Source of the DNA: a virus | Taxonomy: Duplodnaviria > Caudoviricetes | Direction: 5' to 3' (one strand) | Length of the DNA: 64,000 nt | Virus record (IMG/VR): IMGVR_UViG_3300011989_000257 | Coordinates: 32,001 to 96,000 of that record | Translations under genes and position numbers: made by a program | The notes under the pieces: model-generated | Seen by the model: the letters and a program-made list of their open reading frames with translations, nothing else | What the model was told of the DNA's origin: nothing | The model's database searches: none | In this document: positions 1-64,000 of the stretch, piece after piece | Numbering within the stretch: position 1 is the first letter of the stretch | Layout: each line of letters begins with the position of its first letter

Positions 1-560
1 AACTGTATATATGCTGGGTCTATATCATTGAACATTATATTCCCAATTAAACCTCTCTCTCTTGATATGGATGGTTCTGTACGTATACCAGCACGTATAT
101 CAACCTCACTCTTTTTGGTAGCCTCATCATACTTCAAAGTCACGTCTTCTGAGCCTCTGCCAATAACCGATATATCTTCATTGTTAGGAAATGCCCCTCT
201 AGACATATCGAAATTGGATATCTTCTCTATAGGGTTAAACTCAAAGTTCTTGAACGTAGATGTAGAATCTTCTTTTTTATCATAGGTCATATACTGTGGT
301 TGCGCAATAACTGGGCCTATATAGTATCTCTGAGATTGATTATTATCAGTTTCCTCAGTTATAATCAACACAGCTTCGCCAACTTTAGGTAACACATGAA
401 AAACTTTTGGCATCAGTGGAAAAGCCCAAGGAATATCTTCGAGCTTCTTTGGTTTATCTTCAGTGAGTTCGGCTCTAACTCTCATTCCATCAGAACCACC
501 TTTCGAATATACATTCTCAACTTCTCTCACCTTACCAACCTTAACAACTAATTCACTCAT
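1..560 (-). CDS. baseplate central spike protein, gp5/VgrG-type N-terminal OB-fold (partial, runs off the window)
   Basis: Read manually (absent from ORF track): ATG at 560, MSELVVKVGKVREVENVYSKGGSDGMRVRAELTEDKPKKLEDIPWAFPLMPKVFHVLPKVGEAVLII; the RVR..PWA.P...PKVGE.V pattern is typical of gp5 OB domains. Confidence 0.7.
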   Translation of the reverse strand, partial: MSELVVKVGKVREVENVYSKGGSDGMRVRAELTEDKPKKLEDIPWAFPLMPKVFHVLPKVGEAVLIITEETDNNQSQRYYIGPVIAQPQYMTYDKKEDSTSTFKNFEFNPIEKISNFDMSRGAFPNNEDISVIGRGSEDVTLKYDEATKKSEVDIRAGIRTEPSISRERGLIGNIMFNDIDPAYIQ

Positions 561-762
561 CCTTTAAAATACCTCTCTTTTGTAATTCATCATTAGCCTC
601 ATTATATAAGGCATCAAGTTCTTGCAATTCATGAACCAATGAGATAATCTTATCTTTTTTAACATTGTATTCATTCTCGTAACCCATAATCTTAATATTG
701 ATTTCTGCATTACTTAATTTACTAAAATCTACTTTCTTTTTCCCCATAATTAAAATGCGCAT
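553..762 (-). CDS. small hypothetical coiled-coil protein (likely start MGKKK at 747)
   Basis: ORF coupled to its neighbours in a minus-strand operon. Confidence 0.6.
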   Translation of the reverse strand: MRILIMGKKKVDFSKLSNAEINIKIMGYENEYNVKKDKIISLVHELQELDALYNEANDELQKRGILKDE

Positions 763-1115
763 CCAAAACCCATTCCTGGAGTACCATTACCATATGGTGT
801 GGATTGCATGGTTCCAGGAGTTATTCCAACTTGTATTGACATATCATTTTTAATCCCTCTATATGTTTCCTTAGTCGAGGCAAACATAACGCCAACAGTT
901 AGATTAGCACTACCATCTGGCATTGGTCCAGTTGGTATACCAAGCCTATTTAAATCCTTAACGATATTAGCCACAGATTGAATGGTAGACAAACCAGGCC
1001 TACGTATCATCGAACATACCAACAATATCCTATTTATCTGTGGAAATGGCGGTCTCATGTTATTAAAGAAATTAGTAATTGTTTGACAAATTTGTTCTAT
1101 TCCCATATTCAACAT
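750..1115 (-). CDS. hypothetical protein, probably virion/baseplate associated
   Basis: 121-aa ORF in late operon upstream of spike gene. Confidence 0.6.
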   Translation of the reverse strand: MLNMGIEQICQTITNFFNNMRPPFPQINRILLVCSMIRRPGLSTIQSVANIVKDLNRLGIPTGPMPDGSANLTVGVMFASTKETYRGIKNDMSIQVGITPGTMQSTPYGNGTPGMGFGCAF

Positions 1116-3253
1116 TTTTTATTCGGCTTATCGCCACTTATTGTACTACTAACATCAATATCAGCATAGTCAACAGTGTCTAACTTTGTTTCAAGGTCTT
1201 GATTTCCAAAACTAAACCAAATCGATGGACAATTCCTAATTATATCGTTAATTGCTGCTGTGTAGTTTTCAATCTGCTCCCTTAATAGTATTGATTCCAT
1301 CATCTCCTTTAAAGGCTCTAGGAACTTTAAAACAAGTTTTAAAAGTTCTTGTATAACCAAGTCACGAACTTCCTTTACAATCGATATTATGATGCTCTGC
1401 ATAGATTTCATCAAGTCTTCAGCAGTAAATGCTTTCCAGCTGCCACCCATTATCTGTCTGTTAACTTCTAAAAGCATCATTACCTTTGGAGACAGTACTG
1501 CATTCATTATGGCTAATACAAGATTCTCAATTAAATCAAAAACGAAACCAAATTCTACACCGTATTTATCGCTTTCATCAACACCTTCTGATATTGTCAC
1601 TGATGCTTGCGTTATAGCACGACTTATAACATCAACTTGTTCTTCTAGAGTTGCGGCATCGTCATATTCTTCTAATATTTGCCTAACATTATCAAATGAT
1701 GCTGACTTATTAGTAGTGTTACCAAAATTATATTGCCTTGCTCTCCTCTCTTCACTAAGTCTTAACAAATGTTCATACTTAGAATTATCGAATGAAAAAT
1801 AACAATCTTCAACTGAAGAATCATCAGAATTAATAATATTCTTGACAATCTCTTTTATTCTATCTGTTGCTTCTTGATGTTTTTTACCTAACGCAAGATT
1901 AATACCTAGTCTAGTATTAACCAAAGTATCTAAAAGTGTTGTTGCCATGACTTTTGCATCAAACAATTTCATGCCCATCACATAGTCATAATTGAATTCA
2001 TAGACTGTCAAGCCTTTATAACACTCAACAAGATTCTTAACAACTTCACTCTTATCAACTACAGTCACATTACCACTTTTAGGGTCTATTTTAACGTTTC
2101 CGTCCAAATATTCTAGTAATGTACTATCTTCTACGTCTTGTATTGTGTATTTACCGTTTGGGTCATAATTACCTTTACTATCGAATAATAGTCTTTTAAA
2201 TCTCCAAGGTGGTTCTCCTTCGCTTAAGTTTGGTATATGTATTACTGGTTTCCTTAAAATCGTAAATTTGATGATATTATTAACCAACCCATTTGAAGGA
2301 TACAAGTTACTAGAGGCTGTGTCTATATATTGTAAATTACATATACCTCTTTCCTTAGAAAAATCCCTACCTTCAAAATTTTTCTTACCAAAGCCAAGAT
2401 TCTTCGTTAGTTGGTCTGCACGCCTAATATACCAATTAACACTACAAATGTCATCAGACACTGGAACCAACGTATTACTCACAATCGTATTTCCGCTATC
2501 ATATTTCCTATCGATACACATAGATATTGGAGAATGTTGATTGTTATACTTAAACGTGTTGCCCAACAATATATTTGACGCTGTTTTACTAGTATTAACA
2601 GTTGCTGTCAACACATCCAATAGAGTACCATCACTAGGTGTAACTGTCATTTCGCCTAATCCATGTATACTATCAGAAAAACTATCAAAATTATCAAGTT
2701 CTGATGCATTAGGAAACTTACCTTTATGCATAACGAACCATATAAAGGCATCAAAGTCCTCTGCTCTTGCAAACTTGTATACGTCATTAATACCCTCAAG
2801 ACCAAAGTACATGTCCTTACCAAAGATACTAAGTGGATTTTCTGAAAGTTTATCCAAGAAATCAATCGACTCTACACTGATATCAATTCCATATCCTTCG
2901 ACCATAGCACTTTCGCATTTTAGCCTTTTTCTATACTTTTCTGGAATTCTAGGGTCAACTGAACAAGATACCATATTTTTAAGATTAGTCAACAAGATGG
3001 CTTTAACTGCTATTTCTAATACTGGAAGTATATATATCAGAAAATTAGCAAGATAATCCCTAAGTTCTTCATAAGTAACGCCTAAATGCTTTAACAACTG
3101 CAAAATGAATCCTATTGGATTTGTTGCAAATGTTAAAGATAACTTAGGAGATTCAAGCATGATGCCCATTATCACCAAAACCTTATCAACCATTGCTTTG
3201 GCAGTATCTATACTTGCCATTGCTTCTTGTTGCTTATCCTTAATGTTACTCAT
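1109..3253 (-). CDS. large hypothetical protein, probably structural
   Basis: 714-aa ORF, stop/start overlap with 3253..3654, late operon. Confidence 0.7.
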   Translation of the reverse strand: MSNIKDKQQEAMASIDTAKAMVDKVLVIMGIMLESPKLSLTFATNPIGFILQLLKHLGVTYEELRDYLANFLIYILPVLEIAVKAILLTNLKNMVSCSVDPRIPEKYRKRLKCESAMVEGYGIDISVESIDFLDKLSENPLSIFGKDMYFGLEGINDVYKFARAEDFDAFIWFVMHKGKFPNASELDNFDSFSDSIHGLGEMTVTPSDGTLLDVLTATVNTSKTASNILLGNTFKYNNQHSPISMCIDRKYDSGNTIVSNTLVPVSDDICSVNWYIRRADQLTKNLGFGKKNFEGRDFSKERGICNLQYIDTASSNLYPSNGLVNNIIKFTILRKPVIHIPNLSEGEPPWRFKRLLFDSKGNYDPNGKYTIQDVEDSTLLEYLDGNVKIDPKSGNVTVVDKSEVVKNLVECYKGLTVYEFNYDYVMGMKLFDAKVMATTLLDTLVNTRLGINLALGKKHQEATDRIKEIVKNIINSDDSSVEDCYFSFDNSKYEHLLRLSEERRARQYNFGNTTNKSASFDNVRQILEEYDDAATLEEQVDVISRAITQASVTISEGVDESDKYGVEFGFVFDLIENLVLAIMNAVLSPKVMMLLEVNRQIMGGSWKAFTAEDLMKSMQSIIISIVKEVRDLVIQELLKLVLKFLEPLKEMMESILLREQIENYTAAINDIIRNCPSIWFSFGNQDLETKLDTVDYADIDVSSTISGDKPNKKC

Positions 3254-3654
3254 TATTTCTTGTTAAGCTGTATTGTTTTAGTCTTTTCTTTATCTTCGTA
3301 TGACTCATCAATCATCTTTTTGATATCATCAAAATTGAAATCCATACCTTTACTCTGTGTTCCATTTTCAAGAGCTTCTTTGACATCACCATTGTGATTA
3401 TGGATGTCAGTAAGTATCTTTGCAATATCTATTTTTTTAGATATAGCCTTATCTTTTACACCTAGATAATCATTTATTATTTTACCATATTTAGCCTTTC
3501 CATCAATTGATTCTTCTTGCAATTGAGTTGCGTTAGCCATCTTATTGATTTCGTTTTGCGCTTGGATTATCTGTTCATCCGCTAAATTATAGGCATTTTG
3601 AAGCAAATCCCTAATATTCTGGATGTCATTTATTTCTATTTTAAGTTTACCCAT
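3253..3654 (-). CDS. helical hypothetical protein (possible small terminase-like; unproven)
   Basis: 133-aa helical ORF directly after an ATATTTAT late motif. Confidence 0.55.
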   Translation of the reverse strand: MGKLKIEINDIQNIRDLLQNAYNLADEQIIQAQNEINKMANATQLQEESIDGKAKYGKIINDYLGVKDKAISKKIDIAKILTDIHNHNGDVKEALENGTQSKGMDFNFDDIKKMIDESYEDKEKTKTIQLNKK

Positions 3655-3678
3655 ATCCTATAAATATTACAACTCGAA

Positions 3679-4467
3679 TTATTCATTAATAAGTTCCCAC
3701 TTTACTTCATAATATTTTTTCTTATATATTTTCAAAGCATCCCTTATTTCCTTTGTATTCAATAATGTGGACTCTTTTAAAAAGAGTAGAATGGAACTCT
3801 TATTGAATTTATTACTTCCCATTTCCGCAAAAATATCATCCCAATTCGTCATTAGATTGATTAAAGTAGTCCCAACCTTAATTTCATTTTCAGTAAGCTT
3901 AAACCTTTCCTTGTCATTTAGAATCAACTTTATATTTTTAACAGTGCTACCAGTAAGTTCAGAAAGAAATGTTTTTCTAGGGTCTAAATCATCATAAGAA
4001 AATTTTAAACTATCATTAACATTCAAAGTCTCTTCTGAAGGACTATCGTATGACGAATTTCTCTTCTGAGTCTTTATAAACTGATTAATCTTATATATAA
4101 GATAATTCTTACATATTGTACCACAATAAGAATAAGCTTTATAGCCGCTATTAGGGTCGAAACATGATAGCTTGGTCATAAGGAACGACATTGTATCTTT
4201 AAATGTCTCATCAAATTCTTCATCTGGTGGATAAAGATTATACCTTCTTATGATTGATTCTATCATTTTCGTAAAGGCTGGTTTAAGTACCTCATTGAAA
4301 ATCTTATTCTTTTCTTTTTCATTGTCACATGAAATATAATCGGCAACAGCCTTTTCTTGTTCAGCACAAAAATAATAATTCTTTTTGTTTGGATTTGGCT
4401 TTCTACCTCTCTTTTTCTTTTGAGGCTCTTGAACAATAATTGTTTCCTCTGTCTTAACTTCTTCCAT
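3679..4467 (-). CDS. phage late-transcription sigma factor, T4 gp55-like
   Basis: NYYF N-terminal motif and sigma region-2-like segment FLMTKLSCFDPNSGYKAYSYCGTICKNYLI. Confidence 0.75.
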   Translation of the reverse strand: MEEVKTEETIIVQEPQKKKRGRKPNPNKKNYYFCAEQEKAVADYISCDNEKEKNKIFNEVLKPAFTKMIESIIRRYNLYPPDEEFDETFKDTMSFLMTKLSCFDPNSGYKAYSYCGTICKNYLIYKINQFIKTQKRNSSYDSPSEETLNVNDSLKFSYDDLDPRKTFLSELTGSTVKNIKLILNDKERFKLTENEIKVGTTLINLMTNWDDIFAEMGSNKFNKSSILLFLKESTLLNTKEIRDALKIYKKKYYEVKWELINE

Positions 4468-4614
4468 TGATTAGATATTTATATTTGGGGGATATCCCTC
4501 AATTAGTTTATATTTTAATACTAAATATCACATCAAAGGCAAATCTGTGCAAAAACAGCACACTTTCTTTCACATTTCCAATCGGAAATCTCCGTGTGCC
4601 ATAATGATGTTGTT

Positions 4615-4649
4615 AAAAAATGGCATTAACCATCATAATTAATGCCATT
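4615..4649 (-). terminator. intrinsic terminator hairpin
   Basis: AATGGCATTAA-9nt-TTAATGCCATT followed by a T-run on the minus strand. Confidence 0.7.
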
Positions 4650-4659
4650 ATATGTTTTT

Positions 4660-5088
4660 TTATCTTGCAATTGTGTATGTTATCCAATCTTTATCTTTAT
4701 CTATCTGAGACACCCTATCAAATAATATGATAGGCCATTCGCCACGCCCAAAATAGTTTCTTTCTACATTAAACATACCATTTTCAAATGCTTTATCACA
4801 TTCCTCAAACGTATCTCTAAAACGTTCAAGAGTATCACCATTTTTTAGTATGGGTTTAACTTCTATTCCATAATGTTTTAACATTATATCATACATAACC
4901 AACCCACCCTTAAAAAACGGATAAAGACTCTTAATAAAATCCAATTTTATTGATAAATCTTTATATATCATCTCTAAGACAACTTCATTTGAGGTGTTTT
5001 TATCCACAGAAAATATAGATATTCTTTTACCTAAAATCTCTCTATCATATTTATTCATTTTCTTCTGCATTTTTCTTGTATTCCTCAT
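4660..5088 (-). CDS. hypothetical protein
   Basis: 142-aa ORF with A-rich upstream region. Confidence 0.6.
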   Translation of the reverse strand: MRNTRKMQKKMNKYDREILGKRISIFSVDKNTSNEVVLEMIYKDLSIKLDFIKSLYPFFKGGLVMYDIMLKHYGIEVKPILKNGDTLERFRDTFEECDKAFENGMFNVERNYFGRGEWPIILFDRVSQIDKDKDWITYTIAR

Positions 5089-5099
5089 AAGTTTTATTT

Positions 5100-5243
5100 C
5101 TATGGTATATGTGCCACATTATTCCCATAATATAATGTAAACGTTTTAGTGAGAAAATGAAGTGAAAACCAATGGTTTTTCATCCAATCACACCCAATAT
5201 ACCACCAACTATTTGGGGCATTATAGCATCTTAATTTTATCAT
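5100..5243 (-). CDS. small aromatic-rich hypothetical protein (47 aa, below ORF-track cutoff)
   Basis: MIKLRCYNAPNSWWYIGCDWMKNHWFSLHFLTKTFTLYYGNNVAHIP*; fills the gap between 5088 and 5221. Confidence 0.5.
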   Translation of the reverse strand: MIKLRCYNAPNSWWYIGCDWMKNHWFSLHFLTKTFTLYYGNNVAHIP

Positions 5244-6354
5244 ATTTTTTTATCTCTTCTAAAAGTTTATCAGTGTTTTTAATTAATTGTTCACCTAAAA
5301 ATAAATCATAATCTTCGTGAGTATAATACAATATTTTAACGTTATGTTCTTTACAAAGTTCTTTTTTATTTTTATCTAATTCTTTTTGGCGTTTTAATTT
5401 CTTATTACCTCCCCAATTTTTCACAATGTCAAAATGCTGTATTCCTTGACATTCAACAGCAACATTATATTCTGGTAAATAAAAATCTAAACTTTGTAAA
5501 CCTAGCCAGTTAAATCTTTTTTGCCTTTCTACAATAAAAGACATTTTGTCAAAAAAACTATTTATTTCTTCTTCAAGCAAACTTTCTTTGCACATTGGAC
5601 AACCATTCCCATCTATATGACTAAATGGCCTCTGCCAGAATTCTCCGTGTTTTGGGCATATTATACACACTTTAGTTGTCGAATCCACATATTTAACTTT
5701 AGAATAATCGTATTTGTTGTTATGAACGATTTTGGATTGTTCAAGAAAATTATTGATTTTATTTTCTTTAATACAGTTAGGACAATTACCACCTTTCAAA
5801 TGAACAGTAGGAGTTTGCCAAAACTCACCGTGTTCTGGACAAATAATACAAACTTCTTTTTTACTGTGAATATATTCCACTTTTGAGTAGTCATATTTAT
5901 CTCCGTGAACTTCTTTGGCTCTATTTACAAATGTAGTCGTATCATATACTTTCTCATTGCATTTTTTACACCCAAAGCCATTTAAGTGTGAATAAGGAAC
6001 TTGCCAAAACTCACCGTGAACTGGGCATATTATACACACTTTTGTTCGGTTATTAATATAATCAACTTTTGAGTAATCATACTTATCACCGTGAACCTCC
6101 CTAGCCCTCCTTATAAATTCATCTTTTCCGTCTCTAAAAACATCACCCCTAGTTATATTGGCACACTTTGGACAATCTTGCCCTTTAAGGTGATTATGCG
6201 GTGTTTGCCAGAATTCACCATGTTTAGGGCATATTATGCATACTTTTTCATGCATTTTTTTATATTCTACTCTTGAGTAGTCATACTTGTCACCGTGAAC
6301 CTCCTTAGCTCTATCAACAAACTCTTTATTAGTAATTTTCCTTAACATAGACAT
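5221..6354 (-). CDS. free-standing homing-endonuclease-like protein: four Zn-ribbon repeats plus C-terminal PD-(D/E)XK/Vsr-like nuclease
   Basis: 4x HGDKYDYSKV.Y.....VCIICP.HGEFWQ.P..H..G..C..C repeats; C-terminal LDFYLPEYNVAVECQGIQH; own ATATTTAT motif at 6365. Confidence 0.8.
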   Translation of the reverse strand: MSMLRKITNKEFVDRAKEVHGDKYDYSRVEYKKMHEKVCIICPKHGEFWQTPHNHLKGQDCPKCANITRGDVFRDGKDEFIRRAREVHGDKYDYSKVDYINNRTKVCIICPVHGEFWQVPYSHLNGFGCKKCNEKVYDTTTFVNRAKEVHGDKYDYSKVEYIHSKKEVCIICPEHGEFWQTPTVHLKGGNCPNCIKENKINNFLEQSKIVHNNKYDYSKVKYVDSTTKVCIICPKHGEFWQRPFSHIDGNGCPMCKESLLEEEINSFFDKMSFIVERQKRFNWLGLQSLDFYLPEYNVAVECQGIQHFDIVKNWGGNKKLKRQKELDKNKKELCKEHNVKILYYTHEDYDLFLGEQLIKNTDKLLEEIKKYDKIKML

Positions 6355-6398
6355 ATTTTTATATATAAATATTAAATTAGTTAAGAAAAACCACCATT

Positions 6399-7190
6399 TT
6401 ACTCTGTTTTTTCGCCTTTAAAAATGAATTTATCTTTATCACGTTTAACACTTGGGTGAAACAAATATTCACGTTTTGCCAAATCAAACCACCACTGTGA
6501 TTCCTCACCACTTACAGTTTCCTTATAGATATTTACAAGAGAACCCTTTCTATCAAGGGTATGGTTATATCCAACCTTTGGAATGACGAATACTTTTTTA
6601 CCTTTATTTGTTAGACGAAGAAGCCACTCATACCAGAATGTAACTTTGATTGAAGGCTTTAACCCACCAACTTCTTGCCAATCCTTAATGTTGAATACCG
6701 AACCAGTTAGATAGAAATCAAAATAATTTCGCAAACAATCATGGTCAATATAACCAATCTCATTGGAAAAAGATGAAGCCCAAGCAGCCTCATTTCCGAA
6801 ACCTATATACTTTCCATTATTAAAGTCTGTAATATCCTCAAGAGTCATAAATACACTTGTATCTGGCATAAATTCCACATACTTCTTTACGTTCGGCAAC
6901 CAAATTGGTGTATACGTATCATCAAACTCAAGGATTGAGAACCACTTGAAATCATTTGCTACTGCATCTACAGCAGCATTTACAAGGTCAGCAAACGTTG
7001 TACCATCACCCTCTGAGATAATACGTAGTACACTGCTTGGAATGTTCTTAATCTTAGCCTCTGAAGTACCATTTGGTACTGAAAGACAAACTGTAACTCC
7101 CTCTGGAACACTTTTAATTGCCTTATTAGCAAGTTCTATATTTTCCTTACCAAATTCATGCATTGGTATTATCACTACTAGTTCCTTCAT
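6399..7190 (-). CDS. glycosyltransferase, GT-A fold (family 2-like)
   Basis: N-terminal LVVIIPMH, ILEFDD (DxD-like), WQEVGGLK, YEWLLRL...VIPKVGYNH. Confidence 0.7.
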   Translation of the reverse strand: MKELVVIIPMHEFGKENIELANKAIKSVPEGVTVCLSVPNGTSEAKIKNIPSSVLRIISEGDGTTFADLVNAAVDAVANDFKWFSILEFDDTYTPIWLPNVKKYVEFMPDTSVFMTLEDITDFNNGKYIGFGNEAAWASSFSNEIGYIDHDCLRNYFDFYLTGSVFNIKDWQEVGGLKPSIKVTFWYEWLLRLTNKGKKVFVIPKVGYNHTLDRKGSLVNIYKETVSGEESQWWFDLAKREYLFHPSVKRDKDKFIFKGEKTE

Positions 7191-7794
7191 TCTTTAACTC
7201 TTCTTTTTTCTTATTAATTATTTCATAAAGTTTATCTGTATATTTCTTCTTGATAACTTCATCATCCTCGTCTGGATTCTTAAACTTTTCTATAATCATT
7301 TCACTAACGTAATATACAGCCTCTGCTTCAAGGTCAACATTCGCATATTTCCTATGCCAAGGATAATTAGGGTCATCATGCGTAAGAGGATTTAACTTGT
7401 CTGCCAACTCGATAAAATCATTAGAATTAAAAATCTTACAATATTTTATAAATTTTTGGAAATCAAACTCATTTGGTTCTAAACAGCTAAGTACCTTCCT
7501 TGTCAAAGGAAATCCTACAGTTTCAAAAGAACCATCTTTCTTAAATAATCTATCTGTCTGGTCATCCTCACAAAAGATTAAAAAGATTGCAAGTTGTTCA
7601 TATGCATATGCCAATTCTTCCTTACGTTCTTCTGGAAATCCTTCAGTAAATCCCAATTGCGCCCATCTATCAGCAATTTGCTTTATTTTCTCATCAAGTT
7701 TACCACTTTTCTTTGCTTGAGCGTAAGTATGAATGCATATTCCCTTATCTGGATGTATATTCCCCACGCAACCACTTTCTAAAAATTCCTTCAT
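7156..7794 (-). CDS. truncated paralog of the major capsid protein (mini-MCP)
   Basis: Blocks MKEFLESGCVGNI, RWAQLGFTEGFPE, GSFETVGFPLTRKVLS and VDLEAEAVYYVSE align with the MCP at 43574..45604. Confidence 0.8.
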   Translation of the reverse strand: MKEFLESGCVGNIHPDKGICIHTYAQAKKSGKLDEKIKQIADRWAQLGFTEGFPEERKEELAYAYEQLAIFLIFCEDDQTDRLFKKDGSFETVGFPLTRKVLSCLEPNEFDFQKFIKYCKIFNSNDFIELADKLNPLTHDDPNYPWHRKYANVDLEAEAVYYVSEMIIEKFKNPDEDDEVIKKKYTDKLYEIINKKKEELKNEGTSSDNTNA

Positions 7795-7795
7795 A

Positions 7796-8875
7796 CTACT
7801 CCTTCTTAGATTTAACTTGTATTAATAACTCTTCCATTTCCTTCTTTCTCCTATCGAGAACATCTCTAATATAAGCCAATATGTCAGCCTTTGTACCGTC
7901 TTCAGTAAACTCATCGACAATCTTCTTGGTCTCTTCAGCAAGTATTGCTGGTACTTTATCAGTAATCCAAGAACGAACAACGCTTGCAATCTGTTTATGA
8001 AGGGTGTCATAGTCATTGAACCATACGCAACAATTTGGTAATTCATCACCACTAGCCCAATCGACAGTTGTTGTAGGTACTTTGACCATTGTGATACTTC
8101 CACTCTTCATTGCCTCAAGTGCTGAATACATAAAACTTGCAGTTTCATCAACAACAATTGTAATAGCGCCTTCTCTTAATTCCTTTGCAAACTCTTCTTT
8201 TGACAAGTTCCTAAGTTCCTTAAATGAAACCCACTTAAAATGCGGATATTTCCAATAGAATGGTTTAACAATCCTCTTAATATCACTCTGGTCTTTTGCA
8301 ATAACATTAATCACCATTTTCTTTGGCTCAATCGTAGTACCGAATATCTTTGAAATAAATGGTCTTACCTTCCTAAGTTTTACATAAGGAAAAGCCTCAT
8401 TAAGTTCTGCTGCTTGATAGTCTGAATTGGTAATACCCTCCATAATACCGAAATCACCCCATTGCGCAGCATAAGGCATCTGCTCAACCACATAGTCATA
8501 ATTCTGTAGAATTGCAACCTTCTTACAAGGAAGATTCCTTGTCTGATTCATGACTTGTGAGAAAATCTCTGGAATGAACAATACATCACTCGGTGATGTA
8601 CCAACCTCGCCTTTATTGACATTGTAATGTGGTAAATTGGTGTATTCCTCACCTAGCCATGCGCCAACACCAACAAATTCCTCTTCAGTATGCAGCATGC
8701 TGACATCATATCCTTCATTCTTTAAGATAAGTGCTAAATTGTAAATATATTCAAGCGAACCCGACGGAACACCTTTACTATCTATGACGAAGAAATATAT
8801 TCTGTTCTCTTTCTTATCTATCTTAGAAATCTCTTTCTCGATGTTTTCAATTACTTTTAAATCTTTATCACTCAT
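7796..8875 (-). CDS. glycosyltransferase-like protein, GT-B fold
   Basis: GSLEYIYNLALILKNEGYDVSMLH, DVLFIPE, DETASFMYSALEAMKSG (E-x7-E-like region with LEAMxxG). Confidence 0.65.
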   Translation of the reverse strand: MSDKDLKVIENIEKEISKIDKKENRIYFFVIDSKGVPSGSLEYIYNLALILKNEGYDVSMLHTEEEFVGVGAWLGEEYTNLPHYNVNKGEVGTSPSDVLFIPEIFSQVMNQTRNLPCKKVAILQNYDYVVEQMPYAAQWGDFGIMEGITNSDYQAAELNEAFPYVKLRKVRPFISKIFGTTIEPKKMVINVIAKDQSDIKRIVKPFYWKYPHFKWVSFKELRNLSKEEFAKELREGAITIVVDETASFMYSALEAMKSGSITMVKVPTTTVDWASGDELPNCCVWFNDYDTLHKQIASVVRSWITDKVPAILAEETKKIVDEFTEDGTKADILAYIRDVLDRRKKEMEELLIQVKSKKE

Positions 8876-9203
8876 TGCTAACTTCGTTTACATCTTTTAT
8901 TAATTCATATGCCTTCAAGGTATTAAGTGTTATACTTTGTCCCATAGATAAGACCTTTGGGTCATCAATGGAGTCAAGAATATCAATGAACATTCTAATC
9001 ATATCATAACGAATAGTATTTTGTCCAGTATAATCATTAACTTTAACCTCCTTCATTTCCCTTGTATTAGGTATCATTTTCTCTGTTTCCCTATCATAAA
9101 TAAAAGAGTCAGTTATCTCAACCTCATTTGTTTTATCATTTGGGTTGCCAAATATAAAACTTGTAATATTATCCAAATCAAAAATATATGATGTATTTGT
9201 CAT
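8868..9203 (-). CDS. hypothetical protein
   Basis: 111-aa ORF overlapping both neighbours in the operon. Confidence 0.65.
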   Translation of the reverse strand: MTNTSYIFDLDNITSFIFGNPNDKTNEVEITDSFIYDRETEKMIPNTREMKEVKVNDYTGQNTIRYDMIRMFIDILDSIDDPKVLSMGQSITLNTLKAYELIKDVNEVSNE

Positions 9204-9799
9204 CCTTTAATGTTTTTGAAAAAATTATTATCTTTTATGATGTCGCTCAAACTATTATAATTAAAATCTGCTTCATCCTTATGGATATTATTGAATTCTC
9301 GATTAATAAGAACAATTTTCTTCCCCTCTGGCTTATTCTTTTCAAAAAATTCATTTCTTGCAGTAATCACGACATCGCATTCGTTCCAAACTTCATCAAG
9401 ATTTTTAGGAAAAATAACTTTTCTTACTCTAGAACCAATTTTGCTCAAGAAGAAATAAGTGGATTGAATTGTCAATGCTACTTCATCCAAACTATAGAAA
9501 ATAATCCTAATTTCTTCATCTTCGATATTCTCAATTTCTGCTAACCAATTATTGATATCCCTTGGTAGATTTTTTTCAATTGCTGGACAAGCACCAAATA
9601 TCTCAAATGGGTAATCTATGTAAATAAAATTATTTTTCTGGTGCTTGCTCTCAAACTTCAAGTATTTATTAAAAATATCTACTTTATCATCCAAATCCTC
9701 CCATTCTAATGATGGGTCGAACTCTTTCGCATAATTCTTAAGAATCTGTCTGTTGATATTTCTAACGACATGATTCAATTCAATTCCAATTGTCAACAT
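9200..9799 (-). CDS. HAD-superfamily 5'(3')-deoxyribonucleotidase-like protein with degenerate motif I
   Basis: MLTIGIELNHVVRN matches NT5C-type IGIDxDxV with both Asp residues replaced; TYFFLSK; CDVVITA. Confidence 0.55.
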   Translation of the reverse strand: MLTIGIELNHVVRNINRQILKNYAKEFDPSLEWEDLDDKVDIFNKYLKFESKHQKNNFIYIDYPFEIFGACPAIEKNLPRDINNWLAEIENIEDEEIRIIFYSLDEVALTIQSTYFFLSKIGSRVRKVIFPKNLDEVWNECDVVITARNEFFEKNKPEGKKIVLINREFNNIHKDEADFNYNSLSDIIKDNNFFKNIKG

Positions 9800-9829
9800 A
9801 TTTTTCTTTTATTAAAAAATAATAATAAC

Positions 9830-10813
9830 TTATTCATTTTTCAATGCTTTTTTCATACAATCTTTGCAAATTGGTTTATGTCCATCTGCCTCTTGTATAT
9901 CTGCATCATAAACTGACATTTCCTTCCCACAAACTGAACAATATCTCTTTCTCTCAGCATTAACCATTTCTGGTGCGACATCCTTCTTTTCCTTCTTTGC
10001 ATATTTCTCAGCCATAGATTTTGAATAATATTTAGATTCCAAATCAACTGGAAGTCTCAAATATTCATCCCAAGTTAATGTCAATAGATATTCATAATCT
10101 TTTTGTTTAAACTCCTTGAACTTCCCCCCCTTTATGAAACTATAGTTAACAAGGTCATCCTCATTATATGCTTTATATGTCGTAAAAGATAAATTATATA
10201 TTGAAGTCGCTATTTCATTCCTAGAAATTTCGTATTCACTTTTAGCTGTTAGTAACTTTTTCAATTCATTAATGAATGGCATTGATGCCGCATCATATGG
10301 GTCTGGTTCTGTGCTAAAATGTAATGTTGTCTCAACCTTACCTATTTTTTCATCAATATCAACATCAACACTTTTTGCAAACTTATCAACCTTGAACCTT
10401 ACAAAGGTATTATAATCTATTTCAAAACGGTATTTCTCAATACCATATTTCCCAACTTGATTCATTGCGCTCAAAACAGATTCGCAGATGTTTTCATTGT
10501 CTTGTGAAAACTTAAAACGTGTCTTATCCTTTGTTTTTTTCTTTTCTTCTTTAACGGCAACGCCATTTCCCAAATACTTATACTTTTCAGACTCGTTAGC
10601 AACCTTATATGTTCTATATCTAAGTTCCTCAACCTCTTGAGTCACTTCACCTTTTAGCAAATGCTTAGCAACCCTCTTGTCGCTTACTTGTTGGTTTATC
10701 TCAGTTCCTGCTTGGTCTGCCTCTCCACCACCCATTATTTCATCGTTAGCAGCCTTTAAACCAAAAGGTAGACCATACCATAAGTTTAAAAATATTTTCT
10801 TTATTTTATTCAT
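9830..10813 (-). CDS. hypothetical protein with C-terminal zinc finger
   Basis: CSVCGK...ICKDC at the C-terminus. Confidence 0.65.
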   Translation of the reverse strand: MNKIKKIFLNLWYGLPFGLKAANDEIMGGGEADQAGTEINQQVSDKRVAKHLLKGEVTQEVEELRYRTYKVANESEKYKYLGNGVAVKEEKKKTKDKTRFKFSQDNENICESVLSAMNQVGKYGIEKYRFEIDYNTFVRFKVDKFAKSVDVDIDEKIGKVETTLHFSTEPDPYDAASMPFINELKKLLTAKSEYEISRNEIATSIYNLSFTTYKAYNEDDLVNYSFIKGGKFKEFKQKDYEYLLTLTWDEYLRLPVDLESKYYSKSMAEKYAKKEKKDVAPEMVNAERKRYCSVCGKEMSVYDADIQEADGHKPICKDCMKKALKNE

Positions 10814-11057
10814 AATCTATTTCAGTCAATAATCTTTTTTTTAATTCATTAGTTAATTTATCCTTTACTGCAAAATATTCTTGTCTTTCCCTAATCATAT
10901 TACGTATATCATTTGGGGTATCATACGTTGGGTCAAGTACATTATCTCCTGTGGCTAAAACATATCCATCAGTCATCTTCGAATATTCCCTACAAATATC
11001 ACATGCTATATTATATGCTGTAAACACTTGTTCAATACTCATTTCACTCAATTTCAT
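10806..11057 (-). CDS. hypothetical protein
   Basis: 83-aa ORF in the operon. Confidence 0.55.
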   Translation of the reverse strand: MKLSEMSIEQVFTAYNIACDICREYSKMTDGYVLATGDNVLDPTYDTPNDIRNMIRERQEYFAVKDKLTNELKKRLLTEIDYE

Positions 11058-11077
11058 ACTGCAAAAATTATGCCAAA

Positions 11078-11767
11078 TTATTTTAAAATATCAATAGGAT
11101 AATATTTTCCAAACCTATTATTTATTATTTCCCTATTTTCATACCATGTTGGTTTCAATTTCCCAACTGAATTATGTGCTAATCTAATATTGGTAGTAAC
11201 TCCTATTTTACATTTCTTTGCTTCCCAATTAGAAAGGCAGAAATAAATATCGTAAAAGTCAAACCCAGAAAGTTCTCTACTGAAATTCTCAGCTATTCTT
11301 CTCTTATGCACAGCCATAAATAAACCATCAATTACAACAACTTCTTGCAAATCCTTATCAAGCAATGGGGAAAATGCAGTAAGCCATGACTTACCATCTG
11401 CCCTATGTAGAACTTGTCCAAACTTCTTCTCATAATTCCACCAAGCAGCATTGGTATCAAATTGAGCAGACCCTGCAACACCAATGATTCCATAATCCTC
11501 GTGTTCATTAAAAAGTCTTAACACTTCCTTTCCCCACCCTTTTTTCAAAAACTCGATGTCATCATGTATAAAAACTAATATATCACTATCAATTTCACTA
11601 TTTACAGTCATATCTGCATATATTTTTGAAATTGATACTCCTTCTGGATTGTGTATCATATATACATGTGTATCACACCCACAAGTTTCCTTAATGTGCT
11701 CAATAAAATTTTTGTTCTCTTCTGTTGTCTTTTTTGAACAAACAATAACCCCTATACTTTTATCCAT
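11078..11767 (-). CDS. glycosyltransferase-like protein (GT-A fold)
   Basis: VFIHDDIEF, GIIGVAGS, VVVIDGLFMAV, FDFYDIYFCL, HNSVG; start reassigned to MDKSIGV at 11767. Confidence 0.75.
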   Translation of the reverse strand: MDKSIGVIVCSKKTTEENKNFIEHIKETCGCDTHVYMIHNPEGVSISKIYADMTVNSEIDSDILVFIHDDIEFLKKGWGKEVLRLFNEHEDYGIIGVAGSAQFDTNAAWWNYEKKFGQVLHRADGKSWLTAFSPLLDKDLQEVVVIDGLFMAVHKRRIAENFSRELSGFDFYDIYFCLSNWEAKKCKIGVTTNIRLAHNSVGKLKPTWYENREIINNRFGKYYPIDILK

Positions 11768-11829
11768 AGTTTTATTTAAAAAATAAAAAAAGTGAATAAG
11801 AAACAAACTCTTATTCACTTTTTTTTTCA

Positions 11830-12858
11830 TCATTTATTTACAGCATTCACTGCATTTTGTGAATTTACAAGTAAAATTGTCTTTTCTCTGACCTCATCCA
11901 ATGTGTTTGTGCCAAGATAGGACATTGCTGAACGAAGATAATCGGTAAAATTCCTTGTCCATCCTTCCATTGTATATTCAACCTTAAGAAGTTTTTTAAC
12001 GCCCTCGCTAGTCTTTGTTTTCTCACCATTCATAGCAATCTGTCCTTCCCTAGAAGCCATACCATAGAAAGTGGCAAATGATTCTCCATCTATTTCTTGT
12101 TTCGGGGCTGCTGATTCAGCCATCTTTGCGAAAACGCTTCCTATCATAACATAATCAGCACCAAGGGCAATTGCCTTTATAATATCACGGTAGCCTCTTA
12201 TACCTCCATCTGCAATAATACATGGCAGCTTTTCGTATTTTTTTTCTTCTTCCAATTTCCTCTTAATAAGATAAGTATCATTCACCAATGATGCCATAGG
12301 TTTATGAACTCCAGTATTGGAAGTGCTAAGACATCCCTTACCTCCACCGATTCCAACTCTAACATAATCAAAGCCAGCATCTGCATAAAATTCATATGTT
12401 TCCTCATTGGCAATGTTACCACCCATAAGGATTAGGTTTCTACCCCATATTGACTTTGCTTTCTTGGCTGCATCGAATAGTCTCTGCATGTGTCCGTTGG
12501 CAACATCAATCAATGCTCTCATTGGGAATCCCTTGAACATTGGAATCACTGGTGTACAGAAATAATGAATAAACTCGTCAAGTGAAAAAGCTGCCCATTT
12601 TCCTCCAGTTGCATATGTTACCCTAGTTTCAAGTGGGTATTGCTCAACTCTAGGCAATATTGCATGTATCTTGTTTGTTTCAAACAATGCAAAGTTTGTC
12701 TCATTCACAACAGTGTCCATCGGTGCTGTAAACAATGGCAACATATCATCCTTATCAAAAGGAATGCATTCTATGCGATGGTTTATATTACTAACAACAC
12801 ATGGCTTAATCGTCAAGTCTTCATATGTGTAATGTATTCTCTCATCTATTAGCCCCAT
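11830..12858 (-). CDS. IMP dehydrogenase / GMP reductase family protein
   Basis: PLFTAPMDTV, IDVANGH, GGNIA, RVGIGGGKGCLS (catalytic Cys), IIADGGIR, GADYVMIG, FYGMAS, LRSAMSYLG. Confidence 0.9.
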   Translation of the reverse strand: MGLIDERIHYTYEDLTIKPCVVSNINHRIECIPFDKDDMLPLFTAPMDTVVNETNFALFETNKIHAILPRVEQYPLETRVTYATGGKWAAFSLDEFIHYFCTPVIPMFKGFPMRALIDVANGHMQRLFDAAKKAKSIWGRNLILMGGNIANEETYEFYADAGFDYVRVGIGGGKGCLSTSNTGVHKPMASLVNDTYLIKRKLEEEKKYEKLPCIIADGGIRGYRDIIKAIALGADYVMIGSVFAKMAESAAPKQEIDGESFATFYGMASREGQIAMNGEKTKTSEGVKKLLKVEYTMEGWTRNFTDYLRSAMSYLGTNTLDEVREKTILLVNSQNAVNAVNK

Positions 12859-13432
12859 TATAAATCCTCCCTTTTCGCTTTATTGAATAATCTAATTCAA
12901 TTGGTTCTGTCTCATTTATTTTCATGATGCAATCAAGACACATATATTCTCTTACATCTTTAAAGTCTTTCCCTTCAGTACCATATATATGACCATGCAT
13001 GTAACCTTCCTTAATGTTAAGTGTGTCAACAACCACTATATCTCGTTCATCAGTCCAAGGTCTTTTATATGTTACTATATCCCCAACCTTCAATATATTT
13101 TCATCTATTATTATGTTATGCACCACAAAGTAGTGCCAACGCTTTATAGCATTAATAAACTTGTCTGTAGCCATTCCAGTGATTAATGGAATAGAATAAT
13201 CATAACTTGCATACTGTATATTCATACTGTATGAACTAAGAATCCTATCCATCAGTCCTAAAAATCCATTTCTATATACAATATCATGTATCCACTTTTC
13301 AAAACTTATTTTCTCTGACTTATTGCCACTAACCAAATACCTCGTTGGGGAACATGTATAATACATTCCTCTTATGTTGGCCATTATTCCTTGTTCCTTA
13401 CAAAACCATTTAAAAACTTGTACGTCTGTCAT
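12842..13432 (-). CDS. hypothetical protein
   Basis: 196-aa ORF overlapping both neighbours. Confidence 0.6.
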   Translation of the reverse strand: MTDVQVFKWFCKEQGIMANIRGMYYTCSPTRYLVSGNKSEKISFEKWIHDIVYRNGFLGLMDRILSSYSMNIQYASYDYSIPLITGMATDKFINAIKRWHYFVVHNIIIDENILKVGDIVTYKRPWTDERDIVVVDTLNIKEGYMHGHIYGTEGKDFKDVREYMCLDCIMKINETEPIELDYSIKRKGRIYNGANR

Positions 13433-13992
13433 TTCTTATTATTAATCGTTAGATAAGTTAATTCATTTGCTTGTCTTATAATACTTGCCATTATGCTAGC
13501 ATGCCACCTTGCTTGGTCATCTGATAAATCCCTATCATTGATAGTCATTGCCTCAATCTCTTCAGTATTTAACGGAATGCCACACTCAAAACATATCGAA
13601 ACAGAATGAAGACCAGTACGAATTGAAGGTAAATCACTGTTATATTTATAAACCAACCCTCTTTTCTCAACTTCCCATTGATTATCATTTGGAATCAATC
13701 TAACTGCCTTTGCAATCTGATGCAACAAACATAATTTAACTAAAGTACCCTTATCAGCTCTTTTCTCCTCTGGAAGTAATTCATTAATTCTAACAGCATA
13801 TGGAGTTAATACCTTTAAAACAATCTCAATCAACGAGCCATCATAAGCATTTCCGAATTCATTTGAATTGGTGAAACTACCATTAAATAAATTCATTCCA
13901 TATTTCTCTTTCAAATATGAGGTATCTATACCTAATTCCTCAAGTTTCTTAAAAAATAAATTTAAGTTTTTTTTCTTTATTTCCTCTGTCAT
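13429..13992 (-). CDS. HD-domain-like protein with degenerate metal ligands
   Basis: NAYDGSL, LCLLHQIAKA (HD to HQ), EEIEAM, IIRQANEL match a phage HD-fold layout; host-type promoter upstream. Confidence 0.55.
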   Translation of the reverse strand: MTEEIKKKNLNLFFKKLEELGIDTSYLKEKYGMNLFNGSFTNSNEFGNAYDGSLIEIVLKVLTPYAVRINELLPEEKRADKGTLVKLCLLHQIAKAVRLIPNDNQWEVEKRGLVYKYNSDLPSIRTGLHSVSICFECGIPLNTEEIEAMTINDRDLSDDQARWHASIMASIIRQANELTYLTINNKK

Positions 13993-14019
13993 AATTTTAA
14001 AATTTGTTAAGTTCTATTG

Positions 14020-14051
14020 CAAAGATATACAAAATTTGTTAAAATTCCAAA
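14020..14051 (-). promoter_or_regulatory. Bacteroidota primary-sigma promoter (TTTG-N20-TATCTTTG)
   Basis: Exact -33/-7 consensus; near-identical 37-bp copy at 19907..19943. Confidence 0.8.
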
Positions 14052-14081
14052 AAAATGGGAAGACTTTTTTTGTCCTCCCAT
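14049..14081 (-). terminator. intrinsic terminator
   Basis: ATGGGAGGAC-7nt-GTCTTCCCAT-TTTTTT on the minus strand. Confidence 0.7.
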
Positions 14082-14086
14082 TCTTT

Positions 14087-14242
14087 TTATATGTATTCAA
14101 CAATTTCAATAAACGCCTTATGTTCTTCCTTTTCTTTATCTTCCCACCAATTTATAACATCTTGCGGTGGTTCAAAGTTGAAAACCATTGGGTCACGTCT
14201 AAGAGGTTCCCAGACTTCTTTCTTTATGTGTACAATCTTCAT
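14087..14242 (-). CDS. small hypothetical protein (51 aa)
   Basis: MKIVHIKKEVWEPLRRDPMVFNFEPPQDVINWWEDKEKEEHKAFIEIVEYI*, read manually; ends just before the terminator. Confidence 0.5.
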   Translation of the reverse strand: MKIVHIKKEVWEPLRRDPMVFNFEPPQDVINWWEDKEKEEHKAFIEIVEYI

Positions 14243-14266
14243 ACCCAATTAAATCTATTAATGCCA

Positions 14267-15457
14267 TTATTCTTCAGAATCTTCTTCAGTGAATTGTACA
14301 TCATTTTCTGTAATGTCAAGTTTCTTACCACTTGTCTCTTCAATCTTTGCAAGAATATCCTTCATGTAGGTTTTCTTGTATTCCTCTAGTGCCTTTGGAT
14401 TCAATAGACCATTATGCACACAAGACATTTCACCTTCGTATGTTACGTTCCAAGGTGTTGGCAATTGATTCTTTGTTGTCCTAATCTTAGTTGTGATGCC
14501 ATACTGATATTTGCTACCTTTTGCAGTTGCATCTAGCTTTTTTGTAGCAGCCTTACCGATACCTCCAAGATGAATAATCAATCTTGCGCCATAGAAGAAC
14601 GTCTTACCTCCCTTAAGCTCAATTGAAGGAACACCACCCATTGAATTCATTGAGTCATTCCAAATCTTATTAACACAGAAAAATGTATTAGTATATTCCT
14701 CACTAACCTTCTTTGAAGATGGAATTCTATTATTGATAATATTACTGAATGACTGAGAAATAGCACCTGCATCAAACATGTTATTACCACTCTTGCTCTC
14801 AAGTGACTTAAATGACTGAATAGAACCGATTGAGTCCCAAATAAAGCACATTGGTTGTTGAATTTCGCCTCTGTCTTGAGCATCTAGCAAGTCATTAATT
14901 GAATATGCAATATCCTCAAGAACTGCTTCCTTACGCTTAGTCTTTGACTCCTTACCAGTTGAGTAGTCACGATTACCGTACATTTCAGCAAGAATCTTAT
15001 TATCAAAATATAAGAACTCACCGTCATAGTTGATAATTCTTTTCTCAGTATGAGTTGTAATCTCTCCAGTTTCCTCATCAACATCCTCAACCTCTACGTC
15101 ATCGTAAATAGGGGTCGCTTTCATTCCACAATCAATTGCATATTGGAAATCGAAGTTATTTTCAGTCTCATATATAACTGGAAGTATTCCATTATTGATA
15201 CATGACGCAATAAGACAATTCTTAATGGTTGATTTACCAGTGTTTGACCATCCAGTTACGATTGTAAGATAACCCTTTGGAATACCTGGAAGTTTAATTG
15301 CATCTGCAAATGCCTCTGGAAGTGGAATAAAGTCTGTTGGTTTATCTGCAACAGACTTTACCAAATCCTTATTTGATTTCATTGTTAATCCATATTTTTC
15401 CTTAAAACTAGCTATACTAGGCTTTTTAAACTCTTTTTTCTTAATTGGTTGCTTCAT
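14267..15457 (-). CDS. uvsX: RecA/UvsX-like recombinase
   Basis: Walker A GWSNTGKST, Walker B FIWDSIGS, KGGKTFFYGA, KIRTTKN. Confidence 0.85.
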   Translation of the reverse strand: MKQPIKKKEFKKPSIASFKEKYGLTMKSNKDLVKSVADKPTDFIPLPEAFADAIKLPGIPKGYLTIVTGWSNTGKSTIKNCLIASCINNGILPVIYETENNFDFQYAIDCGMKATPIYDDVEVEDVDEETGEITTHTEKRIINYDGEFLYFDNKILAEMYGNRDYSTGKESKTKRKEAVLEDIAYSINDLLDAQDRGEIQQPMCFIWDSIGSIQSFKSLESKSGNNMFDAGAISQSFSNIINNRIPSSKKVSEEYTNTFFCVNKIWNDSMNSMGGVPSIELKGGKTFFYGARLIIHLGGIGKAATKKLDATAKGSKYQYGITTKIRTTKNQLPTPWNVTYEGEMSCVHNGLLNPKALEEYKKTYMKDILAKIEETSGKKLDITENDVQFTEEDSEE

Positions 15458-15470
15458 AACTTAATCTATC

Positions 15471-15683
15471 TTATAAAATATTATTTCTCGGAACTGCATA
15501 AAGTTTTCCTTCATCATGGTTATTGATAATTATTGAACTAAAGATGTTATCCATATCGTTATCATCAACGACTATTCCATTTATGATTCTGAAATTATTT
15601 GGTTTGAAAAATTCATCCCTCCAGTTATCATACCATTTGAATTTAACTCTTTCTCCTTTTCTATAACAGCGTGTTAGTCTCAT
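15471..15683 (-). CDS. small hypothetical protein
   Basis: 70-aa ORF between tdk and uvsX. Confidence 0.5.
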   Translation of the reverse strand: MRLTRCYRKGERVKFKWYDNWRDEFFKPNNFRIINGIVVDDNDMDNIFSSIIINNHDEGKLYAVPRNNIL

Positions 15684-15684
15684 T

Positions 15685-16302
15685 TTATTTTTCCTTTAAA
15701 AGTTTGTCTCTAACTTTGTCTTTCCAACATTTTCTGCAAATAGCTCTGTACTTATCATTACCACCAATCATTACTTGGTCACCCTCAGTGACAATTTCAC
15801 CATTTTCATCGAATCTAGCATTGATTGATGTTTTTCTGTCTCCGCACTCACAAGTTGACTTAATCTCTTCTATATCATCTGCAAGTTCAAAAAGACGTTT
15901 AGACCCTGGAAATAATTTAGATTTAAAATCTGTTCTCAAACCAAAGCACATCACATTAATATCTAGAAAGTCAACAACATCAGATAATTGGTCTACTTGT
16001 TCTTCCGTAAGGAATTGACATTCATCTATTATAACCCACTTAAGAGTTTCTAACTGTGCGTCTAAGACATTCTTGTATGCCTTTATAGCTTTATATAGAT
16101 TAATTTCTTTATCAATCATAATACATTTACGTTCAAGTCCAGCACGTGAATGAATAATTCCTTCTCCATCCCTAGTATCCAACGATGGCTTAAGTACCAT
16201 TATTTGTACGCCTTTCTCCTCAAAATTGTAAGCTGTACTCAATAGCCTCAGTGTCTTTGCTGAGGCCATTGACCCGTAATAAAATTTTAAATGCTTTGCC
16301 AT
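15685..16302 (-). CDS. tdk: thymidine kinase
   Basis: YGSMASAKT, IIDECQFL, FGLRTDF, LFPGSKRLFELAD, CECG, IGGNDKYRAICRKC. Confidence 0.95.
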   Translation of the reverse strand: MAKHLKFYYGSMASAKTLRLLSTAYNFEEKGVQIMVLKPSLDTRDGEGIIHSRAGLERKCIMIDKEINLYKAIKAYKNVLDAQLETLKWVIIDECQFLTEEQVDQLSDVVDFLDINVMCFGLRTDFKSKLFPGSKRLFELADDIEEIKSTCECGDRKTSINARFDENGEIVTEGDQVMIGGNDKYRAICRKCWKDKVRDKLLKEK

Positions 16303-16324
16303 ATTGATTTATAAACATTGCCTA

Positions 16325-17326
16325 TTAGAACGGTAAGTCATCCTCATCGTCATCATCTTTGACATCATTACCATCAATTATATTTACACCACTAGATTCT
16401 GCTATGTCAGAGAAATCTTTTGTTGGCTCTGTAAGGGATTCTTCAATCCTTTGTTTCTCAGCCTCTTCCTTCACCTTGACAAGTTCTTCCTTATCAATAT
16501 ACCTGTTTTCTTCCTTGCTAAATACTGGAACTCCACCCATAGCAATGATGCTCATATACTCATATGATTTAACCGTATATACCTCATCCCATTGCTTGCT
16601 ATCATGAATCCATTTTTCACCAAGTTCAAAATCATCTGAAAGCGCTGATGGAACACCAGCATCAATAATCTGAATTGCGGTTTTATTATCTGAGGTTCTT
16701 GAAAGAGTTACAATCAAATCCAAGCCATTATTAAGGTCGAAGATACTATAGGTATTTCCCTTCTTTGCTGCCGCTTCTGAACGAATCTTTGCCAAATTCA
16801 TAATCTTGTCATATACGCCATCCTTCTTCTTGGAAGAATTGAAAAGCCAAAATTTAACACCATCTTCTTCATGGTCACGCTCGATGCAGCGAACAATCCA
16901 CATCTCCTTAACACGATTAAGGAACTCCACATCTCCATACTTCTTCTTTGTGGGTTCATCAAGTGACTTTGACTTAAGTTCACGTGCCTTTGCAGATGTC
17001 TCGCAAAATGGACACTTATCACCCATTACAGAGCCATCTTTCTTGTTGTGCGTAGGGCACACAAAAGTCTTCCACCCACTAGGTGAAACCTCTTTATTAA
17101 CCTTTACGGTATGCATGAAAACTTTCTTGAAAGGACTACCACCTTCTGGGGAGAATGGCAACAGTCTAATTGTAAGTGTTTTTGAATCTTCGTTTGACGT
17201 AAGTCTAGCTTGTAAATAATTTTTTGTGTCAAACTGAGTCTTCTTAACAGGTTGTTTCTGTTCTTGTTCATACTGATTTCTTACTGCGTCATCATCAATG
17301 TTAACGCTAAAATTCTTGTTACTCAT
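16325..17326 (-). CDS. single-stranded DNA-binding protein, T4 gp32-like
   Basis: TIRLLP, H...CP...CPFC Zn ligands, GVKFW, FDLNNGLD, acidic tail ending DDLPF. Confidence 0.85.
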   Translation of the reverse strand: MSNKNFSVNIDDDAVRNQYEQEQKQPVKKTQFDTKNYLQARLTSNEDSKTLTIRLLPFSPEGGSPFKKVFMHTVKVNKEVSPSGWKTFVCPTHNKKDGSVMGDKCPFCETSAKARELKSKSLDEPTKKKYGDVEFLNRVKEMWIVRCIERDHEEDGVKFWLFNSSKKKDGVYDKIMNLAKIRSEAAAKKGNTYSIFDLNNGLDLIVTLSRTSDNKTAIQIIDAGVPSALSDDFELGEKWIHDSKQWDEVYTVKSYEYMSIIAMGGVPVFSKEENRYIDKEELVKVKEEAEKQRIEESLTEPTKDFSDIAESSGVNIIDGNDVKDDDDEDDLPF

Positions 17327-17390
17327 AATTTAAATTGTTTTAAAAATATTATTGATGCACACCTGAATATGTGCTTAAAAATTTATATTG

Positions 17391-17422
17391 CAAAGATATA
17401 GAAAAAAAATGTAAAATCCAAA
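17391..17422 (-). promoter_or_regulatory. Bacteroidota primary-sigma promoter driving the ssb-tdk-uvsX operon
   Basis: TTTG-N20-TATCTTTG. Confidence 0.8.
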
Positions 17423-17464
17423 TAAATTCCTAGTTATTTTCCTGTATTTAACTAGGAATTTATT
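17421..17464 (-). terminator. terminator hairpin (16-bp perfect stem)
   Basis: AATAAATTCCTAGTTA-12nt-TAACTAGGAATTTATT. Confidence 0.7.
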
Positions 17465-17466
17465 AC

Positions 17467-17724
17467 CTAAATTTCTGTTAAGCCACCATCAATAGTTTCC
17501 AATTCATCATTGGCAGCATTAAGATATTGCCCTATTTTGGTAACATGTGGATTAGGCTCTTGTCCTAATCTAGAACACATTGTCATATGGTCTCTGATTA
17601 CTTGTAATGCATCAGACAAACTTATCTTCAATTCATATTTCAAATTGTCCAAATCATCATTGCCATATCCTATCTCATTGAGAAGCTTGTTGTATGCCTC
17701 TTCATTTAATTTAACTGTTTTCAT
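17467..17724 (-). CDS. small putative head-internal protein with leader-like N-terminus
   Basis: MKTVKLNEEAYNKLLNE resembles the shared KKIIRLTES leader; last gene of the late operon starting at 18867. Confidence 0.55.
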   Translation of the reverse strand: MKTVKLNEEAYNKLLNEIGYGNDDLDNLKYELKISLSDALQVIRDHMTMCSRLGQEPNPHVTKIGQYLNAANDELETIDGGLTEI

Positions 17725-17727
17725 GTA

Positions 17728-18594
17728 TTAAAAATTGAACAATTTATCAAGTGTCTGGACATCATCATCATCAATTTTGAAGAATGTCTTAGCAATGTCA
17801 TCAGATGGATTGTCCACGTCATCGTTGGTAATTACGTATTCTTGTGTTGTAGGCTCTGCATTGTCAGAATAAGCTTCATAACCGCCTTCCTTTGCTTTTT
17901 CAGCCCAATACTCATTTGGTTTCACATTGAAAGGATATGAATCAAGAGAGCGCAAATTAAGTTTTTCAGTCTGGGTTGGATTTCTTTTCTCAAACTCAGC
18001 CTTCAACGCTTCTATCTCACTGTTGTTGCTATCAACCTTAGACAAAAGGTTATTGATGGTATCAATCAACGATGTAATCCTATTATCAACCTTTGACAAG
18101 TCCCTACCGATACGATTCTGCTTAACATTAAGTTTATCCTCAGCTTTGGTTAATCCATCTATATCAATAGTTTCACCATCATCCTCACTCATGTCACCAT
18201 CTGCATCAGCTAGCGGGTCTTCGCCGCCCATATCGCCTCCCATTGGGTCAGCCATTGGGTCAGCACCCATAGCGTTTGGGTCTCCTCCACCCATAGGATT
18301 TGCATTAGGGTCACCTCCCATTGGGTCAGCACCCATTGCATTTGGGTCTTGAGGCATTCCACCACCCATTGCATTTGGGTCTCCTCCACCCATAGGGTCT
18401 TGTCCTCCCATTGCATTTGGGTCTTGAGGCATTCCACCACCCATAGCATTTGGGTCTTGTTGGTCTTCACCAGCCTCCTCTATTTCTTCCTCTGGAAATG
18501 AAGTTGGTATATACGCCTCACTGAGACGCATAAAATGTTTATGTGCCTCATACAGATTATTTTCCTTAAGATACTTAACGTTAGTCTTTGCCAT
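17728..18594 (-). CDS. acidic, Gly/Met/Pro-repeat putative prohead core protein
   Basis: LSE/A and IEE/A sites, DPNAMGG repeats, coiled coil; late operon. Confidence 0.6.
   Translation of the reverse strand: MAKTNVKYLKENNLYEAHKHFMRLSEAYIPTSFPEEEIEEAGEDQQDPNAMGGGMPQDPNAMGGQDPMGGGDPNAMGGGMPQDPNAMGADPMGGDPNANPMGGGDPNAMGADPMADPMGGDMGGEDPLADADGDMSEDDGETIDIDGLTKAEDKLNVKQNRIGRDLSKVDNRITSLIDTINNLLSKVDSNNSEIEALKAEFEKRNPTQTEKLNLRSLDSYPFNVKPNEYWAEKAKEGGYEAYSDNAEPTTQEYVITNDDVDNPSDDIAKTFFKIDDDDVQTLDKLFNF
18235..18460 (-). repeat. degenerate tandem coding repeat (DPNAMGG / PQDPNAMG units)
   Basis: Repeated CATTGCATTTGGGTC / CCCATTGGGTC units on the plus strand. Confidence 0.85.
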
Positions 18595-18601
18595 TGTTAT
18601 A

Positions 18602-18847
18602 TTAATCGTTCAAAAGTTCTTTATTGTCCTCAGTTAAAATGGTCTTTGAACTTTCAGTTCTCTCTATAAGACCCTTGTCCTTTTTAACTCTCTTTACTGG
18701 AGCTGCTACTTCTGTGCCACTAAGTACACTCTGAGCCATTGCTATCTTTTCGCTTGTAGTCATAACTTGCTTATTTTCTTGAATATTATTTTCAACCTTC
18801 TTCTGAGGTTTCATATTATTTATGTGCTTTATAATAAATCTTCCCAT
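18602..18847 (-). CDS. small hypothetical late protein
   Basis: 81 aa, ATATTTAT motif at 18867..18874. Confidence 0.65.
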   Translation of the reverse strand: MGRFIIKHINNMKPQKKVENNIQENKQVMTTSEKIAMAQSVLSGTEVAAPVKRVKKDKGLIERTESSKTILTEDNKELLND

Positions 18848-18878
18848 ACTTTACAATTTATTTACTATAAATATCTCA

Positions 18879-19286
18879 TTAGTTGAAAAATGACGATTTG
18901 TCCTCTATTTTGGTGAGATTTGATATTGAAAGTTCGCCATTTGTGATGATAATCAGTTTATCCTTATATTCATTCCAATCAACAACAAATTCATTATTCG
19001 GTAAGTCAGAACCTTTGTTTTCTTTTTCAATCAATTTATTGAGAGCATTTATGGAAAATAACGAACCATTCTTAACATGCAATACAGTTGCGCCATGAAG
19101 ATTTTTGATAAATCTATCTTTGTCAAAAGTCTTGAATGTAATTAGATATTCTCTTTTATTGGTATCTATTGAATATATAAATAATTTTTCAAGCCTAATA
19201 CCAAAATCATTCCTTAAAGTTTCAATGAATGATAATATTTTGTTTTTCTTTACAAATGTTCCTATTATTATTCCACGTTCTGCCAT
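18879..19286 (-). CDS. hypothetical protein
   Basis: 135-aa ORF co-transcribed with 19301..19888. Confidence 0.65.
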   Translation of the reverse strand: MAERGIIIGTFVKKNKILSFIETLRNDFGIRLEKLFIYSIDTNKREYLITFKTFDKDRFIKNLHGATVLHVKNGSLFSINALNKLIEKENKGSDLPNNEFVVDWNEYKDKLIIITNGELSISNLTKIEDKSSFFN

Positions 19287-19300
19287 TATTTTTCTTTCAA

Positions 19301-19888
19301 TTAACTAGAGATAAAGTATGGAAGTGCATACTTCTTATTTCCAAGTTGTTTCGATAACTTGAAGATAAATTTATTATTATCCTCAATGATATTGATTCCT
19401 TTTGATTTAATCTTGTTTAGAACCTTACTCATTGGTATACCACAATATTCCAACATGTCCAAAGACAACCCTAAAACGTTCCCCTCATGCGGAATATATA
19501 ATATATTCTTATTTAAATAAATATTTTTTAATTCTTTATTATTTAATATAATATTATAAAATTTCTTTATATTATTATATTTTAGTTTAAATATATTAAT
19601 ATAATAATAATTTATATTATTTAATATATTATTATATATAATATTATAAAATAATTTTAAATCTTCTTCAAAGTCTGAACGGCTTTCAGATTTGCTGAAA
19701 GTCCAGAATACATTATCATCAAGTTGCTTATCCAAAATAGTCGTATACCTTGAATCATTCTTCGCTTTCTTCCAACCTACGATAAGTATAGGCTTTGTGG
19801 GGTCTGCCAATGAAATATCATTAACTTGTTCCACAAAGCCATCAATATTTGCAAGTTTCCTATCAGTAACAATATAACCCAAAATCAT
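19301..19888 (-). CDS. hypothetical protein with extremely AT-rich central segment
   Basis: Start reassigned to MILGYIV at 19888, just downstream of the host-type promoter at 19910. Confidence 0.6.
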   Translation of the reverse strand: MILGYIVTDRKLANIDGFVEQVNDISLADPTKPILIVGWKKAKNDSRYTTILDKQLDDNVFWTFSKSESRSDFEEDLKLFYNIIYNNILNNINYYYINIFKLKYNNIKKFYNIILNNKELKNIYLNKNILYIPHEGNVLGLSLDMLEYCGIPMSKVLNKIKSKGINIIEDNNKFIFKLSKQLGNKKYALPYFISS

Positions 19889-19909
19889 AACACTTTTTAT
19901 CAATTTTTG

Positions 19910-19941
19910 CAAAGATATATAAAAAATGTTAAAATTCCAAA
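19910..19941 (-). promoter_or_regulatory. Bacteroidota primary-sigma promoter
   Basis: TTTG-N20-TATCTTTG. Confidence 0.8.
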
Positions 19942-19943
19942 AA

Positions 19944-22900
19944 TTATTTATGCTTAAATAAGTGGAATTCCATTTGGCATGTACTTTTTGAACGGTAAAC
20001 ATTACAAGTGTCTTGGACAAAATCAGAAACCCAATGTGTGCCATCAAATGCACAAGTATGGAAATGTGAACCTTTCTTACTACTCTGCGGTAATGACCAC
20101 ATTGTACAAATGTCACCCCTCGATGGCTTAATGCTCCCGAAATTGAACTCTTGTTTATTGGTTGTTACTCCTGATACTGCTTCTTTAAATTCAGAGTCAT
20201 TTACTTTTAAATTTCTGCAAACATCCCAAGGATAGTTACCCCAATATTTCCTACTTCCACCAAGGGTATCTCTTAAAGCACGATTTATAACTCCAGTACA
20301 AGTTCCACAACCTCCGTAAGATTGACGTTTCTTTCCTTGCTCTTCGCATATATTTCTTTGCCAATAATGGAGATTATTCACAAACGTATTAAGTTCCCAT
20401 GATTTTGTATTAAAAGGACCATTATTTGAAACAGTATTACTGTTAGTCCAAACACTTGCGCAATCACTTATTGCAATCTCTCCAAACTTTTCAGGGTCAG
20501 ATATTCCTTGTACCAACAGTTTAAAGTTATTCTCGCCATCTGCTTTATAACGTTTGCTGAATGACTTCTTTGCATCATCACTTAAATCTTCAACCTTAAT
20601 CTTGTTATACGTTACATCTTTGTTAGGGTTGGATGCTCTAGTACCCTTGTTATATAGCCAAACCCTCTGCTGATTTGTAGGAACATCCTTTTTATCCAAT
20701 CTAACATCGACACGAACAATAGTATTAACAGCATTGTCATAAACCCAATATAATGCCTTAACGTATCTAAAATATTCTGGTGTATTCAATATACAATCGA
20801 ATACCTTTGAAAGTTTTGGATTGTTATCAGTACTTGCAGCACTAATCATCATGAGTTTATTCTTACTCTCCTTATTTGGAAAATATTCATGTTTTAATTC
20901 AAACTTCATTGATTCCGTATTCTGTGCTGTCTGGTTTATGGCACTGAAGAACGGTTCATAAATATCCTCATTCATCTTACTAATTTCATTATTATCAGTC
21001 ACGGTATTGTCGTAAGCATCATAGAATTGCCTTGCATATTTCTGTCTATCATTATTATGAGATTTATCGCTCTTTTCGTATGATAACTCAAAACTTAATG
21101 CTGCATTTTCTGGAGTTGAACACATTAGAAGTGCATCTTTCGAATAATTTGTTCCTTCATATGTAGAATAATTCTTCTTTTTATCTTTGTTCACTACTTT
21201 ATTAAGTGTATCTCTAAGGAATTGTATTTGGTAATCAACACCTTTTTCTTGTAAACGTTTTTTAACTACGGCAACCCCCAATGATGCTGCAATTTGTCTT
21301 TTTTTCTGGCCATAATCACTTGGAGTATTTTCTAGCAAACAAGTCAATTCACCATACCCATCACGCCATTGGCATAGACCACCAGATATATTGCCCTTAT
21401 CATTACCATTGACAGCAGTATAGTCAAATGTACTAGTTTCAGTCCTCATATTTCCAACTATACCAGCAGCAGCCTTCTTATATTTATCGTCTGCTGTAGC
21501 TAAGTTATCGATATTATAAATAAACTTAGCAATTTTATCCATCAATTCCTTAGCCTTTTGTTTCTCATCTCCACTGAGAGTACCATCTCCACTGAATATA
21601 GGGAACACAGCATATGGGCAGTCATTGTCAGTATTCGCCATTGCATTATTAAATGTAACGCTGTCATTTCCAATATATTGTGTGTCATCACCATCAGAAT
21701 TAATAAAGACATCCTCAACGAATCTATTACCAACTTTTGACATACGGCATCCAGTAAAGGTTGTTGTCATGTTTCCAGGTGTTATGGTATGATTAACCTT
21801 CATAATCATATAAGAGCCTCTAAACATCGGTACGTTCAATAGTACAAAGTACATCATTGGCTGTACCCATGCGCATCCCATCATCTCTACTGTACAAGTA
21901 TATGATTGGGATGTATATAGGTCGAACATGTCTTGTCCTTGAGCACCATTCTTATTTTTGTTCGTAAGCCCTCTTAGTATGGCGTGCTTTGCCTTTATAC
22001 TCTGCTCAGTTTGTATACTGTTCTTGGTGTTTACAGATACCTTCTTGAAGAAACTCTGGTACTGTTTTCCATAAGTCACACCAAATGCTGGAATGCTATA
22101 GAAATTACCACTAGCACCCCTAGTCCTTATCGATGTCGGAGAATTGAATTCATCATTGAGCATGAAACTATCATCAGCATATTCGTTACTACTTACATCT
22201 AATGCCTTTGATGGCTCGTAGGTGTATACTATCACAAAGTCTGAAGCCTTCTTGTTGTTCCCAAATGCCATTGAATATGGCAATGGCTTAAACATGTCTT
22301 CCATTGCGTCTCTTTTTGATAAGTCTATGAAATTCTGTATACATTTGAACATACATCTGTTGTCAGTGTATACGTAACTCAGTAGTGATAGCATATTAGA
22401 TGATATGTCACTATAACTCAATATTGTCTCGATTCTCTCATATATCTTCTTTGGATTCAGCAATAACTTGTCACCAATCTTGTTATAGTATGAGTCGATA
22501 AAATAGAAACGATAGTCTCCATTTCCATCAAAGAACTTCTCATATTTCCAGTCATCAAAATTAGATGTTGGAATCCATTTGTCATATATCTGTTTCAAAT
22601 AGCGATAAAGTTCCATTCTCATCTCGTCTGATGTGTTTGTTGCCTCAGCAGACCTTCTCACCATATTTCCATTCTCATCAGCCTTGTAGTCAACACCTAA
22701 TAGCATATTCAATTCATCAATAAACCCTTCCAAATAGTTTTTGAAAATACCATTGTTTTCAACCTTATAATCACTATATGACAATGGCTTTCTTTCACTA
22801 TTGACAAAATGATTGACATTTCCATTTATCATTAAAACAGGAAGCATCATCTTATTTGTCAAATCCTTAACAAAGGTAGAGTCTTGATTCAACAATGCCC

Positions 22901-25900
22901 TTCCACCATCAATTATAAACGCAACGTTTCTTCCACGATTCTTACCATTTAAGTTGGCCTTGATATTATTGAATTCATTCTTAGTCCAATCTTTGTAGTA
23001 CTTCATTAGTACCATCCTAGAATAGATGCTTATTGCATTAAGATATTTCTCTGCAATAGGTTTCAAATTATGGTGTATTTTTATATTATCGCCAATTGTT
23101 ATCTTAGAATTGATACTATTTTCATTTACTATTGTTTGCATAAGTATCGAACCTAGCTGTAAAACCAAGAACCTAGGAAGATACACAAATGTCCTAGCAC
23201 CACTATTTTTCATACATAAGACATTTTCTAAAGTATCGTAATTCAAACAATCAATGCCCATTATAAATTCTTCTGGGGTCAAACTACCATTTAACAGTAT
23301 TGTTGAGTTGTTGTCAAGTTTATTTTCTTTATTATACCCGAAAACCTCTCCCAAGAAACAACTGTTTATATATTTGCCTTTTATCTCAGAATCAAAGTAT
23401 GCGCTTAAATTTTCCTTTGAACTAGCGAACCTTTCGAAATTGCCATCGCCATCCTTCATGACTTTGCCATCTCTTCCATAAAGAGGGAAAGCATCACTAA
23501 CAGAAGCCCTAAGAACCAATGTATTGGCACTTGTATACTTATCATTCCTCTTACAGAACGATGATATCCCATCCTCTTTGAATATGCCTTTATAGTACAC
23601 ATCCATTGCATTGTCTAATGAACAAGACTGGACAATCTTATTGGATATATCACCGTATGAATCGAATGACTCAGCCATTGCTGTATTCATCATGTTTTCA
23701 ACCTTTATGAAATCATCACATATTATTAGGTTATAATGCCCATTATACTCATCAATATACGATTCAAAGGTGAACGCATCCATATCTGTTGGAACTTGTG
23801 ATAATATAACATTATGGTTTGATACATTATCCCCACTGTTTCCAAATAATTTATAGTCATTATCAATTGTTTCGAATGATATGTTCTGAACTGGGTACAT
23901 GAATGCATTTCCATCATATCCATACCTATTATCTAGATACTTGTATCTAAACAGCCAATCATTGGTCAACAATGCCTTTGGAGTTGTTCTTGATATATCA
24001 TCAACAGTGTCAAATGACCAAGGATACCTATTATTCCTATCTGTTGATGTTACCATTTTAATGATATAATCAGAATTAAATATTCCAGTATCCAATCTAA
24101 TCCAATCTCTTAGGTTATTGTTGGCTGTTGTATCAACGCTTTTATAGAAGTTATGAGCCTCACACCTTCCTAATTTATCAGCATTTCCATGCCATTCCTT
24201 TTTATTGAATTCGTTTGCAAAGAAATTTAGAGACAGTATATCAAACATACGAATTGATACGGCTCCAGCTAATTTTTCAGTGGATTCAATAACATCACTA
24301 CCATATACGTTTGAATCTAAGAAGAAATCATAGGAAGTCAACGGGTATCTTACACTACTCCTTTCAGCTCCTTGTTCCTTAGCAGTCCTATCATTCTTAG
24401 TGGTCTCAATCATTTCGTCAGTTGTGTTAATCAACTGCCTTATCAATTCAGTTCCATTAAAGAATGTTTCAACAAGGTCAACTTCTTTTAACTGGTCTTT
24501 ATCGAACTTACCAATCCATACATCTTGTTGCTTCTGTGTACCATCCTCTTCAGTAACAGTCTCAGTGACCCTTGGGAATGGAGGTATTGGAACATTTTCA
24601 TATCCTTCCTTGATGTCTGATAAATTACCATTGATACCAACCGACATTGCAATACTGCTAGGGGTTCTTGTAGAATCATTCTTTATCTCATCCGAAACAG
24701 TATGTATCATATACATAAGAGTCTCAAGGTGTGCCATCACAATCTTAGTGAAATTGGATATTGTCGGATTAAATCCCAATTCCTTTATCAGCTTTATATT
24801 TTTGTTATGTATATCCTTCTGTTTCTTCTTCTCATTATAAGACTTATTAGCATCTGCTGTAAGTTTGTCTATTCTTTTCTGTATTGCAGTATAGTCCACG
24901 TTGATATTGAAGCAATTAGTTTTCTGGTTGCTTCCATCATTATATACAGTCTTAAGCGTTTTCTGGTGTATTGCAACAGCTCCAATGTTCTGTTCGTCAT
25001 CAGTTCCAATACGATTCATTATAGCCACATCCGCTATAGATTTTGGAATTGGAGTACCATCAGCATACCCATTGAATGTGAAACTACCCCTATCGTTTTT
25101 TGTAACAAGGTTAAATAAAGGTACATTCAAATATGCTGAATAATCTTTTGATAATTTCTCCAAAGGTTCAATATTAGGGAACTTTTCATTATACTCATCT
25201 ATGAGCGCATATAGGTCATTGTTGACCTTCTTCATTTCATTTGAAAACTGGCTTGCATCTTCTGACAAGTTCTTAGCTTTGTTATCCTTTCCTATCAGAA
25301 CAATAATTCTCTCATATTCCCCACTGTTCAATTTATTAATGAAACAGTTTTCCTTGCCATACTTGCTATACACTTCCTTCTCAAGTTGCGTATACCATGC
25401 AGTATACGTGTTTTTAATGGTTTCTAGCTGTCTTCTTTCCTCGTCATGGGTATCATCCTCACGAGTAAGAGTTGTCTCGTCAGAGTTGACTTCTGAGTTT
25501 GTTAGGATGTTTTTAATTCTGTTTCTAATATCAACCAATGTAGGCATTGGGACTTTTTGGCCAAAACTATCGGTTACTGAGAATTCTAGACTAGATGTCT
25601 TTTGTTCCCAGTATTTTTGTCCTAAATAATCTGTATATGGTGCTGTTAAAAGAAGTTCAGTGGTTATATCGCTTAAGAATGAATATTTATAGCCTATAAA
25701 CCTAACAGTAACATCAAAATCTCCAGTTTCTGAATTGAAATCAGTATCGAATTTATCGCAAGTCACTTCATATGATACTGGTCTTCCATAGAACCCTTTT
25801 ACAGTTATACTGAACTTTGGATAAGGAAATTTAAAGAAACATTGGAAAAATGCTTGCGCTGCGTTTTCCTTGCTTATTTTTCCACTTGAATGTAAATCCT

Positions 25901-26393
25901 TCAAATCACTAAATTCCCTTGGTGTGAACAACGACATACCTCTCACATCAGTAAATTTAACAGTAATAACAGGCAGTACTGCATTTTCAAAATCTATATT
26001 AACTGATTTGATACCAATCATTTCAGTAGTGCCATAATCTACTATATCAGTAACATACATGTCAGCATAATTAGTAGTCAAATATGGTATATTCAGATTA
26101 TTTTGTATACTGTCATTCTTAACTGATGGTACTAGTGTACCACTCATGAAATTAACCTTTGAATCCTCACCTAGATTTTCCCAAGAAAGTATTAAGGCTT
26201 GGGAACCAGAAGCTAAGGACTGACCTCTATTACAGAGTTCAGCCGTAATTGATAAGCCTATACAATAATCCTCTGGATTTATTATCTTATCATATATTCT
26301 GCCATCAGTTGTTATGTACTCACTGTAATTACTGATGTTTTCCAAATCGCTGTTAGGCTCTACATATTGTACACTTGAATGTGGTGTTGGCAT
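19944..26393 (-). CDS. giant baseplate hub protein with phage tail lysozyme domain and C-terminal Cys/His amidase (CHAP/NlpC-like) domain
   Basis: 2149 aa; hub-like YTCTVEMMGCAWVQPMMYF...GSYMIMKVNHTITPGNMTTTFTG; lysozyme-like AAAGIVGNMRTET...GGLCQW; CTGVINRAL...HTCAFDGTHWVSDF. Confidence 0.7.
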   Translation of the reverse strand: MPTPHSSVQYVEPNSDLENISNYSEYITTDGRIYDKIINPEDYCIGLSITAELCNRGQSLASGSQALILSWENLGEDSKVNFMSGTLVPSVKNDSIQNNLNIPYLTTNYADMYVTDIVDYGTTEMIGIKSVNIDFENAVLPVITVKFTDVRGMSLFTPREFSDLKDLHSSGKISKENAAQAFFQCFFKFPYPKFSITVKGFYGRPVSYEVTCDKFDTDFNSETGDFDVTVRFIGYKYSFLSDITTELLLTAPYTDYLGQKYWEQKTSSLEFSVTDSFGQKVPMPTLVDIRNRIKNILTNSEVNSDETTLTREDDTHDEERRQLETIKNTYTAWYTQLEKEVYSKYGKENCFINKLNSGEYERIIVLIGKDNKAKNLSEDASQFSNEMKKVNNDLYALIDEYNEKFPNIEPLEKLSKDYSAYLNVPLFNLVTKNDRGSFTFNGYADGTPIPKSIADVAIMNRIGTDDEQNIGAVAIHQKTLKTVYNDGSNQKTNCFNINVDYTAIQKRIDKLTADANKSYNEKKKQKDIHNKNIKLIKELGFNPTISNFTKIVMAHLETLMYMIHTVSDEIKNDSTRTPSSIAMSVGINGNLSDIKEGYENVPIPPFPRVTETVTEEDGTQKQQDVWIGKFDKDQLKEVDLVETFFNGTELIRQLINTTDEMIETTKNDRTAKEQGAERSSVRYPLTSYDFFLDSNVYGSDVIESTEKLAGAVSIRMFDILSLNFFANEFNKKEWHGNADKLGRCEAHNFYKSVDTTANNNLRDWIRLDTGIFNSDYIIKMVTSTDRNNRYPWSFDTVDDISRTTPKALLTNDWLFRYKYLDNRYGYDGNAFMYPVQNISFETIDNDYKLFGNSGDNVSNHNVILSQVPTDMDAFTFESYIDEYNGHYNLIICDDFIKVENMMNTAMAESFDSYGDISNKIVQSCSLDNAMDVYYKGIFKEDGISSFCKRNDKYTSANTLVLRASVSDAFPLYGRDGKVMKDGDGNFERFASSKENLSAYFDSEIKGKYINSCFLGEVFGYNKENKLDNNSTILLNGSLTPEEFIMGIDCLNYDTLENVLCMKNSGARTFVYLPRFLVLQLGSILMQTIVNENSINSKITIGDNIKIHHNLKPIAEKYLNAISIYSRMVLMKYYKDWTKNEFNNIKANLNGKNRGRNVAFIIDGGRALLNQDSTFVKDLTNKMMLPVLMINGNVNHFVNSERKPLSYSDYKVENNGIFKNYLEGFIDELNMLLGVDYKADENGNMVRRSAEATNTSDEMRMELYRYLKQIYDKWIPTSNFDDWKYEKFFDGNGDYRFYFIDSYYNKIGDKLLLNPKKIYERIETILSYSDISSNMLSLLSYVYTDNRCMFKCIQNFIDLSKRDAMEDMFKPLPYSMAFGNNKKASDFVIVYTYEPSKALDVSSNEYADDSFMLNDEFNSPTSIRTRGASGNFYSIPAFGVTYGKQYQSFFKKVSVNTKNSIQTEQSIKAKHAILRGLTNKNKNGAQGQDMFDLYTSQSYTCTVEMMGCAWVQPMMYFVLLNVPMFRGSYMIMKVNHTITPGNMTTTFTGCRMSKVGNRFVEDVFINSDGDDTQYIGNDSVTFNNAMANTDNDCPYAVFPIFSGDGTLSGDEKQKAKELMDKIAKFIYNIDNLATADDKYKKAAAGIVGNMRTETSTFDYTAVNGNDKGNISGGLCQWRDGYGELTCLLENTPSDYGQKKRQIAASLGVAVVKKRLQEKGVDYQIQFLRDTLNKVVNKDKKKNYSTYEGTNYSKDALLMCSTPENAALSFELSYEKSDKSHNNDRQKYARQFYDAYDNTVTDNNEISKMNEDIYEPFFSAINQTAQNTESMKFELKHEYFPNKESKNKLMMISAASTDNNPKLSKVFDCILNTPEYFRYVKALYWVYDNAVNTIVRVDVRLDKKDVPTNQQRVWLYNKGTRASNPNKDVTYNKIKVEDLSDDAKKSFSKRYKADGENNFKLLVQGISDPEKFGEIAISDCASVWTNSNTVSNNGPFNTKSWELNTFVNNLHYWQRNICEEQGKKRQSYGGCGTCTGVINRALRDTLGGSRKYWGNYPWDVCRNLKVNDSEFKEAVSGVTTNKQEFNFGSIKPSRGDICTMWSLPQSSKKGSHFHTCAFDGTHWVSDFVQDTCNVYRSKSTCQMEFHLFKHK

Positions 26394-26403
26394 ATCTTAT
26401 TTC

Positions 26404-26721
26404 TTAATTCAAACCATATAATTTATCGTATTTTTTTATACCATCTTCGTAACCTTGTATCGCAATATCCAATGGATATGGGATACGTATCTTGCTATTA
26501 TTCTCTATTCTATACTCCAAAGAACCCAATGATGGATTTGCTTGAAGAATCAGCCAACCGTAATTGGGGTCGTTATAATATTGATAAGACAACAAATCCA
26601 ACCTTGTCTTACCGATTTCATAAAATGCATAACAGTCAGTACCTCTTACTGGAATTTCAATAAAAGGTACTCTCTTATAACTGCCATTAGAAATAAATGA
26701 TTTATATCTACTATAATTCAT
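26404..26721 (-). CDS. baseplate wedge protein, gp53/LysM-like
   Basis: TRLDLLSYQYYNDPNYGWLILQANP...KIRIP. Confidence 0.8.
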   Translation of the reverse strand: MNYSRYKSFISNGSYKRVPFIEIPVRGTDCYAFYEIGKTRLDLLSYQYYNDPNYGWLILQANPSLGSLEYRIENNSKIRIPYPLDIAIQGYEDGIKKYDKLYGLN

Positions 26722-26730
26722 ATTTTAACT

Positions 26731-29700
26731 TCACTTCTTATTGTACTTATCTAAAATTTCATTCAATTTTTCAAGACTGCTCTCACCAACTTCTGCTTTT
26801 CTATGTTGTAGATTAGGATATACGTAACCCTTGAACTTGGTAGGTCTTCCGCTTCCATCTGGTGCATATTCAACCATTTCAGCACGATTATCATAAACGC
26901 TAGCATTAGCATAATAATTGAATGAAACAGCGTTTTGAAGACGTGCAATAGGTCCTGAAAGGTCACTGCCACCAAGGAATGTGAACTGCAATGAAACCTT
27001 AGCAAACATTGGCATTACACCAATTCCTTCTGGATTTAAATCCCATTGAGGTGTCTCATATTGTATATTCAAACTATTGATGATAATCTTCGTATTGAAG
27101 AAATCACCAAGCCTTAATACACATACTGGAGGTCTACCAAATGCCAAGTTATATGCTGTAACTTGATTAGGGTTGCCATGTTCAATTGTAGGTCCTTGTC
27201 TTGTGCATTGATGCAAGAATGTAAGTCTAGCATTGAAACCCTCTGGAGATATTGAATGAAATGCTGGGTCAAAATACCTAATCTTCTCACTTATTAAATG
27301 GTGCAAGAATGGTGCTTCCTTATCCAATAACTCAAAAAATTCTCCCTCATTGTCATATCTACCAACACCACCAGTTACAGTGATTTCATTTGATGTGTCA
27401 TCTTTTTTCTTCTCATCAATATTGTTTCCAACAACATTATTATATGCATCAATAGTATTCTGCAATATGGTTTTGCCATTATTTCCTTTTGATAAGAATA
27501 AATTATTCCACATATTTGATGTTTGACCATTTGGAATTTCCTTTTTGTCAACCTTATTAAGAACCATATTATTATTATCCTTGTCAACCATCGGATTTCC
27601 ATCCTTATCAGTCTGAACAACGGATTTGGTTTCAACAGCATTTGATACTGACAACTCATTATATTTGATAGTTACAGATGCACTACGCCAAATTTTTGGC
27701 ATTTCATCATCTTGCCCTCCTACATTTATTTCAGTTTTTTTAGGCTGATTAATAATATTTGTAGTTCCAAATTTAATGTTATCTAGTTTTAAATTATTAA
27801 TCCAATACTTAAACGTTTCAGCTCTATTCCTCGCTAAAGTATTGTTTGTAGTCCCACTTCCTTGATAAGATGCATGACCTGTAAAGTCTATTTCTATATC
27901 AGAATATTTCTCTTTGTTGGTAAATACTTCTTTAACGAGGTTCATATCAGGTTCAGATACACAATCAATTGCATTATAGCCTTTAGAACCTCCAGTTATA
28001 TTTTGGTCATCTTTTAAGCCTTCTAATCCTAAAAATAAATCAGTAAAACTTATTAATCTAGAAGTATCACTATCGTCCTTTATCCCGAATTTATCTATAA
28101 CATTACTGTGTTTTCTAACATTAGCAAAACCACTACGATTTAAACCATATGATTTACCATCAATATAACTTTCAGGTCTTGAAAATTCTTGATTTTCATA
28201 ATCTTTATCTACTCTGTAATAATATCTCCTACGATACCAAAGATGCTTTGGCCCAGTAACATTTTTTGAAACACCACCTGGTTCATTCCCTTTTGCCTTA
28301 CTAAGTCCTAATGCTTTACTACCTATTATTTTACATAAATAAGGTTTGCCAAAAGTAGGTTCTCCATCCTCATATGAGGCATCAACTTTGTTACCATCCT
28401 TATCAGTTAAGTATTGTGCAGTTTCAGAACCATATGTGCCACTGATTACTGAATAATTTGGGGATAAAACATCACCACTAGTAACTAATGATACTCCAAC
28501 ATTGGCTTGTGTTTCATACCCACCAACCACATTACCTTTATAATATGCTTTATGTGTTACATCAGCAGCGACATCAGTATATGTCTTAAGTACTTCATCA
28601 TATCTTCTCTGAGTTCCAATACCATTCATCAGATAGTATATGGGATTCACAGTTCCTCCATTATCATCCACGCCACTATAGTTATTTGGATAGAATAACA
28701 GCACTTGTATTTGTTTCTTCGTCTTTGTAGGAGTTTCCTCTACTCCAGGGACTTCTGGCTCTGGCGTTGGGTCTTTCTTTTCCTCTTCTTTTGGTTCTTC
28801 TTTTCTAAGATAGTAATCTTGAGGCTTTGCTGTTAATACATCACATCCAGCGAAGAAACGAAGAAGCGTGTTCTCTTGATTATACACATTGTCAACACCA
28901 CCTCCATTTCCTTCAGAAAGTTGCCTTCCATTGTTCTTCATTCCATTACGCTTATGTCCAGTCCAATAGTCAAGGATAGATGGATGGTCTATAAGTAACG
29001 TAAATGACAGATTACCCCTTCTTTCAGTATTGGTGTGGGTGTAAATCTGCTCACCTCTTCCTATGAACTTATTGCCATTCCATTCAACAGAGACATCTTC
29101 ATTAAACTGCAAATCATATGGAGGAAACCACATTATACGTCCACCAAGTGGGCCTTTCTGCTCAGCAGATAACCCTTGCTGGTCATAAGTACCCATTTTC
29201 ATCTTGCTATCCCTCCATGCAAGATTCTCAATTGAGAACATACACTTTTTTATGGATACAGCATTTTCATCGTCCTCTTTACCATCGAAGTAGTCCTTAA
29301 TCTTTGCAGTTGGCGCAATATTAACAAAGCCGTTTCTATAATTTAATACACCATATTTGTCTAACCTAGTGCTGCCACCGTCAAAGTCAGCGCTTCCAAC
29401 AGTTCTGAACCCAACTGATGGTGAACCCATGCTAGTCTCGTTCTTCTCCAATTGCTCAGCAGATGATATGTCACCGAATGGCCTTATCATTCTACTGATT
29501 TGATTATACTGATGATGGTAAGTCCATACTCTACAATATGGGTTATCATATCCATTCTCAGTAGTTGGAGTAATCTTCAGCAAGTTCCTACCATGAGACA
29601 TTCCATATGTATTTGATTTCGCTGTCTGGGTGTTATTCCCACCACTCTTGGAATCATCTGAATTCGTATGGAAACGTGCTATTAGTGTATTATACTTCCC

Positions 29701-30279
29701 ATGATTGAAATTATCATTGGTTTTTTTAATCAAATCACAAGTAGATAATTCTAGGCCGTAACTGAATATAGAATTGGTATAAGTTCCAGGATTACCACTG
29801 TCCAAATCACCCTTATAGCCTATTCGTTTATTATTTGTTACACCATCATTTGACTCAGAATAGTGTATTGACGTACCACCACCGTCACTATATACTGACG
29901 TACTCTCAAACCTCATGTTTGGCATCCATCTATCCAACAATCCAAGAGGGTCTTGATATGGGTCTGCAAACCTTACGGTTGGTACTTCCTTATAGAATGT
30001 GAATTTAGGGCATCCATATATGCCGCCACCATACATCATACTAGGAACACTAACCCCTTGTTGGAAATTCCTCCTAACATGGTCAAACATGAATGGGTAG
30101 TCCTTTCCCAACAAACTGATAGGCTCACGTCCAAGCATTTGCACAATGAACATGATATCATCATATGAACTGTTCATACCTATTGTCCTAGATATGAAAT
30201 CACTGTTCGTCAATAAGTCCGAAGCAGCATTCTTTATAGCATTGCCTATATTCTTCAAGCTAGCGTCCTTGACATTCAT
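26731..30279 (-). CDS. baseplate/tail-tube initiator-like protein with inserted OmpA-like domain
   Basis: FNEDVSVEWNGNKFIGRGEQIYT and PPVCVLRLGDFFNTKIII tube-initiator-like segments; FTGHAS...NNTLARNRAET OmpA_C-like motif. Confidence 0.65.
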   Translation of the reverse strand: MNVKDASLKNIGNAIKNAASDLLTNSDFISRTIGMNSSYDDIMFIVQMLGREPISLLGKDYPFMFDHVRRNFQQGVSVPSMMYGGGIYGCPKFTFYKEVPTVRFADPYQDPLGLLDRWMPNMRFESTSVYSDGGGTSIHYSESNDGVTNNKRIGYKGDLDSGNPGTYTNSIFSYGLELSTCDLIKKTNDNFNHGKYNTLIARFHTNSDDSKSGGNNTQTAKSNTYGMSHGRNLLKITPTTENGYDNPYCRVWTYHHQYNQISRMIRPFGDISSAEQLEKNETSMGSPSVGFRTVGSADFDGGSTRLDKYGVLNYRNGFVNIAPTAKIKDYFDGKEDDENAVSIKKCMFSIENLAWRDSKMKMGTYDQQGLSAEQKGPLGGRIMWFPPYDLQFNEDVSVEWNGNKFIGRGEQIYTHTNTERRGNLSFTLLIDHPSILDYWTGHKRNGMKNNGRQLSEGNGGGVDNVYNQENTLLRFFAGCDVLTAKPQDYYLRKEEPKEEEKKDPTPEPEVPGVEETPTKTKKQIQVLLFYPNNYSGVDDNGGTVNPIYYLMNGIGTQRRYDEVLKTYTDVAADVTHKAYYKGNVVGGYETQANVGVSLVTSGDVLSPNYSVISGTYGSETAQYLTDKDGNKVDASYEDGEPTFGKPYLCKIIGSKALGLSKAKGNEPGGVSKNVTGPKHLWYRRRYYYRVDKDYENQEFSRPESYIDGKSYGLNRSGFANVRKHSNVIDKFGIKDDSDTSRLISFTDLFLGLEGLKDDQNITGGSKGYNAIDCVSEPDMNLVKEVFTNKEKYSDIEIDFTGHASYQGSGTTNNTLARNRAETFKYWINNLKLDNIKFGTTNIINQPKKTEINVGGQDDEMPKIWRSASVTIKYNELSVSNAVETKSVVQTDKDGNPMVDKDNNNMVLNKVDKKEIPNGQTSNMWNNLFLSKGNNGKTILQNTIDAYNNVVGNNIDEKKKDDTSNEITVTGGVGRYDNEGEFFELLDKEAPFLHHLISEKIRYFDPAFHSISPEGFNARLTFLHQCTRQGPTIEHGNPNQVTAYNLAFGRPPVCVLRLGDFFNTKIIINSLNIQYETPQWDLNPEGIGVMPMFAKVSLQFTFLGGSDLSGPIARLQNAVSFNYYANASVYDNRAEMVEYAPDGSGRPTKFKGYVYPNLQHRKAEVGESSLEKLNEILDKYNKK

Positions 30280-30326
30280 AATATTTTAAAAAATAATTTA
30301 TATTCTATCTTATTTAAATACTAAAT

Positions 30327-32909
30327 TTAACCTTTACCGTATACACCAGTTTGTGCTGGGAAGTTAGCCATTGTAGCCAAATCACTCAAGTACTTACCAC
30401 CATTAATATCCCTATTGATGGATTCCTTAATCATATTCTTAATCTGTGTCATGAATGCATAGTCATTAAGTAATTCACGACCATCGATAGACTTGGAATA
30501 ATTTCCAGCATCTAGCCTCAATGTTCCACTTATATTAATGTTGAAATCTTTAACTGTAATTGTATTGCCATTTACATTTGAAGTCTCACTCCTATTTGGC
30601 TTATAGATATACTCTGGATTTTCTCCAAGTGGCTTTGGTTTGACAACGGTATCACCAAATACTGCATTGAATTGTTGTGGAGTGATTACAGCTTCTCCAC
30701 TGTTTGCCAATATTGGTACTTTATCTCCACTGTATGAGTTTCCTCCAATAACGCCACCTTTAGCATGCTTTTCACTACCCCCAAAGAAATCTCCTATAAT
30801 TTTTGTTGGAGACCAATCTTTGCCAAATAGTTTACCAATCCCTTCAGCAACCCAAGCAATTGGGTTGTTGTCAAATAGCCATTTACCAAATTTAAATATT
30901 GTTCCGAATGCCGATTTACCTATTTCCCACACAGATTTTGCACCATCACTAAGCCATTTCCAAGCAGAGGTTGCCCCATCAACAACAACATCCCAACCTT
31001 TTGATATTGTATCTGTAATTTCACCCCAATGTTCACCAACAAATCTTCCAGCAAAATCACCAAGGAAACCTCCAATTGCAGCACCAATAGGTCCTCCAAC
31101 AACTGCCCCAAGAGCAGTTCCAACAGCTGTTCCTATTCCAGCCCCTCTATCTGCGTTATTGTCTGCTGTAATAGCATTATATGTACCAATACCAACACCA
31201 AGTCCAGCTCCTCCAAGAGTTAGGGCTTTAGCCCCTCTGCTTAATGCGCCAAATGATTGGAATGGAGCTTTAATAGCAGACATTACTCTTCCACTACTAC
31301 CCCTATTCATACTATAAGCAGCTCTATTGTTAAGAAACATTCCTTTCGAAGCGTCCCATATGCTTCTTCCTAGCCACTTACCACCACGTCCTATTGCGTT
31401 TGCAGCACCTCTAGCAGCCTTTCCTCCAAGTCCCTTACTCATTCCGAGGCTATTAGCCATCCCGAATAGTTTCTTTGCAGCTAAAACACCAAGTAGTATT
31501 TTCCAATGTTCTGTTGCAAATTTAAGAAAACCTATTACATGACTTATAAACGATTTAATTGGTTCTTTGTGTTCCTTAAGCCAATCATAAGCGCCACGAA
31601 CAGATTCACCAACATTCTTTGCCAAAGGCTCTAACTTGTTTTTAGCCCAAGCCCCAAATTGTTTTAAGTCCCCTTGCATTTTAGGGAAAAGTCCTTCAAC
31701 AAATTTAGCGAACATTGCCTTAATAGACTCTTTAATTCCAGTCAATATCTCATTAATTGATGAAAGACTTCTAGCATTCTCTTCCATAATATCACGGTCA
31801 GACATACCTTGGTATTTCATCATTTCCTCAATGACAGATTTATCAATAGTTCCACCACTACTTAAGTCAACTTTCTTACCTCCAGTTGTTGTAAACATAA
31901 CTTTCCCATTCGCAACATCTGACTTGTTAATTAAGAAGTCTTTCTGTTCTTGGGTAAGTCCAGCCATCACACTAGAACTTATATGACTCTCCTTATATGC
32001 ATTTGATGCTTGCTTCTTTGCACTACCAACCAATTCATCTGGACTCATTCCCATTGCCTTTGCAGCATTCCTAAGCATATCCATCATCACTGGGTCAACC
32101 GTTGCAATTCCCTTCTGTGCATCGAACTTTGCACTGCCTTGAGCCATTTTGACCAATCTGTTCATCAATGCCTCTGGGTCTGCATTCGCTTCATATGCCA
32201 TGTCAAGTAGGTTTCCTCCAAACATTGCAAACTGTCCACCAAGCATATTCAGTCTTGCTGAAGCCTCTATTGCCGAGTCAATTTCCATAAATGCGTTAGC
32301 TGCTTGCTCAACTGAATTCAAACTCATCCCAACCTTTTCAGCTTGCATTGCCATACGAGTTAAGCCATCAATACCAGTACGGAATGAAAGCTTATTTGCC
32401 ATGCTCAAATTATTGGCAATCTTCTCACTAACTTTCTGAGCATTAAGTCCACTCTTCGCAGCACTTGCATAAGCCTTGGACACAGCACCTTGAACAGTAT
32501 TGAGTTGTCCTCCCATACCATTCATCATTTCCTCAGTGAACTTGGTGACTGTGCTAGAACCAACAAGTTTGTTTAATTGTAAGAAACCTTCAGCTTGTGA
32601 TTCATTGAGCATTAATTGTCTGCTAGTGGCAACAGATATATTCCTCTGTAATTCCCTTACTTGTTCAGCAGCAACGCCATATTTCATCGCAAGCTTCTCA
32701 GTACGGTCAGTTAATACCTCAGTATAGGCTTGCGCTTCCTTGGCGTTCATACCCATCTCACGAGCAAATGCAATACCTTCTTGATGGAACTGCATAGCAC
32801 CTTGAGTACCACTCTTTATGAGGGTATTAAGGTAGTTGAAGGCACTTGCAAGAGTGCCACGTATGATACCAGCTGTGGCTATTAAAGTATTCGCTAATAA
32901 CGTATTCAT
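30327..32909 (-). CDS. tape measure protein
   Basis: 860 aa, Ala/Gly-rich helical, Trp-periodic region, HAKGG...GDKVPILANSGEAVIT motif; lies between chaperones and baseplate genes. Confidence 0.8.
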   Translation of the reverse strand: MNTLLANTLIATAGIIRGTLASAFNYLNTLIKSGTQGAMQFHQEGIAFAREMGMNAKEAQAYTEVLTDRTEKLAMKYGVAAEQVRELQRNISVATSRQLMLNESQAEGFLQLNKLVGSSTVTKFTEEMMNGMGGQLNTVQGAVSKAYASAAKSGLNAQKVSEKIANNLSMANKLSFRTGIDGLTRMAMQAEKVGMSLNSVEQAANAFMEIDSAIEASARLNMLGGQFAMFGGNLLDMAYEANADPEALMNRLVKMAQGSAKFDAQKGIATVDPVMMDMLRNAAKAMGMSPDELVGSAKKQASNAYKESHISSSVMAGLTQEQKDFLINKSDVANGKVMFTTTGGKKVDLSSGGTIDKSVIEEMMKYQGMSDRDIMEENARSLSSINEILTGIKESIKAMFAKFVEGLFPKMQGDLKQFGAWAKNKLEPLAKNVGESVRGAYDWLKEHKEPIKSFISHVIGFLKFATEHWKILLGVLAAKKLFGMANSLGMSKGLGGKAARGAANAIGRGGKWLGRSIWDASKGMFLNNRAAYSMNRGSSGRVMSAIKAPFQSFGALSRGAKALTLGGAGLGVGIGTYNAITADNNADRGAGIGTAVGTALGAVVGGPIGAAIGGFLGDFAGRFVGEHWGEITDTISKGWDVVVDGATSAWKWLSDGAKSVWEIGKSAFGTIFKFGKWLFDNNPIAWVAEGIGKLFGKDWSPTKIIGDFFGGSEKHAKGGVIGGNSYSGDKVPILANSGEAVITPQQFNAVFGDTVVKPKPLGENPEYIYKPNRSETSNVNGNTITVKDFNINISGTLRLDAGNYSKSIDGRELLNDYAFMTQIKNMIKESINRDINGGKYLSDLATMANFPAQTGVYGKG

Positions 32910-32975
32910 GTATTATAATATACCTATTTAATTTATACATAAATATGATATTTATCATTTTTTAACAATTAATTC

Positions 32976-33006
32976 TTTGTCAATCCTAAATTATTTCGTA
33001 TCTTTG
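32976..33006 (+). promoter_or_regulatory. Bacteroidota primary-sigma promoter of inverted island
   Basis: TTTG-N19-TATCTTTG. Confidence 0.8.
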
Positions 33007-33030
33007 CATTAGAATTAAAAAATAAATGTT

Positions 33031-33183
33031 ATGAGATTTTACGAAGAATGGGGAGGATTTATTTGGGAATATAACTCTTTTTGGGAGTACATTCAAGCAT
33101 TAATTGGAAGAGTCCTTGGTACTATCATTGGGCTTGCAATTGTAATTGGAGGATTATATCTAATTGGTAAATACTGTGGTTGA
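33031..33183 (+). CDS. small single-pass membrane protein (50 aa)
   Basis: MRFYEEWGGFIWEYNSFWEYIQALIGRVLGTIIGLAIVIGGLYLIGKYCG*, first gene after the promoter. Confidence 0.65.
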   Translation: MRFYEEWGGFIWEYNSFWEYIQALIGRVLGTIIGLAIVIGGLYLIGKYCG

Positions 33184-33185
33184 TT

Positions 33186-33602
33186 ATGGAGGTTACTAGT
33201 AATACAATTTATTTCTCCTTCCATCTTTATAACTTTGATTATTTTGGTAACTACTTGCCAGCGCCCAATTTCAAAGTTAGACATTCTTTCAAGACTTTGG
33301 GCTATTTTTCTTGCGAGTATGATGAGGATGGGCGCATGTTCAACCAAACGATTGAGGTCAGTGATAACTACGATTATACAGAATCTCAGTTGAGGGACAT
33401 CATTGTACACGAAATGATTCACTACTACCTTGCATATGAAGGAATTGACCCACAATGTCATCACGGCAAGGAATTCATTGAAATGGCTGAAAAATTCAAT
33501 AAAATGTATGGCATGAACATAACGCCAACAATTGACCTCACGCCATATAATATTAAAAAGGGAAAATCAAAATTAATGTTTACACTTTCAACACTATTCT
33601 GA
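33186..33602 (+). CDS. SprT-like zinc metalloprotease
   Basis: FNxxYF-like N-terminus, LGYF, IIVHEMIHY, HGKEF. Confidence 0.8.
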   Translation: MEVTSNTIYFSFHLYNFDYFGNYLPAPNFKVRHSFKTLGYFSCEYDEDGRMFNQTIEVSDNYDYTESQLRDIIVHEMIHYYLAYEGIDPQCHHGKEFIEMAEKFNKMYGMNITPTIDLTPYNIKKGKSKLMFTLSTLF

Positions 33603-33629
33603 TATTTATATTGGAATAGTGTTTTTATT

Positions 33630-34295
33630 ATGAATATTAATTACAAAAGAATTATAAGGGAAGAAATAAACAGACTGATATTATCTGAAGCAATTGATGC
33701 TTCTCCATTGGCTAAATATATGCAGCCATTGAAGAAATATGCTGAAGATATAAAAAATTTGGGTTTTACCAAAAACAAGGAAATAGATGCATTCCTTAAT
33801 GATTTATGCACATATATATTCCAAGTTATATTTGCTATAGACAGATGTGTTAAAGCAAATAGTTTGAATGAGGATTTCAGACTGAGTGATTATGGCGTAC
33901 AATACCCAAGTGAATTAGGTAGTAATCTATGGAATGACTTCGAAAATGGTCTCTATAAAGGTGCAAATTGGGCTAGAGGACAACTATATAAAAGAGGATA
34001 CATTGGCAATAACGGCAATGGTGCTAATGCAAATGGGGATGGTGCTAATGCAAACGGAAATACAAATACAAACCAAGACAACAGCAATCCAAACAACATA
34101 CCAAGTGTTAAATTATCAGAATTAGTGAACAACAGCTATGCGCAGATATCACTTAGATTCCAAGGGCTAGCAAGTAAATATCCAAATGAGCTTTCTAGTC
34201 ATAGCAATATCATAATTGATGCTTTACAAAGTATAAACCAAGTGAAAAGAGAATACATGGCAATACAGCAAAACGCCCAAGGTACGAACCCTTGA
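33630..34295 (+). CDS. putative head-internal (cargo) protein
   Basis: Late motif GATATTTATA at 33601; N-terminus KRIIREEINRLILSE/A; internal LNE; Asn/Gly-rich linker. Confidence 0.55.
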   Translation: MNINYKRIIREEINRLILSEAIDASPLAKYMQPLKKYAEDIKNLGFTKNKEIDAFLNDLCTYIFQVIFAIDRCVKANSLNEDFRLSDYGVQYPSELGSNLWNDFENGLYKGANWARGQLYKRGYIGNNGNGANANGDGANANGNTNTNQDNSNPNNIPSVKLSELVNNSYAQISLRFQGLASKYPNELSSHSNIIIDALQSINQVKREYMAIQQNAQGTNP

Positions 34296-34303
34296 GCGTT
34301 TTT
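34270..34303. terminator. bidirectional terminator
   Basis: AAAACGCCCAAGG...CCTTGAGCGTTTTT between convergent genes. Confidence 0.65.
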
Positions 34304-34305
34304 GT

Positions 34306-34572
34306 TTATAATCCCATTTCTTCTGCAATATCATTCCCATCAAGTCCTTGACTCATGCTTGTGAACTTAGAAATGTCATGTGTTGAAGAGCCTCCTTCAT
34401 TTCCACTCATTGCATCATTTCTTGCCTCCATATACTCATTATATTTATGCATGTAGTATTTCCTATCCATCACTGGCATTTTCATCAGTGCCTCATATGG
34501 AATCTTCACATACATATGGCAAGCGAATAGTTCATCCTTAAGATTTCTCTCCGCCATCGGAGATATTGAGGA
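34306..34572 (-). CDS. gp51-like / tail assembly chaperone C-terminal part (probably expressed by frameshift from the upstream gene)
   Basis: LKDELF...IPYEALMKMPVMDRKYY pattern; overlaps the 3' end of 34538..35857; its ATG at 34557 lacks A-rich context. Confidence 0.55.
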   Translation of the reverse strand, partial: SSISPMAERNLKDELFACHMYVKIPYEALMKMPVMDRKYYMHKYNEYMEARNDAMSGNEGGSSTHDISKFTSMSQGLDGNDIAEEMGL

Positions 34573-35857
34573 AAACAGAATCGTCCCAGTTAAGAAAGGT
34601 CTTAAATGAGCCACCTCCAAGACTCTCAGGTCTCTCAACCTCAATGTTAAAGTCAATTCCAGGTCTGTTATCATTTATATACTTTCTTAGCATCAATGAA
34701 TCCCTTGCTGGCATTGAATTGATATATTTCCTAATATATTCTCTATCAGTATTTCCATTGACTGCTACAATTTGTAATTGCATTGCGTTTGTCATGATTC
34801 TAGTGAATTTGGATTCATTTGCCTTTTTTAATTTCTCTGACCATTTTTCGATTACTGATGCAGCAGCCTTAATCACCTTCTTATCGTTTTCAGCGATATA
34901 TTCGTCACCAACCAATGCAGCAAGAAGAGTCTCTTTTTCCTCATTAAGCATGAATGCTTTTGTGCCAAGACTTTCAAGTTCAGTTACTTTCTTAAGTTGT
35001 TTCTCTTGTTTTCTAGTAAGATAACGGAACTTAATCACATCCTTCTTGATTGGAGTTATATATTCAAACCATCCATTCTCATCACCAACAAGAGTAAATT
35101 CCTTTGGCTTAAGTGTTGTAAGGTCAACAACTGATTCAATCTGTTCTCCAGTCTCTGGGTCTGACACCACAATTGGGAAATCAGGACCGTAACTAGTTGC
35201 TCTCAAGAACAATACAATTGCATCGATGTCACCACTAACAAGGTCATCAACATTAATTTCCTTATTCATAATCTTATTTTTAAGTAAGAAATCAATAACA
35301 AGTCCATCCTTATACAAGTTTGGTGACATGATTATATTTTCATCATATGCTGTTAAATAAGCAACTGGCAATCTATCCATCTTATTCCTATAGCATTGAC
35401 CATTGCTAGGCAACTGAATCACATCATACTGCACTGATGGGTCTGTATCATTAAATGTTGTTTCCGTAGCTATTGTGGTTTCACTAGGCACTAGATTATC
35501 CTCACTCCAAGGAATCTCTTCTTCAGTCTCCATCGGTATTGTTTCTTGTTTATTCTTCTCATTCTCATTCAAGATATCGAATATTGACATGTCGGTATCA
35601 CCAAACAAATCATCTTGTTTGACTTCTTTTTTCTTGGATGACAATGATGTTTTCTTCTTAGAATCTTCAGGAACTGCACTAGGGTCAATCATCTTTATGT
35701 GGTCGATAACCTCTTGTCTTGCTCTCTCAATCTGTTCCACAGCGGTTTTACTCCCCTTTTCCTTAGCCTCCTCCTTGGTTTTCTTTAACATCTCATTGTT
35801 GGCAAGCAACATTTTAATCTGGTTTTCTTGTTCCTCTGTTAACTTCTTTTTAGCCAT
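34538..35857 (-). CDS. T4 gp26-like baseplate hub assembly / tail assembly chaperone
   Basis: YDVIQLPSNG, YLTAYDENI, GDIDAIVLFLRATSYG, MPARDSLMLRKYI..PGIDF. Confidence 0.75.
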   Translation of the reverse strand: MAKKKLTEEQENQIKMLLANNEMLKKTKEEAKEKGSKTAVEQIERARQEVIDHIKMIDPSAVPEDSKKKTSLSSKKKEVKQDDLFGDTDMSIFDILNENEKNKQETIPMETEEEIPWSEDNLVPSETTIATETTFNDTDPSVQYDVIQLPSNGQCYRNKMDRLPVAYLTAYDENIIMSPNLYKDGLVIDFLLKNKIMNKEINVDDLVSGDIDAIVLFLRATSYGPDFPIVVSDPETGEQIESVVDLTTLKPKEFTLVGDENGWFEYITPIKKDVIKFRYLTRKQEKQLKKVTELESLGTKAFMLNEEKETLLAALVGDEYIAENDKKVIKAAASVIEKWSEKLKKANESKFTRIMTNAMQLQIVAVNGNTDREYIRKYINSMPARDSLMLRKYINDNRPGIDFNIEVERPESLGGGSFKTFLNWDDSVFLNISDGGEKS

Positions 35858-35867
35858 ATTGTTTCCA

Positions 35868-36482
35868 TTAATTATCTACTAAACTTATTTTTTCTACAAA
35901 CAACACAAATGATGTCTTGTCCATTATATCCATAATTCTGCAATCTTCAAAAATCGCATATGTGTCTTGATTTGCCTTATTTTTGAAATGTATTTTCAAG
36001 TTTCTCTTAGGTTCTTTCGCCAATACCCAATCCTCACCCAACTGGTCCTTATATTTATTAATACTATTATGTTCTCTAGTCCATAAGGATAACTCAGTTT
36101 CAAATTCTTCCTCAGATGTGTCCAAGTCGAAATCAATGATTTCTAGAAATTGTTTTTGAGATGCAAACTTTGATATAATGCTATCAACAGTATCCTCTTC
36201 ACCACTGATATCTGACAATATACCTTCACACTTCGAAAAAGCCACTTTATCTTCGCTCTGAGACGTTTTCTGTCCAAACTTGTATGTGTGGCCATCAGAA
36301 CCTTGAACGAGGCTTCCTGTGCCGTTTTTAGCAGCCAAGACAGAATTATATACAATATCCTTACTTTCATTGAAATTCTTTGACATGGCATTCGAATACT
36401 CGTCTTCACTATAGTAATCGTTACTTACATCAAAGTTTCCATCATTATAATCATAGTAAGGTAAAAATAGCGTAACTTTCAT
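35868..36482 (-). CDS. hypothetical protein (tail operon)
   Basis: 204-aa ORF. Confidence 0.6.
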   Translation of the reverse strand: MKVTLFLPYYDYNDGNFDVSNDYYSEDEYSNAMSKNFNESKDIVYNSVLAAKNGTGSLVQGSDGHTYKFGQKTSQSEDKVAFSKCEGILSDISGEEDTVDSIISKFASQKQFLEIIDFDLDTSEEEFETELSLWTREHNSINKYKDQLGEDWVLAKEPKRNLKIHFKNKANQDTYAIFEDCRIMDIMDKTSFVLFVEKISLVDN

Positions 36483-36494
36483 AAACTCGATTTT

Positions 36495-37037
36495 TCATTT
36501 TATCTTATTAATATGCCTCTTATTCTTCTTTTCCTTAATGGTAATCTTTTTATCTTGAATATATAGTCTTTTCTTTAGTTCGTCCATTACCATCTCTGGA
36601 TTTTCACGAATATCTTTCTCCCAAATCCTAATGAGTGGTATTCCATGCAATAACGCCCATTTGTCCTTGTATTCATCAACTCTTTTATTATGCTTCTGCA
36701 TGGGATTAAGTTTTCCTTCTTCAACAACTCTTGGGTCACTATGGTAATATCCACCATCAATCTCAATTAGAATCATATTTCCCGTTGTCATTTCATCATT
36801 AAGAATAATGGCAAAATCGTAAAACCTACCAATATCCTTTGCCTCAAACTGATAGATGTATTTTATGCCTAACTTATCTAAGAAATCCCTAGCAAAATCC
36901 TCTTCAAGTTTTGATGTCCCATATTTCTGGTGATGTGGACGTACAACCCCTCTAGTTTTTTTTACCTTTGAGGCTGTACGTTTCTTTGTTTTATTTTTGA
37001 CTATGGAAGTTTTTTCTTTCTTAGTGGGCTGTTTCAT
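36495..37037 (-). CDS. Vsr/DUF559-like endonuclease with basic N-terminus
   Basis: TSKLEE, FYDF, LIEIDGGYYH, DEYKDKWA..HGIPLIRIWE. Confidence 0.8.
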   Translation of the reverse strand: MKQPTKKEKTSIVKNKTKKRTASKVKKTRGVVRPHHQKYGTSKLEEDFARDFLDKLGIKYIYQFEAKDIGRFYDFAIILNDEMTTGNMILIEIDGGYYHSDPRVVEEGKLNPMQKHNKRVDEYKDKWALLHGIPLIRIWEKDIRENPEMVMDELKKRLYIQDKKITIKEKKNKRHINKIK

Positions 37038-37728
37038 AGCTTGTTTCAGTATAATTTATTGTCAAAAGGATATACGATGTGCCATCTGATTCGTTATCCA
37101 ATGAAGTTCTTTTAACATCAGTTATCAAACAACCATGAAAACGTTCAGCGTACAATAAATTTCCTTTTGTATCAAAATGCTCAATAGATATTGGAAATCT
37201 ATCATCATATTTCATCTTCGAAACATCAGCAATAATTGGTCTAGGCTTACCATCTTTCATATAAACATAATCATCAATCTTAATTATAATCTGGTTTCCA
37301 GATACTGATGCATAATCAACACTCTTAACTACAGATGATGGAATATGAACACCACCATCAAAATTTACCTTAAACTTATTGCTAACAATACTTTTTATCT
37401 CATATAAATTTTTATAATTAAGATGATTATATGGCGTGTCATAAGATGCATAATCTGATAAAGAATCAATCTTTTTAACTGGTTTCTTTACTTTATCATA
37501 AAAAGAATATACAGTAGATTCTTTGTCCTTTTTCTTTGAACCAATTTCAATTTCACTTTTCAAAGCATTGATTCTATTTTCTGTATCGCCTATCATTGTT
37601 TTAATTGCATCTATAGTATTTGCATTACTATTCTTTTCTAACGCTTCAATCAATGACTTATTCAGCATTGAATACTCACACATTTTTGTTTTTAATTCAC
37701 TCTTTAGTCTTTCCATAATTTCATACAC
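37021..37728 (-). CDS. tail tube protein paralog with N-terminal coiled coil
   Basis: NKFKVNF...IEHFDTKG...FHGCLITDV...LDNESD...ILLTINY aligns with tube protein NRWLLRF...LEMLDPTG...LKNVMVTDA...LDYSSD...ITMTLQM. Confidence 0.6.
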   Translation of the reverse strand: MYEIMERLKSELKTKMCEYSMLNKSLIEALEKNSNANTIDAIKTMIGDTENRINALKSEIEIGSKKKDKESTVYSFYDKVKKPVKKIDSLSDYASYDTPYNHLNYKNLYEIKSIVSNKFKVNFDGGVHIPSSVVKSVDYASVSGNQIIIKIDDYVYMKDGKPRPIIADVSKMKYDDRFPISIEHFDTKGNLLYAERFHGCLITDVKRTSLDNESDGTSYILLTINYTETSYETAH

Positions 37729-37808
37729 TTTTTTTAAAAAATAAAAAATAAACGTCTAAAATAAATATAAAACATAATAAAAGTTAAAACAATAGTGTGT
37801 AGATATAC

Positions 37809-37841
37809 AAAAATGAGCAGCCAATCACGGTTGCTCATTTT
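37809..37841 (-). terminator. intrinsic terminator after tail tube gene
   Basis: AAAATGAGCAGCC-AATCAC-GGTTGCTCATTTT. Confidence 0.75.
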
Positions 37842-37874
37842 ATTTTAAATTCCAATAACTGCTTGATAAACAGA

Positions 37875-38363
37875 TTAATATGCCAATATAGCATAATCCA
37901 TCTGTAATGTCATTGTAATCTCCGCAAGGTCATCTGAAGAATAGTCAAGATTTCCGAAATCTGCGTCAGTAACCATTACATTCTTAAGAATCCATTTAGA
38001 AACAACAACACCAGTTGGGTCAAGCATTTCAAGCTCAACATCACGCTTATAACCAGCCGCATATCCTTGACGACCAGTAACTGATTCAGAATGAAGACGA
38101 ACCCACTCCATAACAGCTTGTGAAGCAGAAGGACCGATTGGGTCTCTCAATGTTACTTGGATTGTAGCCCACTTGTATCTTCCAACAACATATGTTTCAG
38201 TGTTCAAGAACTCAATTGCCTTTCCTTCTTGCTGGATATGTGGTCTTGAAGCACTCTTGCACCACCATTCTTGAATACCCAAGTCAGCTGGGAATCTTAA
38301 CAACCATCTATTTTTTCTTAGTGGCTCATAGTTTAATGGCATTTTCAAAAGTAAATCACTCAT
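37875..38363 (-). CDS. tail tube protein, T4 gp19-like
   Basis: YEPLRKNRW, SASRP, YVVGRYKW, TLRDPI, GYKRD, WIL, FGNLDY. Confidence 0.9.
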   Translation of the reverse strand: MSDLLLKMPLNYEPLRKNRWLLRFPADLGIQEWWCKSASRPHIQQEGKAIEFLNTETYVVGRYKWATIQVTLRDPIGPSASQAVMEWVRLHSESVTGRQGYAAGYKRDVELEMLDPTGVVVSKWILKNVMVTDADFGNLDYSSDDLAEITMTLQMDYAILAY

Positions 38364-38450
38364 TTTCTTAATATTTTTTTAATCTAGATTATTTTATCTT
38401 CTTTTATTTTTAATATAAATATACTATTTTATAATTTTTATAATGAAATA

Positions 38451-38482
38451 TTTGTTTTTTAGAAAAAAAATATATATCTTTG
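38451..38482 (+). promoter_or_regulatory. Bacteroidota primary-sigma promoter of second inverted island
   Basis: TTTG-N20-TATCTTTG. Confidence 0.8.
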
Positions 38483-38499
38483 CTCAAAACTAATGATAA

Positions 38500-38874
38500 A
38501 TGGCAACAAAGATTTTCCTATTGATGATTCTGCTTCATGTCATTGACGATTTTCACCTTCAAGGCATATTGGCGAATATGAAGCAGAAGGAATGGTGGAG
38601 GAAACAAGAAGGATATAATGACTTGTATAAAGACGATTACAAGACAGCATTGTTTATACACTCACTGTCTTGGGCTATAATTATATCTCTACCGTTTTGG
38701 TGGATTCAAGTGAATTTTGCATGGGTTAGTTTATTCATAATTATCAACACAGTTATCCACTACTATGTTGATGACTTGAAATGTAATAAGCATAAAATCA
38801 GCCTTGATACAGACCAAATGATACATTTTTTACAAATATTTGTTACGTGGTTTGTACTTGGATATGTTTTTTAA
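38500..38874 (+). CDS. DUF3307-like membrane protein
   Basis: HVIDDFHLQ, LFIHS, HYYVDDLK, DQMIH motifs with hydrophobic helices. Confidence 0.75.
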   Translation: MATKIFLLMILLHVIDDFHLQGILANMKQKEWWRKQEGYNDLYKDDYKTALFIHSLSWAIIISLPFWWIQVNFAWVSLFIIINTVIHYYVDDLKCNKHKISLDTDQMIHFLQIFVTWFVLGYVF

Positions 38875-38883
38875 AAAAATATT

Positions 38884-39423
38884 ATGAATGAGAAAGAACT
38901 GATATCAAAAGGTAAAGAACTTGCTTTCCTTCTAAGACACGACAAGGAGGCATTTGGCAATGGTCTCATCGACTAGAATGGCTGGAGAAATGTATCTGAA
39001 TTGGTCAATGATAAGGGCTATTCCGTTGACCTAATTGAAGAGATTGTTGCTACAAATAACAAAAAACGGTATGAATTCAATGAAAACCATACCAAGATAC
39101 GTGCAAGGCAAGGACACTCCATAAACGTTGATGTGGAACTTACAGAGGCAGAGCCACCAAAGGTTCTGTATCACGGAACGTCAACAAAGGCATTAGAATC
39201 GATTTACAAGCAAGGAATCCTCAAAGGTGAGAGACTTTACGTCCACTTGTCAAAAGACGAAGAGACAGCCTTAAAAGTGGGTTCTAGACACGGTACACCA
39301 TATGTACTCAAGATTGACTCTGAACAAATGCATAAGGATGGTATTAAGTTCTACTTGTCCAACAACGGTGTGTGGTTAACTGATTACGTTGATGTTAAGT
39401 ATATAAAAAAAGAGGAAGACTAG
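38884..39423 (+). pseudogene. kptA: RNA 2'-phosphotransferase (KptA/Tpt1) with in-frame TAG at 38974..38976
   Basis: LAFLLRH...LID*NGW...KKRY...IRARQGHS...LYHGT...YVHLS...GSRHG...NGVWL; the true start ATG 38884 is in frame with the 39001 ORF. Confidence 0.85.
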
Positions 39424-39440
39424 CAATCTTCCTCTTTTTT
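39404..39440. terminator. bidirectional terminator
   Basis: AAAAAAGAGGAAGA-CTAGCAA-TCTTCCTCTTTTTT. Confidence 0.8.
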
Positions 39441-39456
39441 ATTTAGTGTATTCCAA

Positions 39457-42400
39457 TTAAATATCATCAAATGAAACACCTTCTGGTGTGAGTATGAAAT
39501 CAATTGTAATGTACTCTAATGCATTGTAAGGTTTGAAGTATATCTTCACTGGAAGTTCTCTTCTCTCCCTAGTCTCAATAGTATCATTAATCTCGATTCT
39601 ATAGTCAGAGATACCCCTGTTGCTTCTTATGCTGTCCATAATTGGAGTTACAGTTGATAAGAATGACTGCTTGACAGTTGCATCATTTGGCTCGAAAATA
39701 AGTCCAATACAAGAGATTGCAATCAACTTTCTCATTCTAAGTAACAACCTACGAACTGCAATTCTGTTGAGTTGAGACTCATTAATCTGTAAGTTCTTCT
39801 GACCCCAGATTTTTGGACCATCTTGAGCAAATGTCTTAATTGGGTTGATTCTTCCATCATAAAGAACATCCTCGTCAGCAAGTTTTGTAATGAAGTGTGC
39901 CCTTACACAATCAACGTTACCTCTTGAAATACCTGCAGGTGCGAACCAAGGATATGCTGTATTATCAGTCTGTGCAAAGTTTCTAACTACATCCTTTGTT
40001 GCTGGAAGATAGATGTACTGATTATTATCTTGGTCAAGATACTTAACCCAAGGATAATATGTGCAAGTATAGTTAGAATCAATCTCAGAATCCTCAAGAT
40101 TACCTACAGCTTCATCTGGAGTATACATCTCATCAACATAATCACCAGCGCCACTTGGCTTGTCAGGAGTTGTAACCACGTATATTGAGTCTGCTCTCTC
40201 TTCCTCAACCATCTCAATAGCTTCTTCAACAAGAAGTTTATTGTTTACATAGTCAATACCAGGAGTAGCGAATACGTTAATATCTGTTGCTTCTGGATTT
40301 GCAAATTGTCTGATACCACTGAGATAAGCATACCAGTCAGAGGTGATACCATTCTGGTTCAATTGCAACAAACTTGGGTCTTTAATTCTATTGAATGAAT
40401 AACCCTCACCACTGCCTTGGTTAATGAAACCTCTGTACTGAGACATCTTATATCCATCTGTATTGGTTCTCTGGTCTCTGTAATCATCCCATCCATCAAA
40501 ACCACCGTAGAAGTATACAGTGAACTTACGAAGATTTACATATTCATATATTGAGCCATACATATCATCTTCAGTGCCAATGATTGGTGGTTCAGTCAAT
40601 GTAGCTGTTCTAGAGTTAGTAGATACACAGTCAAACTCATATCCGCTTTCACCATCAACTGTATAAGCTGAAATACCTCCATTTTCTTTATCAAGTCTTG
40701 AATCCAAGTGGAATCCTCTTGTCATAAACTTAGGATTGTCGATGTATGCCTTATTACCCTTGAACGTGAAGTTATCAATATCAACACCAATCCAAGAAGA
40801 AAGACCGAAGTACTGCTTTCTATTCTTGATGTCTGGGTCGAAGAATCTGTTATACTTCAATGTTGGGAATTCAACACTATTTCTGCTACCGTCAATTGTA
40901 AGACCACTATACTGAGGTATTGGATAACCCAAGAAACCTGCTGGAACTGACATTTTTGCTGCTGTAGACTCATTTACCTCAACAGTAATGTACTTAGACT
41001 TAGATTCATATATACCATCGAATGAACCAATCTTATAAGCAATGTAGTTGCTATCACCAGGAATCATAGAGCATCTTCCAAATCTCTCAAGTGGCATAAT
41101 CTGTTCATCTGCATCATCAATTCTACGAACAACAACATCGAACACACCTTCATCTGGTCTTATATTTTCAATTGATACCTTAACCTCGTAGTTAGCATTG
41201 TTACCATCTGTAATTGTATGGAATCTGAACAACTTGTTAACCTCAACATGGTTGAAGTCACCCTTCAAGTTAGATACAATCCAAGGAGTTGAAGCATATC
41301 TGTATGCTGATTTATAATCGTTCATATCAAGTTCAACGAATGCTACATCATCCTTATTTTCGTTCATTCTGTAGTAAAGACCATCATATGTATTAAGAAC
41401 CAATTTAGATTCCTTACCATTGTTTTTCTTTGTGCCGCCATCTTGAAGGTTTCCATAAATATTGGTCATTTCGACACCACTAGCAATTACATCCTCAAAT
41501 CCTTGAGTATAATATCCGTAGTGATAATCTCTCTTACCATCAGCCTTTGTATATTGTCTTACGGTGTAAATCTGACCAGGAATAACTGCAACTGCACCAA
41601 GGTCTTTGTCAGTTGTATCAACTGGTTTATTCTTCTTGTAGTCATAAGGAACTGCCTTAATACCAAGCTCAACTGAATTAGCATCAGCCAAGAACCTCAA
41701 ACCAACATGCTTTCTTCTAAGTGTTGTCTCAGCCATTGTCAAAAGTCCACCAACTGGCTCATGATGGCAATAATCGGCAGTGTAATACACATTAAACTGC
41801 TTTAAGCTATCATCAATCTTGTTAACCCTATCCTCAACGATTGCTTGGTCGAGAGCAACATCATAAAGAGACTCAACGAATATTGGAGCATCGCCATCAT
41901 AAGGCTTTGAGCCAAGAACATTAAGAATGTACTCCTTATCGTATGGGTTAAGAGTTACTGGGTACTCAAAGTAACCCATCTTAATAGCCTCTTGCCTCTG
42001 GTCAATGTTTTCACTTGTTCCACTAGCAATGATGTTATTAACTTCGCTCTCGTTGTATACGCCTTTTACACCAACAAGTTTGAATCTACCGTGATTGTTC
42101 TGAGAGATGTACCAATCGGTAGTGCCACCACTCATTCCATAGCCACTACATTCATTTCCGTTGCTGTCCATTGGGACATAAGCCTTAATCTGAAGGGCAT
42201 TCATGTTATAACCATTCTTATCGCAAATGTTTTCAGCTTCACCACTATTTGGTTTCTCACCAACATAATACTTAAGAACATCATACTTTGATTCCTCACA
42301 GATGCAGTCGGTAGTATTACCTGTTGCATATGGGTTATAAGTACCTCTTGAACGGATTACAGCAACAGCAACTGGGTTTTCACCGTTTAATGAAGCTGTA

Positions 42401-42732
42401 ACAAGCCAAGCAGGACCTGCGTTATAGCCACTAAGACCAAGGACACGAACAACCTTAAGCTGCTCTGACTCACTCAAATAAGACTTAGCGATATAAGGCA
42501 ACTCGTATTTAGGATATTGACTTCCTTTGAACTTTTCTGTACTTGTTCCACCAAACACATCTTGGAACTCACGCCAGTTAGCAATGTCCATTGGCTGAAA
42601 AGCTGGACCTTTCAAGGTCTCACCAACAACACCAAGTGTAGTGATTCCAAGGCTACGAACAGCGTAGTTGATGTCTATCTCACGAGTATAAATACCTGGT
42701 GAAACATGTATTCCTCTTGCATTATCTGCCAT
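39457..42732 (-). CDS. contractile tail sheath protein, gp18-like
   Basis: VSPGIYTREID, GETLKGP, YYPWV, PWFAPAG..RG, RINPI, IWGQK, NRIAVRRL, FEPND. Confidence 0.95.
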   Translation of the reverse strand: MADNARGIHVSPGIYTREIDINYAVRSLGITTLGVVGETLKGPAFQPMDIANWREFQDVFGGTSTEKFKGSQYPKYELPYIAKSYLSESEQLKVVRVLGLSGYNAGPAWLVTASLNGENPVAVAVIRSRGTYNPYATGNTTDCICEESKYDVLKYYVGEKPNSGEAENICDKNGYNMNALQIKAYVPMDSNGNECSGYGMSGGTTDWYISQNNHGRFKLVGVKGVYNESEVNNIIASGTSENIDQRQEAIKMGYFEYPVTLNPYDKEYILNVLGSKPYDGDAPIFVESLYDVALDQAIVEDRVNKIDDSLKQFNVYYTADYCHHEPVGGLLTMAETTLRRKHVGLRFLADANSVELGIKAVPYDYKKNKPVDTTDKDLGAVAVIPGQIYTVRQYTKADGKRDYHYGYYTQGFEDVIASGVEMTNIYGNLQDGGTKKNNGKESKLVLNTYDGLYYRMNENKDDVAFVELDMNDYKSAYRYASTPWIVSNLKGDFNHVEVNKLFRFHTITDGNNANYEVKVSIENIRPDEGVFDVVVRRIDDADEQIMPLERFGRCSMIPGDSNYIAYKIGSFDGIYESKSKYITVEVNESTAAKMSVPAGFLGYPIPQYSGLTIDGSRNSVEFPTLKYNRFFDPDIKNRKQYFGLSSWIGVDIDNFTFKGNKAYIDNPKFMTRGFHLDSRLDKENGGISAYTVDGESGYEFDCVSTNSRTATLTEPPIIGTEDDMYGSIYEYVNLRKFTVYFYGGFDGWDDYRDQRTNTDGYKMSQYRGFINQGSGEGYSFNRIKDPSLLQLNQNGITSDWYAYLSGIRQFANPEATDINVFATPGIDYVNNKLLVEEAIEMVEEERADSIYVVTTPDKPSGAGDYVDEMYTPDEAVGNLEDSEIDSNYTCTYYPWVKYLDQDNNQYIYLPATKDVVRNFAQTDNTAYPWFAPAGISRGNVDCVRAHFITKLADEDVLYDGRINPIKTFAQDGPKIWGQKNLQINESQLNRIAVRRLLLRMRKLIAISCIGLIFEPNDATVKQSFLSTVTPIMDSIRSNRGISDYRIEINDTIETRERRELPVKIYFKPYNALEYITIDFILTPEGVSFDDI

Positions 42733-42812
42733 AATTCTTGAAATATTTTAATTTTATTAGTTATTTTTCCTATATATAAATATTTAGTGTCTTTGATTAA
42801 TTCATCAAATTA

Positions 42813-43379
42813 CTATTTTTTAACTACTGTAACATCAGTAGCATTGTAATTATACTCATTAGCCTTATTATTAGCAGCAGTTAAAGCCTCTTCTTCAACA
42901 ACAGCCTTCTTATATGCATTGAAATTATCCTCAGTAAAATCAATTTGTGTTGCTCCAGTTATGGTGTAACCATTATCTTTTATCATAAATGGAGGAATGC
43001 CCAATAAGGTCTTTACATCATTGAATAGCTTAAATTCAGCAGTTGGGTTTATTCTGATTTGTCTTTTAATTTCCTTTACACACTCATCATAGTAATATGC
43101 AGATAAAGACTTATCAGTTTCCCCACAACTAGTCTTTTTAAACTCAGTGCCATAGGTGTCACCTATCTCGATGTAAGTGTCTAAGAATAGGTAATATTCG
43201 TCTTCTTCACCATCTTTTTTTACTGTAATATAAGGTATCTTAACTTCATCGGAAGTTATAGAATCACCAGAGACTCCTAATCTACCGCAATCATCGTTTT
43301 TAGTTGATAAAATGTCGTATACTACGCCATTTTTCAAATAATAATATTTATCTTTTAGGACATTAGATAGATTTTTCAT
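42813..43379 (-). CDS. hypothetical late protein between MCP and sheath
   Basis: 188 aa with own ATATTTAT motif at 43396. Confidence 0.6.
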   Translation of the reverse strand: MKNLSNVLKDKYYYLKNGVVYDILSTKNDDCGRLGVSGDSITSDEVKIPYITVKKDGEEDEYYLFLDTYIEIGDTYGTEFKKTSCGETDKSLSAYYYDECVKEIKRQIRINPTAEFKLFNDVKTLLGIPPFMIKDNGYTITGATQIDFTEDNFNAYKKAVVEEEALTAANNKANEYNYNATDVTVVKK

Positions 43380-43514
43380 AATAATATATTTTTATATAAA
43401 TATCTCATATATTCCATTAATTCATTTTATCTCATAAAAATTTCATCCATTGGATATTTAGGAAAATAAAAAAAGAGAAACATCACTGTTCCTCTATCTA
43501 TCATAAAAATAAAA

Positions 43515-43548
43515 AAAAACTTGAGTAGCTTCTGCTACCCAAGTTTTT
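43515..43548 (-). terminator. terminator after MCP
   Basis: AAAAACTTGAGTAGC-TTCT-GCTACCCAAGTTTTT. Confidence 0.8.
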
Positions 43549-43573
43549 ATATAAGTTATTGATTTTCAGTTGT

Positions 43574-45604
43574 TTATCTGAACTCGTTAATGCTCCAATG
43601 TACAAGACCATCAACACGAACATGTCCAAAGTAACGGTTGTTCACCATCTTCTTCGCATAACGTGTCATAATACCCTTTACAGGTGCAAAGTTGAATGGA
43701 TTATACATAGTTGGGGTCAACTGCATTGGCACATATGGTGCATAGATGTAACCTGTGTCAAGAAGTGACTTACCCTTATGACCAATAATCATTGACCAGT
43801 GTGGGCTATATGGGTCACGATATACAGTGTAACGTCCACCGAGAGCACCAATCTTCTCAATACCCATGTTGTACTGGTCGCTTTCTGCTGATGCATCTGA
43901 TACATGGAAGTACTCAAGGTTATCAAGCAATGCTGAAATCTCTGAAGATACTACAATGAAGTTAGCACCACCACGAAGTGTAGACTTGTGAATCTGTGCA
44001 GAAATCTGGTTAATCTTAGTCATAAGCTCTTGGTTCCAGTCCTTCTGAGTGTAGTTAGTAGAGAAAGCAGCCATACGTCTCCAACCATTAACATCCCAAC
44101 GTGCCTGCCAAGGTGCGCCCTTACGAAGGTCACGGAGAATTTCACGGTCAATCTCAGCAGCAATCTGCTCTGAAAGGATAGCTGTCAACTCAGCCTCTGC
44201 GTCAATGTTGTGGAATGCAGAAACGTCTTGTGCCAACTCTGGTGACCATGTTGCACGAAGTTTTCTTTCCTCAACTGATACAGTTACTGAATCAAGCTTG
44301 AAGCTAACCTCACCGATTTCGGTCTCAAGCTCAAGTGAATCGTACTGTGCCCAAGCAATCTTGAAGAGCTGTGCAAGATTAGCCTTAGTCTCCTCAGTTG
44401 AACCGCTAGAAATAGCAGCGTCAAGAGCAGCAGCATCAACACCTACATAACCGTCAATTGTACCTGCTTGCTGAACAACTGGTTTAGCGAGGTCAAGCTC
44501 GATGTACATCTTACCCTCAGCATCGCAAGCAGCACCGTACTCTACGATACCCTTACCATATTTCTGAGTAACAACTCTGAAAGGAACTGACTCAAACTTA
44601 CGGAAAGCAGCAGTCTTAACTGTCTCTGAACCAGGAACATTAGCTGCTGGGAGTTCCTTCTGAGTAATAACCTTCAATGAAGCGAGGAATCCTTCAGTGT
44701 CCATTTCGTTTCCGTCAGGACCAGTCAACTTAGCAGCGTTGAATGAAGAGAAACCATCAATCTCAAGGATGACGTTACGTACAGTACCATCGAATCCACT
44801 CTTGAAGTACTTGTTAAGGTTATCAGCACCGAATGGGCGAACACCACCAGGAGTCAAGAACACTGGAATTGCGCTACCAACCTTGATAGTTACCTTACCC
44901 TTTGAGTTGTCATACAAGAAGTCGTTGTAGAACAAGTCGTAAAGTGACTTCTGGAAGTACTGAGTTACCTCAGGACCTGCTTGACGAAGAGCTGTTACAT
45001 GAAGACCCTCAGCCTCTGCACGTGCCTTAGCCTCATCGAAGCTAGTTGCATCTTCGATGGTCTCGTTCAACTGTGGAACGTACCATGAGTTCTTGTCGAG
45101 GTCATTGATTGTCTCATCTGGGAGATAGTATCTTGGCTCAACACGTCCTTCCTTGTTACGGTTAACTCTGTCATATCCCATAAGACCCTTATGACGACCA
45201 GTAGTACCATCAATGATATCACCTGGCTCTGTGCCACCAGTGTAATCTGCTGGGAGTTCCCACTCTCTCTCTGAAGTAACAGGGAGGATGAAGAACAACT
45301 TACCAACAGGAAGGTTCATTGCTTGTACTGAAACGATGTCGTTAGCAAGAAGTTTGCTGAACACACGTCTAATGATAGGGAAAACAACGGTCTCAAATGA
45401 ACCACTGTTATCAGAAGCAGTAGCCTCATAAATCAAGTGCTTTGCTTCATTCTCATACAATGTAGCAACATTCTCCTTGATACCCTCTGGAAGACCCTCT
45501 GTAAAGCCGAGGTTATCCCAACGGTTCTGAATGCTCTCACGTATCTGTTTTTGTGCGTTGTACTCAATATTGCCAACTACACCACTTGATAAAAATTCTT
45601 TCAT
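43574..45604 (-). CDS. major capsid protein, T4 gp23-like, with large insertion
   Basis: FPIIRRVF..LLANDIVSVQAM..PVG, RKLRATWSPELAQDV.AFHNIDAEAEL, GYIYAPYVP, GIMTRY; predicted maturation site IYE60/A. Confidence 0.95.
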   Translation of the reverse strand: MKEFLSSGVVGNIEYNAQKQIRESIQNRWDNLGFTEGLPEGIKENVATLYENEAKHLIYEATASDNSGSFETVVFPIIRRVFSKLLANDIVSVQAMNLPVGKLFFILPVTSEREWELPADYTGGTEPGDIIDGTTGRHKGLMGYDRVNRNKEGRVEPRYYLPDETINDLDKNSWYVPQLNETIEDATSFDEAKARAEAEGLHVTALRQAGPEVTQYFQKSLYDLFYNDFLYDNSKGKVTIKVGSAIPVFLTPGGVRPFGADNLNKYFKSGFDGTVRNVILEIDGFSSFNAAKLTGPDGNEMDTEGFLASLKVITQKELPAANVPGSETVKTAAFRKFESVPFRVVTQKYGKGIVEYGAACDAEGKMYIELDLAKPVVQQAGTIDGYVGVDAAALDAAISSGSTEETKANLAQLFKIAWAQYDSLELETEIGEVSFKLDSVTVSVEERKLRATWSPELAQDVSAFHNIDAEAELTAILSEQIAAEIDREILRDLRKGAPWQARWDVNGWRRMAAFSTNYTQKDWNQELMTKINQISAQIHKSTLRGGANFIVVSSEISALLDNLEYFHVSDASAESDQYNMGIEKIGALGGRYTVYRDPYSPHWSMIIGHKGKSLLDTGYIYAPYVPMQLTPTMYNPFNFAPVKGIMTRYAKKMVNNRYFGHVRVDGLVHWSINEFR

Positions 45605-45645
45605 ATAGATAAATGAAGTTTTATTTTACTTAGTTATTTTTAATT

Positions 45646-45653
45646 ATAAATAT
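45646..45653 (-). promoter_or_regulatory. late promoter motif ATATTTAT (representative copy, upstream of MCP)
   Basis: Same octamer on the coding strand upstream of genes at 3660, 6365, 18867, 32939, 33602(+), 37761, 38415, 42776, 43396, 47203, 47316(+), 48865, 49952, 51605, 53731, 55768, 56120, 58301, 60592. Confidence 0.8.
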
Positions 45654-45675
45654 ACACAAATTTTGAAAAGTTAAA

Positions 45676-47169
45676 TTATTTCATCATTCTGTGCATTAAA
45701 TCAAGAGATTCCATAACATCTGGTGACTTATAGATAGGTGTCTCATTGATTTTCTTTGAACCCTCAACTGTAAGACTCTTGTCCTCAGTGATGTTCATTT
45801 TGTTGGTTTTCTTGAGTTCACGACTGATTGACTCATAGAGTGCCTTTGATGCATCAATAGTCTTTCCTTCGTTCTTAAATCTGTTGATAATTTCTTTCTT
45901 CTCGTCTTGAGAAGTTGTATTCTCAGAAACCAACTTGATAATCTGTGCAAGATTATGATTAGTTACAGATACCTTCTTCAACTGCTCCATAAGGTCTGTC
46001 AATGTAGATTTAAGTTCCTTGTTTTCCTCAAGAACTGCATTCGCTCTCTTCATGAAGCTCTCGTTTGTCGGATTGCCTTCATACTCTCCTGCGGTTGAAA
46101 CATGATGCTGGTTCATTGGGGAATTCTTCTTTGCCTTAATAGGGTTATGAGATTTTGTTCCCATCATTCTTCCATGAGCACCCATTCTACCTCCGCATTC
46201 TGCTGCTGACTCTTCAAGATTCTCTTCCTCTTCAAGTTGTTTACCTTTTTCAGCATTGAATGGTTTATCTGCTTTATTTTTCTTACCTGGGTATCCAGAC
46301 CAAGGCTTCTCTGAGCCTTTTGGTACACCTGCATCCCAATCGTTTACATTTTTACCTGGCTCTGACATACCTGGATTTGTCATCACATCCTTTTTCTGAT
46401 AATTGTCAGTGTAGCCAACGTTTGAATCATACTCTAGTACGAGTTCAAACATCCTTTCTGTTGATTCATTCATATCATCCATGTCATTATTAAAATCATC
46501 TTCTGCACCGAAATCATCAGCACCTTTGTCATCAGTGAGAACTGTGTCATCACTTGGTTCAGATGCTGCAACACCAGTTGCTTCACCCTCATCGTCAAGC
46601 TTGATTAGGTACTCAGCTCCAGTTTCATTGTCTTGAATGTTCACATTTCCGCTGTCATCTTTATGTACAAGGATTTGGTCATCATTCTTCATTAATTTGT
46701 AAACCTTTACGATTTCCTCGTCTTCCGCATTTGTAAAGTCATACTCATCGTCTGATACCTTATATTTATCAAACTCTGCCCAGTCATCGCCACCTTCGCC
46801 TTCAACTGCTCCGTCATCGATAGATTCTCCTTCAGCAGCACCATCAGTATCTGACTCGCCACCTTCGTTTTCTCCACCTTCTACATCGCCTTCTGAAGAC
46901 TCCATCCCAGTGTCTGCGGATGCTTGACCATCGTCAATAGCATCGCTAGATTCTGCATCGTTTGTAATATCAGAACTAGTATCTTCCACTTCACCCTCTT
47001 CGTAGTCCTTGTCATCGTCCTCAGACAATAACTTGGCATATGTATCACGCACAGCCTCACCCAAAAGAGCCTTGACTGCGCTCTCAGTATTTTCCTTCAA
47101 AGAATTTGCGAGTGTGTTGTAATCCAATAAAGATTCTCTAACTACTTTGCTTCTAATATTTTTGCTCAT
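45676..47169 (-). CDS. prohead scaffold/core protein (gp22-like position), highly acidic
   Basis: Directly upstream of MCP; acidic disordered middle, C-terminal coiled coil, many (I/L/V)xE sites. Confidence 0.7.
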   Translation of the reverse strand: MSKNIRSKVVRESLLDYNTLANSLKENTESAVKALLGEAVRDTYAKLLSEDDDKDYEEGEVEDTSSDITNDAESSDAIDDGQASADTGMESSEGDVEGGENEGGESDTDGAAEGESIDDGAVEGEGGDDWAEFDKYKVSDDEYDFTNAEDEEIVKVYKLMKNDDQILVHKDDSGNVNIQDNETGAEYLIKLDDEGEATGVAASEPSDDTVLTDDKGADDFGAEDDFNNDMDDMNESTERMFELVLEYDSNVGYTDNYQKKDVMTNPGMSEPGKNVNDWDAGVPKGSEKPWSGYPGKKNKADKPFNAEKGKQLEEEENLEESAAECGGRMGAHGRMMGTKSHNPIKAKKNSPMNQHHVSTAGEYEGNPTNESFMKRANAVLEENKELKSTLTDLMEQLKKVSVTNHNLAQIIKLVSENTTSQDEKKEIINRFKNEGKTIDASKALYESISRELKKTNKMNITEDKSLTVEGSKKINETPIYKSPDVMESLDLMHRMMK

Positions 47170-47359
47170 TTAGAAAATAGATTTAATACATTATTTTTTA
47201 ATATAAATATAGATTAAATACCAAAAAAATTCATAAAATGCCTAAAATAATACATTTATGAGCAATTTATGACTTATATTTGATATCTAATTAATAAATA
47301 TTTGGATGAGAATGAATATTTATAGTAAATTTAAAAATAAAAACTATATATTTGCAAAT

Positions 47360-48067
47360 ATGATGAAACAGGATAATTTAGAAATAATAAAGGAAGGAAA
47401 AACAGGACATGGCATACTAATTGAAAATGATGGTTTCATATCATTGGATTTTGGTAAGAATAACCATCAGTTGAAAGAGGATATTAGTGAAAAAGGATGG
47501 TTTGTGCCTTACCCATTTGTTGTGGATGCTGTATTTCAGAAATTTGGAATTAAAAATGCAAACGGTAGAATTTACCCAGAGTCAATTCTAAAAAGAGAAG
47601 TTGAAAAATACCAGAATATGATTGCAGAAAGGATGGCGTTGGGAGAACTAAACCATCCAGCAGAGTCAACAATCGACTTGGGTAGAATAGCAATCAATAT
47701 TGTTGAACTTCATTGGGAGGGAGCTACTCTAGTAGGAAAGCTTGAAATCAACACGACTGAAGGATTTAGAAAGTATGGTATTGTAAGTACTCGTGGTGAC
47801 GATATGGCTAATCTTATTATAAATGGATATAAAATCGGTGTATCATCAAGAGGTGTTGGTTCTGTTGAACAAAAACTTGGACAATATATCGTAGGGGATG
47901 ACTTCGAACTTATATGTTGGGATGTAGTATCAAGTCCATCTACGCCAGGAGCCTATGTAGGAAAACCAGAGGAATTGCAACAATATATTGAAAGTAATAC
48001 TAGTAATAGTGACAAGAATTCAATTAATGAAAAGATTAATAAGATTAAAAATATCCTAAAGTCATAA
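47360..48067 (+). CDS. prohead maturation protease, T4 gp21-like
   Basis: KNANGRIYP, LGELNHP, IGVSSRGVGS, DFELICWDVVSSPSTPGA; start reassigned to ATG 47360. Confidence 0.9.
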   Translation: MMKQDNLEIIKEGKTGHGILIENDGFISLDFGKNNHQLKEDISEKGWFVPYPFVVDAVFQKFGIKNANGRIYPESILKREVEKYQNMIAERMALGELNHPAESTIDLGRIAINIVELHWEGATLVGKLEINTTEGFRKYGIVSTRGDDMANLIINGYKIGVSSRGVGSVEQKLGQYIVGDDFELICWDVVSSPSTPGAYVGKPEELQQYIESNTSNSDKNSINEKINKIKNILKS

Positions 48068-48071
48068 TATT

Positions 48072-48470
48072 ATGAAAAAAGTTATTAGATTAACCGAAAG
48101 CGATTTGCATGGTCTGATAAATGAATCGGTCACTAGAATAATAAATGAGATTGGTGTTTATCCAGATGGACAAACTGATTTATTCTTCGACCAAGACCAA
48201 GTTGACGAATACCGTTCATCTGCAAATGGTAGAGCAATCGAGGCTTTACTGAGGGCTGAGAGAGAATGCGGATGGAGACATATGAATTCAAAGGATATGG
48301 GGCGTTATACAGAGTATAAATGTTATCCTATTAGTGAGTACACATCAAAGGATAGACAAACCTTTATGGAAAGAATCAAAGCTTATGCTCCAGTGAAAGA
48401 TAACATAGAATTCGTATGCGTAAGGAATACATACATTAAAAGTTTTACAGTAAGAATTAAGAACATCTAA
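48072..48470 (+). CDS. IRLTES-leader cargo protein
   Basis: MKKVIRLTESDLHGLINESVTRIINE followed by a unique domain. Confidence 0.7.
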   Translation: MKKVIRLTESDLHGLINESVTRIINEIGVYPDGQTDLFFDQDQVDEYRSSANGRAIEALLRAERECGWRHMNSKDMGRYTEYKCYPISEYTSKDRQTFMERIKAYAPVKDNIEFVCVRNTYIKSFTVRIKNI

Positions 48471-48475
48471 AAAAT

Positions 48476-48510
48476 AAATAAGCGAGACTAGATTTAGCCT
48501 CGCTTATTTT
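48476..48510. terminator. bidirectional terminator
   Basis: AAATAAGCGAG...CTCGCTTATTT between convergent cargo genes. Confidence 0.75.
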
Positions 48511-48843
48511 TTATCCCATTGGTGGGAAGTCATCGTAATTGGCTTCAAGGTCAATTCTATCTTGCGCCCAATCTTCCATATCATCACCATTTACAATATC
48601 ATCTTGATAATTATCATTGTGAGTTCGGTCAAGAGGCTCTCCAGTTATTCCAAAATCGTGGTCATTTGTCATACCGTTAAATGGTGTGACTTCCTCTTCT
48701 TTCTCAAATGGTTGGTAGTTATTCAATACGTTGTCATTCTCACGCCAATCATTTCCCAATACGTCTTCCCTTATTATTCTTTTAACGGAATTCTCTATAA
48801 TACCTTTTAATTCTGATTCCGTAAGTCTTATAATTTTCTTCAT
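48511..48843 (-). CDS. IRLTES-leader cargo protein (acidic)
   Basis: MKKIIRLTESELKGIIENSVKRIIRE; late motif at 48865. Confidence 0.7.
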   Translation of the reverse strand: MKKIIRLTESELKGIIENSVKRIIREDVLGNDWRENDNVLNNYQPFEKEEEVTPFNGMTNDHDFGITGEPLDRTHNDNYQDDIVNGDDMEDWAQDRIDLEANYDDFPPMG

Positions 48844-48874
48844 ATTTTTCAATTTATTTTTACAATAAATATTC

Positions 48875-49312
48875 TTATCTTTTTGTTTTGTTTATTGTAA
48901 AACCATTTTCTTTGAAGGAATACACCAAATTATTTGCTATTGTGCTTATTTTTCTTTCCAACAAATCATTAAGGTCTTTGAGATGCTTCTTATTCTTTTC
49001 ATTCTGACGCAAATAGAAGTCAAATGATAAGAATTTTTTGTCATTAGGTGATAACCCTTCAGTGCTTATGTCAAAATCTAATATGAGACGATTATCAAAA
49101 TTTATACCATCTATTAAAAATGATTTTATGTTTTTCTTCATACGTTCCTCTATGCCATCTATAACATTATCGTAATCCATTTCCCTTTGCGGTGAAACCC
49201 AACATTTTCCACTTATATAAATGACTTGCGGATTGTTCCTATTAACAGTACCATATTTTAACGATATATGGTTGCACACATCCAATTTATACTCTTTGTT
49301 TAATCTTTTCAT
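48875..49312 (-). CDS. hypothetical protein of the head cluster
   Basis: 145-aa ORF. Confidence 0.65.
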   Translation of the reverse strand: MKRLNKEYKLDVCNHISLKYGTVNRNNPQVIYISGKCWVSPQREMDYDNVIDGIEERMKKNIKSFLIDGINFDNRLILDFDISTEGLSPNDKKFLSFDFYLRQNEKNKKHLKDLNDLLERKISTIANNLVYSFKENGFTINKTKR

Positions 49313-49389
49313 ATTTTATTTAAAAAATAATGTTTTTCAATGAAAAAATCAAGTCCCACAAGTAAAAAATTAGGAAGAGTGTATAAGAA

Positions 49390-49417
49390 AAGAGCAACCA
49401 TTGTTATGATTGCTCTT
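49390..49417 (-). terminator. cassette terminator, copy 1
   Basis: AAGAGCAATCA-TAACAA-TGGTTGCTCTT on the minus strand, then T-rich. Confidence 0.8.
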
Positions 49418-49423
49418 GAACTT

Positions 49424-49918
49424 TTATTGCCAACCCTTACCTTTTACGTATTTTGAGTCACCCCTATCGAATTTTCCAATTTCGTCAGTTGCTTTTTGAT
49501 ATTTGTCAATAGTGTTTTTTGTTGGTTTCATTTTGGAACGAGGATTAAATGCATGAGAACCATCTTTATCTTGTCTTGGGTAATATCCAGCATGCATTTG
49601 TGCATGCATTGGAGTCCAACGTCCCATTCCTCCATAAGCATTTCCAAATTGAGTAACTGTACCTTTTACGTCTTGGTGATAAGGTAAACCATTTTCATCA
49701 TATGTACCATCAAGTTCGTCATGTCCAAATTTGTCATTAAACCTATCTGTTGCAAATTGAGCTAAGTCTTCAGCTTTATCATCTTCCCCTTGCTCTGCTC
49801 GTTTCTTTGCAGCATTCGCATATGTTTTCCAATCAAGTTCTGTGAGTACCCTATTCACAGACTCTTTCACAATATTGTGAAGGTCACTCTCCGTTAATCT
49901 TATAAGTTTTTTATTCAT
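49424..49918 (-). CDS. IRLTES-leader cargo protein
   Basis: MNKKLIRLTESDLHNIVKESVNRVLTE followed by a unique domain. Confidence 0.75.
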   Translation of the reverse strand: MNKKLIRLTESDLHNIVKESVNRVLTELDWKTYANAAKKRAEQGEDDKAEDLAQFATDRFNDKFGHDELDGTYDENGLPYHQDVKGTVTQFGNAYGGMGRWTPMHAQMHAGYYPRQDKDGSHAFNPRSKMKPTKNTIDKYQKATDEIGKFDRGDSKYVKGKGWQ

Positions 49919-49960
49919 ATTATAATACGTATTTAGTTCGTTATTTTAATAATAAATATC
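49893..49960 (-). repeat. late promoter/5'UTR/leader repeat, copy 1
   Basis: Near-identical to 56062..56128. Confidence 0.9.
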
Positions 49961-49974
49961 AGATAGATTTTGCT

Positions 49975-51588
49975 TTAATCATCCATTAAGATATCCCTTA
50001 TCTCAAGTAATTTTGCGATATCCTTAACAATTGTTTCTTTATTAAAAGTCATTTCATTAATCTGGTTACTCAAGCCCTTGAGTTCAACATTTTCTGAATC
50101 TTCTTTTAGCATGTCGTTAATCTTATCTATGCATTCATTCTTGAACTTGTTAAACAATTTCTCTTTTCTTTGTTCAGCTATTGGTGTTCTGAAATCAGTT
50201 ATTTGCTGAACAAATGATAGCTCAGATTCATTAAGGTTATTCTTGAGTTTTTCCTCAAACTCTTCAATTAATTCATCTGGAGTTTTTCCTTCATTTATTT
50301 TATCTGATTTATGTGCATCCATCCATTTGCAAACAGCATCGTAACTCTCAGCAAGAGGAATCATATTGTTTGTTGTCCTCTTTGTTGTCAATATGACATC
50401 ACCATTCTCGTATAGTTTCATCGATTCCTCATCAACGAACTCACTTGGTTTAATGCCACTCTCAATCATAACGTTTCTAAGTTTCTTGTTTGAAGCCTTT
50501 ACAGTCTTGACATCAATGTCCTCGCAAACAATTTTTGCAAGGTCTGCAAGAACAGTCTTTGAACCAATTATTTTTGCATGATTCTCATTATACTGTTCCT
50601 TAATTACGTTGTAGAAATTAAATTGGCTTCTAAGATTCTTGTCCTCCTTAATGGTCTTTATGACATTCCTTACAGCCTTTTTGTTTGATTTGATAAGAGT
50701 TGGAAGCTCACTTTCAAATATATGGTTTAGAACACCAAAATTAGTTGTGTTCATTTCCTCCATTAATTCATCTTCATGTTTGCTTTCCTCTATTGCTTCA
50801 TTAAGCATGTCATTAACATATTCATATGCCTTATAATCACCTTTCTTAAGCGCCTCAGACATTATGTTAATATAATTTGAAAATTCTTCTTGATGATTTC
50901 TATTTTTCATAATTATAATATTGTTTTCTTTCTTATGTTCTTTTCCTTCTTGATATAATGTTGCATTTCTCTGGGCAAGCGTTTTCCATCCTTCCTTTTC
51001 TTTTTGTACTTGCCAAGATTTTTCTGCTTCATTATATCTTTTTATTATATCAGCTACTTTGGGGTCTATTTTAAATTCTTCATTCATTTCATCATACCCA
51101 TCATCACCATCCATATTGGAATTAATATATTCAGCAACTGTTGGGTTTTTTTCGAAGGCACTTTGTGAATCTTCTACAACTAAAAGATATTTCATAGGGT
51201 CAATTCCAAGTTCATTAACAATTTTTCTAAGCATTCTAGAACTTGGCAAATACCAAAATGCCATAAAACTAGGATATTTATCAGTATGGGTATTCCATAT
51301 TCTTCCACGACAATATGACTTCTCATAGCATTGCCTTTCAATCCAATTAATATATGTATCCTTTATATGACTGATTGCTTTGCCCATTAACTTCTTTGCC
51401 GCTTGTGCTGCAATCATAAGATGGGTTGTTGAACCAGTCATGAACAGATACTCATTATCTAACGATATTGGGAAATAACCAAAAGATGTGGCTATTTTGC
51501 TATGCCACCCCCAATCTGTCTTTGTAACGGTATCATATACATTATCTGGTGTACCTTCGAAATATTCTAATATTCTTTTATTTTTCAT
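49975..51588 (-). CDS. head-cluster protein, apparent fusion of an N-terminal domain to a helical protein starting at Met 50910
   Basis: 537 aa; A-rich initiation-like sequence in frame before the internal ATG. Confidence 0.65.
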   Translation of the reverse strand: MKNKRILEYFEGTPDNVYDTVTKTDWGWHSKIATSFGYFPISLDNEYLFMTGSTTHLMIAAQAAKKLMGKAISHIKDTYINWIERQCYEKSYCRGRIWNTHTDKYPSFMAFWYLPSSRMLRKIVNELGIDPMKYLLVVEDSQSAFEKNPTVAEYINSNMDGDDGYDEMNEEFKIDPKVADIIKRYNEAEKSWQVQKEKEGWKTLAQRNATLYQEGKEHKKENNIIIMKNRNHQEEFSNYINIMSEALKKGDYKAYEYVNDMLNEAIEESKHEDELMEEMNTTNFGVLNHIFESELPTLIKSNKKAVRNVIKTIKEDKNLRSQFNFYNVIKEQYNENHAKIIGSKTVLADLAKIVCEDIDVKTVKASNKKLRNVMIESGIKPSEFVDEESMKLYENGDVILTTKRTTNNMIPLAESYDAVCKWMDAHKSDKINEGKTPDELIEEFEEKLKNNLNESELSFVQQITDFRTPIAEQRKEKLFNKFKNECIDKINDMLKEDSENVELKGLSNQINEMTFNKETIVKDIAKLLEIRDILMDD

Positions 51589-51624
51589 CTAACCATTATT
51601 TCCAATAAATATCATGTTTAATAG

Positions 51625-51655
51625 AAAAAAGCGTGACATCAGTTGTCACGCTTCT
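51625..51655 (-). terminator. terminator after portal
   Basis: AAGCGTGACA-TCAGT-TGTCACGCTT. Confidence 0.8.
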
Positions 51656-51660
51656 ATTCT

Positions 51661-53697
51661 TTAATTCTTATCAACGAATTTCCCAAGTTCATCAATCATC
51701 TTGTCAAAGTCCTCATTAACCATTAAGGCATCACTGTCGTATATGTCAGCACGTTTATACTCTGTTTCCATGTGTTTACCCTTTCTCTCGTTCACTCTTG
51801 ATAGATACTCATTGAAAAGAATATCAAGTTTATCATTCTGCTCATTTATGATAGGTTTGTTAGAATGAATAGATTCCATTGGTGCATTTGGGTCATTTCC
51901 CATATCAGCAGTTGGCATTGAGCCTTCATTGCCACCCATCATTATGGTATCATCTCCAGGACCGCCAATATCACTTCCATCCATATTAGGGGCATCTCCC
52001 ATAGGAGGTGGTGGTGCTCCCATTCCGCCTCCAGGACCTCCACTACCATCCATGCCGCCTTGTCCACCTTGCATATCATCCATATACTCAGCTCCAGGTT
52101 CGCCATAGATTCTATCGACAGTATCAAATATACCTGTCTTCTTGATAATCTGAGTTGTCTTCTCAAGTTCAGCCGCAATACCCTTTTCAAGACGTATCTC
52201 TTCGAGATTTTCCTTAATTTCCTTCTCAGACCACTTCATAATCTGTTTCAATGCACGTGTCTGGGACATAACTGGAAGACCATTTCCTGGGTCGCTAACA
52301 GCATCCCTTACAGCATCAATCTTCTTCTGCATATTCTCAATCTCAAGCTGTTCAGCTTGTGTTGATGGATTATTCATTGTCAATGAGAAATTTGTTAATT
52401 CATCATTAAACCCTAACAAAAACAAATGAATTGATGCAACTTTTGTAAGTTCCATTAAGAATGCTTGCTGTATTCTGTTAACTAATCTAGTAAAACGAAT
52501 ATCCATAAGTGCAAGGTTCTTGCCATCCCCAGCAGCTTCTTCAAAGTTAAGAAATGACTTAGGTATTCTTAACGCAGTCAGTACTTTATTCTGTACGAAC
52601 TTGATATCATCCATTGCCGTAAGGTTTTGTCCTGCTGAAAGAGTATCAATAGGGTTTGGGGCATTTTCATCACGTACTGGTAAGAATACATCTTGGTCAA
52701 ATGCAAGCAAATTCTTTCTTAAGTCAATTTGACCAGTCATTGGGTCAATAATTGGAGTTCTCTTAAATTGATTTGCAATTTGTTCAACATATGCTTGCAC
52801 ATCAGCATCATCAATTGCGCCAACAAATATCTTATACACCCTACGTTCAATGGAACGTTCAAGACGATATATAAGCATCATATCTTCCATTAAGCTCAGC
52901 ATCCTCCAATGTCTTCTAGCAGCATTTAATGCTGATACGCCATACGGGAGATATAATGAGTTAGTCAATAGTCTAAAATGTGCAATCTGCCAATCTCTAA
53001 ATGGAACTTGCGAATTATTATCATCCAACCATATAAACTGAGTAGAAAGGTCAGCATCATCCTTTGTAATCCCGTTTACAGCAATTGAAGCTCCAGCACC
53101 ATATGGATTCTGTATACCATTCTCAATTCTCTCCATATTAAACACTGGAAGTTGCTTCCACCCCTTAACGCCATTCTTATGGTCAACATCTAATAGCATA
53201 AACTGATTTCCGTATTTACACATTGCACGGATAATCATAGGGGCAGTCAATTGTATATTCAATCTATTAACAAATAAATCTTCAAGGATACTCTTTATTC
53301 TGTCAGATTTGGAATATACATTGACTATATTACCTTTGTCTCCAGCAATACATGCTTCCTCCGCATATGTGTCAAGTGCAGCACCAATTTCTGGGAATGC
53401 ATCCATTAAATCTGCATCACGATACATAAGTTTAATGTTATTAAGTCCAGCATATGCAGTAACAGATAGGTTAACATTTGCTTTAACCCACCTATCTTTT
53501 AAATATTTATTTTGTCGTAGCTCTAATTTCTTTTGTATATAATCTTCTCTATCAGTGGTTCTATATAGTACATCATTATCATTGCCTTGAGACATATCAT
53601 ATGAGTTTATATGAGGCTCAATGGCAGAAGTAGGCGATGACCAATTACCAGTTATAGCTTTATCTAGAGCTTGAAATACAGTACTCTTCTTTGCCAT
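51661..53697 (-). CDS. portal protein, T4 gp20-like
   Basis: PEIGAALD, IAHFRL, MEDMMLIYRLERSIERRVYKIFVG, IDTLSAGQNL, ALRIPKSFL, DIRF. Confidence 0.92.
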   Translation of the reverse strand: MAKKSTVFQALDKAITGNWSSPTSAIEPHINSYDMSQGNDNDVLYRTTDREDYIQKKLELRQNKYLKDRWVKANVNLSVTAYAGLNNIKLMYRDADLMDAFPEIGAALDTYAEEACIAGDKGNIVNVYSKSDRIKSILEDLFVNRLNIQLTAPMIIRAMCKYGNQFMLLDVDHKNGVKGWKQLPVFNMERIENGIQNPYGAGASIAVNGITKDDADLSTQFIWLDDNNSQVPFRDWQIAHFRLLTNSLYLPYGVSALNAARRHWRMLSLMEDMMLIYRLERSIERRVYKIFVGAIDDADVQAYVEQIANQFKRTPIIDPMTGQIDLRKNLLAFDQDVFLPVRDENAPNPIDTLSAGQNLTAMDDIKFVQNKVLTALRIPKSFLNFEEAAGDGKNLALMDIRFTRLVNRIQQAFLMELTKVASIHLFLLGFNDELTNFSLTMNNPSTQAEQLEIENMQKKIDAVRDAVSDPGNGLPVMSQTRALKQIMKWSEKEIKENLEEIRLEKGIAAELEKTTQIIKKTGIFDTVDRIYGEPGAEYMDDMQGGQGGMDGSGGPGGGMGAPPPPMGDAPNMDGSDIGGPGDDTIMMGGNEGSMPTADMGNDPNAPMESIHSNKPIINEQNDKLDILFNEYLSRVNERKGKHMETEYKRADIYDSDALMVNEDFDKMIDELGKFVDKN

Positions 53698-53750
53698 ATT
53701 ATATTTTCTTTAAAAAATAATGATTATCCTATAAATATCAAGATAAAACA

Positions 53751-53774
53751 AAAGCGAGTGTTTTTCACTCGCTT
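53751..53774 (-). terminator. terminator after terminase
   Basis: AAGCGAGTG-TTTTT-CACTCGCTT. Confidence 0.8.
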
Positions 53775-53776
53775 AA

Positions 53777-55651
53777 TTATTTCAAGCCGCCAAACACCCA
53801 CATATGAGTTCCATTAATTACATTGGTTTTAGGAAAACTTTTCTGTGTATAAAACGGTAAGCCACTCTTTGGGGTAATTGTATAGCCATCCCTCAATTTA
53901 GACCTATGGGTATTCATAGACCCACCCATCATATAAGCATTTAATATTGCTTTATCTTTTTTCTGGGTATTCTGTATTCTATTAACAGTATATTGCATAA
54001 CAAATAGTCCCATTGCAAGAGAACATAAAGTATCATCATGAGCACCCTCCATATGGTCAATACGAGCAGTTTCACCCTTAAAAATCCAAGTATTCAATTC
54101 ATTAATCACTCTTACTGAACGAATTTTAAACTCATTGTTACGAACCATTCCTGCAAAATTAGATAAAACTGGATATCTATTTCCTTGAAAATGAAATCCT
54201 GGAAGTTTATCAGTATATCCATCGTAATTCTTTGTTGACCTTTGAACCATGTAGGTTTTCTGATTCATATCTTCATAATACATGTTCTTGTATCCCATAT
54301 TTAGCATTGTTATAATGGCCGCATCTCCTTGTCCGCCAGTAGCATCAACAACAACAAATGCATCATTATACATGGTTGCATATTGATAAGCAATAGCACC
54401 AATATCATCCCCAAGCTTCTTGCCAACATACTCAGCAACTTGTTCAATGATTGGCATCCCGTTTTCATCACGTCCATCCATGTCTATTATCTCAATTGCT
54501 GTACGGTCAGCAGCAGTTCCTCTGCTAGGGTCAATTGAGCAGATATATCTGTGACCATCGATTGGTTTTTTCCAGAACCAAGTTTCCTCACACAATGGGT
54601 CGATAAAATCATCAAGTGGCTCTCTTACGTTAAACCTTTCTTGCATCTCAATATATCTTGCTGCAACCACATTATCGTTTGAACCCATGAATGACACATC
54701 AAGTTCTTGGGCAATCTTCATTTCGTCATTGTTAAATGAATGGCACATATCCTCATACCAATCAGAAGTTGGTTTCCATCCATCATGCTCTAACTTTGCC
54801 CAACGTTCTTCGTCATATTTTACCCCTCCTTCGTTGTCAATTATTAAATCAGCATCATATTCCCATTCATTGGTTTCCTCATTTTTCCTCTTCCATACAA
54901 GATGTTTATTGAAACGAGGGTCTTGATACCAACGAAATTGTACTGCTGTAAAATTGTTCTCATGAGCCAATGCTTGACGGTAAATGTTATAATACAATGC
55001 ATCCATACCATTAGGCGTACTTACAATTACAGTCTTTGAATTTGGATTTGATGCCATTGTCGCAGCAGCAGTTGTATAAACTGAGATACCATCCTCGATG
55101 AATGCCGCCTCATCAAGAATTAGAGTACCTACTGCTGATATACCACGAGCAGCATTTGGTCCACTAGCACGAGCAATAACTCTACATCCATTAAATAATT
55201 TCAATTCACTTTTTGCATCTTTAACGAAAATAGATTTGAGGTTTTTTTCTGAATTCGAATCAGTTGAAAAATATTCTGGTCCCCACATCCATCGTGGAAC
55301 TTGTTCAAGGAAATCTCTAACCTTAATGATAATTTCATTAGCTTGGTCTAGTTTGTTTGCAATACAAAGTATAATCTCTGGAGATTCCTTCGATGCAAAT
55401 GCACATTGTGCAGCAGCCCATGCACTTGACAATGTTGTTATACCACATTGTCTTGGCTTAATTGCAATCACATTATTATGTTCAGCAAGTGCTTTAAGGA
55501 ATGCCCTCTGCCTTGGAAAACAATGGAATTGTGTTTTCTTACCTTTCATAGCATTAAAGGTAGAGAAATATTTTTCTATGAATGTAATTCTAGATTTATC
55601 AGCATAGCATAAAGCATAATCCCTCTGGGCTTCTTTATAATCAAAAATCAT
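53777..55651 (-). CDS. terminase large subunit, T4 gp17-like
   Basis: KPRQCGITT, LILDEAAF, VSTPNG, QELDVSF, SIDPSRG, HDDT. Confidence 0.95.
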   Translation of the reverse strand: MIFDYKEAQRDYALCYADKSRITFIEKYFSTFNAMKGKKTQFHCFPRQRAFLKALAEHNNVIAIKPRQCGITTLSSAWAAAQCAFASKESPEIILCIANKLDQANEIIIKVRDFLEQVPRWMWGPEYFSTDSNSEKNLKSIFVKDAKSELKLFNGCRVIARASGPNAARGISAVGTLILDEAAFIEDGISVYTTAAATMASNPNSKTVIVSTPNGMDALYYNIYRQALAHENNFTAVQFRWYQDPRFNKHLVWKRKNEETNEWEYDADLIIDNEGGVKYDEERWAKLEHDGWKPTSDWYEDMCHSFNNDEMKIAQELDVSFMGSNDNVVAARYIEMQERFNVREPLDDFIDPLCEETWFWKKPIDGHRYICSIDPSRGTAADRTAIEIIDMDGRDENGMPIIEQVAEYVGKKLGDDIGAIAYQYATMYNDAFVVVDATGGQGDAAIITMLNMGYKNMYYEDMNQKTYMVQRSTKNYDGYTDKLPGFHFQGNRYPVLSNFAGMVRNNEFKIRSVRVINELNTWIFKGETARIDHMEGAHDDTLCSLAMGLFVMQYTVNRIQNTQKKDKAILNAYMMGGSMNTHRSKLRDGYTITPKSGLPFYTQKSFPKTNVINGTHMWVFGGLK

Positions 55652-55680
55652 GTTCTTTTATTTTATTTTCTCATTATTTA

Positions 55681-55712
55681 CAAATATATTTAAAAAATAT
55701 TATAATTCCAAA
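55681..55712 (-). promoter_or_regulatory. host-type promoter upstream of terminase (in addition to the late motif at 55768)
   Basis: TTTG-N20-TATATTTG. Confidence 0.6.
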
Positions 55713-55788
55713 CAAAAATCAGGTAAATTTAAATAAATATTACAATATTTCGAAAAGTTATTCATTTATAAATATTTACAAACAAAAA

Positions 55789-55816
55789 AAGAGCAACCAA
55801 CAGTGTGATTGCTCTT
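55789..55816 (-). terminator. cassette terminator, copy 2
   Basis: AAGAGCAATCA-CACTGT-TGGTTGCTCTT then TTTTT; stem identical to 49390..49417. Confidence 0.85.
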
Positions 55817-55826
55817 ATACATTACA

Positions 55827-56087
55827 TCATCTTCGAGGATATGGAATGTTCCCTTCTTTATAGATTTTCACTGTAACGATAGTATCATTACTAGGATATA
55901 CGTTAAAACCGTTTTGGTTTCTATCATAGTCTAACCCACTTTGAGTTAAAACGTCTTCAATCTTATCTGCTAGCATAGAAGCAACTCCCATACCTTCATC
56001 AAATCCTTCTTTCACTATTTTATTCACTGATTCTTTCACGATTCTATGAAGGTCTTGTTCTGTTAATCTTATAAGTTTCTTATTCAT
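55827..56087 (-). CDS. IRLTES-leader cargo protein
   Basis: MNKKLIRLTEQDLHRIVKESVNKIVKE followed by a unique ~60-aa domain. Confidence 0.75.
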   Translation of the reverse strand: MNKKLIRLTEQDLHRIVKESVNKIVKEGFDEGMGVASMLADKIEDVLTQSGLDYDRNQNGFNVYPSNDTIVTVKIYKEGNIPYPRR

Positions 56088-56128
56088 ATTATAATACGTA
56101 TTAATTCGTTATTTTAATAATAAATATC
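56062..56128 (-). repeat. late promoter/5'UTR/leader repeat, copy 2
   Basis: Near-identical to 49893..49960. Confidence 0.9.
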
Positions 56129-56138
56129 GTCAAGATAT

Positions 56139-57815
56139 TCAATTATTTTGTCTTAGCATTGCCATATAGCACATATCATCATGATATACATAAATATTTG
56201 GGTTTTGCGCCAATTTTTCATACACCTTTGCTATATGTTCTTTATTTATCCTTCTACCTTCGCCACTGTATATTGCACCGAACTCATAAATAAGTTTTGT
56301 ATATATCTTTGGTGCTAAACCCATATGTTGTATCCCATCATTCAAAATGATATGTATTTGAAGCATTGGCACTCTTTCCTCTGGACTGATTCTAATCTTA
56401 ACGCTCTGTGCCATAAGTAGAATCATCTGTCTTGGCATTATCTCGCCATTGATAGTTACAATCAAGTCCTCAGTGACACCATTAACATTGCCCTCAAGGA
56501 AATCAATGTTTTCTACCGTTGCAGACTGTACCAATTGCTGGTAATATTCTATTGGTTTCTGAGGTTCTGCCTCATATTGCCCCATTGTATCAGTATCATT
56601 GCTTTCTTCAATCACGTCACCTTCAGAGCTATCTGAATCAATTTCATATCCATTCGTCTCAGCCCCACTGAAATAAGAATCTTTAATTAAAGATTTGTCA
56701 ATATTCTTGGCATTTATTCTGTTGGTGAATTGCTGATATCCGTTGTCATACTCTGCATCCTTCATCAATTTGTCAAGTAACTCATTTCCTCTATTAGTAT
56801 TTGAAAGGATTTCCTTTATAGTTATACTAAACTCTTCATTTGATTGCCTAATGAGATTTATAAACATGTATGGTATCATATTAGTGTCCTCTACACGCCC
56901 AAATATTTTATTCCATAATGTGACACCAAAACGCATATCCCAAGGCTCTGCAAGCACAAAATCAGCCTTTTTGACAACAAATACAGCTTTTTCCTTATCC
57001 TCTGGTAATCCATGTGCTGAAAACAATTCAAACAATCCTTTAATTGTTTCTTGAAGTAATAATGGGAAAACTATTCCTTGTGAATTAATTGTAGTTTTCT
57101 CACCAACACCCCCAAGATGCACTTCAACATATGAGCCTTGCATTGGATTTATATCACTCATTTCTTCTTTTTTAGTGAATAAAAGATAATCATTGATAGT
57201 AACTATTTTCATATACAATGGTATAAGGTCTCTGTTGATTCTATCAATATCCTCTACATATAATCCTAATATTTTTGAATATGTATATGCAGCACCTTGT
57301 ATCAATGAATTAATGAAACGTCTCTTTTCAACAGCCTTGTCAAACAACTCAATATCAGATACATCATCGAATGTATATGTTATTTTATCATCTGATTCTG
57401 GTTTCAACCTTATTGCATTCTTAAATTTTACCTTATCTACCAATATACATTTAAGATTAAGCATTTCCTCTGGAATTGCAAACAATCGATTTATAGCATT
57501 TTCACAAATCTTTTCAAGTGTGTCCCTTATTGGGGTTTCCATCTCTTTGCATATCTTAAGTGTACTGCTCAGTTCAGACATAAGGTAGTCTTCGTCAAGG
57601 CTTTCCAAACCCAATTCCATTATTGCATCACATACTTCATTAAATCTCTCTTTAAGTATAGTATAGTCAAAAGGATAGTCACCACCACTAGGGAACATAC
57701 TACTATCCCCCAATGATGTCTCATGCGCTTTCACACTCTTGAATAAAAACTGAGGTAAAAGTCTCTTATTAAATACGTTAGCAATTGTATCTTCTTTTAG
57801 ATATATCTTTCTCAT
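56139..57815 (-). CDS. head-cluster protein with appended C-terminal GNAT-like domain
   Basis: Helical N-terminal part; acidic linker with VIEE/S; LQIHIILNDGIQHMGLAPKIY resembles GNAT motif A (Q/RxxGxA). Confidence 0.55.
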   Translation of the reverse strand: MRKIYLKEDTIANVFNKRLLPQFLFKSVKAHETSLGDSSMFPSGGDYPFDYTILKERFNEVCDAIMELGLESLDEDYLMSELSSTLKICKEMETPIRDTLEKICENAINRLFAIPEEMLNLKCILVDKVKFKNAIRLKPESDDKITYTFDDVSDIELFDKAVEKRRFINSLIQGAAYTYSKILGLYVEDIDRINRDLIPLYMKIVTINDYLLFTKKEEMSDINPMQGSYVEVHLGGVGEKTTINSQGIVFPLLLQETIKGLFELFSAHGLPEDKEKAVFVVKKADFVLAEPWDMRFGVTLWNKIFGRVEDTNMIPYMFINLIRQSNEEFSITIKEILSNTNRGNELLDKLMKDAEYDNGYQQFTNRINAKNIDKSLIKDSYFSGAETNGYEIDSDSSEGDVIEESNDTDTMGQYEAEPQKPIEYYQQLVQSATVENIDFLEGNVNGVTEDLIVTINGEIMPRQMILLMAQSVKIRISPEERVPMLQIHIILNDGIQHMGLAPKIYTKLIYEFGAIYSGEGRRINKEHIAKVYEKLAQNPNIYVYHDDMCYMAMLRQNN

Positions 57816-58285
57816 TATAAAGTACTTAGAAAACTACTTAATTCTCTTTTAGTGAAAGGAATTGAGTTTTTCCTCATCTCAACTATTTTAGATTCCCCCA
57901 AGCCATTCTGTCCTTGTTCATCCTTTGTAATCTGGATTGTGCCTCCATTCTTTGCTGCGTTCTGTATTGTTGCGCTTGTTGCATTTTTTGCTGCAATATT
58001 CTGCACTGTGTCATTTCTTGGGTCATTATTGGAGAATGTTGGTACAGACACACCATCAATATCATCTGATTGTACTGTAACTGCTGTAGCTTGTGGAACT
58101 TGATTGAGCATGTTTTGCGCTGATGTTTGTACACTACTTGCTTGAACATCTTGTCCATTTGGATTTAATGTTAATGAAACTTTTCCATTGGTAAATGCTT
58201 CATTAAGCCTTAATTCGCCCTTTGAATATATCCTTCCCTCTCCAAGATTTTTCAAACTATTACCTTTCTTAACGAATATTTTCAT
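57815..58285 (-). CDS. putative head-internal protein
   Basis: Start reassigned to MKIFVKK; late motif at 58301; LNE/A and LGE/S sites. Confidence 0.6.
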   Translation of the reverse strand: MKIFVKKGNSLKNLGEGRIYSKGELRLNEAFTNGKVSLTLNPNGQDVQASSVQTSAQNMLNQVPQATAVTVQSDDIDGVSVPTFSNNDPRNDTVQNIAAKNATSATIQNAAKNGGTIQITKDEQGQNGLGESKIVEMRKNSIPFTKRELSSFLSTL

Positions 58286-58320
58286 AATTTTTTTTTTAAT
58301 ATAAATATCTATATAAAACA

Positions 58321-58350
58321 AAAAAGGGACACTAAAAAGTATCCCTTTTT
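58321..58350 (-). terminator. terminator
   Basis: AAAAAGGGACACT-AAAA-AGTATCCCTTTTT. Confidence 0.7.
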
Positions 58351-58353
58351 ATC

Positions 58354-58875
58354 TTATTTAAAATATGGAGATTGGAATGGTGTCAAAGGTTGATTCCTAT
58401 ATTCCTTTGGCATTACTTTCTCTGGTCTCTTCGTGCCTTCATAATCATTCAAAACATCGTTTATAACCTCATCGATTACACCCTTATAATTGAATGTTGA
58501 TTCCATTGGCATTCCACCATCTTGAGGGGCTGCATTCGAATCATCTGCAATGCTTTTTGCATATTTAACAACTGCTGCCTTATCCTCTGCCGACATTCCA
58601 TCAACAATGTTATTCAATTCATCATCTTCTGGATTTTCAGCACCCATTGCATTTGGGTCTCCACCACCCATAGGGTTTTGGTCACTCATTGCATTTGGGT
58701 CATCCATAGGAGGTTCGCCACCGCCCATTGGGTCATTCATCCCCATATCATCAGTACCCGTTGGTGGCATTGGAGCATTATCTAAATCACCCATGCCATC
58801 CATACCGCCACCTAGGTTACTGTTTGGTATCTCTAACTTAGTTGGTCTTTCTTCGAAGAAAGATTCAGTTAGATT
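58354..58875 (-). CDS. -1 frame extension of 58869..60554 (Gly/Met/Pro-rich)
   Basis: Frame open from the A10 run as NLTESFFEERPTKLEIPNSNLGGGMDG...; no start codon before 58803. Confidence 0.65.
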   Translation of the reverse strand, partial: NLTESFFEERPTKLEIPNSNLGGGMDGMGDLDNAPMPPTGTDDMGMNDPMGGGEPPMDDPNAMSDQNPMGGGDPNAMGAENPEDDELNNIVDGMSAEDKAAVVKYAKSIADDSNAAPQDGGMPMESTFNYKGVIDEVINDVLNDYEGTKRPEKVMPKEYRNQPLTPFQSPYFK

Positions 58876-60554
58876 TTTTTTTTGTTTCTCATTAAACGAT
58901 TGAAAGACTCTGCAATTGCGTTGTCGATTGCTTGTGGGTCGATGTCAAATGGAGCACCATCTCCAATCTTTTCACCGTAAGGAGTATCATTTCTTACAGA
59001 ATCATCATTCATGTCATAGTAGCCTGGGAATTCCTTCATATCCTTTGGAGGTAGTTCCATAACCTTTTTCTGATATGCTGGGTGCTTTCCGAAGTCATCC
59101 AATTTATTCATATTTCCACTTGGTACACGTCCAGCGTCCTTGAAAGGCTTCATACCATCCTCATTCATTCTTTGTCTACGCATTGCATTTCTGAAAGATT
59201 TTGTCTCATAGATTTGAACGCCACCTCTGCGCCTATTCTCCATTGGCATATCGTCATCGATTGGCTCTTCCTCATCGCCAAACTCATCGCCATCTTCATC
59301 GCCAAAGATATCGTCATCGCCATAAGCTTCAGCATCAACACTTGGAGCACCAATGCCAAGTTTGTCAGCAATCTGTGAAAGAATCTCTTCCATTGCGTCT
59401 AGACGAGACTCAACATCGTCCTCATAGACATCCTCTTCGCCACCATCGTTTGCAAGGTCTTCCTCACCGCCAAACTCTTCACCATCTTCAGCACCAAGGT
59501 CATCGCCTAATGCATCTCCTTCGCCTTCAGCGCCAAGGTCATCACCGATTGGGTCACCTTCTCCTTCCTCTGGAGCAGGAGCGCCATCAACATCTTCACC
59601 ACCGAAATCATCTAATGCCTCATCAATCTGTCTTCCCTTCTCACCATCAAAAGGTTGGTCATCACCGATTTCTCCAGTACCTGGTGTTGGCGTATTCTGG
59701 TTATCCGAATCATGCATTGAAGCACCTTCCTCAACAGTTCCATTCTTCATTTCACCAGTTTGTGAAACTTTCTTGTCACCATCATCGATATTTCTAGCTT
59801 CAGCATCATCAAAAGGAGCACTATCGCCAATTTCAGTGCCATGAGACTTGTCCATGTAGTCATCGTTTCCACGATTCCATCCAAGAACCTCTTCCTCATT
59901 TACAGTCTCGCACTGACATGGGTTTTTACCACATTTAGGGCAAGTCTCACCTTCAGTCATATTAGCAGGAATCTCAGCGTTAGTATAACCAGCATTTGCA
60001 CTTGCTGCATCACCGCATTCCTCTACACTGCTAGAGATGTTGTCTTTCTGTGATTTCTTGATGTCTGCATCACAAATACCGTTTGGACATTCTTTCTTAC
60101 CCTCTGCAATCCTCATTGCATTCTCCATAATCTGGCGTGAACGTGAAAGTTCGTTCTTCATTTTGTCTGTAGCCTCGATTACAACATTCTCTTTCTTGTC
60201 CAAATCCCAAGAACTAATGTTATAATCCTTGTTATTTGCAGCCTCTTTAAGAGACATCATTTTGAGGTCGAATTGTTTCTGTGCATTTGCGAAGGAATCA
60301 TATTGATAGTCCTTACGATTACGGAAACCACCAATATAATTGAAGTCTTCTTTTACAAGGTTTGCTTTATTTGAAGCCACTTTAATATAATAATGTGTCC
60401 CTTCTCTAACAATACCATATACATTACCATCAGCACCAAGTTTCTGATTTTCTACTGAACTATATGGAGTTTTCTTACTCTCAGTTTGAAGACCATAACC
60501 CATAAGTTCCTTCATACGGCTTAAGGTCTCGTTTGTGTTCTGTTTGTTATTCAT
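58869..60554 (-). CDS. large acidic prohead core/internal protein
   Basis: 561 aa; late motif at 60592; repeated (E/K)IGDxxPFD motifs; CPKCGKNPCQC; many xxE/S,A sites. Confidence 0.7.
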   Translation of the reverse strand: MNNKQNTNETLSRMKELMGYGLQTESKKTPYSSVENQKLGADGNVYGIVREGTHYYIKVASNKANLVKEDFNYIGGFRNRKDYQYDSFANAQKQFDLKMMSLKEAANNKDYNISSWDLDKKENVVIEATDKMKNELSRSRQIMENAMRIAEGKKECPNGICDADIKKSQKDNISSSVEECGDAASANAGYTNAEIPANMTEGETCPKCGKNPCQCETVNEEEVLGWNRGNDDYMDKSHGTEIGDSAPFDDAEARNIDDGDKKVSQTGEMKNGTVEEGASMHDSDNQNTPTPGTGEIGDDQPFDGEKGRQIDEALDDFGGEDVDGAPAPEEGEGDPIGDDLGAEGEGDALGDDLGAEDGEEFGGEEDLANDGGEEDVYEDDVESRLDAMEEILSQIADKLGIGAPSVDAEAYGDDDIFGDEDGDEFGDEEEPIDDDMPMENRRRGGVQIYETKSFRNAMRRQRMNEDGMKPFKDAGRVPSGNMNKLDDFGKHPAYQKKVMELPPKDMKEFPGYYDMNDDSVRNDTPYGEKIGDGAPFDIDPQAIDNAIAESFNRLMRNKKKI

Positions 60555-60625
60555 ATTAATATATTAATTTTTTTCAAACTTATTTTTAATAATAAATATT
60601 TCATATATTCAAAAAATATCAATAA

Positions 60626-63600
60626 TTAGTACTGATATTGATTTTGCTGTGATATTGTACTACCAAAATCATCCATTGTACCTACTTGATTATCTCTTCC
60701 TCTATAGTCGAAGTTTACTTGTCTTATGTTAGGCGTAAACTTATCCAATGCTCTTATGTATAGTACACTTTTAGGTTTCATCTCTATATTGTCCCATTGT
60801 ATGCATATACAATAATTATATCCAATTAATTGGGATAATACCTTATCATAATAGCACTTATAAAGTTTACCATTCTCCTTAGATTGCATCAGTTTTCCGT
60901 AATTAGAAACAAAGTCCTTTAATGCCTTTCTTTCTGCATCCCAACGTTTCTTATAAGGATTATGTTCACTGTTTCCATCACCAACCCATTCTTCATTAAT
61001 CATGTTCTCCTTTAGTAAGGTAATGTATTTTTGAATTGATTCATTAAACCTTGTGGTTTTCTTTGTTAACATATCTTTTCTAGATACAATTTTAACATTT
61101 GCTGGGTCGAATATTACATAATTCATATTATTTTTACCCCTACCATATTTCATTCCGTGAAGATAGCCAATTGGTACTTTAGTTCCTATATATCCCATTG
61201 ATGCAACAACCTTAGACAAGTCTATCATCTCATCATAGAGGGCTATGTGGAAATCCCTACCACTTTTTACATTATCCCACTTTGTATCAGAATTTACTCT
61301 TTCTACCAATCTATTGAACCTTTCATCAGAATATTTCCTATTTCTGATTAAGCCTTGTTTGCAATAATTAATGAAAATATTTCTAGCATCATCTGGTGTC
61401 ATTGGTGCTACATAATCAAAATATGTATTTCCATCATCATCTGGTATTTCTACTTTATACAACTGTCCTGGTAAACTATCGTATATGCTATCATAATTAT
61501 CTAAAAAATCTTTGTAATCTTGTGCAGCGTTTTCTTTTTCATCGTCAGAAGAATCCCATTTTTTCTGCATATATTCTTTCCCTTTGGCATTCATTCTAGC
61601 AGAACGGATTATTTCAATATAATGTTCACCAGTTGACTTTTTGGATGTAACATATATTCCTTTTCCATACTCTTGAGAGCCTTCTCCCTTTCCTAAAAAT
61701 TCCAAATCAAACTTATCAAACACGGCATCTGTCCCATGCCAAGCTTGCATCTCATTTGTAGATTCATTAATTGAATTGCTTCTATCATATATAATGGTTC
61801 TAAGTTTCCAAAGTTTGTCAAGATATTCTGTTCTACGAAGTATCTTATAGACAACGTTTCCAGCGCCGCTTTCGCCATTCTTTTCAAGACTTGTTTTACG
61901 CATCCCCTTTATCTTTTTCCAAAGATAGTTTGCGTCCTCTCCAATTTCTTCAATTTCATGGGAATCAACAGTAGAATTTAAGACATTATACATATCATCA
62001 ATAATAGTCATTATATCTGCTGCTTTCTTCTTGATTGAAAACTTGTCAAGACCAATTGGCTTAATATCATTCATACTTGGTTTCTTAACCCATTCGTTTT
62101 CTTCAAGGTCATATATTCCTCCACTTTGAGGCATCTCACCTAAGTTTTGAACATATAGTTCAACTGGAAAGCCTAATATTGTCAAGTCACTATGCTCACT
62201 ATTCCATTCGTTTTTCTTTGCATCAAGATAATCCCTAACAAATTCAGTTTTATCATCAATTTCATCAAAATCAACAATAAGGTGCAAATCTATGTCAGAA
62301 AATTTAGACCAATTGAAATTACAAATTGAACCAGTAAGTATTATCCCACTTGGTTTAACCCAAGTAAGATTTACAAATTCCCAAAAATCATCTGCAATAT
62401 CCAATAATCTCAGCCTAACTCTAGAATCCAAGGTATTACTATCTATCCATATAGGGGCTAATTCACTTCTCTTCTTAAATGAAGAAAGGTCAATATCAGA
62501 AGAATCTACCTCAAAATCAATATTTTCAATTATGTTTTTGATTTGGCTTTCATTGACAATTACACTTTTGTTATTTTTCTTTGATTCATATTGTACATTT
62601 CCTTGAGGCTTAATGCCTTCTTCATAATACCTCATTATATCCGCAATAACTTGCTGAGGCTTTGCGTCAGAATATGACACTGAATGTAATGTATTACCCT
62701 TATTATCAGTAAAATCTATGTCAACATCAACAGCCTTTCTAACAAATGCTCTAATTGTGAAATATTGTTCCTTTGTTGGCTCTTTGGTCATATCCAAAAT
62801 ACCGCCATTTACACAACATCTAATTGCGCCATGATTCATAAAGTCAACGACATAGTTATAGCGATACTCATCACTCCATATTGGTATGTTGTTCTTTTTA
62901 TATATGCCTTCGATTCCTCTATGGTCTTCTTCTCTATACCCATTATTACCAAAATTAAGCAGCCTACCATCTGGAAGTATGTATCCAGCTTGACCTAAGT
63001 TGCTAGTAGTACCATATTGCTCAATTGCAAGTGATATTACATCATAACTCGTTTCTTCTGCTTGTTGACTAAGTGTTTCTGACTCATCTTCGGCATTCCA
63101 AAGTTTGGAGGCATCTTCATATTTCTTCAATAAAGCATTATATATTTTTACATCATTTGGGTCTATTTCTACCTCTGGATGCATTTTCTTCATCCATGAG
63201 AAGGCGTACCAATTCTGTTCTCCGTATTTTTCTGCACCTTGTTTTCTAAAATTTTCAAGGTCGGTTATTGTTTTATTAAACAAATCATCATACTTATTTT
63301 CGTTTATTGATAAACCATTTTTATTGGAATTTATTGACTCATCCAAATTAACTATAACTGGCTTATTCTCACGTTCCATTTTCATCCATTTATAGAATTC
63401 ATATGCATTACTTTTCTTTTGGAAATAATGTGGCATTTGGTTGATATCAATAAGGTTAATAACAACCCAATTACTAAATTTATCTGGCCTAAGCTCTTTT
63501 GCCCTATCTATAAATTCTTGAGGTATTTTAGACTCATTTATACTGCCTTCATCTGCTACATGACAATAGTTGCCTCCTACTGGCGGATTGTCGCTTTCTT

Positions 63601-63736
63601 GACCTAACTCATATTTATCAGCCTCTGGTCTTGCCTCATTGACACAAATAGAGTTATGGCTGACACTATTAGTGCCAACCATACTATTCTTGATTGTCAT
63701 TAAACTATCCTCTCTAAGTGTGATAGATTTTCCCAT
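60626..63736 (-). CDS. multidomain virion polyprotein: GYILPDG domain, Pol-beta-type nucleotidyltransferase, ADP-ribosyltransferase-like domain, C-terminal domain
   Basis: LTGSICNFNWSKFSDIDLHL (hGS..DxD), VELYVQ; AWHGT..FDKFD..GEG...YGKGIY...LYKVEI...NYVIFD; start reassigned to MGKSITLRE. Confidence 0.75.
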   Translation of the reverse strand: MGKSITLREDSLMTIKNSMVGTNSVSHNSICVNEARPEADKYELGQESDNPPVGGNYCHVADEGSINESKIPQEFIDRAKELRPDKFSNWVVINLIDINQMPHYFQKKSNAYEFYKWMKMERENKPVIVNLDESINSNKNGLSINENKYDDLFNKTITDLENFRKQGAEKYGEQNWYAFSWMKKMHPEVEIDPNDVKIYNALLKKYEDASKLWNAEDESETLSQQAEETSYDVISLAIEQYGTTSNLGQAGYILPDGRLLNFGNNGYREEDHRGIEGIYKKNNIPIWSDEYRYNYVVDFMNHGAIRCCVNGGILDMTKEPTKEQYFTIRAFVRKAVDVDIDFTDNKGNTLHSVSYSDAKPQQVIADIMRYYEEGIKPQGNVQYESKKNNKSVIVNESQIKNIIENIDFEVDSSDIDLSSFKKRSELAPIWIDSNTLDSRVRLRLLDIADDFWEFVNLTWVKPSGIILTGSICNFNWSKFSDIDLHLIVDFDEIDDKTEFVRDYLDAKKNEWNSEHSDLTILGFPVELYVQNLGEMPQSGGIYDLEENEWVKKPSMNDIKPIGLDKFSIKKKAADIMTIIDDMYNVLNSTVDSHEIEEIGEDANYLWKKIKGMRKTSLEKNGESGAGNVVYKILRRTEYLDKLWKLRTIIYDRSNSINESTNEMQAWHGTDAVFDKFDLEFLGKGEGSQEYGKGIYVTSKKSTGEHYIEIIRSARMNAKGKEYMQKKWDSSDDEKENAAQDYKDFLDNYDSIYDSLPGQLYKVEIPDDDGNTYFDYVAPMTPDDARNIFINYCKQGLIRNRKYSDERFNRLVERVNSDTKWDNVKSGRDFHIALYDEMIDLSKVVASMGYIGTKVPIGYLHGMKYGRGKNNMNYVIFDPANVKIVSRKDMLTKKTTRFNESIQKYITLLKENMINEEWVGDGNSEHNPYKKRWDAERKALKDFVSNYGKLMQSKENGKLYKCYYDKVLSQLIGYNYCICIQWDNIEMKPKSVLYIRALDKFTPNIRQVNFDYRGRDNQVGTMDDFGSTISQQNQYQY

Positions 63737-63758
63737 TCGGAACAATTTTTTCTTTTAA

Positions 63759-64000
63759 TTAGCTTTTACAATCACAGATACCTTGTCTAAGGTCTGTATA
63801 CTTAGCGCCACTCTCTGAAATAAATGAGGCAATCTCCTTGTACTCATTGTCTTTCTCTGTAGGAATTGCATTATCATGGCCGATAGGGCCATCATTATAG
63901 GCAAGAGTTTCCATACCATTAGTACTCATTTTTCCTTTTTCACTAAGAGCCTCATTATAGTTCTCTACGTCTGTGTATAGAAGTTGGTTATCCATGTCAT
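63759..64000 (-). CDS. hypothetical protein (3' part; start may lie outside the window)
   Basis: Open frame to the window edge. Confidence 0.5.
   Translation of the reverse strand, partial: DMDNQLLYTDVENYNEALSEKGKMSTNGMETLAYNDGPIGHDNAIPTEKDNEYKEIASFISESGAKYTDLRQGICDCKS

Follow-up and report, generated by a model that had tools for sequence, protein, structure and literature searches.

The genome of an uncultured, T4-like phage encodes, besides its Gp23-type major capsid protein (MCP), a protein of 212 amino acids (P0001) that we call mini-MCP. With high confidence, the mini-MCP gene is an accessory gene that is derived from the inward-facing N-terminal module of the MCP, that evolves fast, and whose product is incompetent to form a shell.

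Genomic context of the mini-MCP gene

The source record is a 412,514 bp IMG/VR virus record that is rated complete by CheckV. The window, which is the whole stretch of 64,000 nucleotides that was analysed, comprises bases 32001-96000 of this record and has a G+C content of 34.5%. The phage possesses T4-like head and tail genes, encoding a terminase, a portal protein, a prohead protease (47306-48067), a scaffold-like acidic protein (45676-47169), the Gp23-type MCP and a tail sheath protein. The locus of the mini-MCP gene contains the following features:

7156..7794, minus strand: mini-MCP gene, P0001, 212 aa (ORF listing, translation, 50 full-length homologs, AF2 model)
7796..8875, minus strand: upstream neighbour, 359 aa, GT-B-like glycosyltransferase (profile against PDB 8xsg)
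6399..7190, minus strand: downstream neighbour, 263 aa, GT-A-type fold, EFDD motif (AF2 and Foldseek)
7156..7190, minus strand: 35-nt overlap of the mini-MCP gene and the downstream gene, encoding the tail NEGTSSDNTNA and MKELVVIIPMH, respectively (sequence)
14018..14029, minus strand: TATATCTTTGCA, with a TAnnTTTG Bacteroidota-type -7 element, probable host-type operon promoter (assigned from the upstream motif)

An initial annotation of this DNA had described the open reading frame as tightly coupled between two glycosyltransferase genes and located 36 kb from the MCP gene, and the locus is indeed organised in this way. The ATG of the mini-MCP gene lies 1 nt after the stop codon of the upstream gene, with AAGGAG 5 nt upstream of the ATG, the other end overlaps the downstream gene by 35 nt, and the starts of the mini-MCP and MCP genes are ~36-38 kb apart. 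Both flanking proteins are glycosyltransferase-like as judged by profile comparison and predicted fold. A profile of nine relatives of the upstream protein matched PDB entry 8xsg with an E value of 8.2e-8; this entry is the solved structure of the glucosyltransferase AmGGT (PMC12159676). The AF2 model of the downstream protein (pLDDT 66) gave Foldseek matches with E values of 4e-9 to 1e-7 to WrtF, the glycosyltransferase domain of BcsA and AvpGT; KdsB-type cytidylyltransferases were also among the matches. Further up the operon, a Glyco_tranf_2_5 gene and an IMPDH/GMP-reductase-like gene are found. The operon also harbors a gene for a 199-aa protein, for which a STING/Cap12 identity was considered and rejected, as the weak matches to STING/Cap12 were seen in only one of 16 relatives.

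Almost every structural gene is preceded by the sequence ATATTTATW. This motif is absent from the minus strand between positions 6372 and 11250, in agreement with the earlier remark that the mini-MCP gene has no late motif. The head of the operon carries TATATCTTTGCA, which occurs in four minus-strand copies in the window and is a probable host-type promoter of the operon running from 13992 down to 6399. The absence of a late motif, together with the host-type motif at the operon head, makes pre-late expression plausible, and as far as promoter-like motifs can tell the mini-MCP may be made before the late genes.

The C-terminus of the mini-MCP calls for caution, since a gene overlap can make a peptide tail look invariant. 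The last 11 residues (NEGTSSDNTNA) are nearly invariant among homologs, although the protein otherwise drops to 36% identity. Read in the other frame, the 35-nt overlap encodes MKELVVIIPMH, the start of the downstream protein and the first strand of its predicted GT-A-type fold. The overlap is retained in syntenic relatives, with a length of 35 nt in seven of eight and of 56 nt, as called, in the remaining one (L006), and a relative in which there is no overlap (L030) has no tail either. We attribute the invariance of the tail to this overlap. A search for the motif elsewhere in the genome gave no further occurrence. A role of the tail as docking motif or glycosylation site was rejected, as the peptide results from overprinting with the beginning of the downstream gene and is unique in the genome.

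Homology to the major capsid protein

Sequence comparison indicates that the mini-MCP is a true partial paralog of the Gp23-type MCP, and we accept a homology in two blocks, located as follows:

43574..45604, minus strand: parent gene, Gp23-type MCP, P0002, 676 aa (Pfam PF07068, E 2.5e-73; aligns to T4 gp23; late motif upstream)
45296-45604, minus strand: MCP N-terminal block, part of the parent gene
44138-44230, minus strand: MCP spine helix, part of the parent gene
7468..7794, minus strand: mini-MCP residues 1-109, copy of MCP residues 1-89 (BLASTP, hhalign, HMM)
7279..7347, minus strand: mini-MCP residues 150-172, homolog of the MCP spine helix with DxEAE motif (family HMM, colinear on MCP 459-489)

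The initial annotation had reported a match to the MCP in ordered blocks, followed by a second match to a probable spine helix after some 380 skipped MCP residues. For the first block, pairwise alignment of mini-MCP residues 1-109 with MCP residues 1-89 is significant (BLASTP, 43% identity, E 3e-17), and hhalign comparison of a 50-sequence family alignment with the MCP gave a probability of 98.8% (E 1.3e-16, 51% identity over 84 columns). Of the 3,783 ORFs in the genome, a family HMM of 179 sequences matched only two, the mini-MCP and the MCP. On the latter it found a first domain at residues 1-103 (i-E 1.2e-27) and a second, colinear domain at residues 459-489 (i-E 0.034, conditional E 1.8e-5). 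The second block, mini-MCP 150-167 against MCP 464-481 (NIDAEAELTAILSEQI), is weak in the pairwise comparison (BLASTP, E 0.17 only), and the two-part colinear match was seen again in all 11 of 11 other MCPs, which are 50-84% identical to the present one, where the spine-helix part had E values between 1e-3 and 6e-3 in each case. The MCP stretch that is skipped between the blocks measures ~374 residues.

Block 1 contains the propeptide helices, the cleavage-site region and the start of the N-arm helix (FETxGFPxxRK), and it accommodates a mini-specific insert of 15-22 residues at about residues 14-35 of the mini-MCP. It corresponds to residues ~4-110 of T4 gp23, a stretch that spans the propeptide helices and the maturation-cut region together with the residues behind the cut. 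The earlier view that the propeptide and helical core are kept and that the insertion and the C-terminal shell-forming part are absent agrees with these alignments, in which the propeptide, the N-arm start and a spine-like helix are retained. The elements of a complete HK97 fold (E-loop, P domain and A domain) were not found, as counterparts exist only for MCP residues 1-89 and 464-481, and the Pfam Gp23 model gave no match to the mini-MCP at E ≤ 0.1. The cleavage site reads LIFCE/D in the mini-MCP and LIYE/A in the MCP, and thus is not the clean IYE/A site, as had been noted. Type-B relatives have LI(T/C)E/A, and some type-A members are without the Glu.

Residues 93-122 of T4 gp23, which we take to be the Gol segment, align with MCP residues 71-101. 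This supports the proposal that the start of the Gol segment corresponds to FPIIRRVF, but the mini-MCP keeps no more than ~14 residues from the beginning of the Gol-equivalent segment (ETVGFPLTRKVLSCL), after which it departs from the LANDIVSVQAM of the MCP. The mini-MCP therefore falls short of a full Gol mimic. The ~105 N-terminal residues of T4 gp23 are located inside the prohead and are believed to touch the gp22 core; this part of the protein is also the site of the head-length mutations A66D, A94V and G97S (PMC9546572). In our alignment, T4 G97 coincides with the near-invariant FP motif of the mini-MCP family.

Recent gene conversion between the mini-MCP and MCP genes was rejected on the basis of a third-position identity of 18-24% in long blocks. 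This identity is raised only in the first 13 codons (8/13), which are too few to weigh. The N-terminal motif MKEFL.SG.VGNI occurs in the 412-kb genome in the MCP and the mini-MCP only.

Predicted structure

Structure prediction by AF2 on the family alignment gave a model of good confidence (pLDDT 87.7, pTM 0.84). The predicted protein is compact, with about ten helices, and is all-helical except for two short two-residue strands; the last eight residues are disordered (tail pLDDT < 50). In the model the MCP-derived and mini-specific helices pack together as one globule, which argues against an architecture of a detachable tag and a cargo domain. The mini-MCP is predicted to be a soluble, shell-incompetent helical globule.

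Fold comparisons gave no convincing match. Foldseek gave no match of the model to the PDB at E ≤ 0.001, and a search of PDB sequences with the family profile also gave none. In a wide VIA-align search the best Z score was 6.2; the proteins matched were helical, sigma factors among them, and for helical bundles such a score is below noise. The sole meaningful match in BFVD is an uncharacterised Myoviridae protein of 166 aa with 33% identity, probably a member of the same family. In the Atlas, the only related cluster consists of Gp23 N-terminal fragments, and a feature search for the mini-MCP gave no match.

Family and sequence evolution

Judged by database searches, the mini-MCPs form a large undescribed family. 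A word-indexed search returned 50 full-length homologs of ~200 aa with 36-95% identity, encoded on contigs of up to 430 kb. A profile search of 1.8 billion cluster representatives yielded 418 clusters at E ≤ 1e-3, and ~125 of the best 150 of these 418 clusters reach into the mini-specific middle region. Most members have 120-200 aa, some are tandem doubles of 345-382 aa, and one protein (P0263, 389 aa) has a longer architecture with an extra MCP-like block. P0001 displays the traits of the family, which are a length of 120-220 aa, the motifs W..GF.(E)GL, FP..R(R) and D.EAE, and a mini-specific middle region with F....F..Y. No match was obtained for P0001 in Pfam, PHROGs and NCBIfam, for ten distant family members in PHROGs, for P0001, P0203 and P0231 in tblastn searches of 50,697 phage records, or for the locus in a megablast search.

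Alignment of the wide family revealed W44 as an invariant residue and F95, P96, R99, D154 and E156 as near-invariant ones, each of them also present in the MCP. By our reading of the alignments, the MCP has the identical residue at 24 of the 28 family positions that are best conserved within the MCP-alignable blocks. In comparisons of the two allele types the MCP-like segments are best conserved as well, with 45-63% identity versus 9-39% for the linker and mini-specific parts. Conserved motifs that are specific for the mini-MCPs are F.F..F.KYCK and, in the near clade, D..I(C).H.Y. In the MCP itself, the first 110 positions show 95-100% identity among the best 120 of 7,940 matches.

Within its conserved block of genes, the mini-MCP gene evolves fastest, with 25-65% identity versus 66-92% for the flanking genes and 92-94% for the MCP. 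Across eight IMG/VR relatives, in which the gene is always located between the 359-aa and 263-aa genes, identity to the window is 32-65% for the mini-MCP, 71-92% for the flanking genes, 73-91% for the scaffold protein and 92-94% for the MCP; in genomes with these degrees of scaffold and MCP conservation the mini-MCP has 39-62%. In the most extreme relative (L041) the flanking proteins are 82% and 66% identical and the mini-MCP is 25% identical. For pairs with unsaturated dS, the mini-MCP has dN/dS values of 0.13-0.25, compared to 0.03-0.17 for the flanking genes. These values indicate purifying selection that is relaxed or partly diversifying, and not decay. The survey of dN/dS and distribution proposed along with the initial annotation thus gave, with these values and the 418 clusters, a picture different from that of a strain-specific decaying fragment. 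Variation at the locus also includes rearrangement: two relatives (L004 and L008) are ~100% identical over 5.7 kb upstream, have 47-59% nucleotide identity across the mini-MCP gene and 78-90% in the next gene, which marks a recombination breakpoint at the locus, and another relative (L032) harbors three mini-MCP units in tandem.

In at least 11 related loci, the mini-MCP gene is found strictly between the GT-B-like and GT-A-like genes. Its absence was examined in eleven large relatives, seven of them complete, that were picked by their MCP alone, and none of the 11 has a mini-MCP gene. The GT-B-like and GT-A-like genes abut each other, with no gene between them, in all nine of the more distant relatives examined. 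Together, these observations identify the mini-MCP gene as a lineage-specific insertion at that junction, dispensable for the transferases as well as for T4-like head assembly. Family members are also found at other positions, inside a late baseplate module (L028) and next to an amidase/peptidoglycan-binding gene of the endolysin type (L042).

Comparison with known phage proteins

Among proteins of known phages, T4 gp23 (PF07068, HK97 fold) is the reference for the parent protein. The mini-MCP shares with it the propeptide helices, the cleavage-site region, the start of the N-arm and Gol segment and the spine helix, whereas ~374 internal residues (E-loop, P-domain strands and insertion domain), the A domain and the C-terminus are missing. 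It is also encoded outside the head module, ~36 kb away, and has no late motif. The T4 vertex protein gp24 is likewise an MCP paralog that is kept in the same genome, but gp24, a late product, has the complete HK97 fold of a shell subunit, unlike the shell-incompetent and accessory mini-MCP.

The T4 internal proteins IPI-III and Alt resemble the mini-MCP in having a head-protein-like N-terminus and a hypervariable locus, and the mini-MCP may also carry an L/I-x-E cleavage site. Their capsid-targeting sequence comprises ~10 residues and is present on several cargo proteins, whereas the mini-MCP copies ~100 MCP residues within one fold, has an N-terminal tag that is on no other protein of the genome, and has a cleavage site that is degraded in this phage. 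Two T4 proteins, gp61.1 (54 aa) and the prohead protease inhibitor Inh, were considered as relatives and are unrelated by hhalign, with probabilities of 3.7%, where only MK.FKEF aligned, and 0.2%, respectively. A further comparison is with CpmB of SaPI1, a small helical accessory protein at the interface of the coat N-arm and the scaffold, and with the scaffold-coat N-arm contacts of P22 and 80alpha. CpmB is satellite-encoded and mimics the scaffold side, whereas the mini-MCP is phage-encoded and would mimic the coat side.

Possible functions of the mini-MCP

The reading that we tentatively favour, as a possible one, is that the mini-MCP is made pre-late as a soluble protein that mimics the N-terminal module of the MCP and acts as competitor or decoy in a conflict; mimicry as mode of action, the identity of the partner and the timing are what we infer. 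The gene would have arisen by duplication of the MCP gene with internal deletion, and would have been inserted into the glycosyltransferase junction of an early operon in one sub-lineage of ~300-400-kb T4-like phages. Its product would fold alone and mimic the module that faces the inside of the prohead, i.e. the propeptide helices, the cleavage-site region, the N-arm start and the spine helix. Made ahead of the late genes, it would show the conserved MCP N-terminal surface (RW..LGF.EG, EQ.A, FET..FP..R, D.EAE) to a factor that recognises unassembled MCP, and would compete with the MCP for that factor. Most likely the factor would be external and variable, such as a host sensor or effector keyed to the MCP N-terminus, which is nearly invariant; a target of this kind can hardly evade recognition through mutation. 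According to a review (PMC13728456), several defence systems are documented to be set off by capsid proteins.

Mimicry is consistent with the two colinear homology blocks and the confident compact helical model, with the conservation of MCP-like motifs in an otherwise hypervariable protein (dN/dS 0.13-0.25), with the allele swap between L004 and L008, the tandem units in L032 and the tandem-double proteins, with the absence of the gene in 11 of 11 MCP-selected relatives and the abutting transferases in nine of nine, and with a host-type motif at the operon head and no late motif upstream of the gene. A gene that is hypervariable, exchanges alleles, amplifies in tandem and is dispensable, while the N-terminus of the MCP is invariant, looks more like a conflict gene than like a component of the conserved assembly machinery. 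A narrower version is in our estimate unlikely as such; in it, the phages would be unable to alter the nearly invariant N-terminal module of their MCP and would carry an early, fast-diversifying decoy of this module to engage immune sensors of the host, or other host factors, that recognise unassembled capsid protein. Among the three functions proposed in the initial annotation, a decoy fits the evolutionary pattern best. Against mimicry, it can be argued that a mimic of a trigger could activate the sensor instead of blocking it, that just ~14 Gol-equivalent residues are retained, that the MCP-shared conserved residues may only hold the fold together, and that one family member is located within a late baseplate module. 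A dispensable assembly accessory or relaxed constraint would also be compatible with fast evolution and patchy distribution.

A role in head assembly, in which the mini-MCP would bind the scaffolding core or prohead protease of its own phage via the copied scaffold-contact module, is a serious rival, if rather unlikely in our estimate. It could take the form of a co-assembled core or cargo protein, possibly cut at the LIxE/A-like site and ejected, or of scaffold titration that tunes the timing of head assembly or head size. The copied region is the one that in T4 gp23 (~105 N-terminal residues) lies inside the prohead and carries head-length mutations (PMC9546572); one of the mutated residues, G97, aligns with the FP motif. 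The site LI(T/C)E/A of type-B relatives is like LIYE/A of the MCP, and the family member in the late baseplate module is in line with such a role. Hypervariability is likewise a property of the internal-protein loci of T4. On the other hand, the 11 of 11 relatives that have the same MCP type, and presumably the same head-assembly genes, are without a mini-MCP, which weakens the case for an essential assembly role. In this phage the site is degraded to LIFCE/D, and in some type-A members the Glu is missing; a late motif is absent, the MKEFL N-terminus is on no other protein of the genome, and an identity of 39-62%, compared to 73-91% for the scaffold and 92-94% for the MCP, is an odd rate for a partner of conserved machinery. 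We attach a similarly low likelihood to a new function unrelated to mimicry, for example as a regulator or enzyme partner, that is built on an MCP-derived helical scaffold in which the MCP-shared residues hold the fold. The modelled packing of MCP-like and mini-specific helices into one compact globule, the mini-specific motifs F.F..F.KYCK and D..I(C).H.Y (near clade), and the lack of a fold match in the PDB, BFVD or Atlas beyond Gp23 N-terminal fragments would agree with this, but across the family the MCP-shared residues (W44, F95, P96, R99, D154 and E156) are much better conserved than the mini-specific motifs.

The two remaining explanations are much less probable. That the mini-MCP is a functionless or nearly functionless remnant, open only through its translationally coupled operon, is largely excluded: it would explain the very fast evolution and the dispensability in relatives, and 5′ fragments of MCP genes do arise, as illustrated by a 49-codon ORF in a relative (G002) that represents MCP residues 1-35 at 94% identity, but dN/dS is 0.13-0.25 over unsaturated pairs, full-length ORFs are intact down to 25% identity, ~125 of the best 150 of the 418 clusters extend into the mini-specific part, and the family alignment gives a confident fold, with tandem amplification in addition. 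Very unlikely, too, is a function as adaptor or substrate by which the flanking glycosyltransferases would be connected with the capsid protein. Such a function is supported by the fixed placement of the gene between a GT-B-like and a GT-A-like gene, seen in at least 11 related loci, and by translational coupling on both sides. The direct adjacency of the transferase genes in nine of nine more distant relatives implies that the enzymes work without the mini-MCP, family members occur far from any transferase (baseplate module, endolysin-type neighbour), the Ser/Thr-rich tail is accounted for by overprinting, and the flanking proteins are 66-92% conserved where the mini-MCP goes down to 25%.

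Implications

In the literature and databases searched, no phage counter-measure built from a cut-down capsid protein was found. If true, the decoy function would represent a new class of anti-defence protein, made by cutting down the trigger itself. The family, with hundreds of clusters of hypervariable, accessory proteins and its location in an early operon, provides a natural set of proteins for testing the capsid-decoy idea, and could alternatively serve to study contacts between the MCP N-terminal module and the scaffold of very large T4-like heads. The mini-MCP itself is a clean case of a structural gene that is reused for a soluble accessory protein.

Sequences resembling the major capsid protein, and a scaffold-like protein

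The 5' end of the gene for the Gp23-type major capsid protein (MCP) recurs in the relative G002 (IMGVR_UViG_3300021256_000001), at the comparison locus L021:

L021:1471-1620 (around base 250,400 of G002), minus strand: 49-codon ORF with the MCP start, recognized by sequence identity to MCP

Where it corresponds to MCP residues 1-35, the ORF is 94% identical to MCP; the remainder is unrelated sequence, and 176 kb separate it from G002's own MCP gene. Part of the MCP gene, its 5' end, was thus duplicated recently in this genome, which shows that MCP 5' fragments arise repeatedly.

Part of the large insertion of MCP (residues ca. 255-396) is resembled, at 26-28% identity, by a protein of ca. 511-524 amino acids found in G000, G003 and G001. 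MCP may therefore have its insertion domain in common with other proteins, such as one of the decoration type, as a module.

G000 300001-300195, minus strand, outside the window: protein resembling the insertion
G003:247285-247698 and G001:106394-106807: its homologs

The window also encodes a scaffold-like protein without a match in PHROG or Pfam. Its N-terminal half is long and Asp/Glu-rich, and its C-terminal tip, SLDLMHRMMK, is invariant across five genomes.

45676-47169, minus strand: scaffold-like protein

Genes in and beside the mini-MCP operon

9200-9799, minus strand: 199-aa operon gene
5221-6354, minus strand: 377-aa repeat protein
3679-4467, minus strand: 262-aa protein

Two STING entries were matched below threshold by the 199-aa gene: PF20300, the prokaryotic STING domain, with E 3.3e-4, and NF050171, the Cap12 STING region, with E 4e-4. 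These are probably due to chance, since only one of 16 relatives shows a STING-type match and a PDB search with the family profile found nothing.

The 377-aa protein contains four copies of a DUF4379/DUF723 treble-clef unit (GDKYDYS...VCIICP.HGEFWQ), and the late-type motif at 6372 belongs to this gene itself. Its slot is filled in some relatives and empty in others; the gene looks like a mobile insertion of the homing-endonuclease type. The 262-aa gene, which adjoins the block and is conserved in all relatives, matches Sigma70 region 2 weakly (E 0.006) and may encode a phage sigma factor.

A promoter-like motif and the host

14029, 17400, 19919 and 37807, minus strand: recurring motif TATATCT(T/A)(T/C)(G/A)CA

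This motif, present in 31 copies genome-wide, encompasses the Bacteroidota -7 consensus TAnnTTTG. It is a candidate early promoter of host type, and hints at a member of the Bacteroidota as the host.

Follow-up and report, generated by a model that had tools for sequence, protein, structure and literature searches.

The window, a stretch of 64,000 nucleotides from the 412,514-bp genome of a phage whose host group is rumen Prevotella-type bacteria, carries a cluster of head genes together with four open reading frames that begin with a common leader. The genes and signals concerned are as follows.

43574-45604, minus strand: major capsid protein, a T4 gp23 homologue with an N-terminal propeptide
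45676-47169, minus strand: 497-aa acidic protein between the protease and the capsid protein, described by position and composition only
47306-48067, plus strand: prohead protease of the T4 gp21/peptidase S77 family, with the GELNHP (His) and SSRG (Ser) motifs kept
48072-48470, plus strand: leader gene, 132 aa; leader at 48072-48149 (MKKVIRLTESDLHGLINESVTRIINE)
48511-48843, minus strand: leader gene, 110 aa from the ATG at 48843; leader at 48766-48843
48865-48872, minus strand: late-type promoter motif ATATTTAT, upstream of the 110-aa leader gene
49390-49417, minus strand: terminator-like hairpin after the 164-aa gene
49424-49918, minus strand: leader gene, 164 aa; leader at 49838-49918
49952-49959, minus strand: late-type promoter motif ATATTTAT, upstream of the 164-aa leader gene
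51661-53697, minus strand: portal protein, T4 gp20-like (PHROG)
53777-55651, minus strand: large terminase subunit
55789-55816, minus strand: terminator-like hairpin after the 86-aa gene, the cassette homologue of 49390-49417
55827-56087, minus strand: leader gene, 86 aa, between a 558-aa protein and the terminase; leader at 56007-56087
56120-56127, minus strand: late-type promoter motif ATATTTAT, 32 nt upstream of the 86-aa leader gene

The prohead protease named in an earlier note on this DNA is a gp21/S77 homologue, with matches to Pfam PF03420 (E 1e-25) and, with the His and Ser motifs retained, to T4 gp21 in PDB 5JBL (E 7e-17). For the capsid protein the match is to T4 gp23 (E 3e-29), its N-arm aligning to gp23 residues 93-130 and its propeptide aligning weakly to residues 8-43; the capsid maturation site is likely I-Y-E60, with cleavage before the following Ala, and T4 gp23 is cut after L-T-E65. 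The 497-aa protein is a candidate gp22-like scaffold from its position and composition. It has no family match in Pfam or PHROGs, its N-terminal 68 residues are almost invariant, and its residues 28-41 bear a weak, non-significant resemblance to the leader helix.

The gene order runs from the portal through a 537-aa protein, a leader gene, a 145-aa protein and another leader gene to the protease and a leader gene on the other strand, and then to the scaffold-like and capsid proteins. T4 has its small core proteins gp67 and gp68 before genes 21-22-23, and the leader genes occupy the positions of gp67/gp68, likewise encoding small proteins just upstream of the protease-scaffold-capsid genes. This context, with a gp21-type protease and a gp23-type capsid protein, fits the T4 model. 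T4 gp67 and gp68 are cleaved by gp21, leaving acidic internal peptides (PMC9026906). Unlike the gene positions, the sequences show no similarity, and the leader proteins lack any Pfam or PHROG match. The four leader genes had been described as flanking or following the protease, which holds for those starting at 48072 (4 nt past the protease stop), 48843 and 49918 but not for that at 56087, which lies 8 kb off, beside the terminase. The late-type motif ATATTTAT was found 5-60 nt upstream of four leader genes and of the capsid, scaffold-like, portal, terminase and sheath genes; leader genes that share this motif with structural genes may be expressed late, with the head genes.

All four open reading frames lie where the earlier note placed them, and its description of a common N-terminal leader followed by full divergence is accurate: the proteins align over the first 26-27 residues only and are unalignable thereafter. 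The consensus is M-(N)KK-[ILV]-IRLTE-S/Q-D/E-L-H/K-x-[IL]-[IV]-x-E/N-S-V-x-R/K-[IV]-[ILV]-x-E, with R, L, T, E, L, S, V and the final E invariant. Each leader also contains the three [ILV]-x-E triplets ascribed to it, spaced 9 and 8 residues apart, the last at the leader/cargo boundary in all four. The presence of these triplets alone is weak evidence, since a three-residue motif is being sought in a helix rich in Glu, Ile, Leu and Val. AlphaFold2 predicts that residues 10-27 are helical and precede a separate, confidently folded cargo, and the helix carries a hydrophobic stripe (L13, I16/V17, V21, V24/L25). The hydrophobic core that follows a basic N-terminus in Sec or lipoprotein signal peptides is missing from the leader, which is charged throughout, and no cargo has a hydrophobic run.

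An HMM of the leader, run against a six-frame translation of the whole 412,514-bp genome, gave 10 strong matches (E 1e-17 to 1e-9) and 3 weaker ones (E 7e-5 to 4e-4). Beyond these 13 copies the search found no match below E 0.05, so that the recurrence of the leader is far beyond chance. In 9 of the 10 strong copies an ATG start stands at the leader or one codon before it, and 8 of the 13 lie outside the head cluster, among genes without structural annotation. Further 'weaker versions' had been listed at 17724, 33630, 57815 and 63736 and internally (KSVIVNESQIKNIIE); these fell below the HMM (E>1), and their membership was not confirmed. A looser, post hoc pattern, [IVL]x[LIV]xE[SDEQNA]x[LIFVYM]xx[LIVM][LIVM], is enriched about 17-fold at N-termini even with the strong copies removed. 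It captures 17724, and a still looser form captures 57815 and 63736; such N-termini, which fail the HMM, may be distant leader variants.

Between the 558-aa protein and the terminase there is a leader gene whose cargo group differs in almost every relative examined; the slot that separates the 537-aa protein from the protease has 1-4 leader genes, with two conserved cargo groups and at least 14 variable ones. In these two head-cluster slots the leader is kept and the cargo exchanged between relatives. Within the window, the 132-aa protein has a cargo of a family (cluster 3) kept beside the protease in relatives, the very acidic cargo of the 110-aa protein (net charge -20) belongs to one kept adjoining p145/protease (cluster 1), and that of the 164-aa protein is a member of the widespread DWKTYANA...KGKGWQ family (cluster 2), with two paralogues at other places in this genome. 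The 86-aa and 164-aa leader genes share a near-identical promoter and 5'UTR, and their terminator-like hairpins have the same stem.

The conserved unit could be mainly a recombination cassette, with the promoter, 5'UTR, leader codons and terminator stem as homology arms between which payload genes are exchanged, the leader peptide itself having little function. The 49918 and 56087 genes, alike in all these parts and different in cargo, favour such a scheme, as do the slots that retain the leader while the cargo varies and a copy in the chromosome of Segatella bryantii whose promoter, UTR and leader have 89% DNA identity over 130 nt. The substitution pattern speaks otherwise. Among the 10 paralogous leaders of this one genome mean pS is 0.75, with synonymous sites near saturation, against a pN of 0.26, and codons vary even at kept residues (Ser as TCA or AGT, Leu as TTG or CTT); it is thus the peptide and not the DNA that is conserved, and selection acts on the peptide. 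Many leader copies, moreover, lack the common UTR. A cassette with an idle leader is therefore improbable, and cassette exchange as such is compatible with a capsid-targeting explanation without replacing it.

In public data the leader profile matched 7,040 protein clusters; the GenBank phage collection held no record with the leader. Counted across 77 related phage loci, with cargo groups defined by BLAST, there were 164 leader copies and 145 cargos in 73 unrelated groups. The last leader residue (P1) is Glu in 146 of the 164 copies (89%), and P3 is L, I, V or M in 159 (97%). The cargos have a median length of 99 aa, a median GRAVY of -1.07 and no hydrophobic run. When the four window proteins and six other genomic copies were searched against Pfam and PHROGs, neither leader nor cargo had a significant family match, the single exception being a DUF3008 domain ahead of one internal leader copy. 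A conserved leader before a variable core is also the general architecture of precursor peptides and secretion-type leaders (RiPPs, bacteriocins, exported peptides), which are recognised by a modifying or export system. That resemblance has no specific tool result behind it, and it is set against the length of the cargos, the confident fold of one of them, the lack of a hydrophobic signal core in the leader and of hydrophobic runs in the cargos, the location of the genes within the head-gene cluster and the absence of any modifying enzyme or transporter family among the neighbours searched. Such a function is very improbable.

The leader is unambiguously N-terminal in 127 of the 164 copies (77%). 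Of the rest, 18 are internal and lack a Met, and 19 are preceded by a long open frame; internal or repeated copies make up about 11-23%. Many database proteins have 2-4 leader copies, some of them C-terminal, and internal and tandem copies also occur. Leader genes are found, too, in the chromosomes of S. bryantii and Prevotella isolates, with no head genes within 8 kb and usually beside an IS1595 transposase; the IS linked to the bacterial copies is also found in phages. These internal, C-terminal and tandem copies, those outside the head cluster and those adjacent to IS1595 in chromosomes complicate a purely N-terminal capsid tag. They would suit an autonomous strand-plus-helix unit for interaction or oligomerisation that is not removed by the prohead protease, its common partner in the infected cell being, for instance, a hub protein of phage or host, or a site of assembly outside the capsid interior. 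A unit of this kind could stand at either terminus, between domains or in 2-4 copies per protein, and be encoded away from capsid genes, as in the bacterial chromosomes and as with most copies in this genome; the hydrophobic stripe would serve any helix-docking role, and a cleavage tag would need neither such length nor such conservation. This reading leaves unexplained the near-invariant aliphatic-x-Glu at the leader end, the head-cluster slots, the promoter motif shared with structural genes and the preference for the extreme N-terminus, and linkage to an IS also present in phages largely accounts for the bacterial copies. It is a serious alternative, though an unlikely one.

The leader is probably a portable propeptide of the kind that in T4 is called the capsid-targeting sequence (CTS), one for which we infer docking, cleavage and presence in the virion. 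On this analysis, its most likely role would be that of a protease-removed tag that loads proteins into the capsid, much as in T4 but on a far larger scale. The T4 precedent invoked in the earlier note is sound (PMC7411985, PMC9026906): IPI-III and Alt reach the core by means of CTS propeptides, which gp21 removes (Mullaney and Black, 1996, reviewed in both papers), and T-even phages encode a variety of proteins that begin with CTS-like sequences. In both systems small proteins with no other relation to one another, established head proteins in T4 and putative ones here, share a short N-terminal propeptide that ends in aliphatic-x-Glu. Both phages encode a protease of the gp21/S77 family as well as a propeptide-bearing capsid protein of gp23 type, and the tagged proteins differ between relatives. 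The correspondence extends to position, as the first L-T-E of MNKK-form leaders places Leu at 8 and Glu at 10, the positions for processing in the 10-residue MKTYQEFIAE (PMC9026906) with which T4 IPII and IPIII start.

Apart from the aliphatic residue at 8 and Glu at 10, the leader and the T4 CTS share no sequence homology. The leader has 26-27 residues and three candidate sites, against 10 residues and one site in T4, and its length and conservation far exceed what a tag of 10 residues would call for. It is also conserved across the 7,040 protein clusters, is sometimes internal or tandem, and has a putative function here; tagged genes number 10-13 per genome. The T4 internal proteins are basic, whereas the cargos here are mostly acidic or neutral.

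Other systems offer partial parallels. In the giant phages SPN3US and phiKZ a gp21-like protease takes propeptides off many head proteins at a Glu-ending motif, and an N-terminal propeptide of ejection or inner-body proteins is proposed to target them to the prohead (PMC7411985, PMC10052503). These are, like the present phage, giant phages with a gp21-like protease and a propeptide proposed as prohead-targeting, but their propeptides have 111-130 residues and no single portable leader is stated (PMC7411985, PMC10052503). Outside phages, a short conserved peptide or helix, terminal or interdomain, likewise addresses diverse cargo to a shell interior in encapsulins and bacterial microcompartments. 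The cargo-loading peptides of encapsulins and the encapsulation peptides of microcompartments attach directly to the shell protein and are not removed by a protease, whereas the leader is proposed to be cleaved.

Under the CTS-type explanation, the leader genes would be transcribed late, along with the head genes. The leader would form a short strand at the N-terminus (KK-I-I-R-L) and, after it, an amphipathic helix (TESDLHxIVKESVxRVLxE), and would dock the small, hydrophilic protein that it carries onto the prohead core during assembly. At up to three [ILV]-x-E sites the prohead protease, of gp21 type (S77), would then cut after Glu, reducing the leader to peptides of 8-10 residues and freeing the cargo inside the head. 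The conserved cargos are probably core or internal components like T4 gp67/gp68, and the others would be swapped among relatives, much as internal-protein genes vary among T-even phages. The cargos may be ejected into the host; the injected anti-defence arsenal proposed in the earlier note is speculation by analogy, no cargo having a match to any Pfam or PHROG family.

The chromosomal copies raise a further idea. In S. bryantii the late promoter, 5'UTR and leader of the phage are all preserved, and other copies travel with an IS1595 transposase. Such cassettes might be functional, remaining silent until infection by a phage of this group and then being expressed by its late machinery and loaded by their tag into progeny capsids ('Trojan horse'), and could be a host or mobile-element device that spoils virions or rides in them. 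This is a long shot, slightly less probable than a cassette with an idle leader.

The CTS concept is not new, being established in T4 and discussed as an evolutionary mechanism in T-even phages (PMC9026906). If the leader is indeed a capsid tag, the T4 principle would have grown into a high-capacity, cassette-swapping system with multi-unit polyproteins, and foreign proteins could be loaded into such capsids with the leader as a ready-made tag. One short profile would then identify the packaged, and possibly injected, protein repertoire of many uncultivated giant phages of rumen and gut Prevotella-type bacteria, a repertoire of thousands of protein families of unknown function that would include natural candidates for first-minute takeover and counter-defence.

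As judged from its sequences, the head cluster of this phage is T4-like. The protease (window 47306-48067, plus strand) is a homologue of the S77/gp21 prohead protease family (PF03420, E 1e-25; PDB 5JBL, E 7e-17) with conserved His and Ser motifs, and portal, terminase and sheath are all recognised. The capsid protein (window 43574-45604, minus strand) matches T4 gp23 (E 3e-29), its N-arm aligning to gp23 residues 93-130 and its propeptide weakly to residues 8-43. T4 gp23 is cut after L-T-E65 and its mature chain comprises 456 of 521 residues; the capsid protein has I-Y-E60 followed by Ala. Genes are ordered portal, 537-aa protein, leader gene, 145-aa protein, leader gene, protease with a third leader gene (both on the other strand), an acidic scaffold-like protein and the capsid protein. 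The genes of the small T4 core proteins gp67 and gp68 directly precede genes 21, 22 and 23.

The four window genes grouped in the earlier note by a common leader, at 48072 (132 aa, 3' of the protease), 48843 (110 aa), 49918 (164 aa) and 56087 (86 aa, beside the terminase), are all present, and their products can be aligned only across the first 26-27 residues. Each leader does contain three aliphatic-x-Glu triplets, the first at positions 8-10 in the MNKK form and two more at spacings of 9 and 8 residues. IPI-III and Alt of T4 reach the prohead core by means of a 10-residue N-terminal capsid targeting sequence (CTS), which gp21 removes; residues 8 and 10 of the CTS control this processing, and T-even phages encode varied proteins with CTS-like starts, a proposed means of loading different proteins (PMC9026906, PMC7411985). 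The CTS of IPII and IPIII reads MKTYQEFIAE, and positions 8 and 10 of the MNKK leader form are Leu and Glu. The distribution, form and context of the leader fit this system; on balance it is probably a T4-type capsid-targeting propeptide, and we infer docking, cleavage and virion residence of the leader proteins. If all three triplets were cut, only peptides of 8-10 residues would be left of the leader.

Structure prediction by AlphaFold2 places a helix at residues 10-27, ahead of a separately and confidently folded cargo, the remainder of the tagged protein. The 164-aa model has no match in the PDB at E<=0.001 (Foldseek), and the ESM Atlas returned unnamed clusters only, with scores <0.9. The scaffold-like protein resembles the leader in a single short segment, residues 28-41 (TESAVKALLGEAVR) against leader residues 9-22, a 14-column match that is not significant (hhalign E 0.1, probability 0.6%). 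Modelled with an alignment as a complex, the scaffold-like protein and the leader region of the 164-aa protein (residues 1-45) scored 0.00, which is evidence neither way.

Window 45676-47169, minus strand: scaffold-like protein of 497 aa. Its first 68 aa hardly vary between relatives, residues 70-128 or thereabouts are acidic and hypervariable, the middle domain is conserved and the C-terminus is helical.

The window belongs to a single virus record of 412,514 bp (34.5% G+C). When a leader HMM was built and its matches counted in the six-frame translation of this whole genome, as the earlier note had proposed, ten strong copies (E 1e-17 to 1e-9) and three weaker ones (E 7e-5 to 4e-4) were obtained, with no further match at E <0.05. 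Nine of the ten strong copies start at ATG or one codon later; the tenth is preceded by a DUF3008 domain.

Leader copies found by the leader HMM
Window 48072, 48843, 49918 and 56087: strong copies.
Genome 96761, 390539, 393351, 379845, 404296 and 6320: strong copies.
Genome 394412: weaker copy, N-terminal.
Genome 6081-6494, minus strand (collected locus L004, 85-495): DUF3008 domain (MPSKSKAQQRFF...) fused ahead of the strong copy already listed at 6320, which is thus clearly internal, as are some others.
Genome 152319-154115, minus strand (locus L008, 120-1916): 599-aa protein with two internal degenerate modules (IKLSEAELKQVVKEAAIRILSE, VKVTEAELKTIVKEAAIRAIKE), both weaker copies.

The 599-aa protein has a weak DUF5856 match at its N-terminus, and its two-module arrangement is kept in relatives (loci L076 and L045). 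Weaker versions had also been reported at window 17724, 33630, 57815 and 63736 and internally as KSVIVNESQIKNIIE. None of these was found by the leader HMM. A looser, post hoc pattern, about 17-fold enriched at N-termini after removal of the strong copies, catches 17724, and a still looser form catches 57815 and 63736; at most, these may be distant leader variants. Of the 13 genomic copies, eight are found away from the head cluster, surrounded by unannotated genes, which speaks against a capsid tag. PHROG searches gave no structural annotation for the neighbours of the second leader-gene cluster (genome 379-404 kb and 6 kb).

Beyond this genome, a search of 1.84 billion cluster representatives with the leader profile (alignment A2) gave 7,040 protein clusters at E<=1e-3 and 1,122 at the stricter E<=1e-10. 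The leader is not covered by any family in Pfam or PHROGs, tblastn found no match to the 164-aa protein among 50,697 GenBank phage records, and the motif string LTESDL does not occur in the searched collection of papers. An exact-pattern scan of IMG/VR confirmed 224 stretches, from which 77 loci were retained, many on contigs of 240-413 kb. Because all large leader-bearing contigs come from a single group of giant phages related to one another, and contigs of 90-110 kb represent only about 30% of such a genome, the co-occurrence of leader and S77 protease is no independent test.

These 77 loci hold 164 modules, 127 of them unambiguously N-terminal; a further 19 have a Met at the start and a long open frame upstream, and 18 are internal without Met. 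That the module is not strictly N-terminal again counts against a capsid tag. The final residue is Glu in 146 of the 164, with L/I/V/M two positions earlier in 159, a terminal motif that by itself carries little information, also a point against the capsid reading. Cargo diversity, likewise counted as proposed, is high: BLASTP sorts the 145 cargos of N-terminal copies into 73 groups. These cargos have a median length of 99 aa and a median GRAVY of -1.07, 57% have a pI<6, and none contains a hydrophobic run. That the module is a RiPP- or secretion-type leader seems very improbable.

Many database proteins carry two to four modules, each ahead of another domain, and some of these domains are the DWKTY...KGKGWQ cargo, which the window encodes as a single unit.

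Database proteins P0171, P0122, P0123, P0226 and P0138: 2-4 modules, each ahead of a different domain.

One of these five has an HNH endonuclease domain at its N-terminus. Their internal modules often retain Met together with a linker of AT-rich appearance (NESKxM or NKQYKxNTNM), as would result from in-frame fusion of adjoining cassettes.

Among the ten genomic copies, synonymous sites are near saturation (mean pS 0.75) at a pN of 0.26, and the leader codons vary, with Ser as TCA or AGT and Leu as TTG or CTT; selection therefore acts on the leader peptide, not on a DNA element. On account of the saturated synonymous sites, DNA-level conservation, by gene conversion or as a nucleic-acid element, was rejected as the general cause of the common leader. 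These sites also contradict the proposal that the leader is purely a recombination handle, which we regard as improbable, while a handle effect probably contributes to cargo swapping.

Genes 49918 and 56087 have promoter, 5'UTR, leader and terminator stem in common and different cargos. At 5-60 nt ahead of the capsid, scaffold-like, portal, terminase and sheath genes stands the motif ATATTTAT, in most cases with an A/T-rich run resembling TTAAAAAT behind it. The motif likewise precedes the leader genes 48843, 49918, 56087 and genome 96761 (761 nt past the window end), and the protease operon has a one-mismatch version. The motif and run are a candidate late promoter of this phage group, unlike the sigma-70 consensus.

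Window 42783, 43403, 45653, 47210, 51612, 53738, 55740, 58308 and 60599, minus strand: ATATTTAT with A/T-rich run, 5-60 nt upstream of nearly every structural gene.

Head-cluster or sheath genes occur in 42 of the 77 module-centred loci. Among these relatives, the slot from a 558-aa protein to the terminase is occupied by a leader gene in every case, with a cargo group that differs in almost every relative examined. One to four leader genes lie between the 537-aa protein and the protease, where two cargo groups are conserved and at least 14 are variable.

The module is also present in bacterial genomes, a further observation against a capsid tag. Segatella bryantii DSM 11371 (NZ_BPTR01000001.1, locus L088 7952-8346) has a lone 87-aa leader gene between glycosidase and lipoprotein genes, with an IS1595 transposase remnant downstream on the opposite strand. 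Across 130 nt that take in its late promoter motif, 5'UTR and leader, the DNA shows 89% identity to window 56007-56136. This similarity points to a host in Segatella/Prevotella and to transfer of DNA from phage to host. Prevotella sp. MA2016, tf2-5 and several MAGs have the module gene tail to tail with an IS1595-family transposase, directly against its 3' end, and no head genes lie within 8 kb of these bacterial loci. Overall, such a transposase (PF12762 with PF12760) abuts module-gene 3' ends within about 20 nt in 11 of 21 bacterial loci and in 10 of 79 phage loci. From one element to another, transposase and module are conserved and the intervening sequence differs.

L096 7398-9413, L097 7617-9407, and L010, L012, L018, L036, L056 and L067, among others: transposase-module pairs.
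Genome 232508-233530, minus strand, outside the window: the phage's own IS1595-type transposase homologue, 340 aa.

The phage transposase gene is convergent with a leaderless 337-aa gene, and a GIY-YIG-like gene adjoins. Cargo as random flanking sequence read from an IS end was rejected, because cargo families are kept across phages (groups of 14-16 members) and one folds confidently. On the simplest reading, the IS moves phage DNA into host chromosomes or supplies homology for such transfer; the bacterial copies therefore weaken the capsid model only mildly. A 252-kb contig of Bacteroidales UBA4293 without DNA similarity to the phage (L104 8001-11347) encodes two divergent leader-bearing genes (186 and 281 aa), adjoining genes that look by eye, without profile search, MazG-type and PrfH-type.

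Internal and chromosomal copies would be accounted for if the leader were a helix of general use in docking or oligomerisation, with its partner located outside the capsid. This main rival is rather unlikely. It leaves the conserved terminal motif, the head-cluster slots and the N-terminal preference unexplained.

By function, the T4 CTS is the closest known system, taken with gp67/gp68 and the internal proteins that vary among T-even phages. The leader shares the architecture of the T4-type CTS class and much of its context, the scaffold core being a candidate by position and composition and late expression being predicted from the shared motif, and it lacks sequence relatedness to the T4 CTS itself. 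Unlike the latter, it is long and strongly conserved, offers three candidate cleavage sites, tags 10-13 genes per phage genome and thousands of families, occurs in leader-cargo units concatenated in frame, precedes mostly acidic cargos and has IS-linked copies in host chromosomes. That the cargos are injected anti-defence effectors would be speculation by analogy with T4.

Follow-up and report, generated by a model that had tools for sequence, protein, structure and literature searches.

Two Head-Cluster Genes of a Rumen-Type Jumbo Phage Combine Conserved Ends, a Putative Capsid-Targeting Leader, and Exchangeable Payloads

What are two phage genes that begin and end alike, encode unrelated proteins in between, and stand among the genes for the virion head? 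The pair, geneA and geneB, lies in a 64-kb stretch of viral DNA that we analyzed as a whole (the window; positions are those of the window unless stated otherwise). The original prediction described both as late-expressed cassettes whose conserved flanks let payloads be swapped or moved by recombination. The window comes from the genome of a 412-kb rumen-type jumbo phage.

Results

Common Ends and Unrelated Payloads

The 5' flanks of the two genes are nearly identical, as predicted: on the minus strand, 49893-49960 and 56062-56128 match at 65 of 68 aligned positions, the differences being one mismatch in the 5' untranslated region (UTR), one 1-nt indel, and one synonymous change. The 24-mer GATATTTATTATTAAAATAACGAA occurs in two exact copies in the window, with none expected from shuffled sequences, and the similarity extends beyond the 68 bp first noted, running from the promoter to codon 27 (103/125 nt). 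At the 3' ends, an 11-bp terminator stem is common to both genes and the loops differ, again as claimed (hairpins AAGAGCAATCA and TGGTTGCTCTT). The geneA hairpin has the loop TAACAA and a folding energy of -15.4 kcal/mol, the geneB hairpin the loop CACTGT and -13.7 kcal/mol; each is followed by a U-run, and cassette hairpins range from -13.7 to -15.9 kcal/mol. Nor are the flanks confined to these two loci, since the leader is found on 12 genes of the genome, four of them within the window (Table 1), and the stem also stands 3' of a third leader-family gene; both points had escaped the first reading.

Between these ends, the payloads have the claimed sizes (137 and 59 residues after a 27-residue leader) and no detectable kinship: BLASTP and hhalign align residues 1-27 only, and payload homology was not found. 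Neither gene falls into a PHROG or Pfam family at E <= 0.01-0.1. AF2 models were obtained for the geneA payload (pLDDT 78, pTM 0.73) and for geneB (pLDDT 72.8). A Foldseek search against the PDB gave no significant fold match for the geneA payload and no fold match for the geneB payload, and a wider structure search (VIA-wide) with geneA was likewise without a significant match (best Z 5.0); ESM Atlas returned only unnamed clusters. The geneA payload has 460 homologues in metagenomes, and geneB has 8 full-length homologues, with a 99%-identical geneB protein recorded on 11 contigs. A paralog at 96072-96761 of the genome has a payload homologous to that of geneA; the flanks of geneA, in turn, are shared with geneB.

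Each gene sits between head-cluster genes, as had been described, geneA between g537 and g145 (slot A) and geneB between g558 and the large terminase gene (slot B), and the bounding genes are conserved in all relatives. The genes for the major capsid protein (MCP), portal, and large terminase (TerL) surround the leader genes, and a Peptidase_S77 protease gene is adjacent.

Table 1. Features of geneA, geneB, and their surroundings in the 64-kb window
Feature	Position	Strand	Detail
MCP, gp23-type	43574-45604	-	Pfam Gp23, E 2.5e-73
Candidate scaffold (gp22 position), acidic, 497 aa	45676-47169	-	Position between protease and MCP; composition
Prohead protease, T4 gp21-type (Peptidase_S77)	47306-48067	+	Pfam, E 1.3e-25
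Third leader-family gene, 132 aa	48072-48470	+	Start 4 nt past protease gene
Fourth leader-family gene, 110 aa, very acidic payload	48511-48843	-	
g145, downstream bound of slot A	48875-49312	-	Conserved in relatives
geneA	49424-49918	-	164 aa
geneA intrinsic terminator	49390-49417	-	Stem common with geneB
geneA payload, 137 aa + stop	49424-49837	-	Predicted folded domain
geneA leader, codons 1-27 (MNKKLIRLTESDLHNIVKESVNRVLTE)	49838-49918	-	[L/I]-x-E sites at E10, E27
geneA 5'UTR, with 10-nt palindrome AATACGTATT	49919-49951	-	Nearly identical to geneB UTR
geneA late-type promoter motif GATATTTAT	49952-49960	-	Exact match
g537, head-cluster gene, upstream bound of slot A	49975-51588	-	Conserved in relatives
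Portal protein	51661-53697	-	PHROG 213, E 2.4e-61
TerL	53777-55651	-	PHROG 2, E 2.2e-38
geneB	55827-56087	-	86 aa
geneB intrinsic terminator	55789-55816	-	Next ATATTTAT motif 12 nt on
geneB payload, 59 aa + stop	55827-56006	-	Predicted: one helix, three-stranded sheet
geneB leader, codons 1-27 (MNKKLIRLTEQDLHRIVKESVNKIVKE)	56007-56087	-	BLASTP, hhalign
geneB 5'UTR	56088-56119	-	Alignment to geneA UTR
geneB late-type promoter motif GATATTTAT	56120-56128	-	Exact match
g558, upstream bound of slot B	56139-57815	-	Conserved in relatives

A Late-Type Promoter and an Unstructured 5'UTR

The motif ATATTTAT lies 10-50 nt upstream of an ORF start at 52 of 170 sites, compared with 10 of 170 for its reverse complement, and precedes the genes for MCP, scaffold, and portal as well as g537 and g561. 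Because geneA and geneB have this motif in common with MCP, scaffold, and portal, they are probably expressed late. Past the hairpin, at ~12-20 nt, the motif recurs behind geneB and behind its counterparts in two related loci (L001 and L004); no ATATTTAT promoter follows the geneA terminator. The geneA UTR is predicted to be unstructured (fold dG -1.2, z 0.63). In relatives, the UTR is found on 29 genes from 22 payload groups; the promoter-UTR-leader module is found on 41 genes from 32 payload groups at 40 loci.

A Leader Family Ending in a Putative Protease Motif

We identified 259 distinct leader proteins over 190 loci, with ~127 payload groups. Information content falls from 3.69 bits at E27 to 0.78 at the next residue, and the conserved region stops exactly after an [L/I]-x-E site, a common tripeptide at this composition, in ~92% of members. 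Leucine at P3 and glutamate at P1 are near-invariant at both sites, E10 and E27, so that, judged by its residues, the leader ends in a motif of the prohead-protease type (hydrophobic P3, Glu P1); MCP has five [L/I]-x-E sites within its first 60 residues. At conserved positions, each of the six Leu codons and both families of Ser codons occur, which argues that selection acts on the leader peptide. We rejected an RNA-level cause of the conservation, given freely varying synonymous codons and a UTR predicted to be unstructured, and also a signal-peptide reading of the leader, which is charged and amphipathic and has no hydrophobic core.

AF2 models show the leader as a helix of its own, predicted with low confidence and hinged at residues 22-25. 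In 25 of the 259 proteins the module is internal, and a 599-aa Dps-like protein has it twice; some leader genes lie outside structural modules, adjoining a DNA polymerase and a glycosyltransferase. Sixteen related loci cover the position of the fourth leader-family gene of the window, and 5 of them carry it there. A complex prediction for the candidate scaffold (497 aa) with geneB gave no answer (score 0.00) and counts neither way. Searches of 50,697 phage records (megablast, tblastn) returned no relative of the leader or of the region and no cultured relative carrying the leader, and the motif string was not found in a search of the literature.

Occupancy and Exchange of the Two Slots in Related Phages

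Relatives, all of them metagenome assemblies, do not carry fixed orthologous payloads at the two loci; rather, across 27 related loci both slots range from vacant to singly, doubly, or differently occupied. Of 20 relatives, 12 have an empty slot B (78-152 bp) and the others carry different genes there; slot A is vacant in 4 and elsewhere harbors one leader gene or two, with other payloads, or genes of other kinds. In one relative (L030), the geneB flanks, at 84-100% identity, enclose an unrelated payload, one of the geneA type, and the terminator equals that of geneB, loop included; in another (L076), the geneA envelope, also with its loop, surrounds an unrelated payload. In a third (L028, a single 5.8-kb contig), the geneA payload occupies slot B at 98.8% DNA identity to this genome (406/411 nt), with 74% (62/84 nt) for the leader and 78-83% for core genes. 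Among pairs with unrelated payloads, 11 have both flanks conserved and 50 the 5' flank alone.

The original claim that payloads can be swapped is thus supported both by replacement between retained flanks (L030, L076) and by a change of slot (L028), and the comparison of contigs shows the conserved DNA envelope behaving as a recombination portal. Breakpoints coincide with the leader end and, on the 3' side, with the stop codon and terminator or their close vicinity; the 3' ones may be illegitimate rather than homologous, because the homology there is short (~27 nt). A codon comparison between geneA, geneB, and the 96072 paralog yielded counts too small to place a crossover within the leader. 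UvsX had been proposed as a possible agent of the exchange; the RecA/UvsX-like match of this genome is weak.

Discussion

The explanation that we consider probable is that geneA and geneB are capsid-targeted, protease-trimmed cargo genes, targeting and cleavage being what we infer, with conserved ends that serve as recombination points. On this view, a T4-type jumbo phage would carry a large family of small late genes, geneA and geneB being two of its accessory members, in which a free payload is wrapped in a conserved envelope of late promoter (ATATTTAT), unstructured A/U-rich 5'UTR, and amphipathic leader of 27 residues, often completed by a terminator with a GAGCAAYCA stem. The leader would act as a capsid-targeting propeptide that brings the protein to the prohead core, where the neighboring gp21-type protease would remove it by cutting at both [L/I]-x-E sites (E10 and E27). 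Once trimmed, the payload would travel in the head and be delivered alongside the DNA, in the manner of T4 internal proteins. Homologous recombination would bring about the exchange, whether the partners are co-infecting relatives or paralogous loci.

The leader could instead be a working part of the mature protein, a docking, oligomerization, or nucleic-acid-binding helix on proteins that are not necessarily packaged. Its 23 well-conserved residues are predicted to form one amphipathic helix, which would suit such a role, as would the internal and duplicated copies of the module and the several members outside the head cluster. We nevertheless find this unlikely, given that conservation so often ends exactly after [L/I]-x-E, that the modeled helix is not packed against the payload, and that the prohead protease has one member on its own transcript; moreover, x-x-E sites bound the internal copies too, as expected of cleavable linkers. 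A different question is whether the units are autonomously mobile, as excised circles, like the mini-circles of promoter/stem-loop (PeSL) cassettes, or through neighboring homing endonucleases, rather than moved by passive general recombination. Direct repeats of promoter-leader and terminator do bracket each payload, PeSLs offer a precedent (PMC2839356), and DUF723/treble-clef zinc-ribbon genes, which may be homing endonucleases, adjoin slot-B cassettes in L004 and L006 and persist as remnants in L001 and L028. Against this, neither slot of this genome contains an endonuclease ORF and the envelope lacks recombinase-site features, and we judge autonomous mobility to be distinctly improbable.

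Simple duplication followed by fast payload divergence, with no exchange, would account for the promoter, UTR, leader, and terminator that geneA and geneB have in common, and both payload models place a helix before a beta-meander. It is contradicted already by the discordant identities in L028, where a payload at 98.8% in a different slot accompanies a leader at 74%; hhalign profiles show no similarity past residue 27, the geneA payload is homologous to that of another paralog with different flanks, and L030 and L076 are replacements between conserved flanks, all of which makes this account very improbable. The mosaics might also be suspected of being artifacts, chimeric contigs joined during assembly where leader and terminator repeat, since all comparison sequences are assembled contigs. 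Exact runs at the junctions are short (<= ~17 nt), however, and leaders differ by ~20-25%; like discordance appears in many independent contigs, some of 400 kb or more, and the near-identical geneB protein recurs on its 11 contigs, so that we regard chimerism as extremely improbable.

Our preferred reading, that of capsid-targeted and protease-trimmed cargo, has its closest counterpart in T4, where a capsid-targeting sequence (CTS) of 10 residues brings internal proteins that have nothing else in common into the core, and where residues 8 and 10 are needed for processing (PMC9026906, PMC3012670); the corresponding residues here are L8 and E10. The T4 set comprises IPI, IPII, IPIII, and Alt, with a polymorphic IP locus among T-even phages (Mullaney and Black 1996; Repoila et al. 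1994; as cited in PMC3012670, PMC9026906, and PMC4122927). As in T4, small and otherwise unrelated proteins have only a short N terminus in common, which ends in the gp21 cleavage motif; the genome also encodes a gp21-type protease together with T4-type head genes, the gene set varies among related phages, and expression is apparently late. Unlike the CTS, the leader has 27 residues, with 17 further conserved residues past the first L-x-E site, and two candidate sites, and it is not recognizably similar; the family is also far larger (12 genes per genome, ~127 payload groups sampled), its members lie within the head cluster between core genes, and the module occurs inside longer proteins as well. 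Packaging and cleavage are predicted here. The leader system appears to work like the T4 CTS and internal proteins and is not a sequence relative of them.

PeSL cassettes of T4-type phages (Arbiol et al. 2010, PMC2839356; Comeau et al. 2014, PMC4122927) are likewise variable ORFan genes flanked by a short conserved promoter and a terminator hairpin, motifs that mark the boundaries of insertion, deletion, and replacement between related genomes. They differ in having a sigma-70 early promoter instead of the late-type ATATTTAT, in lacking a main 5' homology that includes ~80 nt of coding leader, and in usually avoiding structural clusters; because the promoter is not sigma-70-like, PeSL membership is not established. 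In the giant phages phiKZ, 201phi2-1, and SPN3US, propeptides are found on ejection or inner-body proteins (PMC5694885, PMC10052503). There, a gp21-related protease cleaves many head proteins after Glu, a cleavage that is predicted here, and the SPN3US paralogs gp53 and gp54, with identical N termini and diverged remainders, resemble the leader family. Giant-phage propeptides are, however, mostly longer than 100 residues and specific to paralog groups, in contrast to one short tag on many unrelated payloads. In integron cassettes and encapsulin cargo-loading peptides, too, a short conserved element places interchangeable payloads in a fixed context of expression or loading. Here there is no integrase or attC site, and encapsulin tags are C-terminal and uncleaved.

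It is possible, though we put it forward only tentatively, that the leader is a general load-into-capsid tag of a large uncultivated clade of rumen and gut T4-type jumbo phages and the envelope a dedicated cargo-exchange system. If so, unrelated injected proteins in the hundreds, likely effectors of counter-defense and takeover, would bear the tag, and the exchange system would be integron-like in effect, trading cargo between loci and genomes by homologous recombination. The breakpoints are unusually clean, with flanks that stay 84-100% identical and one payload that changed slots at 98.8%. Like the T4 CTS before it, a portable tag this short could, together with a matching protease, become a tool for packaging proteins.

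Proteins injected by phages are the first weapons against host defenses. Should the leader be a capsid-loading tag, its simple 27-residue pattern would flag candidate injected proteins by the hundred in jumbo phages whose hosts are of the Bacteroidota type in rumen and gut and for which almost no biology is known, and the ideas of T4 internal proteins and PeSL cargo shuffling, familiar from a few coliphages, would extend to a distant uncultivated clade.

Two leader genes in the head module

The source record (412,514 bp, 34.5% G+C, CheckV completeness 100%) carries in this window (32001-96000 of the record) a T4-type head module, encoded on the minus strand except for its protease gene on the plus strand (see table). 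GeneA and geneB, two small late-type genes, each lie between genes of this cluster as originally predicted, geneA in the g537-g145 gap (slot A) and geneB in the g558-TerL gap (slot B). Their 5' segments, proposed to be nearly the same over ~68 bp, are identical at 65/68 positions; the 24-mer opening both occurs twice in the whole window (0 expected by chance), and DNA similarity extends to codon 27 (103/125 nt). The terminators do have the identical 11-bp stem and differing loops described for them (-15.4 and -13.7 kcal/mol, with U-runs behind). Beyond the leader no similarity between the two payloads was found, as suspected: the alignments from BLASTP and from profile-profile comparison are confined to residues 1-27. 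AF2 models predict different architectures: three helices, a sheet of four strands and a further helix at the C-terminus for geneA (pLDDT 78, pTM 0.73), and one helix plus three strands for geneB (pLDDT 73). Neither model has a significant match among solved structures. Both models set the leader apart as a helix of its own, predicted with less confidence, and in geneA it hinges at residues 22-25.

Features of the window, of the rest of the genome ("genome" coordinates) and of related contigs (L-numbers)
Feature	Location	Strand	Remarks
DUF723 + treble-clef gene	5221-6354	minus	
Repeat-sharing ORF	17728-18594		
gp23-type capsid protein, 676 aa	43574-45604	minus	
Acidic candidate scaffold, 497 aa	45676-47169	minus	
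gp21-type prohead protease	47306-48067	plus	Peptidase_S77, E 1.3e-25
Leader-family gene	48072-48470	plus	starts 4 nt past protease gene
Leader-family gene	48511-48843	minus	
geneA, 164 aa	49424-49918	minus	between conserved g537 and g145
Portal	51661-53697	minus	
Large terminase (TerL)	53777-55651	minus	
geneB, 86 aa	55827-56087	minus	between g558 and TerL
Repeat-sharing gene, 149 aa	58354-58803		
Leader protein, 137 aa	genome 6081-6494 (L190)	minus	outside window; DUF3008 domain, then internal leader module
Leader protein, 599 aa	genome 152316-154115 (L191:6317-8116)	minus	outside window; Dps-like N-terminal domain (PHROG 858)
DUF723 + treble-clef zinc-ribbon repeat genes	L004:8857-10002, L006:1996-2961		between slot-B leader gene and TerL
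TerL-to-portal ORFs, 261-994 aa	L008:2734-3597, L011:3517-5145, L021:1661-4645, L025:1039-1824		no Pfam match

A widespread leader family

A six-frame scan and a leader HMM identified 13 leader modules on 12 genes in this genome, four of these genes (geneA, geneB and the two near the protease gene) in the window. Metagenome protein searches returned 460 matches with geneA and 308 with geneB, most of the latter covering the leader alone. The 259 distinct leader proteins that we collected come from 190 loci, for the most part on rumen-type metagenome and IMG/VR contigs, several of them 340-412 kb long; no match to the leader was found in the 50,697 phage records searched, and no cultured phage carries it. 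It is N-terminal in 234 proteins and internal in 25, and the 221 complete N-terminal leader genes (median 125 aa, 60% of payloads acidic) fall into ~127 payload groups. The 599-aa Dps-like protein, whose gene adjoins that of a family-B DNA polymerase, has two internal modules and is possibly a cargo protein of several domains that can be cleaved apart. The 137-aa DUF3008 gene ends in a terminator of the geneA/geneB type (GAGCAATCA/TGGTTGCTC), the 5' arm of which lies within the last codons.

The leader consensus is M-N-K-K-[L/I]-I-R-L-T-E-S-D-L-H-x-I-V-K-E-S-V-x-[R/K]-[I/V]-[L/I]-x-E, and information content falls from 3.69 bits at its closing Glu (E27 of geneA) to 0.78 one residue on and ~0.3-0.5 thereafter. 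Conserved Leu is encoded by all six of its codons and Ser by both TCN and AGY, so it is the peptide, rather than the RNA, that is constrained; the 5'UTR of geneA and geneB is predicted to be unstructured.

Expression signals

The motif ATATTTAT is strongly oriented, with 52/170 sites lying 10-50 nt ahead of an ORF start vs. 10/170 for its reverse complement. It precedes geneA, geneB and 48511-48843 and also the genes for capsid, scaffold, portal, g537 and g561, an arrangement for which a late promoter is the natural reading. The particular UTR of geneA and geneB, which contains the palindrome AATACGTATT, is found at no other gene of this genome; combined with the promoter and a coding start of MNKKLIRL, it recurs in the wider sample at 41 genes from 32 payload groups and 40 loci. 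This genome has four terminators of the GAGCAAYCA type, three of which follow leader-family genes; all loci together yield 24 distinct copies, and 13 of them stand directly 3' of a family gene.

A minus-strand repeat family, TATATCTTTGCAA or TATATTTGTAAA, is found at 14009-14056, 17380-17427, 19899-19946 and 55670-55717, the last copy just upstream of TerL, past the geneB terminator. Bacteroidota promoters have a TAnnTTTG -7 motif, which these repeats fit, suggesting that the phage has another class of promoter, of host type, and that its host belongs to the Bacteroidota. Other DNA repeats (84-92% identity) lie at 18252-18498 and 58625-58701, in genes 40 kb apart; the protein encoded at 58354-58803 has a high content of Gly, Pro, Met, Asp and Asn.

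Payload exchange between conserved flanks

Comparison with 27 related loci (TerL 77-88% identical) bears out that payload content varies at both slots. In 12 loci slot B contains no gene (78-152 bp); elsewhere it holds a leader gene, a long g558 extension or genes encoding 171 to 2166 aa. The leader-gene payloads in slot B are one of 107 aa, a distant relative of geneB, and one of 119 aa that has no relationship to geneB. Four loci have an empty slot A, and the others carry a single leader gene or two of them (72 to 182 aa) with other payloads, at times accompanied by a ~600-aa gene. The portal-to-g537 gap is filled in none of the related loci compared. The TerL-to-portal gap (82 bp in this genome) is a third variable slot, which lacks leader genes.

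The proposed swapping of payloads between conserved flanks is borne out most clearly by three cases. Slot B of a 412,435-bp contig (L030) has a geneA-type payload (183 aa) within geneB flanks at 84-100% identity, comprising the g558 end, promoter, UTR and leader on one side and the terminator, with identical loop, and ~100 nt past it on the other. In slot B of L028, the payload matches geneA at 406/411 nt (98.8%), the leader at 62/84 nt, the flanks are unrelated, and the neighbours g558 and TerL have 78-83% DNA identity; from this contrast, the payload has moved from one slot to the other in the recent past, and the breakpoints lie where the leader ends and at the stop codon. L076 carries an unrelated 197-aa payload inside the geneA promoter, UTR, leader and terminator (same loop) in a different neighbourhood. 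Within this genome, geneA has its payload in common with a paralog at genome 96072-96761 and its flanks with geneB. The whole sample contains 11 pairs with both flanks conserved around unrelated payloads (50 for the 5' flank), and 3/25 near-identical payload pairs have diverged leaders. The TerL match of L028 is in two pieces (1888-3012 and 4150-4941) separated by ~1.1 kb of unrelated sequence, which could be an intron, intein or inserted gene.

All relatives are assemblies, in which mosaics could arise as chimeras, but this seems unlikely, given how short the exact shared runs are and how many contigs show the pattern. The simplest account of genuine payload exchange would be homologous recombination inside the ~125-nt promoter-UTR-leader block, with a second crossover at or near the short terminator homology, between co-infecting relatives or paralogous loci. 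The sole candidate for the recombining enzyme is a weak RecA/UvsX-like match (15113-15304 in ORF 14267-15457, E 8.5e-5), which falls below the family cut-off. The DUF723/treble-clef genes next to TerL in two relatives may, from their domains, be homing endonucleases that stimulate exchange; neither slot A nor slot B of this genome contains one, and the modules of the copy elsewhere in the window form four tandem 159-nt repeats (5590-6321).

The leader as a putative capsid-targeting propeptide

At the DNA level, the closest counterparts are PeSL cassettes (PMC2839356, PMC4122927). The likeness originally drawn to them holds to that extent, but by their late-type promoter and their largely coding 5' homology, geneA and geneB fall outside the PeSL definition. 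The closest functional counterpart would be the T4 internal proteins, with their capsid targeting sequence and polymorphic IP locus, although geneA and geneB are not members of those families by sequence. Both systems differ from the leader family in scale and in position, which here is between core head genes.

T4 internal proteins are diverse, with the capsid targeting sequence as their sole common part; it carries them into the scaffolding core and is later cut off by gp21, and in IPIII the first 10 residues are enough and processing hinges on residues 8 and 10 (PMC3012670, PMC9026906, PMC5694885). Leader residues 8 and 10 here are Leu and Glu, a second Leu/Ile-x-Glu site terminates the conserved block, and Leu or Ile stands two residues ahead of E10 and E27 in nearly all family members. 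One leader gene (L013:15006-15371) closes this block with ...KRVIRLTE, repeating IRLTE at the second cleavage-type site. A gp21-type protease gene adjoins the leader genes and is co-transcribed with one of them. The capsid protein, in which ~250 extra residues separate the N-terminal from the main Gp23-homologous part, has five [L/I]-x-E sites, read from the sequence, within residues 1-60, the last immediately preceding the conserved core, and so resembles the multiply cut propeptide of T4 gp23. By analogy with T4, we infer that the leader would be a capsid-targeting propeptide.

Follow-up and report, generated by a model that had tools for sequence, protein, structure and literature searches.

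A candidate capsid-cargo polyprotein of a jumbo phage with T4-type head-protease motifs at its joints

Polyvalent proteins, internal head proteins and other modular systems

Iyer, Burroughs, Anand, de Souza and Aravind (2017; PMC5512222) described polyvalent proteins in phages and conjugative elements, proteins whose effector-type domains include ART-PolyVal and nucleotidyltransferase (NTase) domains. The 1036-aa protein analysed here is encoded in a window of 64,000 nucleotides (the whole stretch of DNA that was studied) from a 412.5-kb virus record of a jumbo phage of gut or rumen type. It resembles polyvalent proteins in combining several unrelated effector-type domains in one polypeptide (NTase, an ADP-ribosyltransferase-like or ART-like domain, and domains B and A in a single ORF), and also in its ART-PolyVal signature domain, its mosaic architectures, the position of its phage gene beside virion genes and its predicted co-travel with DNA. 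It differs from them in that every joint bears the recognition motif of a separately encoded T4-type head protease, and in having a fixed frame (N-terminal leader, obligatory NTase, C-terminal domain) that leaves two zones for insertion. An embedded peptidase (MPTase or other), which is frequent but not obligatory in polyvalent proteins, was found neither in the 1036-aa protein nor in six large relatives; with a matching head protease encoded close by, none would be needed.

The internal proteins of T4 and Alt are head proteins that are targeted by a CTS, processed by gp21 and injected (PMC9026906, PMC9958956). Common to both systems are the S77 protease family, the L/I-X-E rule, genes in or near the head module, an ADP-ribosyltransferase in the cargo, and an N-terminal targeting peptide whose removal by the protease is predicted here. 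T4 cargo is single-domain and end-trimmed, whereas one precursor would here give four or five mature proteins, and the leader is ~62-68 aa long as opposed to ~10 in T4. Ejection or inner-body proteins are also known from the giant phages phiKZ, 201phi2-1 and SPN3US (PMC5694885, PMC10052503), jumbo phages like this one. Their gp21 homologue cleaves numerous head proteins behind Glu, and long propeptides with several tandem sites yield small, clearable peptides, both as proposed here. Their motif is A/S/G-X-E and their cuts take away N-terminal propeptides alone, whereas this protein shares the aliphatic P3 of T4 and has its sites between folded enzyme domains. The known prohead-protease cuts in SPN3US, self-cleavage apart, remove only N-terminal propeptides (PMC10052503), so there is no proven precedent for internal splitting into several mature products.

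Polymorphic toxins (CdiA with VENN, Rhs with DPxGL, MuF-fused phage toxins) share a conserved delivery frame, a short boundary motif and combinatorial diversity with this protein. Their variable module is a single C-terminal tip, whereas the variable modules here are internal and multiple, delivery would use capsid and tail instead of a secretion system, and no immunity gene is evident. The polyproteins of picorna-like and poty-like RNA viruses are similar in having one product, a virus protease and short conserved sites in interdomain linkers (cleavage being predicted here), but this is a dsDNA tailed phage whose protease would act in trans inside the assembled prohead, and the products would be accessory effectors rather than a replication core. 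What is new is that the polyvalent protein is joined with the design of the CTS-targeted, gp21-processed internal proteins of T4, each of which was already known separately. Literature searches turned up neither this protein family nor any effector polyprotein that a prohead protease cuts, and the Jug jumbo-phage paper is silent on the matter.

Modules of the protein and the surrounding head genes

The gene sits within a head-assembly gene cluster (Table 1). Its ORF is intact, the ATG start is consistent with the aligned N-termini of relatives, and the full uncut chain is 117 kDa. An initial annotation had read the protein as beads on a string, and this is borne out by the intact frame and by the domains and motifs that are present.

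Table 1. Features of the locus (↓, predicted cut; positions refer to the window)
Feature	Coordinates	Strand	Details
Whole gene, candidate modular cargo polyprotein	60626..63736	-	1036 aa + stop; architecture L-A-B-NTase-ART-Z
Leader, residues 1-68, disordered and family-conserved; putative sites CVNE34↓A, SINE68↓S	63533..63736	-	pLDDT <50 over 1-69; alignment of 62 leaders
Module A, residues 69-133, small alpha/beta domain without family; ends NLDE133↓S	63338..63532	-	pLDDT 78-86 over 70-133
Linker 134-146, between E133↓S and SINE146↓N	63299..63337	-	Low-pLDDT segment exactly 134-146
Module B, residues 147-384; ends VQYE384↓SK	62585..63298	-	AF2 pLDDT 85.5
Linker 385-404, three tandem putative sites E384↓S, IVNE396↓S, NIIE404↓N	62525..62584	-	pLDDT <50 over 382-408
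Pol-beta-fold nucleotidyltransferase, residues 405-658; ends NSINE658↓S	61763..62524	-	phrog_36119 at 4e-41; stand-alone phage homologues
ART-PolyVal-type ADP-ribosyltransferase-like domain, residues 659-899; ends RFNE899↓S	61040..61762	-	PF18760 in homologues
C-domain Z, residues 900-1036, folded core ~929-1006	60629..61039	-	Mean column identity 64%
Prohead protease, T4 gp21 / Peptidase_S77	47306..48067	+	PF03420 at 1.3e-25; phrog_207
gp23-type major capsid protein, candidate maturation site LIYE60↓ATAS	43574..45604	-	PF07068 at 2.5e-73

The NTase is the sole module common to every relative, and its early assignment to the Pol-beta type was correct: G469-S470 is followed by D481-I-D483, E526 in VELYV would be the third carboxylate, and the best Foldseek matches are CdnE (E 1.8e-3, prob 0.87), AAD(9), ANT(4'), AadA and MNT. 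PF01909 is recorded on homologues that are 50% identical, and one relative weakly matches PF01909/PF18765. An internal leader-like copy in front of this module had also been proposed, which holds in part: the linker NQLKTIKE↓N of relatives resembles leader residues 10-17 (SLLKIKE↓N), but the 1036-aa protein is not matched by an HMM of the IRLTESDLHNIVKES family of leaders in this genome.

The ADP-ribosyltransferase-like call was equally sound. PF18760 (ART-PolyVal) is matched by 30/36 aligned homologues of residues 660-900, phmmer links the domain to PF18760-matching proteins with E-values from 1e-11 to 1e-28, and the family members P0081 and P0025 match PF18760 at 1e-19 to 2e-20; the 1036-aa protein itself lies below the Pfam cut-offs (DUF3990 18 bits, PARP 13.8 bits). 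The homologues number 4220, and many lie within proteins of 2000-7000 aa. H667 (in WHGT) and Y695 (in GIYVT) are invariant in alignment A3, and the third catalytic residue is ambiguous between N872, near-invariant at the PARP Glu position of the NYVIFD strand, and D877, a position occupied by N or D in relatives. The mixed-fragment alignments A1 and A2, in which the ART pieces had 0% identity or the ART region went uncovered, gave way to A5 after local tests. In the whole-protein model the region is poorly predicted, with a pLDDT of 25-45 over most of 650-778 and 845-928. The comparison with T4 Alt stands for the proposed role but not for the clade: Alt is R-S-E, whereas the ART here is assigned to the H-Y-D (PolyVal) clade and groups with the H-Y-x PolyVal domains; it shows neither an Arg-Ser-Glu active site nor Alt/VIP2 homology.

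Module B, flagged at the outset as a GYILPDG..DHR domain, is real and confidently folded: a helical hairpin (147-225) precedes an alpha/beta core with GYILPDG, DHR, GAIR and PTxEQ, and L, G, H, F, G-I-R, P-T and Q are invariant in its alignment. It belongs to no Pfam or PDB family, Pfam searches of its members gave nothing consistent, and Foldseek returned no PDB match at E<=0.001. Viral structural relatives were found within large uncharacterised phage proteins, the N-terminal hairpin and not the alpha/beta core occupying both VIA-align lists. Resemblances to PD-(D/E)XK nucleases and, at a profile E of 0.16, to a CdiA toxin were too weak to use. Module A is found in some relatives only. C-domain Z is the most conserved part of the protein and C-terminal in all relatives; it has no Pfam or PDB family match, and Pfam searches of its members were again inconsistent. 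PDB profile matches of the C-domain and of the ART to coiled-coil or designed proteins were discarded as spurious.

The prohead protease, encoded 13 kb from the polyprotein gene, is proposed as its processing enzyme. It aligns to T4 gp21 (5JBL) at 6.6e-17, has the GELNHP (His), SSRG (Ser) and Asp motifs, and carries a candidate self-cleavage site, QQYIE229↓S. In an alignment, the N-terminus of the capsid protein corresponds to both the propeptide of T4 gp23 and the beginning of mature gp23*; its candidate propeptide site, I-Y-E60↓A, resembles the joints and served as calibration for the cleavage rule. The small proteins of the head cluster include about 12 whose 27-aa leaders carry three sites in tandem (LTE↓S, VKE↓S, LNE↓). 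To judge from the leader HMM, which found no match in it, the polyprotein leader is a separate type outside this main family of the genome; in relatives it ends in HV[N/E]E↓ (end logo H-V-N/E-E↓).

This setting bears on whether the protein could be a late cytoplasmic multi-enzyme that is not virion-associated and lies among head genes incidentally. Many phages do encode stand-alone NTase homologues away from head clusters, but relatives that are ~50% identical keep the gene in synteny with TerL, portal and the S77 protease, protease-type sites occur in the leader, and in one relative a split C-domain has acquired a leader like those of the small head-cluster proteins. A cytoplasmic enzyme is consequently regarded as very improbable.

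Joint motifs and module exchange among relatives

Compared with shuffled sequences, the motif [LIV]NE[SANG] is strongly over-represented in the 1036-aa protein (5 observed vs 0.31 expected), as is SINE (3 vs 0.04), while the loose form [LIVM]xE[SANG] is only ~2-fold enriched (9 vs 4.3, P=0.027). The remainder of the window holds 12 [LIV]NE[SANG] sites in ~18,000 aa, mostly in head-cluster proteins. Glu closes every joint. Before the NTase, 60 distinct contexts have Glu at P1 in 60/60 cases and I/L/V/M at P3 in 58/60, with P2 free; the NTase ends in N-S-I-x-E↓S/G (74 contexts), and in the logos of relatives module B ends in Y-E↓S-K and the C-domain starts at x-N-E↓S. A non-aliphatic P3 is found in Y-R-N-E↓S before the C-domain of many relatives, in R-F-N-E↓S here, and in Q-Y-E↓S after module B. 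Judged by sequence, the joint motif matches the published T4 gp21 motif, L/I-X-E (PMC9026906). All of the xxE motifs listed in the initial annotation are present, with some corrections: VQYE ends at E384, not 383; the joint site NIIE404↓N immediately before the NTase had been missed; and LLKE910 and MINE915 are located in the conserved head of the C-domain, not in a variable linker.

Mapping onto the AlphaFold model placed the motifs at order/disorder borders rather than inside folded domains: of the 9 [LIVM]xE[SANG] sites, 8 fall within or at low-confidence linkers (P about 9e-5), and sites bound the low-confidence segments 1-69, 134-146 and 382-408 as well as the point, at 650, where a further low-confidence stretch begins. 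The protein thus offers L/I-X-E sites in accessible regions, as expected of an S77 substrate, and because the sites avoid folded domains, the domains would stay intact after cutting. This matters for a second alternative, in which the protein is packaged and cut but its pieces serve within the prohead or capsid as core or scaffold-like components or as enzymes that modify phage DNA or protein, or are degraded and expelled like T4 gp22, gp67 and gp68. T4 gp21 does reduce core proteins to small peptides (PMC9958956), and the leader, NTase and C-domain show the conservation of structural genes and keep synteny with a 561-aa protein that is acidic and scaffold-like. Besides the placement of the sites, however, the variable cargo is of conflict type (ART-PolyVal) and turns over rapidly through 71 architectures, which is typical of host-directed effectors, and I regard a non-injected fate as improbable.

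BLAST breakpoints among relatives fell at q60-69, 130-134, 140-144, 380-384, 395-404, 655-666 and 895-899, coinciding with the joint sites; those at q130-134 and q140-144 flank linker 134-146. The 121 relatives display 71 module orders under one grammar, leader-[variable]-NTase-[variable]-C-domain, and motifs coincide with module boundaries in hundreds of relatives. Minimal forms consist of leader, NTase and C-domain. In relative L004 the gene is split exactly at the NTase/C-domain joint via a TGATG overlap, the C-domain gene having gained its own leader of the type carried by small head-cluster proteins, and in L002 a stand-alone leader-tagged ART is located between TerL and portal. The minimal forms, the stand-alone ART and the natural split support the early suggestion that the protein was built by fusing cargo genes; read from the genes, the latter two show that modules work as separate polypeptides. 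A megablast search against 50,697 phage records gave no nucleotide match.

Exact recombination boundaries at the joints would also be expected of an uncleaved multidomain polyvalent protein, either packaged whole or cytoplasmic, whose joints are flexible linkers or short homologies that favour recombination. Some polyvalent proteins do move or are packaged full length, such as N4 vRNAP and ArdC (PMC5512222), and the occasional non-aliphatic P3 fits this alternative too. Yet conservation goes by residue class (I/L/V at P3, an invariant Glu at P1, P2 free), and the joint signature is for this reason one of protein and not of DNA; variable spacers are flanked by tandem sites, a natural split at a joint leaves parts that work apart, and the matching head protease is encoded nearby. 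An uncleaved chain therefore appears unlikely, if less so than the two alternatives above.

Proposed processing and its meaning

The polyprotein probably enters the capsid, is cleaved into individual enzymes and is injected along with the DNA, and I hold the capsid-cargo reading as a whole to be reasonably likely. Besides the points already raised, the modest enrichment of the generic motif, a leader outside the genome's main leader family and the ambiguous third residue of the ART count against it. The reading put forward in the initial annotation is supported, having passed each computational test able to refute it. The analysis shows the modular anatomy, the identities of the NTase and ART, the joint motif and how it is conserved, disordered linkers, an encoded protease, synteny with the head module and a natural split form; packaging, cleavage, ejection and targets are steps that I infer. 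The polyprotein would be made late, alongside head proteins, and the N-terminal leader, perhaps together with the C-domain, would bring it into the prohead core, where the activated T4 gp21-type S77 protease would cut behind Glu at the hydrophobic-x-Glu joints, these being single or 2-3 tandem sites around short Lys/Asn-rich spacers. Domain A, domain B, the nucleotidyltransferase, the ART-like enzyme and the C-domain would be released, while leader and spacers would be cleared. The fragments would then be ejected with the DNA and reach host targets, in takeover or counter-defence. The joints would act as universal connectors, so that gaining, losing or exchanging modules would leave targeting and processing intact.

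A further proposal, whose chances I judge to be about even, is that head-protease sites turn one head gene of this jumbo-phage clade into a plug-and-play cassette array, in which any domain placed between two hydrophobic-x-Glu joints would automatically be packaged by way of the common leader and C-domain frame, freed within the capsid and injected. If true, it would be the first case of prohead-protease processing of a phage effector polyprotein, it would account for the 71 cargo combinations among the 121 relatives, and it would unite polyvalent multi-effector proteins and T4-style targeting and trimming in one mechanism. The predicted cut sites are precise and the proposed enzyme-substrate pair is defined, with both partners expressible without phage culture, and the joint-plus-leader frame would be a natural counterpart to the T4 CTS system engineered for protein delivery. 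The obligatory nucleotidyltransferase, the His/Arg domain without family and the conserved C-domain stand out as candidate injected enzymes of jumbo phages that abound in gut and rumen, in which the mechanism would diversify what the phage injects ahead of its genome.

Head genes, protease and leader-tagged proteins

The virus record is 412,514 bp long and rated complete, and a megablast search of 50,697 phage records found no near-identical relative. The window (bases 32001-96000) has a G+C content of ~33% and carries nearly all of its genes on the minus strand, with the ORF of the 1036-aa protein placed 5 kb from the terminase gene.

Coordinates of the genes and proteins discussed (window positions unless marked otherwise)
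Feature	Position	Strand	Remark
1036-aa protein	60626-63736	-	intact ORF
Large terminase	53777-55651		T4-like head module
Portal, gp20-type	51661-53697		T4-like head module
Prohead protease, Peptidase_S77 (gp21-type)	47306-48067		T4-like head module
Capsid protein, gp23-type	43574-45604	-	676 aa, T4-like head module
Acidic protein	58869-60554	-	561 aa
Repeat-containing ORF	58354-58803	-	149 aa
27-aa-leader protein	48072-48470	+
27-aa-leader protein	48511-48843	-
27-aa-leader protein	49424-49918	-
27-aa-leader protein	55827-56087	-
27-aa-leader protein	64072-64761	-	beyond the window
Further 27-aa-leader copies	genome 6081-6494, 379396-404344
Protein with internal leader copies	genome 152316-154115		599 aa
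Stand-alone ART-PolyVal-like gene	L002:17168-18151	+	327 aa
Split family gene	L004:5105-6381	+	298 aa and 126 aa

The prohead protease aligns with T4 gp21 (5JBL) at 6.6e-17 and retains the His, Ser and Asp motifs; Y-I-E229|S (the bar marks the predicted cut) is a candidate C-terminal self-site. The N-terminus of the capsid protein aligns in two blocks, one to the T4 gp23 propeptide and one to the beginning of mature gp23*, and a candidate site, I-Y-E60|A, falls between them. Its tblastn matches come in two pieces (about residues 9-100 and 390-667); compared with T4-like capsid proteins, this implies the insertion of a domain of ~290 aa.

A near-identical N-terminal leader of ~27 aa, MKKIIRLTESDLHNIVKESVNRVLNE, heads some 12 small proteins encoded by the genome, several of which belong to the head cluster; beyond it their sequences are unrelated. 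Three hydrophobic-x-Glu sites stand in tandem in this leader (LTE|S, VKE|S and LNE|), which is likely a capsid-targeting tag removed by the protease; the 599-aa protein has two internal copies. Since the HMM of this leader does not match the 1036-aa protein, the leader of the latter is of a distinct type.

In relatives, the gene after the family gene is always that of the acidic protein (53% identity in L002, a 372-kb relative), which has a very acidic low-complexity centre, a CxxC...CxC motif and ten hydrophobic-x-Glu sites, matches no family, and may be a scaffold or core protein. The 149-aa ORF directly after it is rich in Pro, Gly, Met and Asp repeats. The order of family gene, acidic ~560-aa protein, 2-4 further genes, TerL and portal is kept at ~50% identity, and in contig L003 includes the S77 protease; that the family product is an enzyme not associated with the virion appears very improbable.

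Predicted sites and folded modules

The initial annotation held that protease motifs separate the domains, and this agreed with site placement on AlphaFold models of the whole protein (alignment A5) and, separately, of residues 147-397 (pLDDT 85.5). Its sites correspond to E34|A, E68|S, E133|S, E146|N, E384|S, E396|S, E658|S, E662|M, E899|S, E910|N and E915|E; an additional one, E404|N, immediately precedes the nucleotidyltransferase (NTase) module. Folded blocks span 70-133, 147-381 (interrupted at 220-230), 409-649 and about 929-1006, while 1-69, 134-146, 382-408, the region starting at 650, and 1007-1036 are of low confidence, residues 650-928 being modelled poorly because few homologues cover them. 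The low-confidence segments account for 24% of the length that could be assessed, and eight of nine [LIVM]xE[SANG] sites lie in or at them (P about 9e-5); only E546 sits within a folded domain. Of two short linkers, one is bracketed by E133/E146 and the other by E384/E396/E404; from this placement and bracketing, the motifs therefore lie between folded domains rather than inside them. [LIV]NE[SANG] occurs five times against 0.31 expected, and the looser motif is enriched only about two-fold.

Both enzymatic assignments of that annotation were upheld. Residues 405-658 form a Pol-beta-fold NTase with G469-S470, D481-x-D483 and E526, match phrog_36119 at 4e-41, have homologues at 50% identity that carry PF01909, and give CdnE, aminoglycoside NTases and MNT as top Foldseek matches (best E 1.8e-3). 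Stand-alone homologues occur in Lak, Maribacter, cyanophage and Caulobacter phages. In P0436, a reduced family member (278 aa, 99-kb contig), the leader end and C-domain are retained and the NTase region looks degenerate, with neither G-S nor D-x-D visible. Residues 659-899, called ADP-ribosyltransferase (ART)-like of the polyvalent-protein kind, have 4220 homologues at E<=1e-3, many within proteins of 2000-7000 aa, and 30 of 36 aligned homologues match PF18760 (ART-PolyVal). H667 and Y695 of the published H-Y-D active site (PMC5512222) are invariant, and the third position has two candidates, N872 or D877.

Module B (147-384) combines a helical hairpin with an alpha/beta core, and its invariant residues lie in LPDG, DHR, GAIR and PTxEQ motifs. 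Pfam and PDB searches returned no family for it; its structural relatives lie within large uncharacterised phage proteins, and the family includes at least three paralogous versions of the module. Neither module A nor the C-domain has a family match. The protein of this window lacks D, the commonest module preceding the C-domain in the family; D is about 285 aa long (residues 903-1185 and 746-1025 of relatives P0002 and P0056), starts KE[IV]IKEYLEKD, ends PYPIYRNE, conserves NEWCIHF and GYDFAF, and is without a Pfam family.

Joints and module shuffling among relatives

Parts of the protein recur in 494 relatives, which measure 691-1810 aa and come from contigs no longer than about 420 kb. Numbered along the 1036-aa protein, their BLAST breakpoints cluster at the predicted sites (60-69, 130-134, 140-144, 380-384, 395-404, 655-666 and 895-899), and those left over fall inside modules (245-254, 295-299, 735-739 and 860-879). 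When 121 relatives were annotated with a library of 14 modules, 71 architectures emerged, which follow the grammar leader-[A, C-B3, Bh-B1, ART-PolyVal, WG repeats]-NTase-[K, B2, ART, D]-C-domain; the order found here is unique among them, and minimal leader-NTase-C-domain forms (411-458 aa) occur on contigs of 285-409 kb.

Joint sequences are conserved regardless of the next module: the leader ends in H-V-N/E-E|, module B in Y-E|S-K and the NTase in N-S-I-x-E|S/G (74 distinct contexts), and x-N-E|S precedes the C-domain. Spacers before the NTase vary and retain a terminal hydrophobic-x-Glu. Across 60 distinct contexts of this joint, the Glu before the cut (P1) is present in all, the residue two before it (P3) is I/L/V/M in 58, and P2 is free, which fits the T4 gp21 rule L/I-X-E (PMC9026906). 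Because P3 and P1 are conserved by residue class, the pattern argues for a protein-level rather than a DNA-level signal. An uncut polyvalent protein, with the joints serving as linkers or recombination joints, is accordingly given as an unlikely alternative, and the non-aliphatic P3 at some joints (Y-R-N-E, R-F-N-E, Q-Y-E) is a weak point of the cleavage reading.

Modules also occur apart. The family gene of L004, a 157-kb contig, is divided precisely at the joint between NTase and C-domain: the upstream gene ends ...NSID-stop, a TGATG overlap follows, and the 126-aa C-domain gene begins with a leader-like sequence of its own, MKKIIVNENHLKLFCEE. L002 has its stand-alone ART between the terminase and portal genes, and the N-terminus of that ART is leader-like (…ANICE|M, then AYHGTG); this window has an 86-aa leader-tagged gene in that slot.

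Proposed processing in the head

By the definition of Iyer et al. (PMC5512222) the protein counts as polyvalent, although it lacks the embedded peptidases of that class, and its ART is not in the T4 Alt clade. The cleavage reading is weakened by SPN3US, in which all known prohead-protease cuts, self-cleavage apart, remove only N-terminal propeptides (PMC10052503). That cut pieces act inside the capsid or are degraded seems improbable. The most likely mechanism, which we favour at somewhat better than even chances, is that of a capsid-cargo polyprotein which the head protease would cut into separate enzymes, and these would be ejected along with the phage DNA. We found no account in the literature of this protein family or of such a mechanism. 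Its proposed working resembles the T4 CTS/gp21 internal-protein system (PMC9026906, PMC9958956), with the difference that one precursor would give several mature products.
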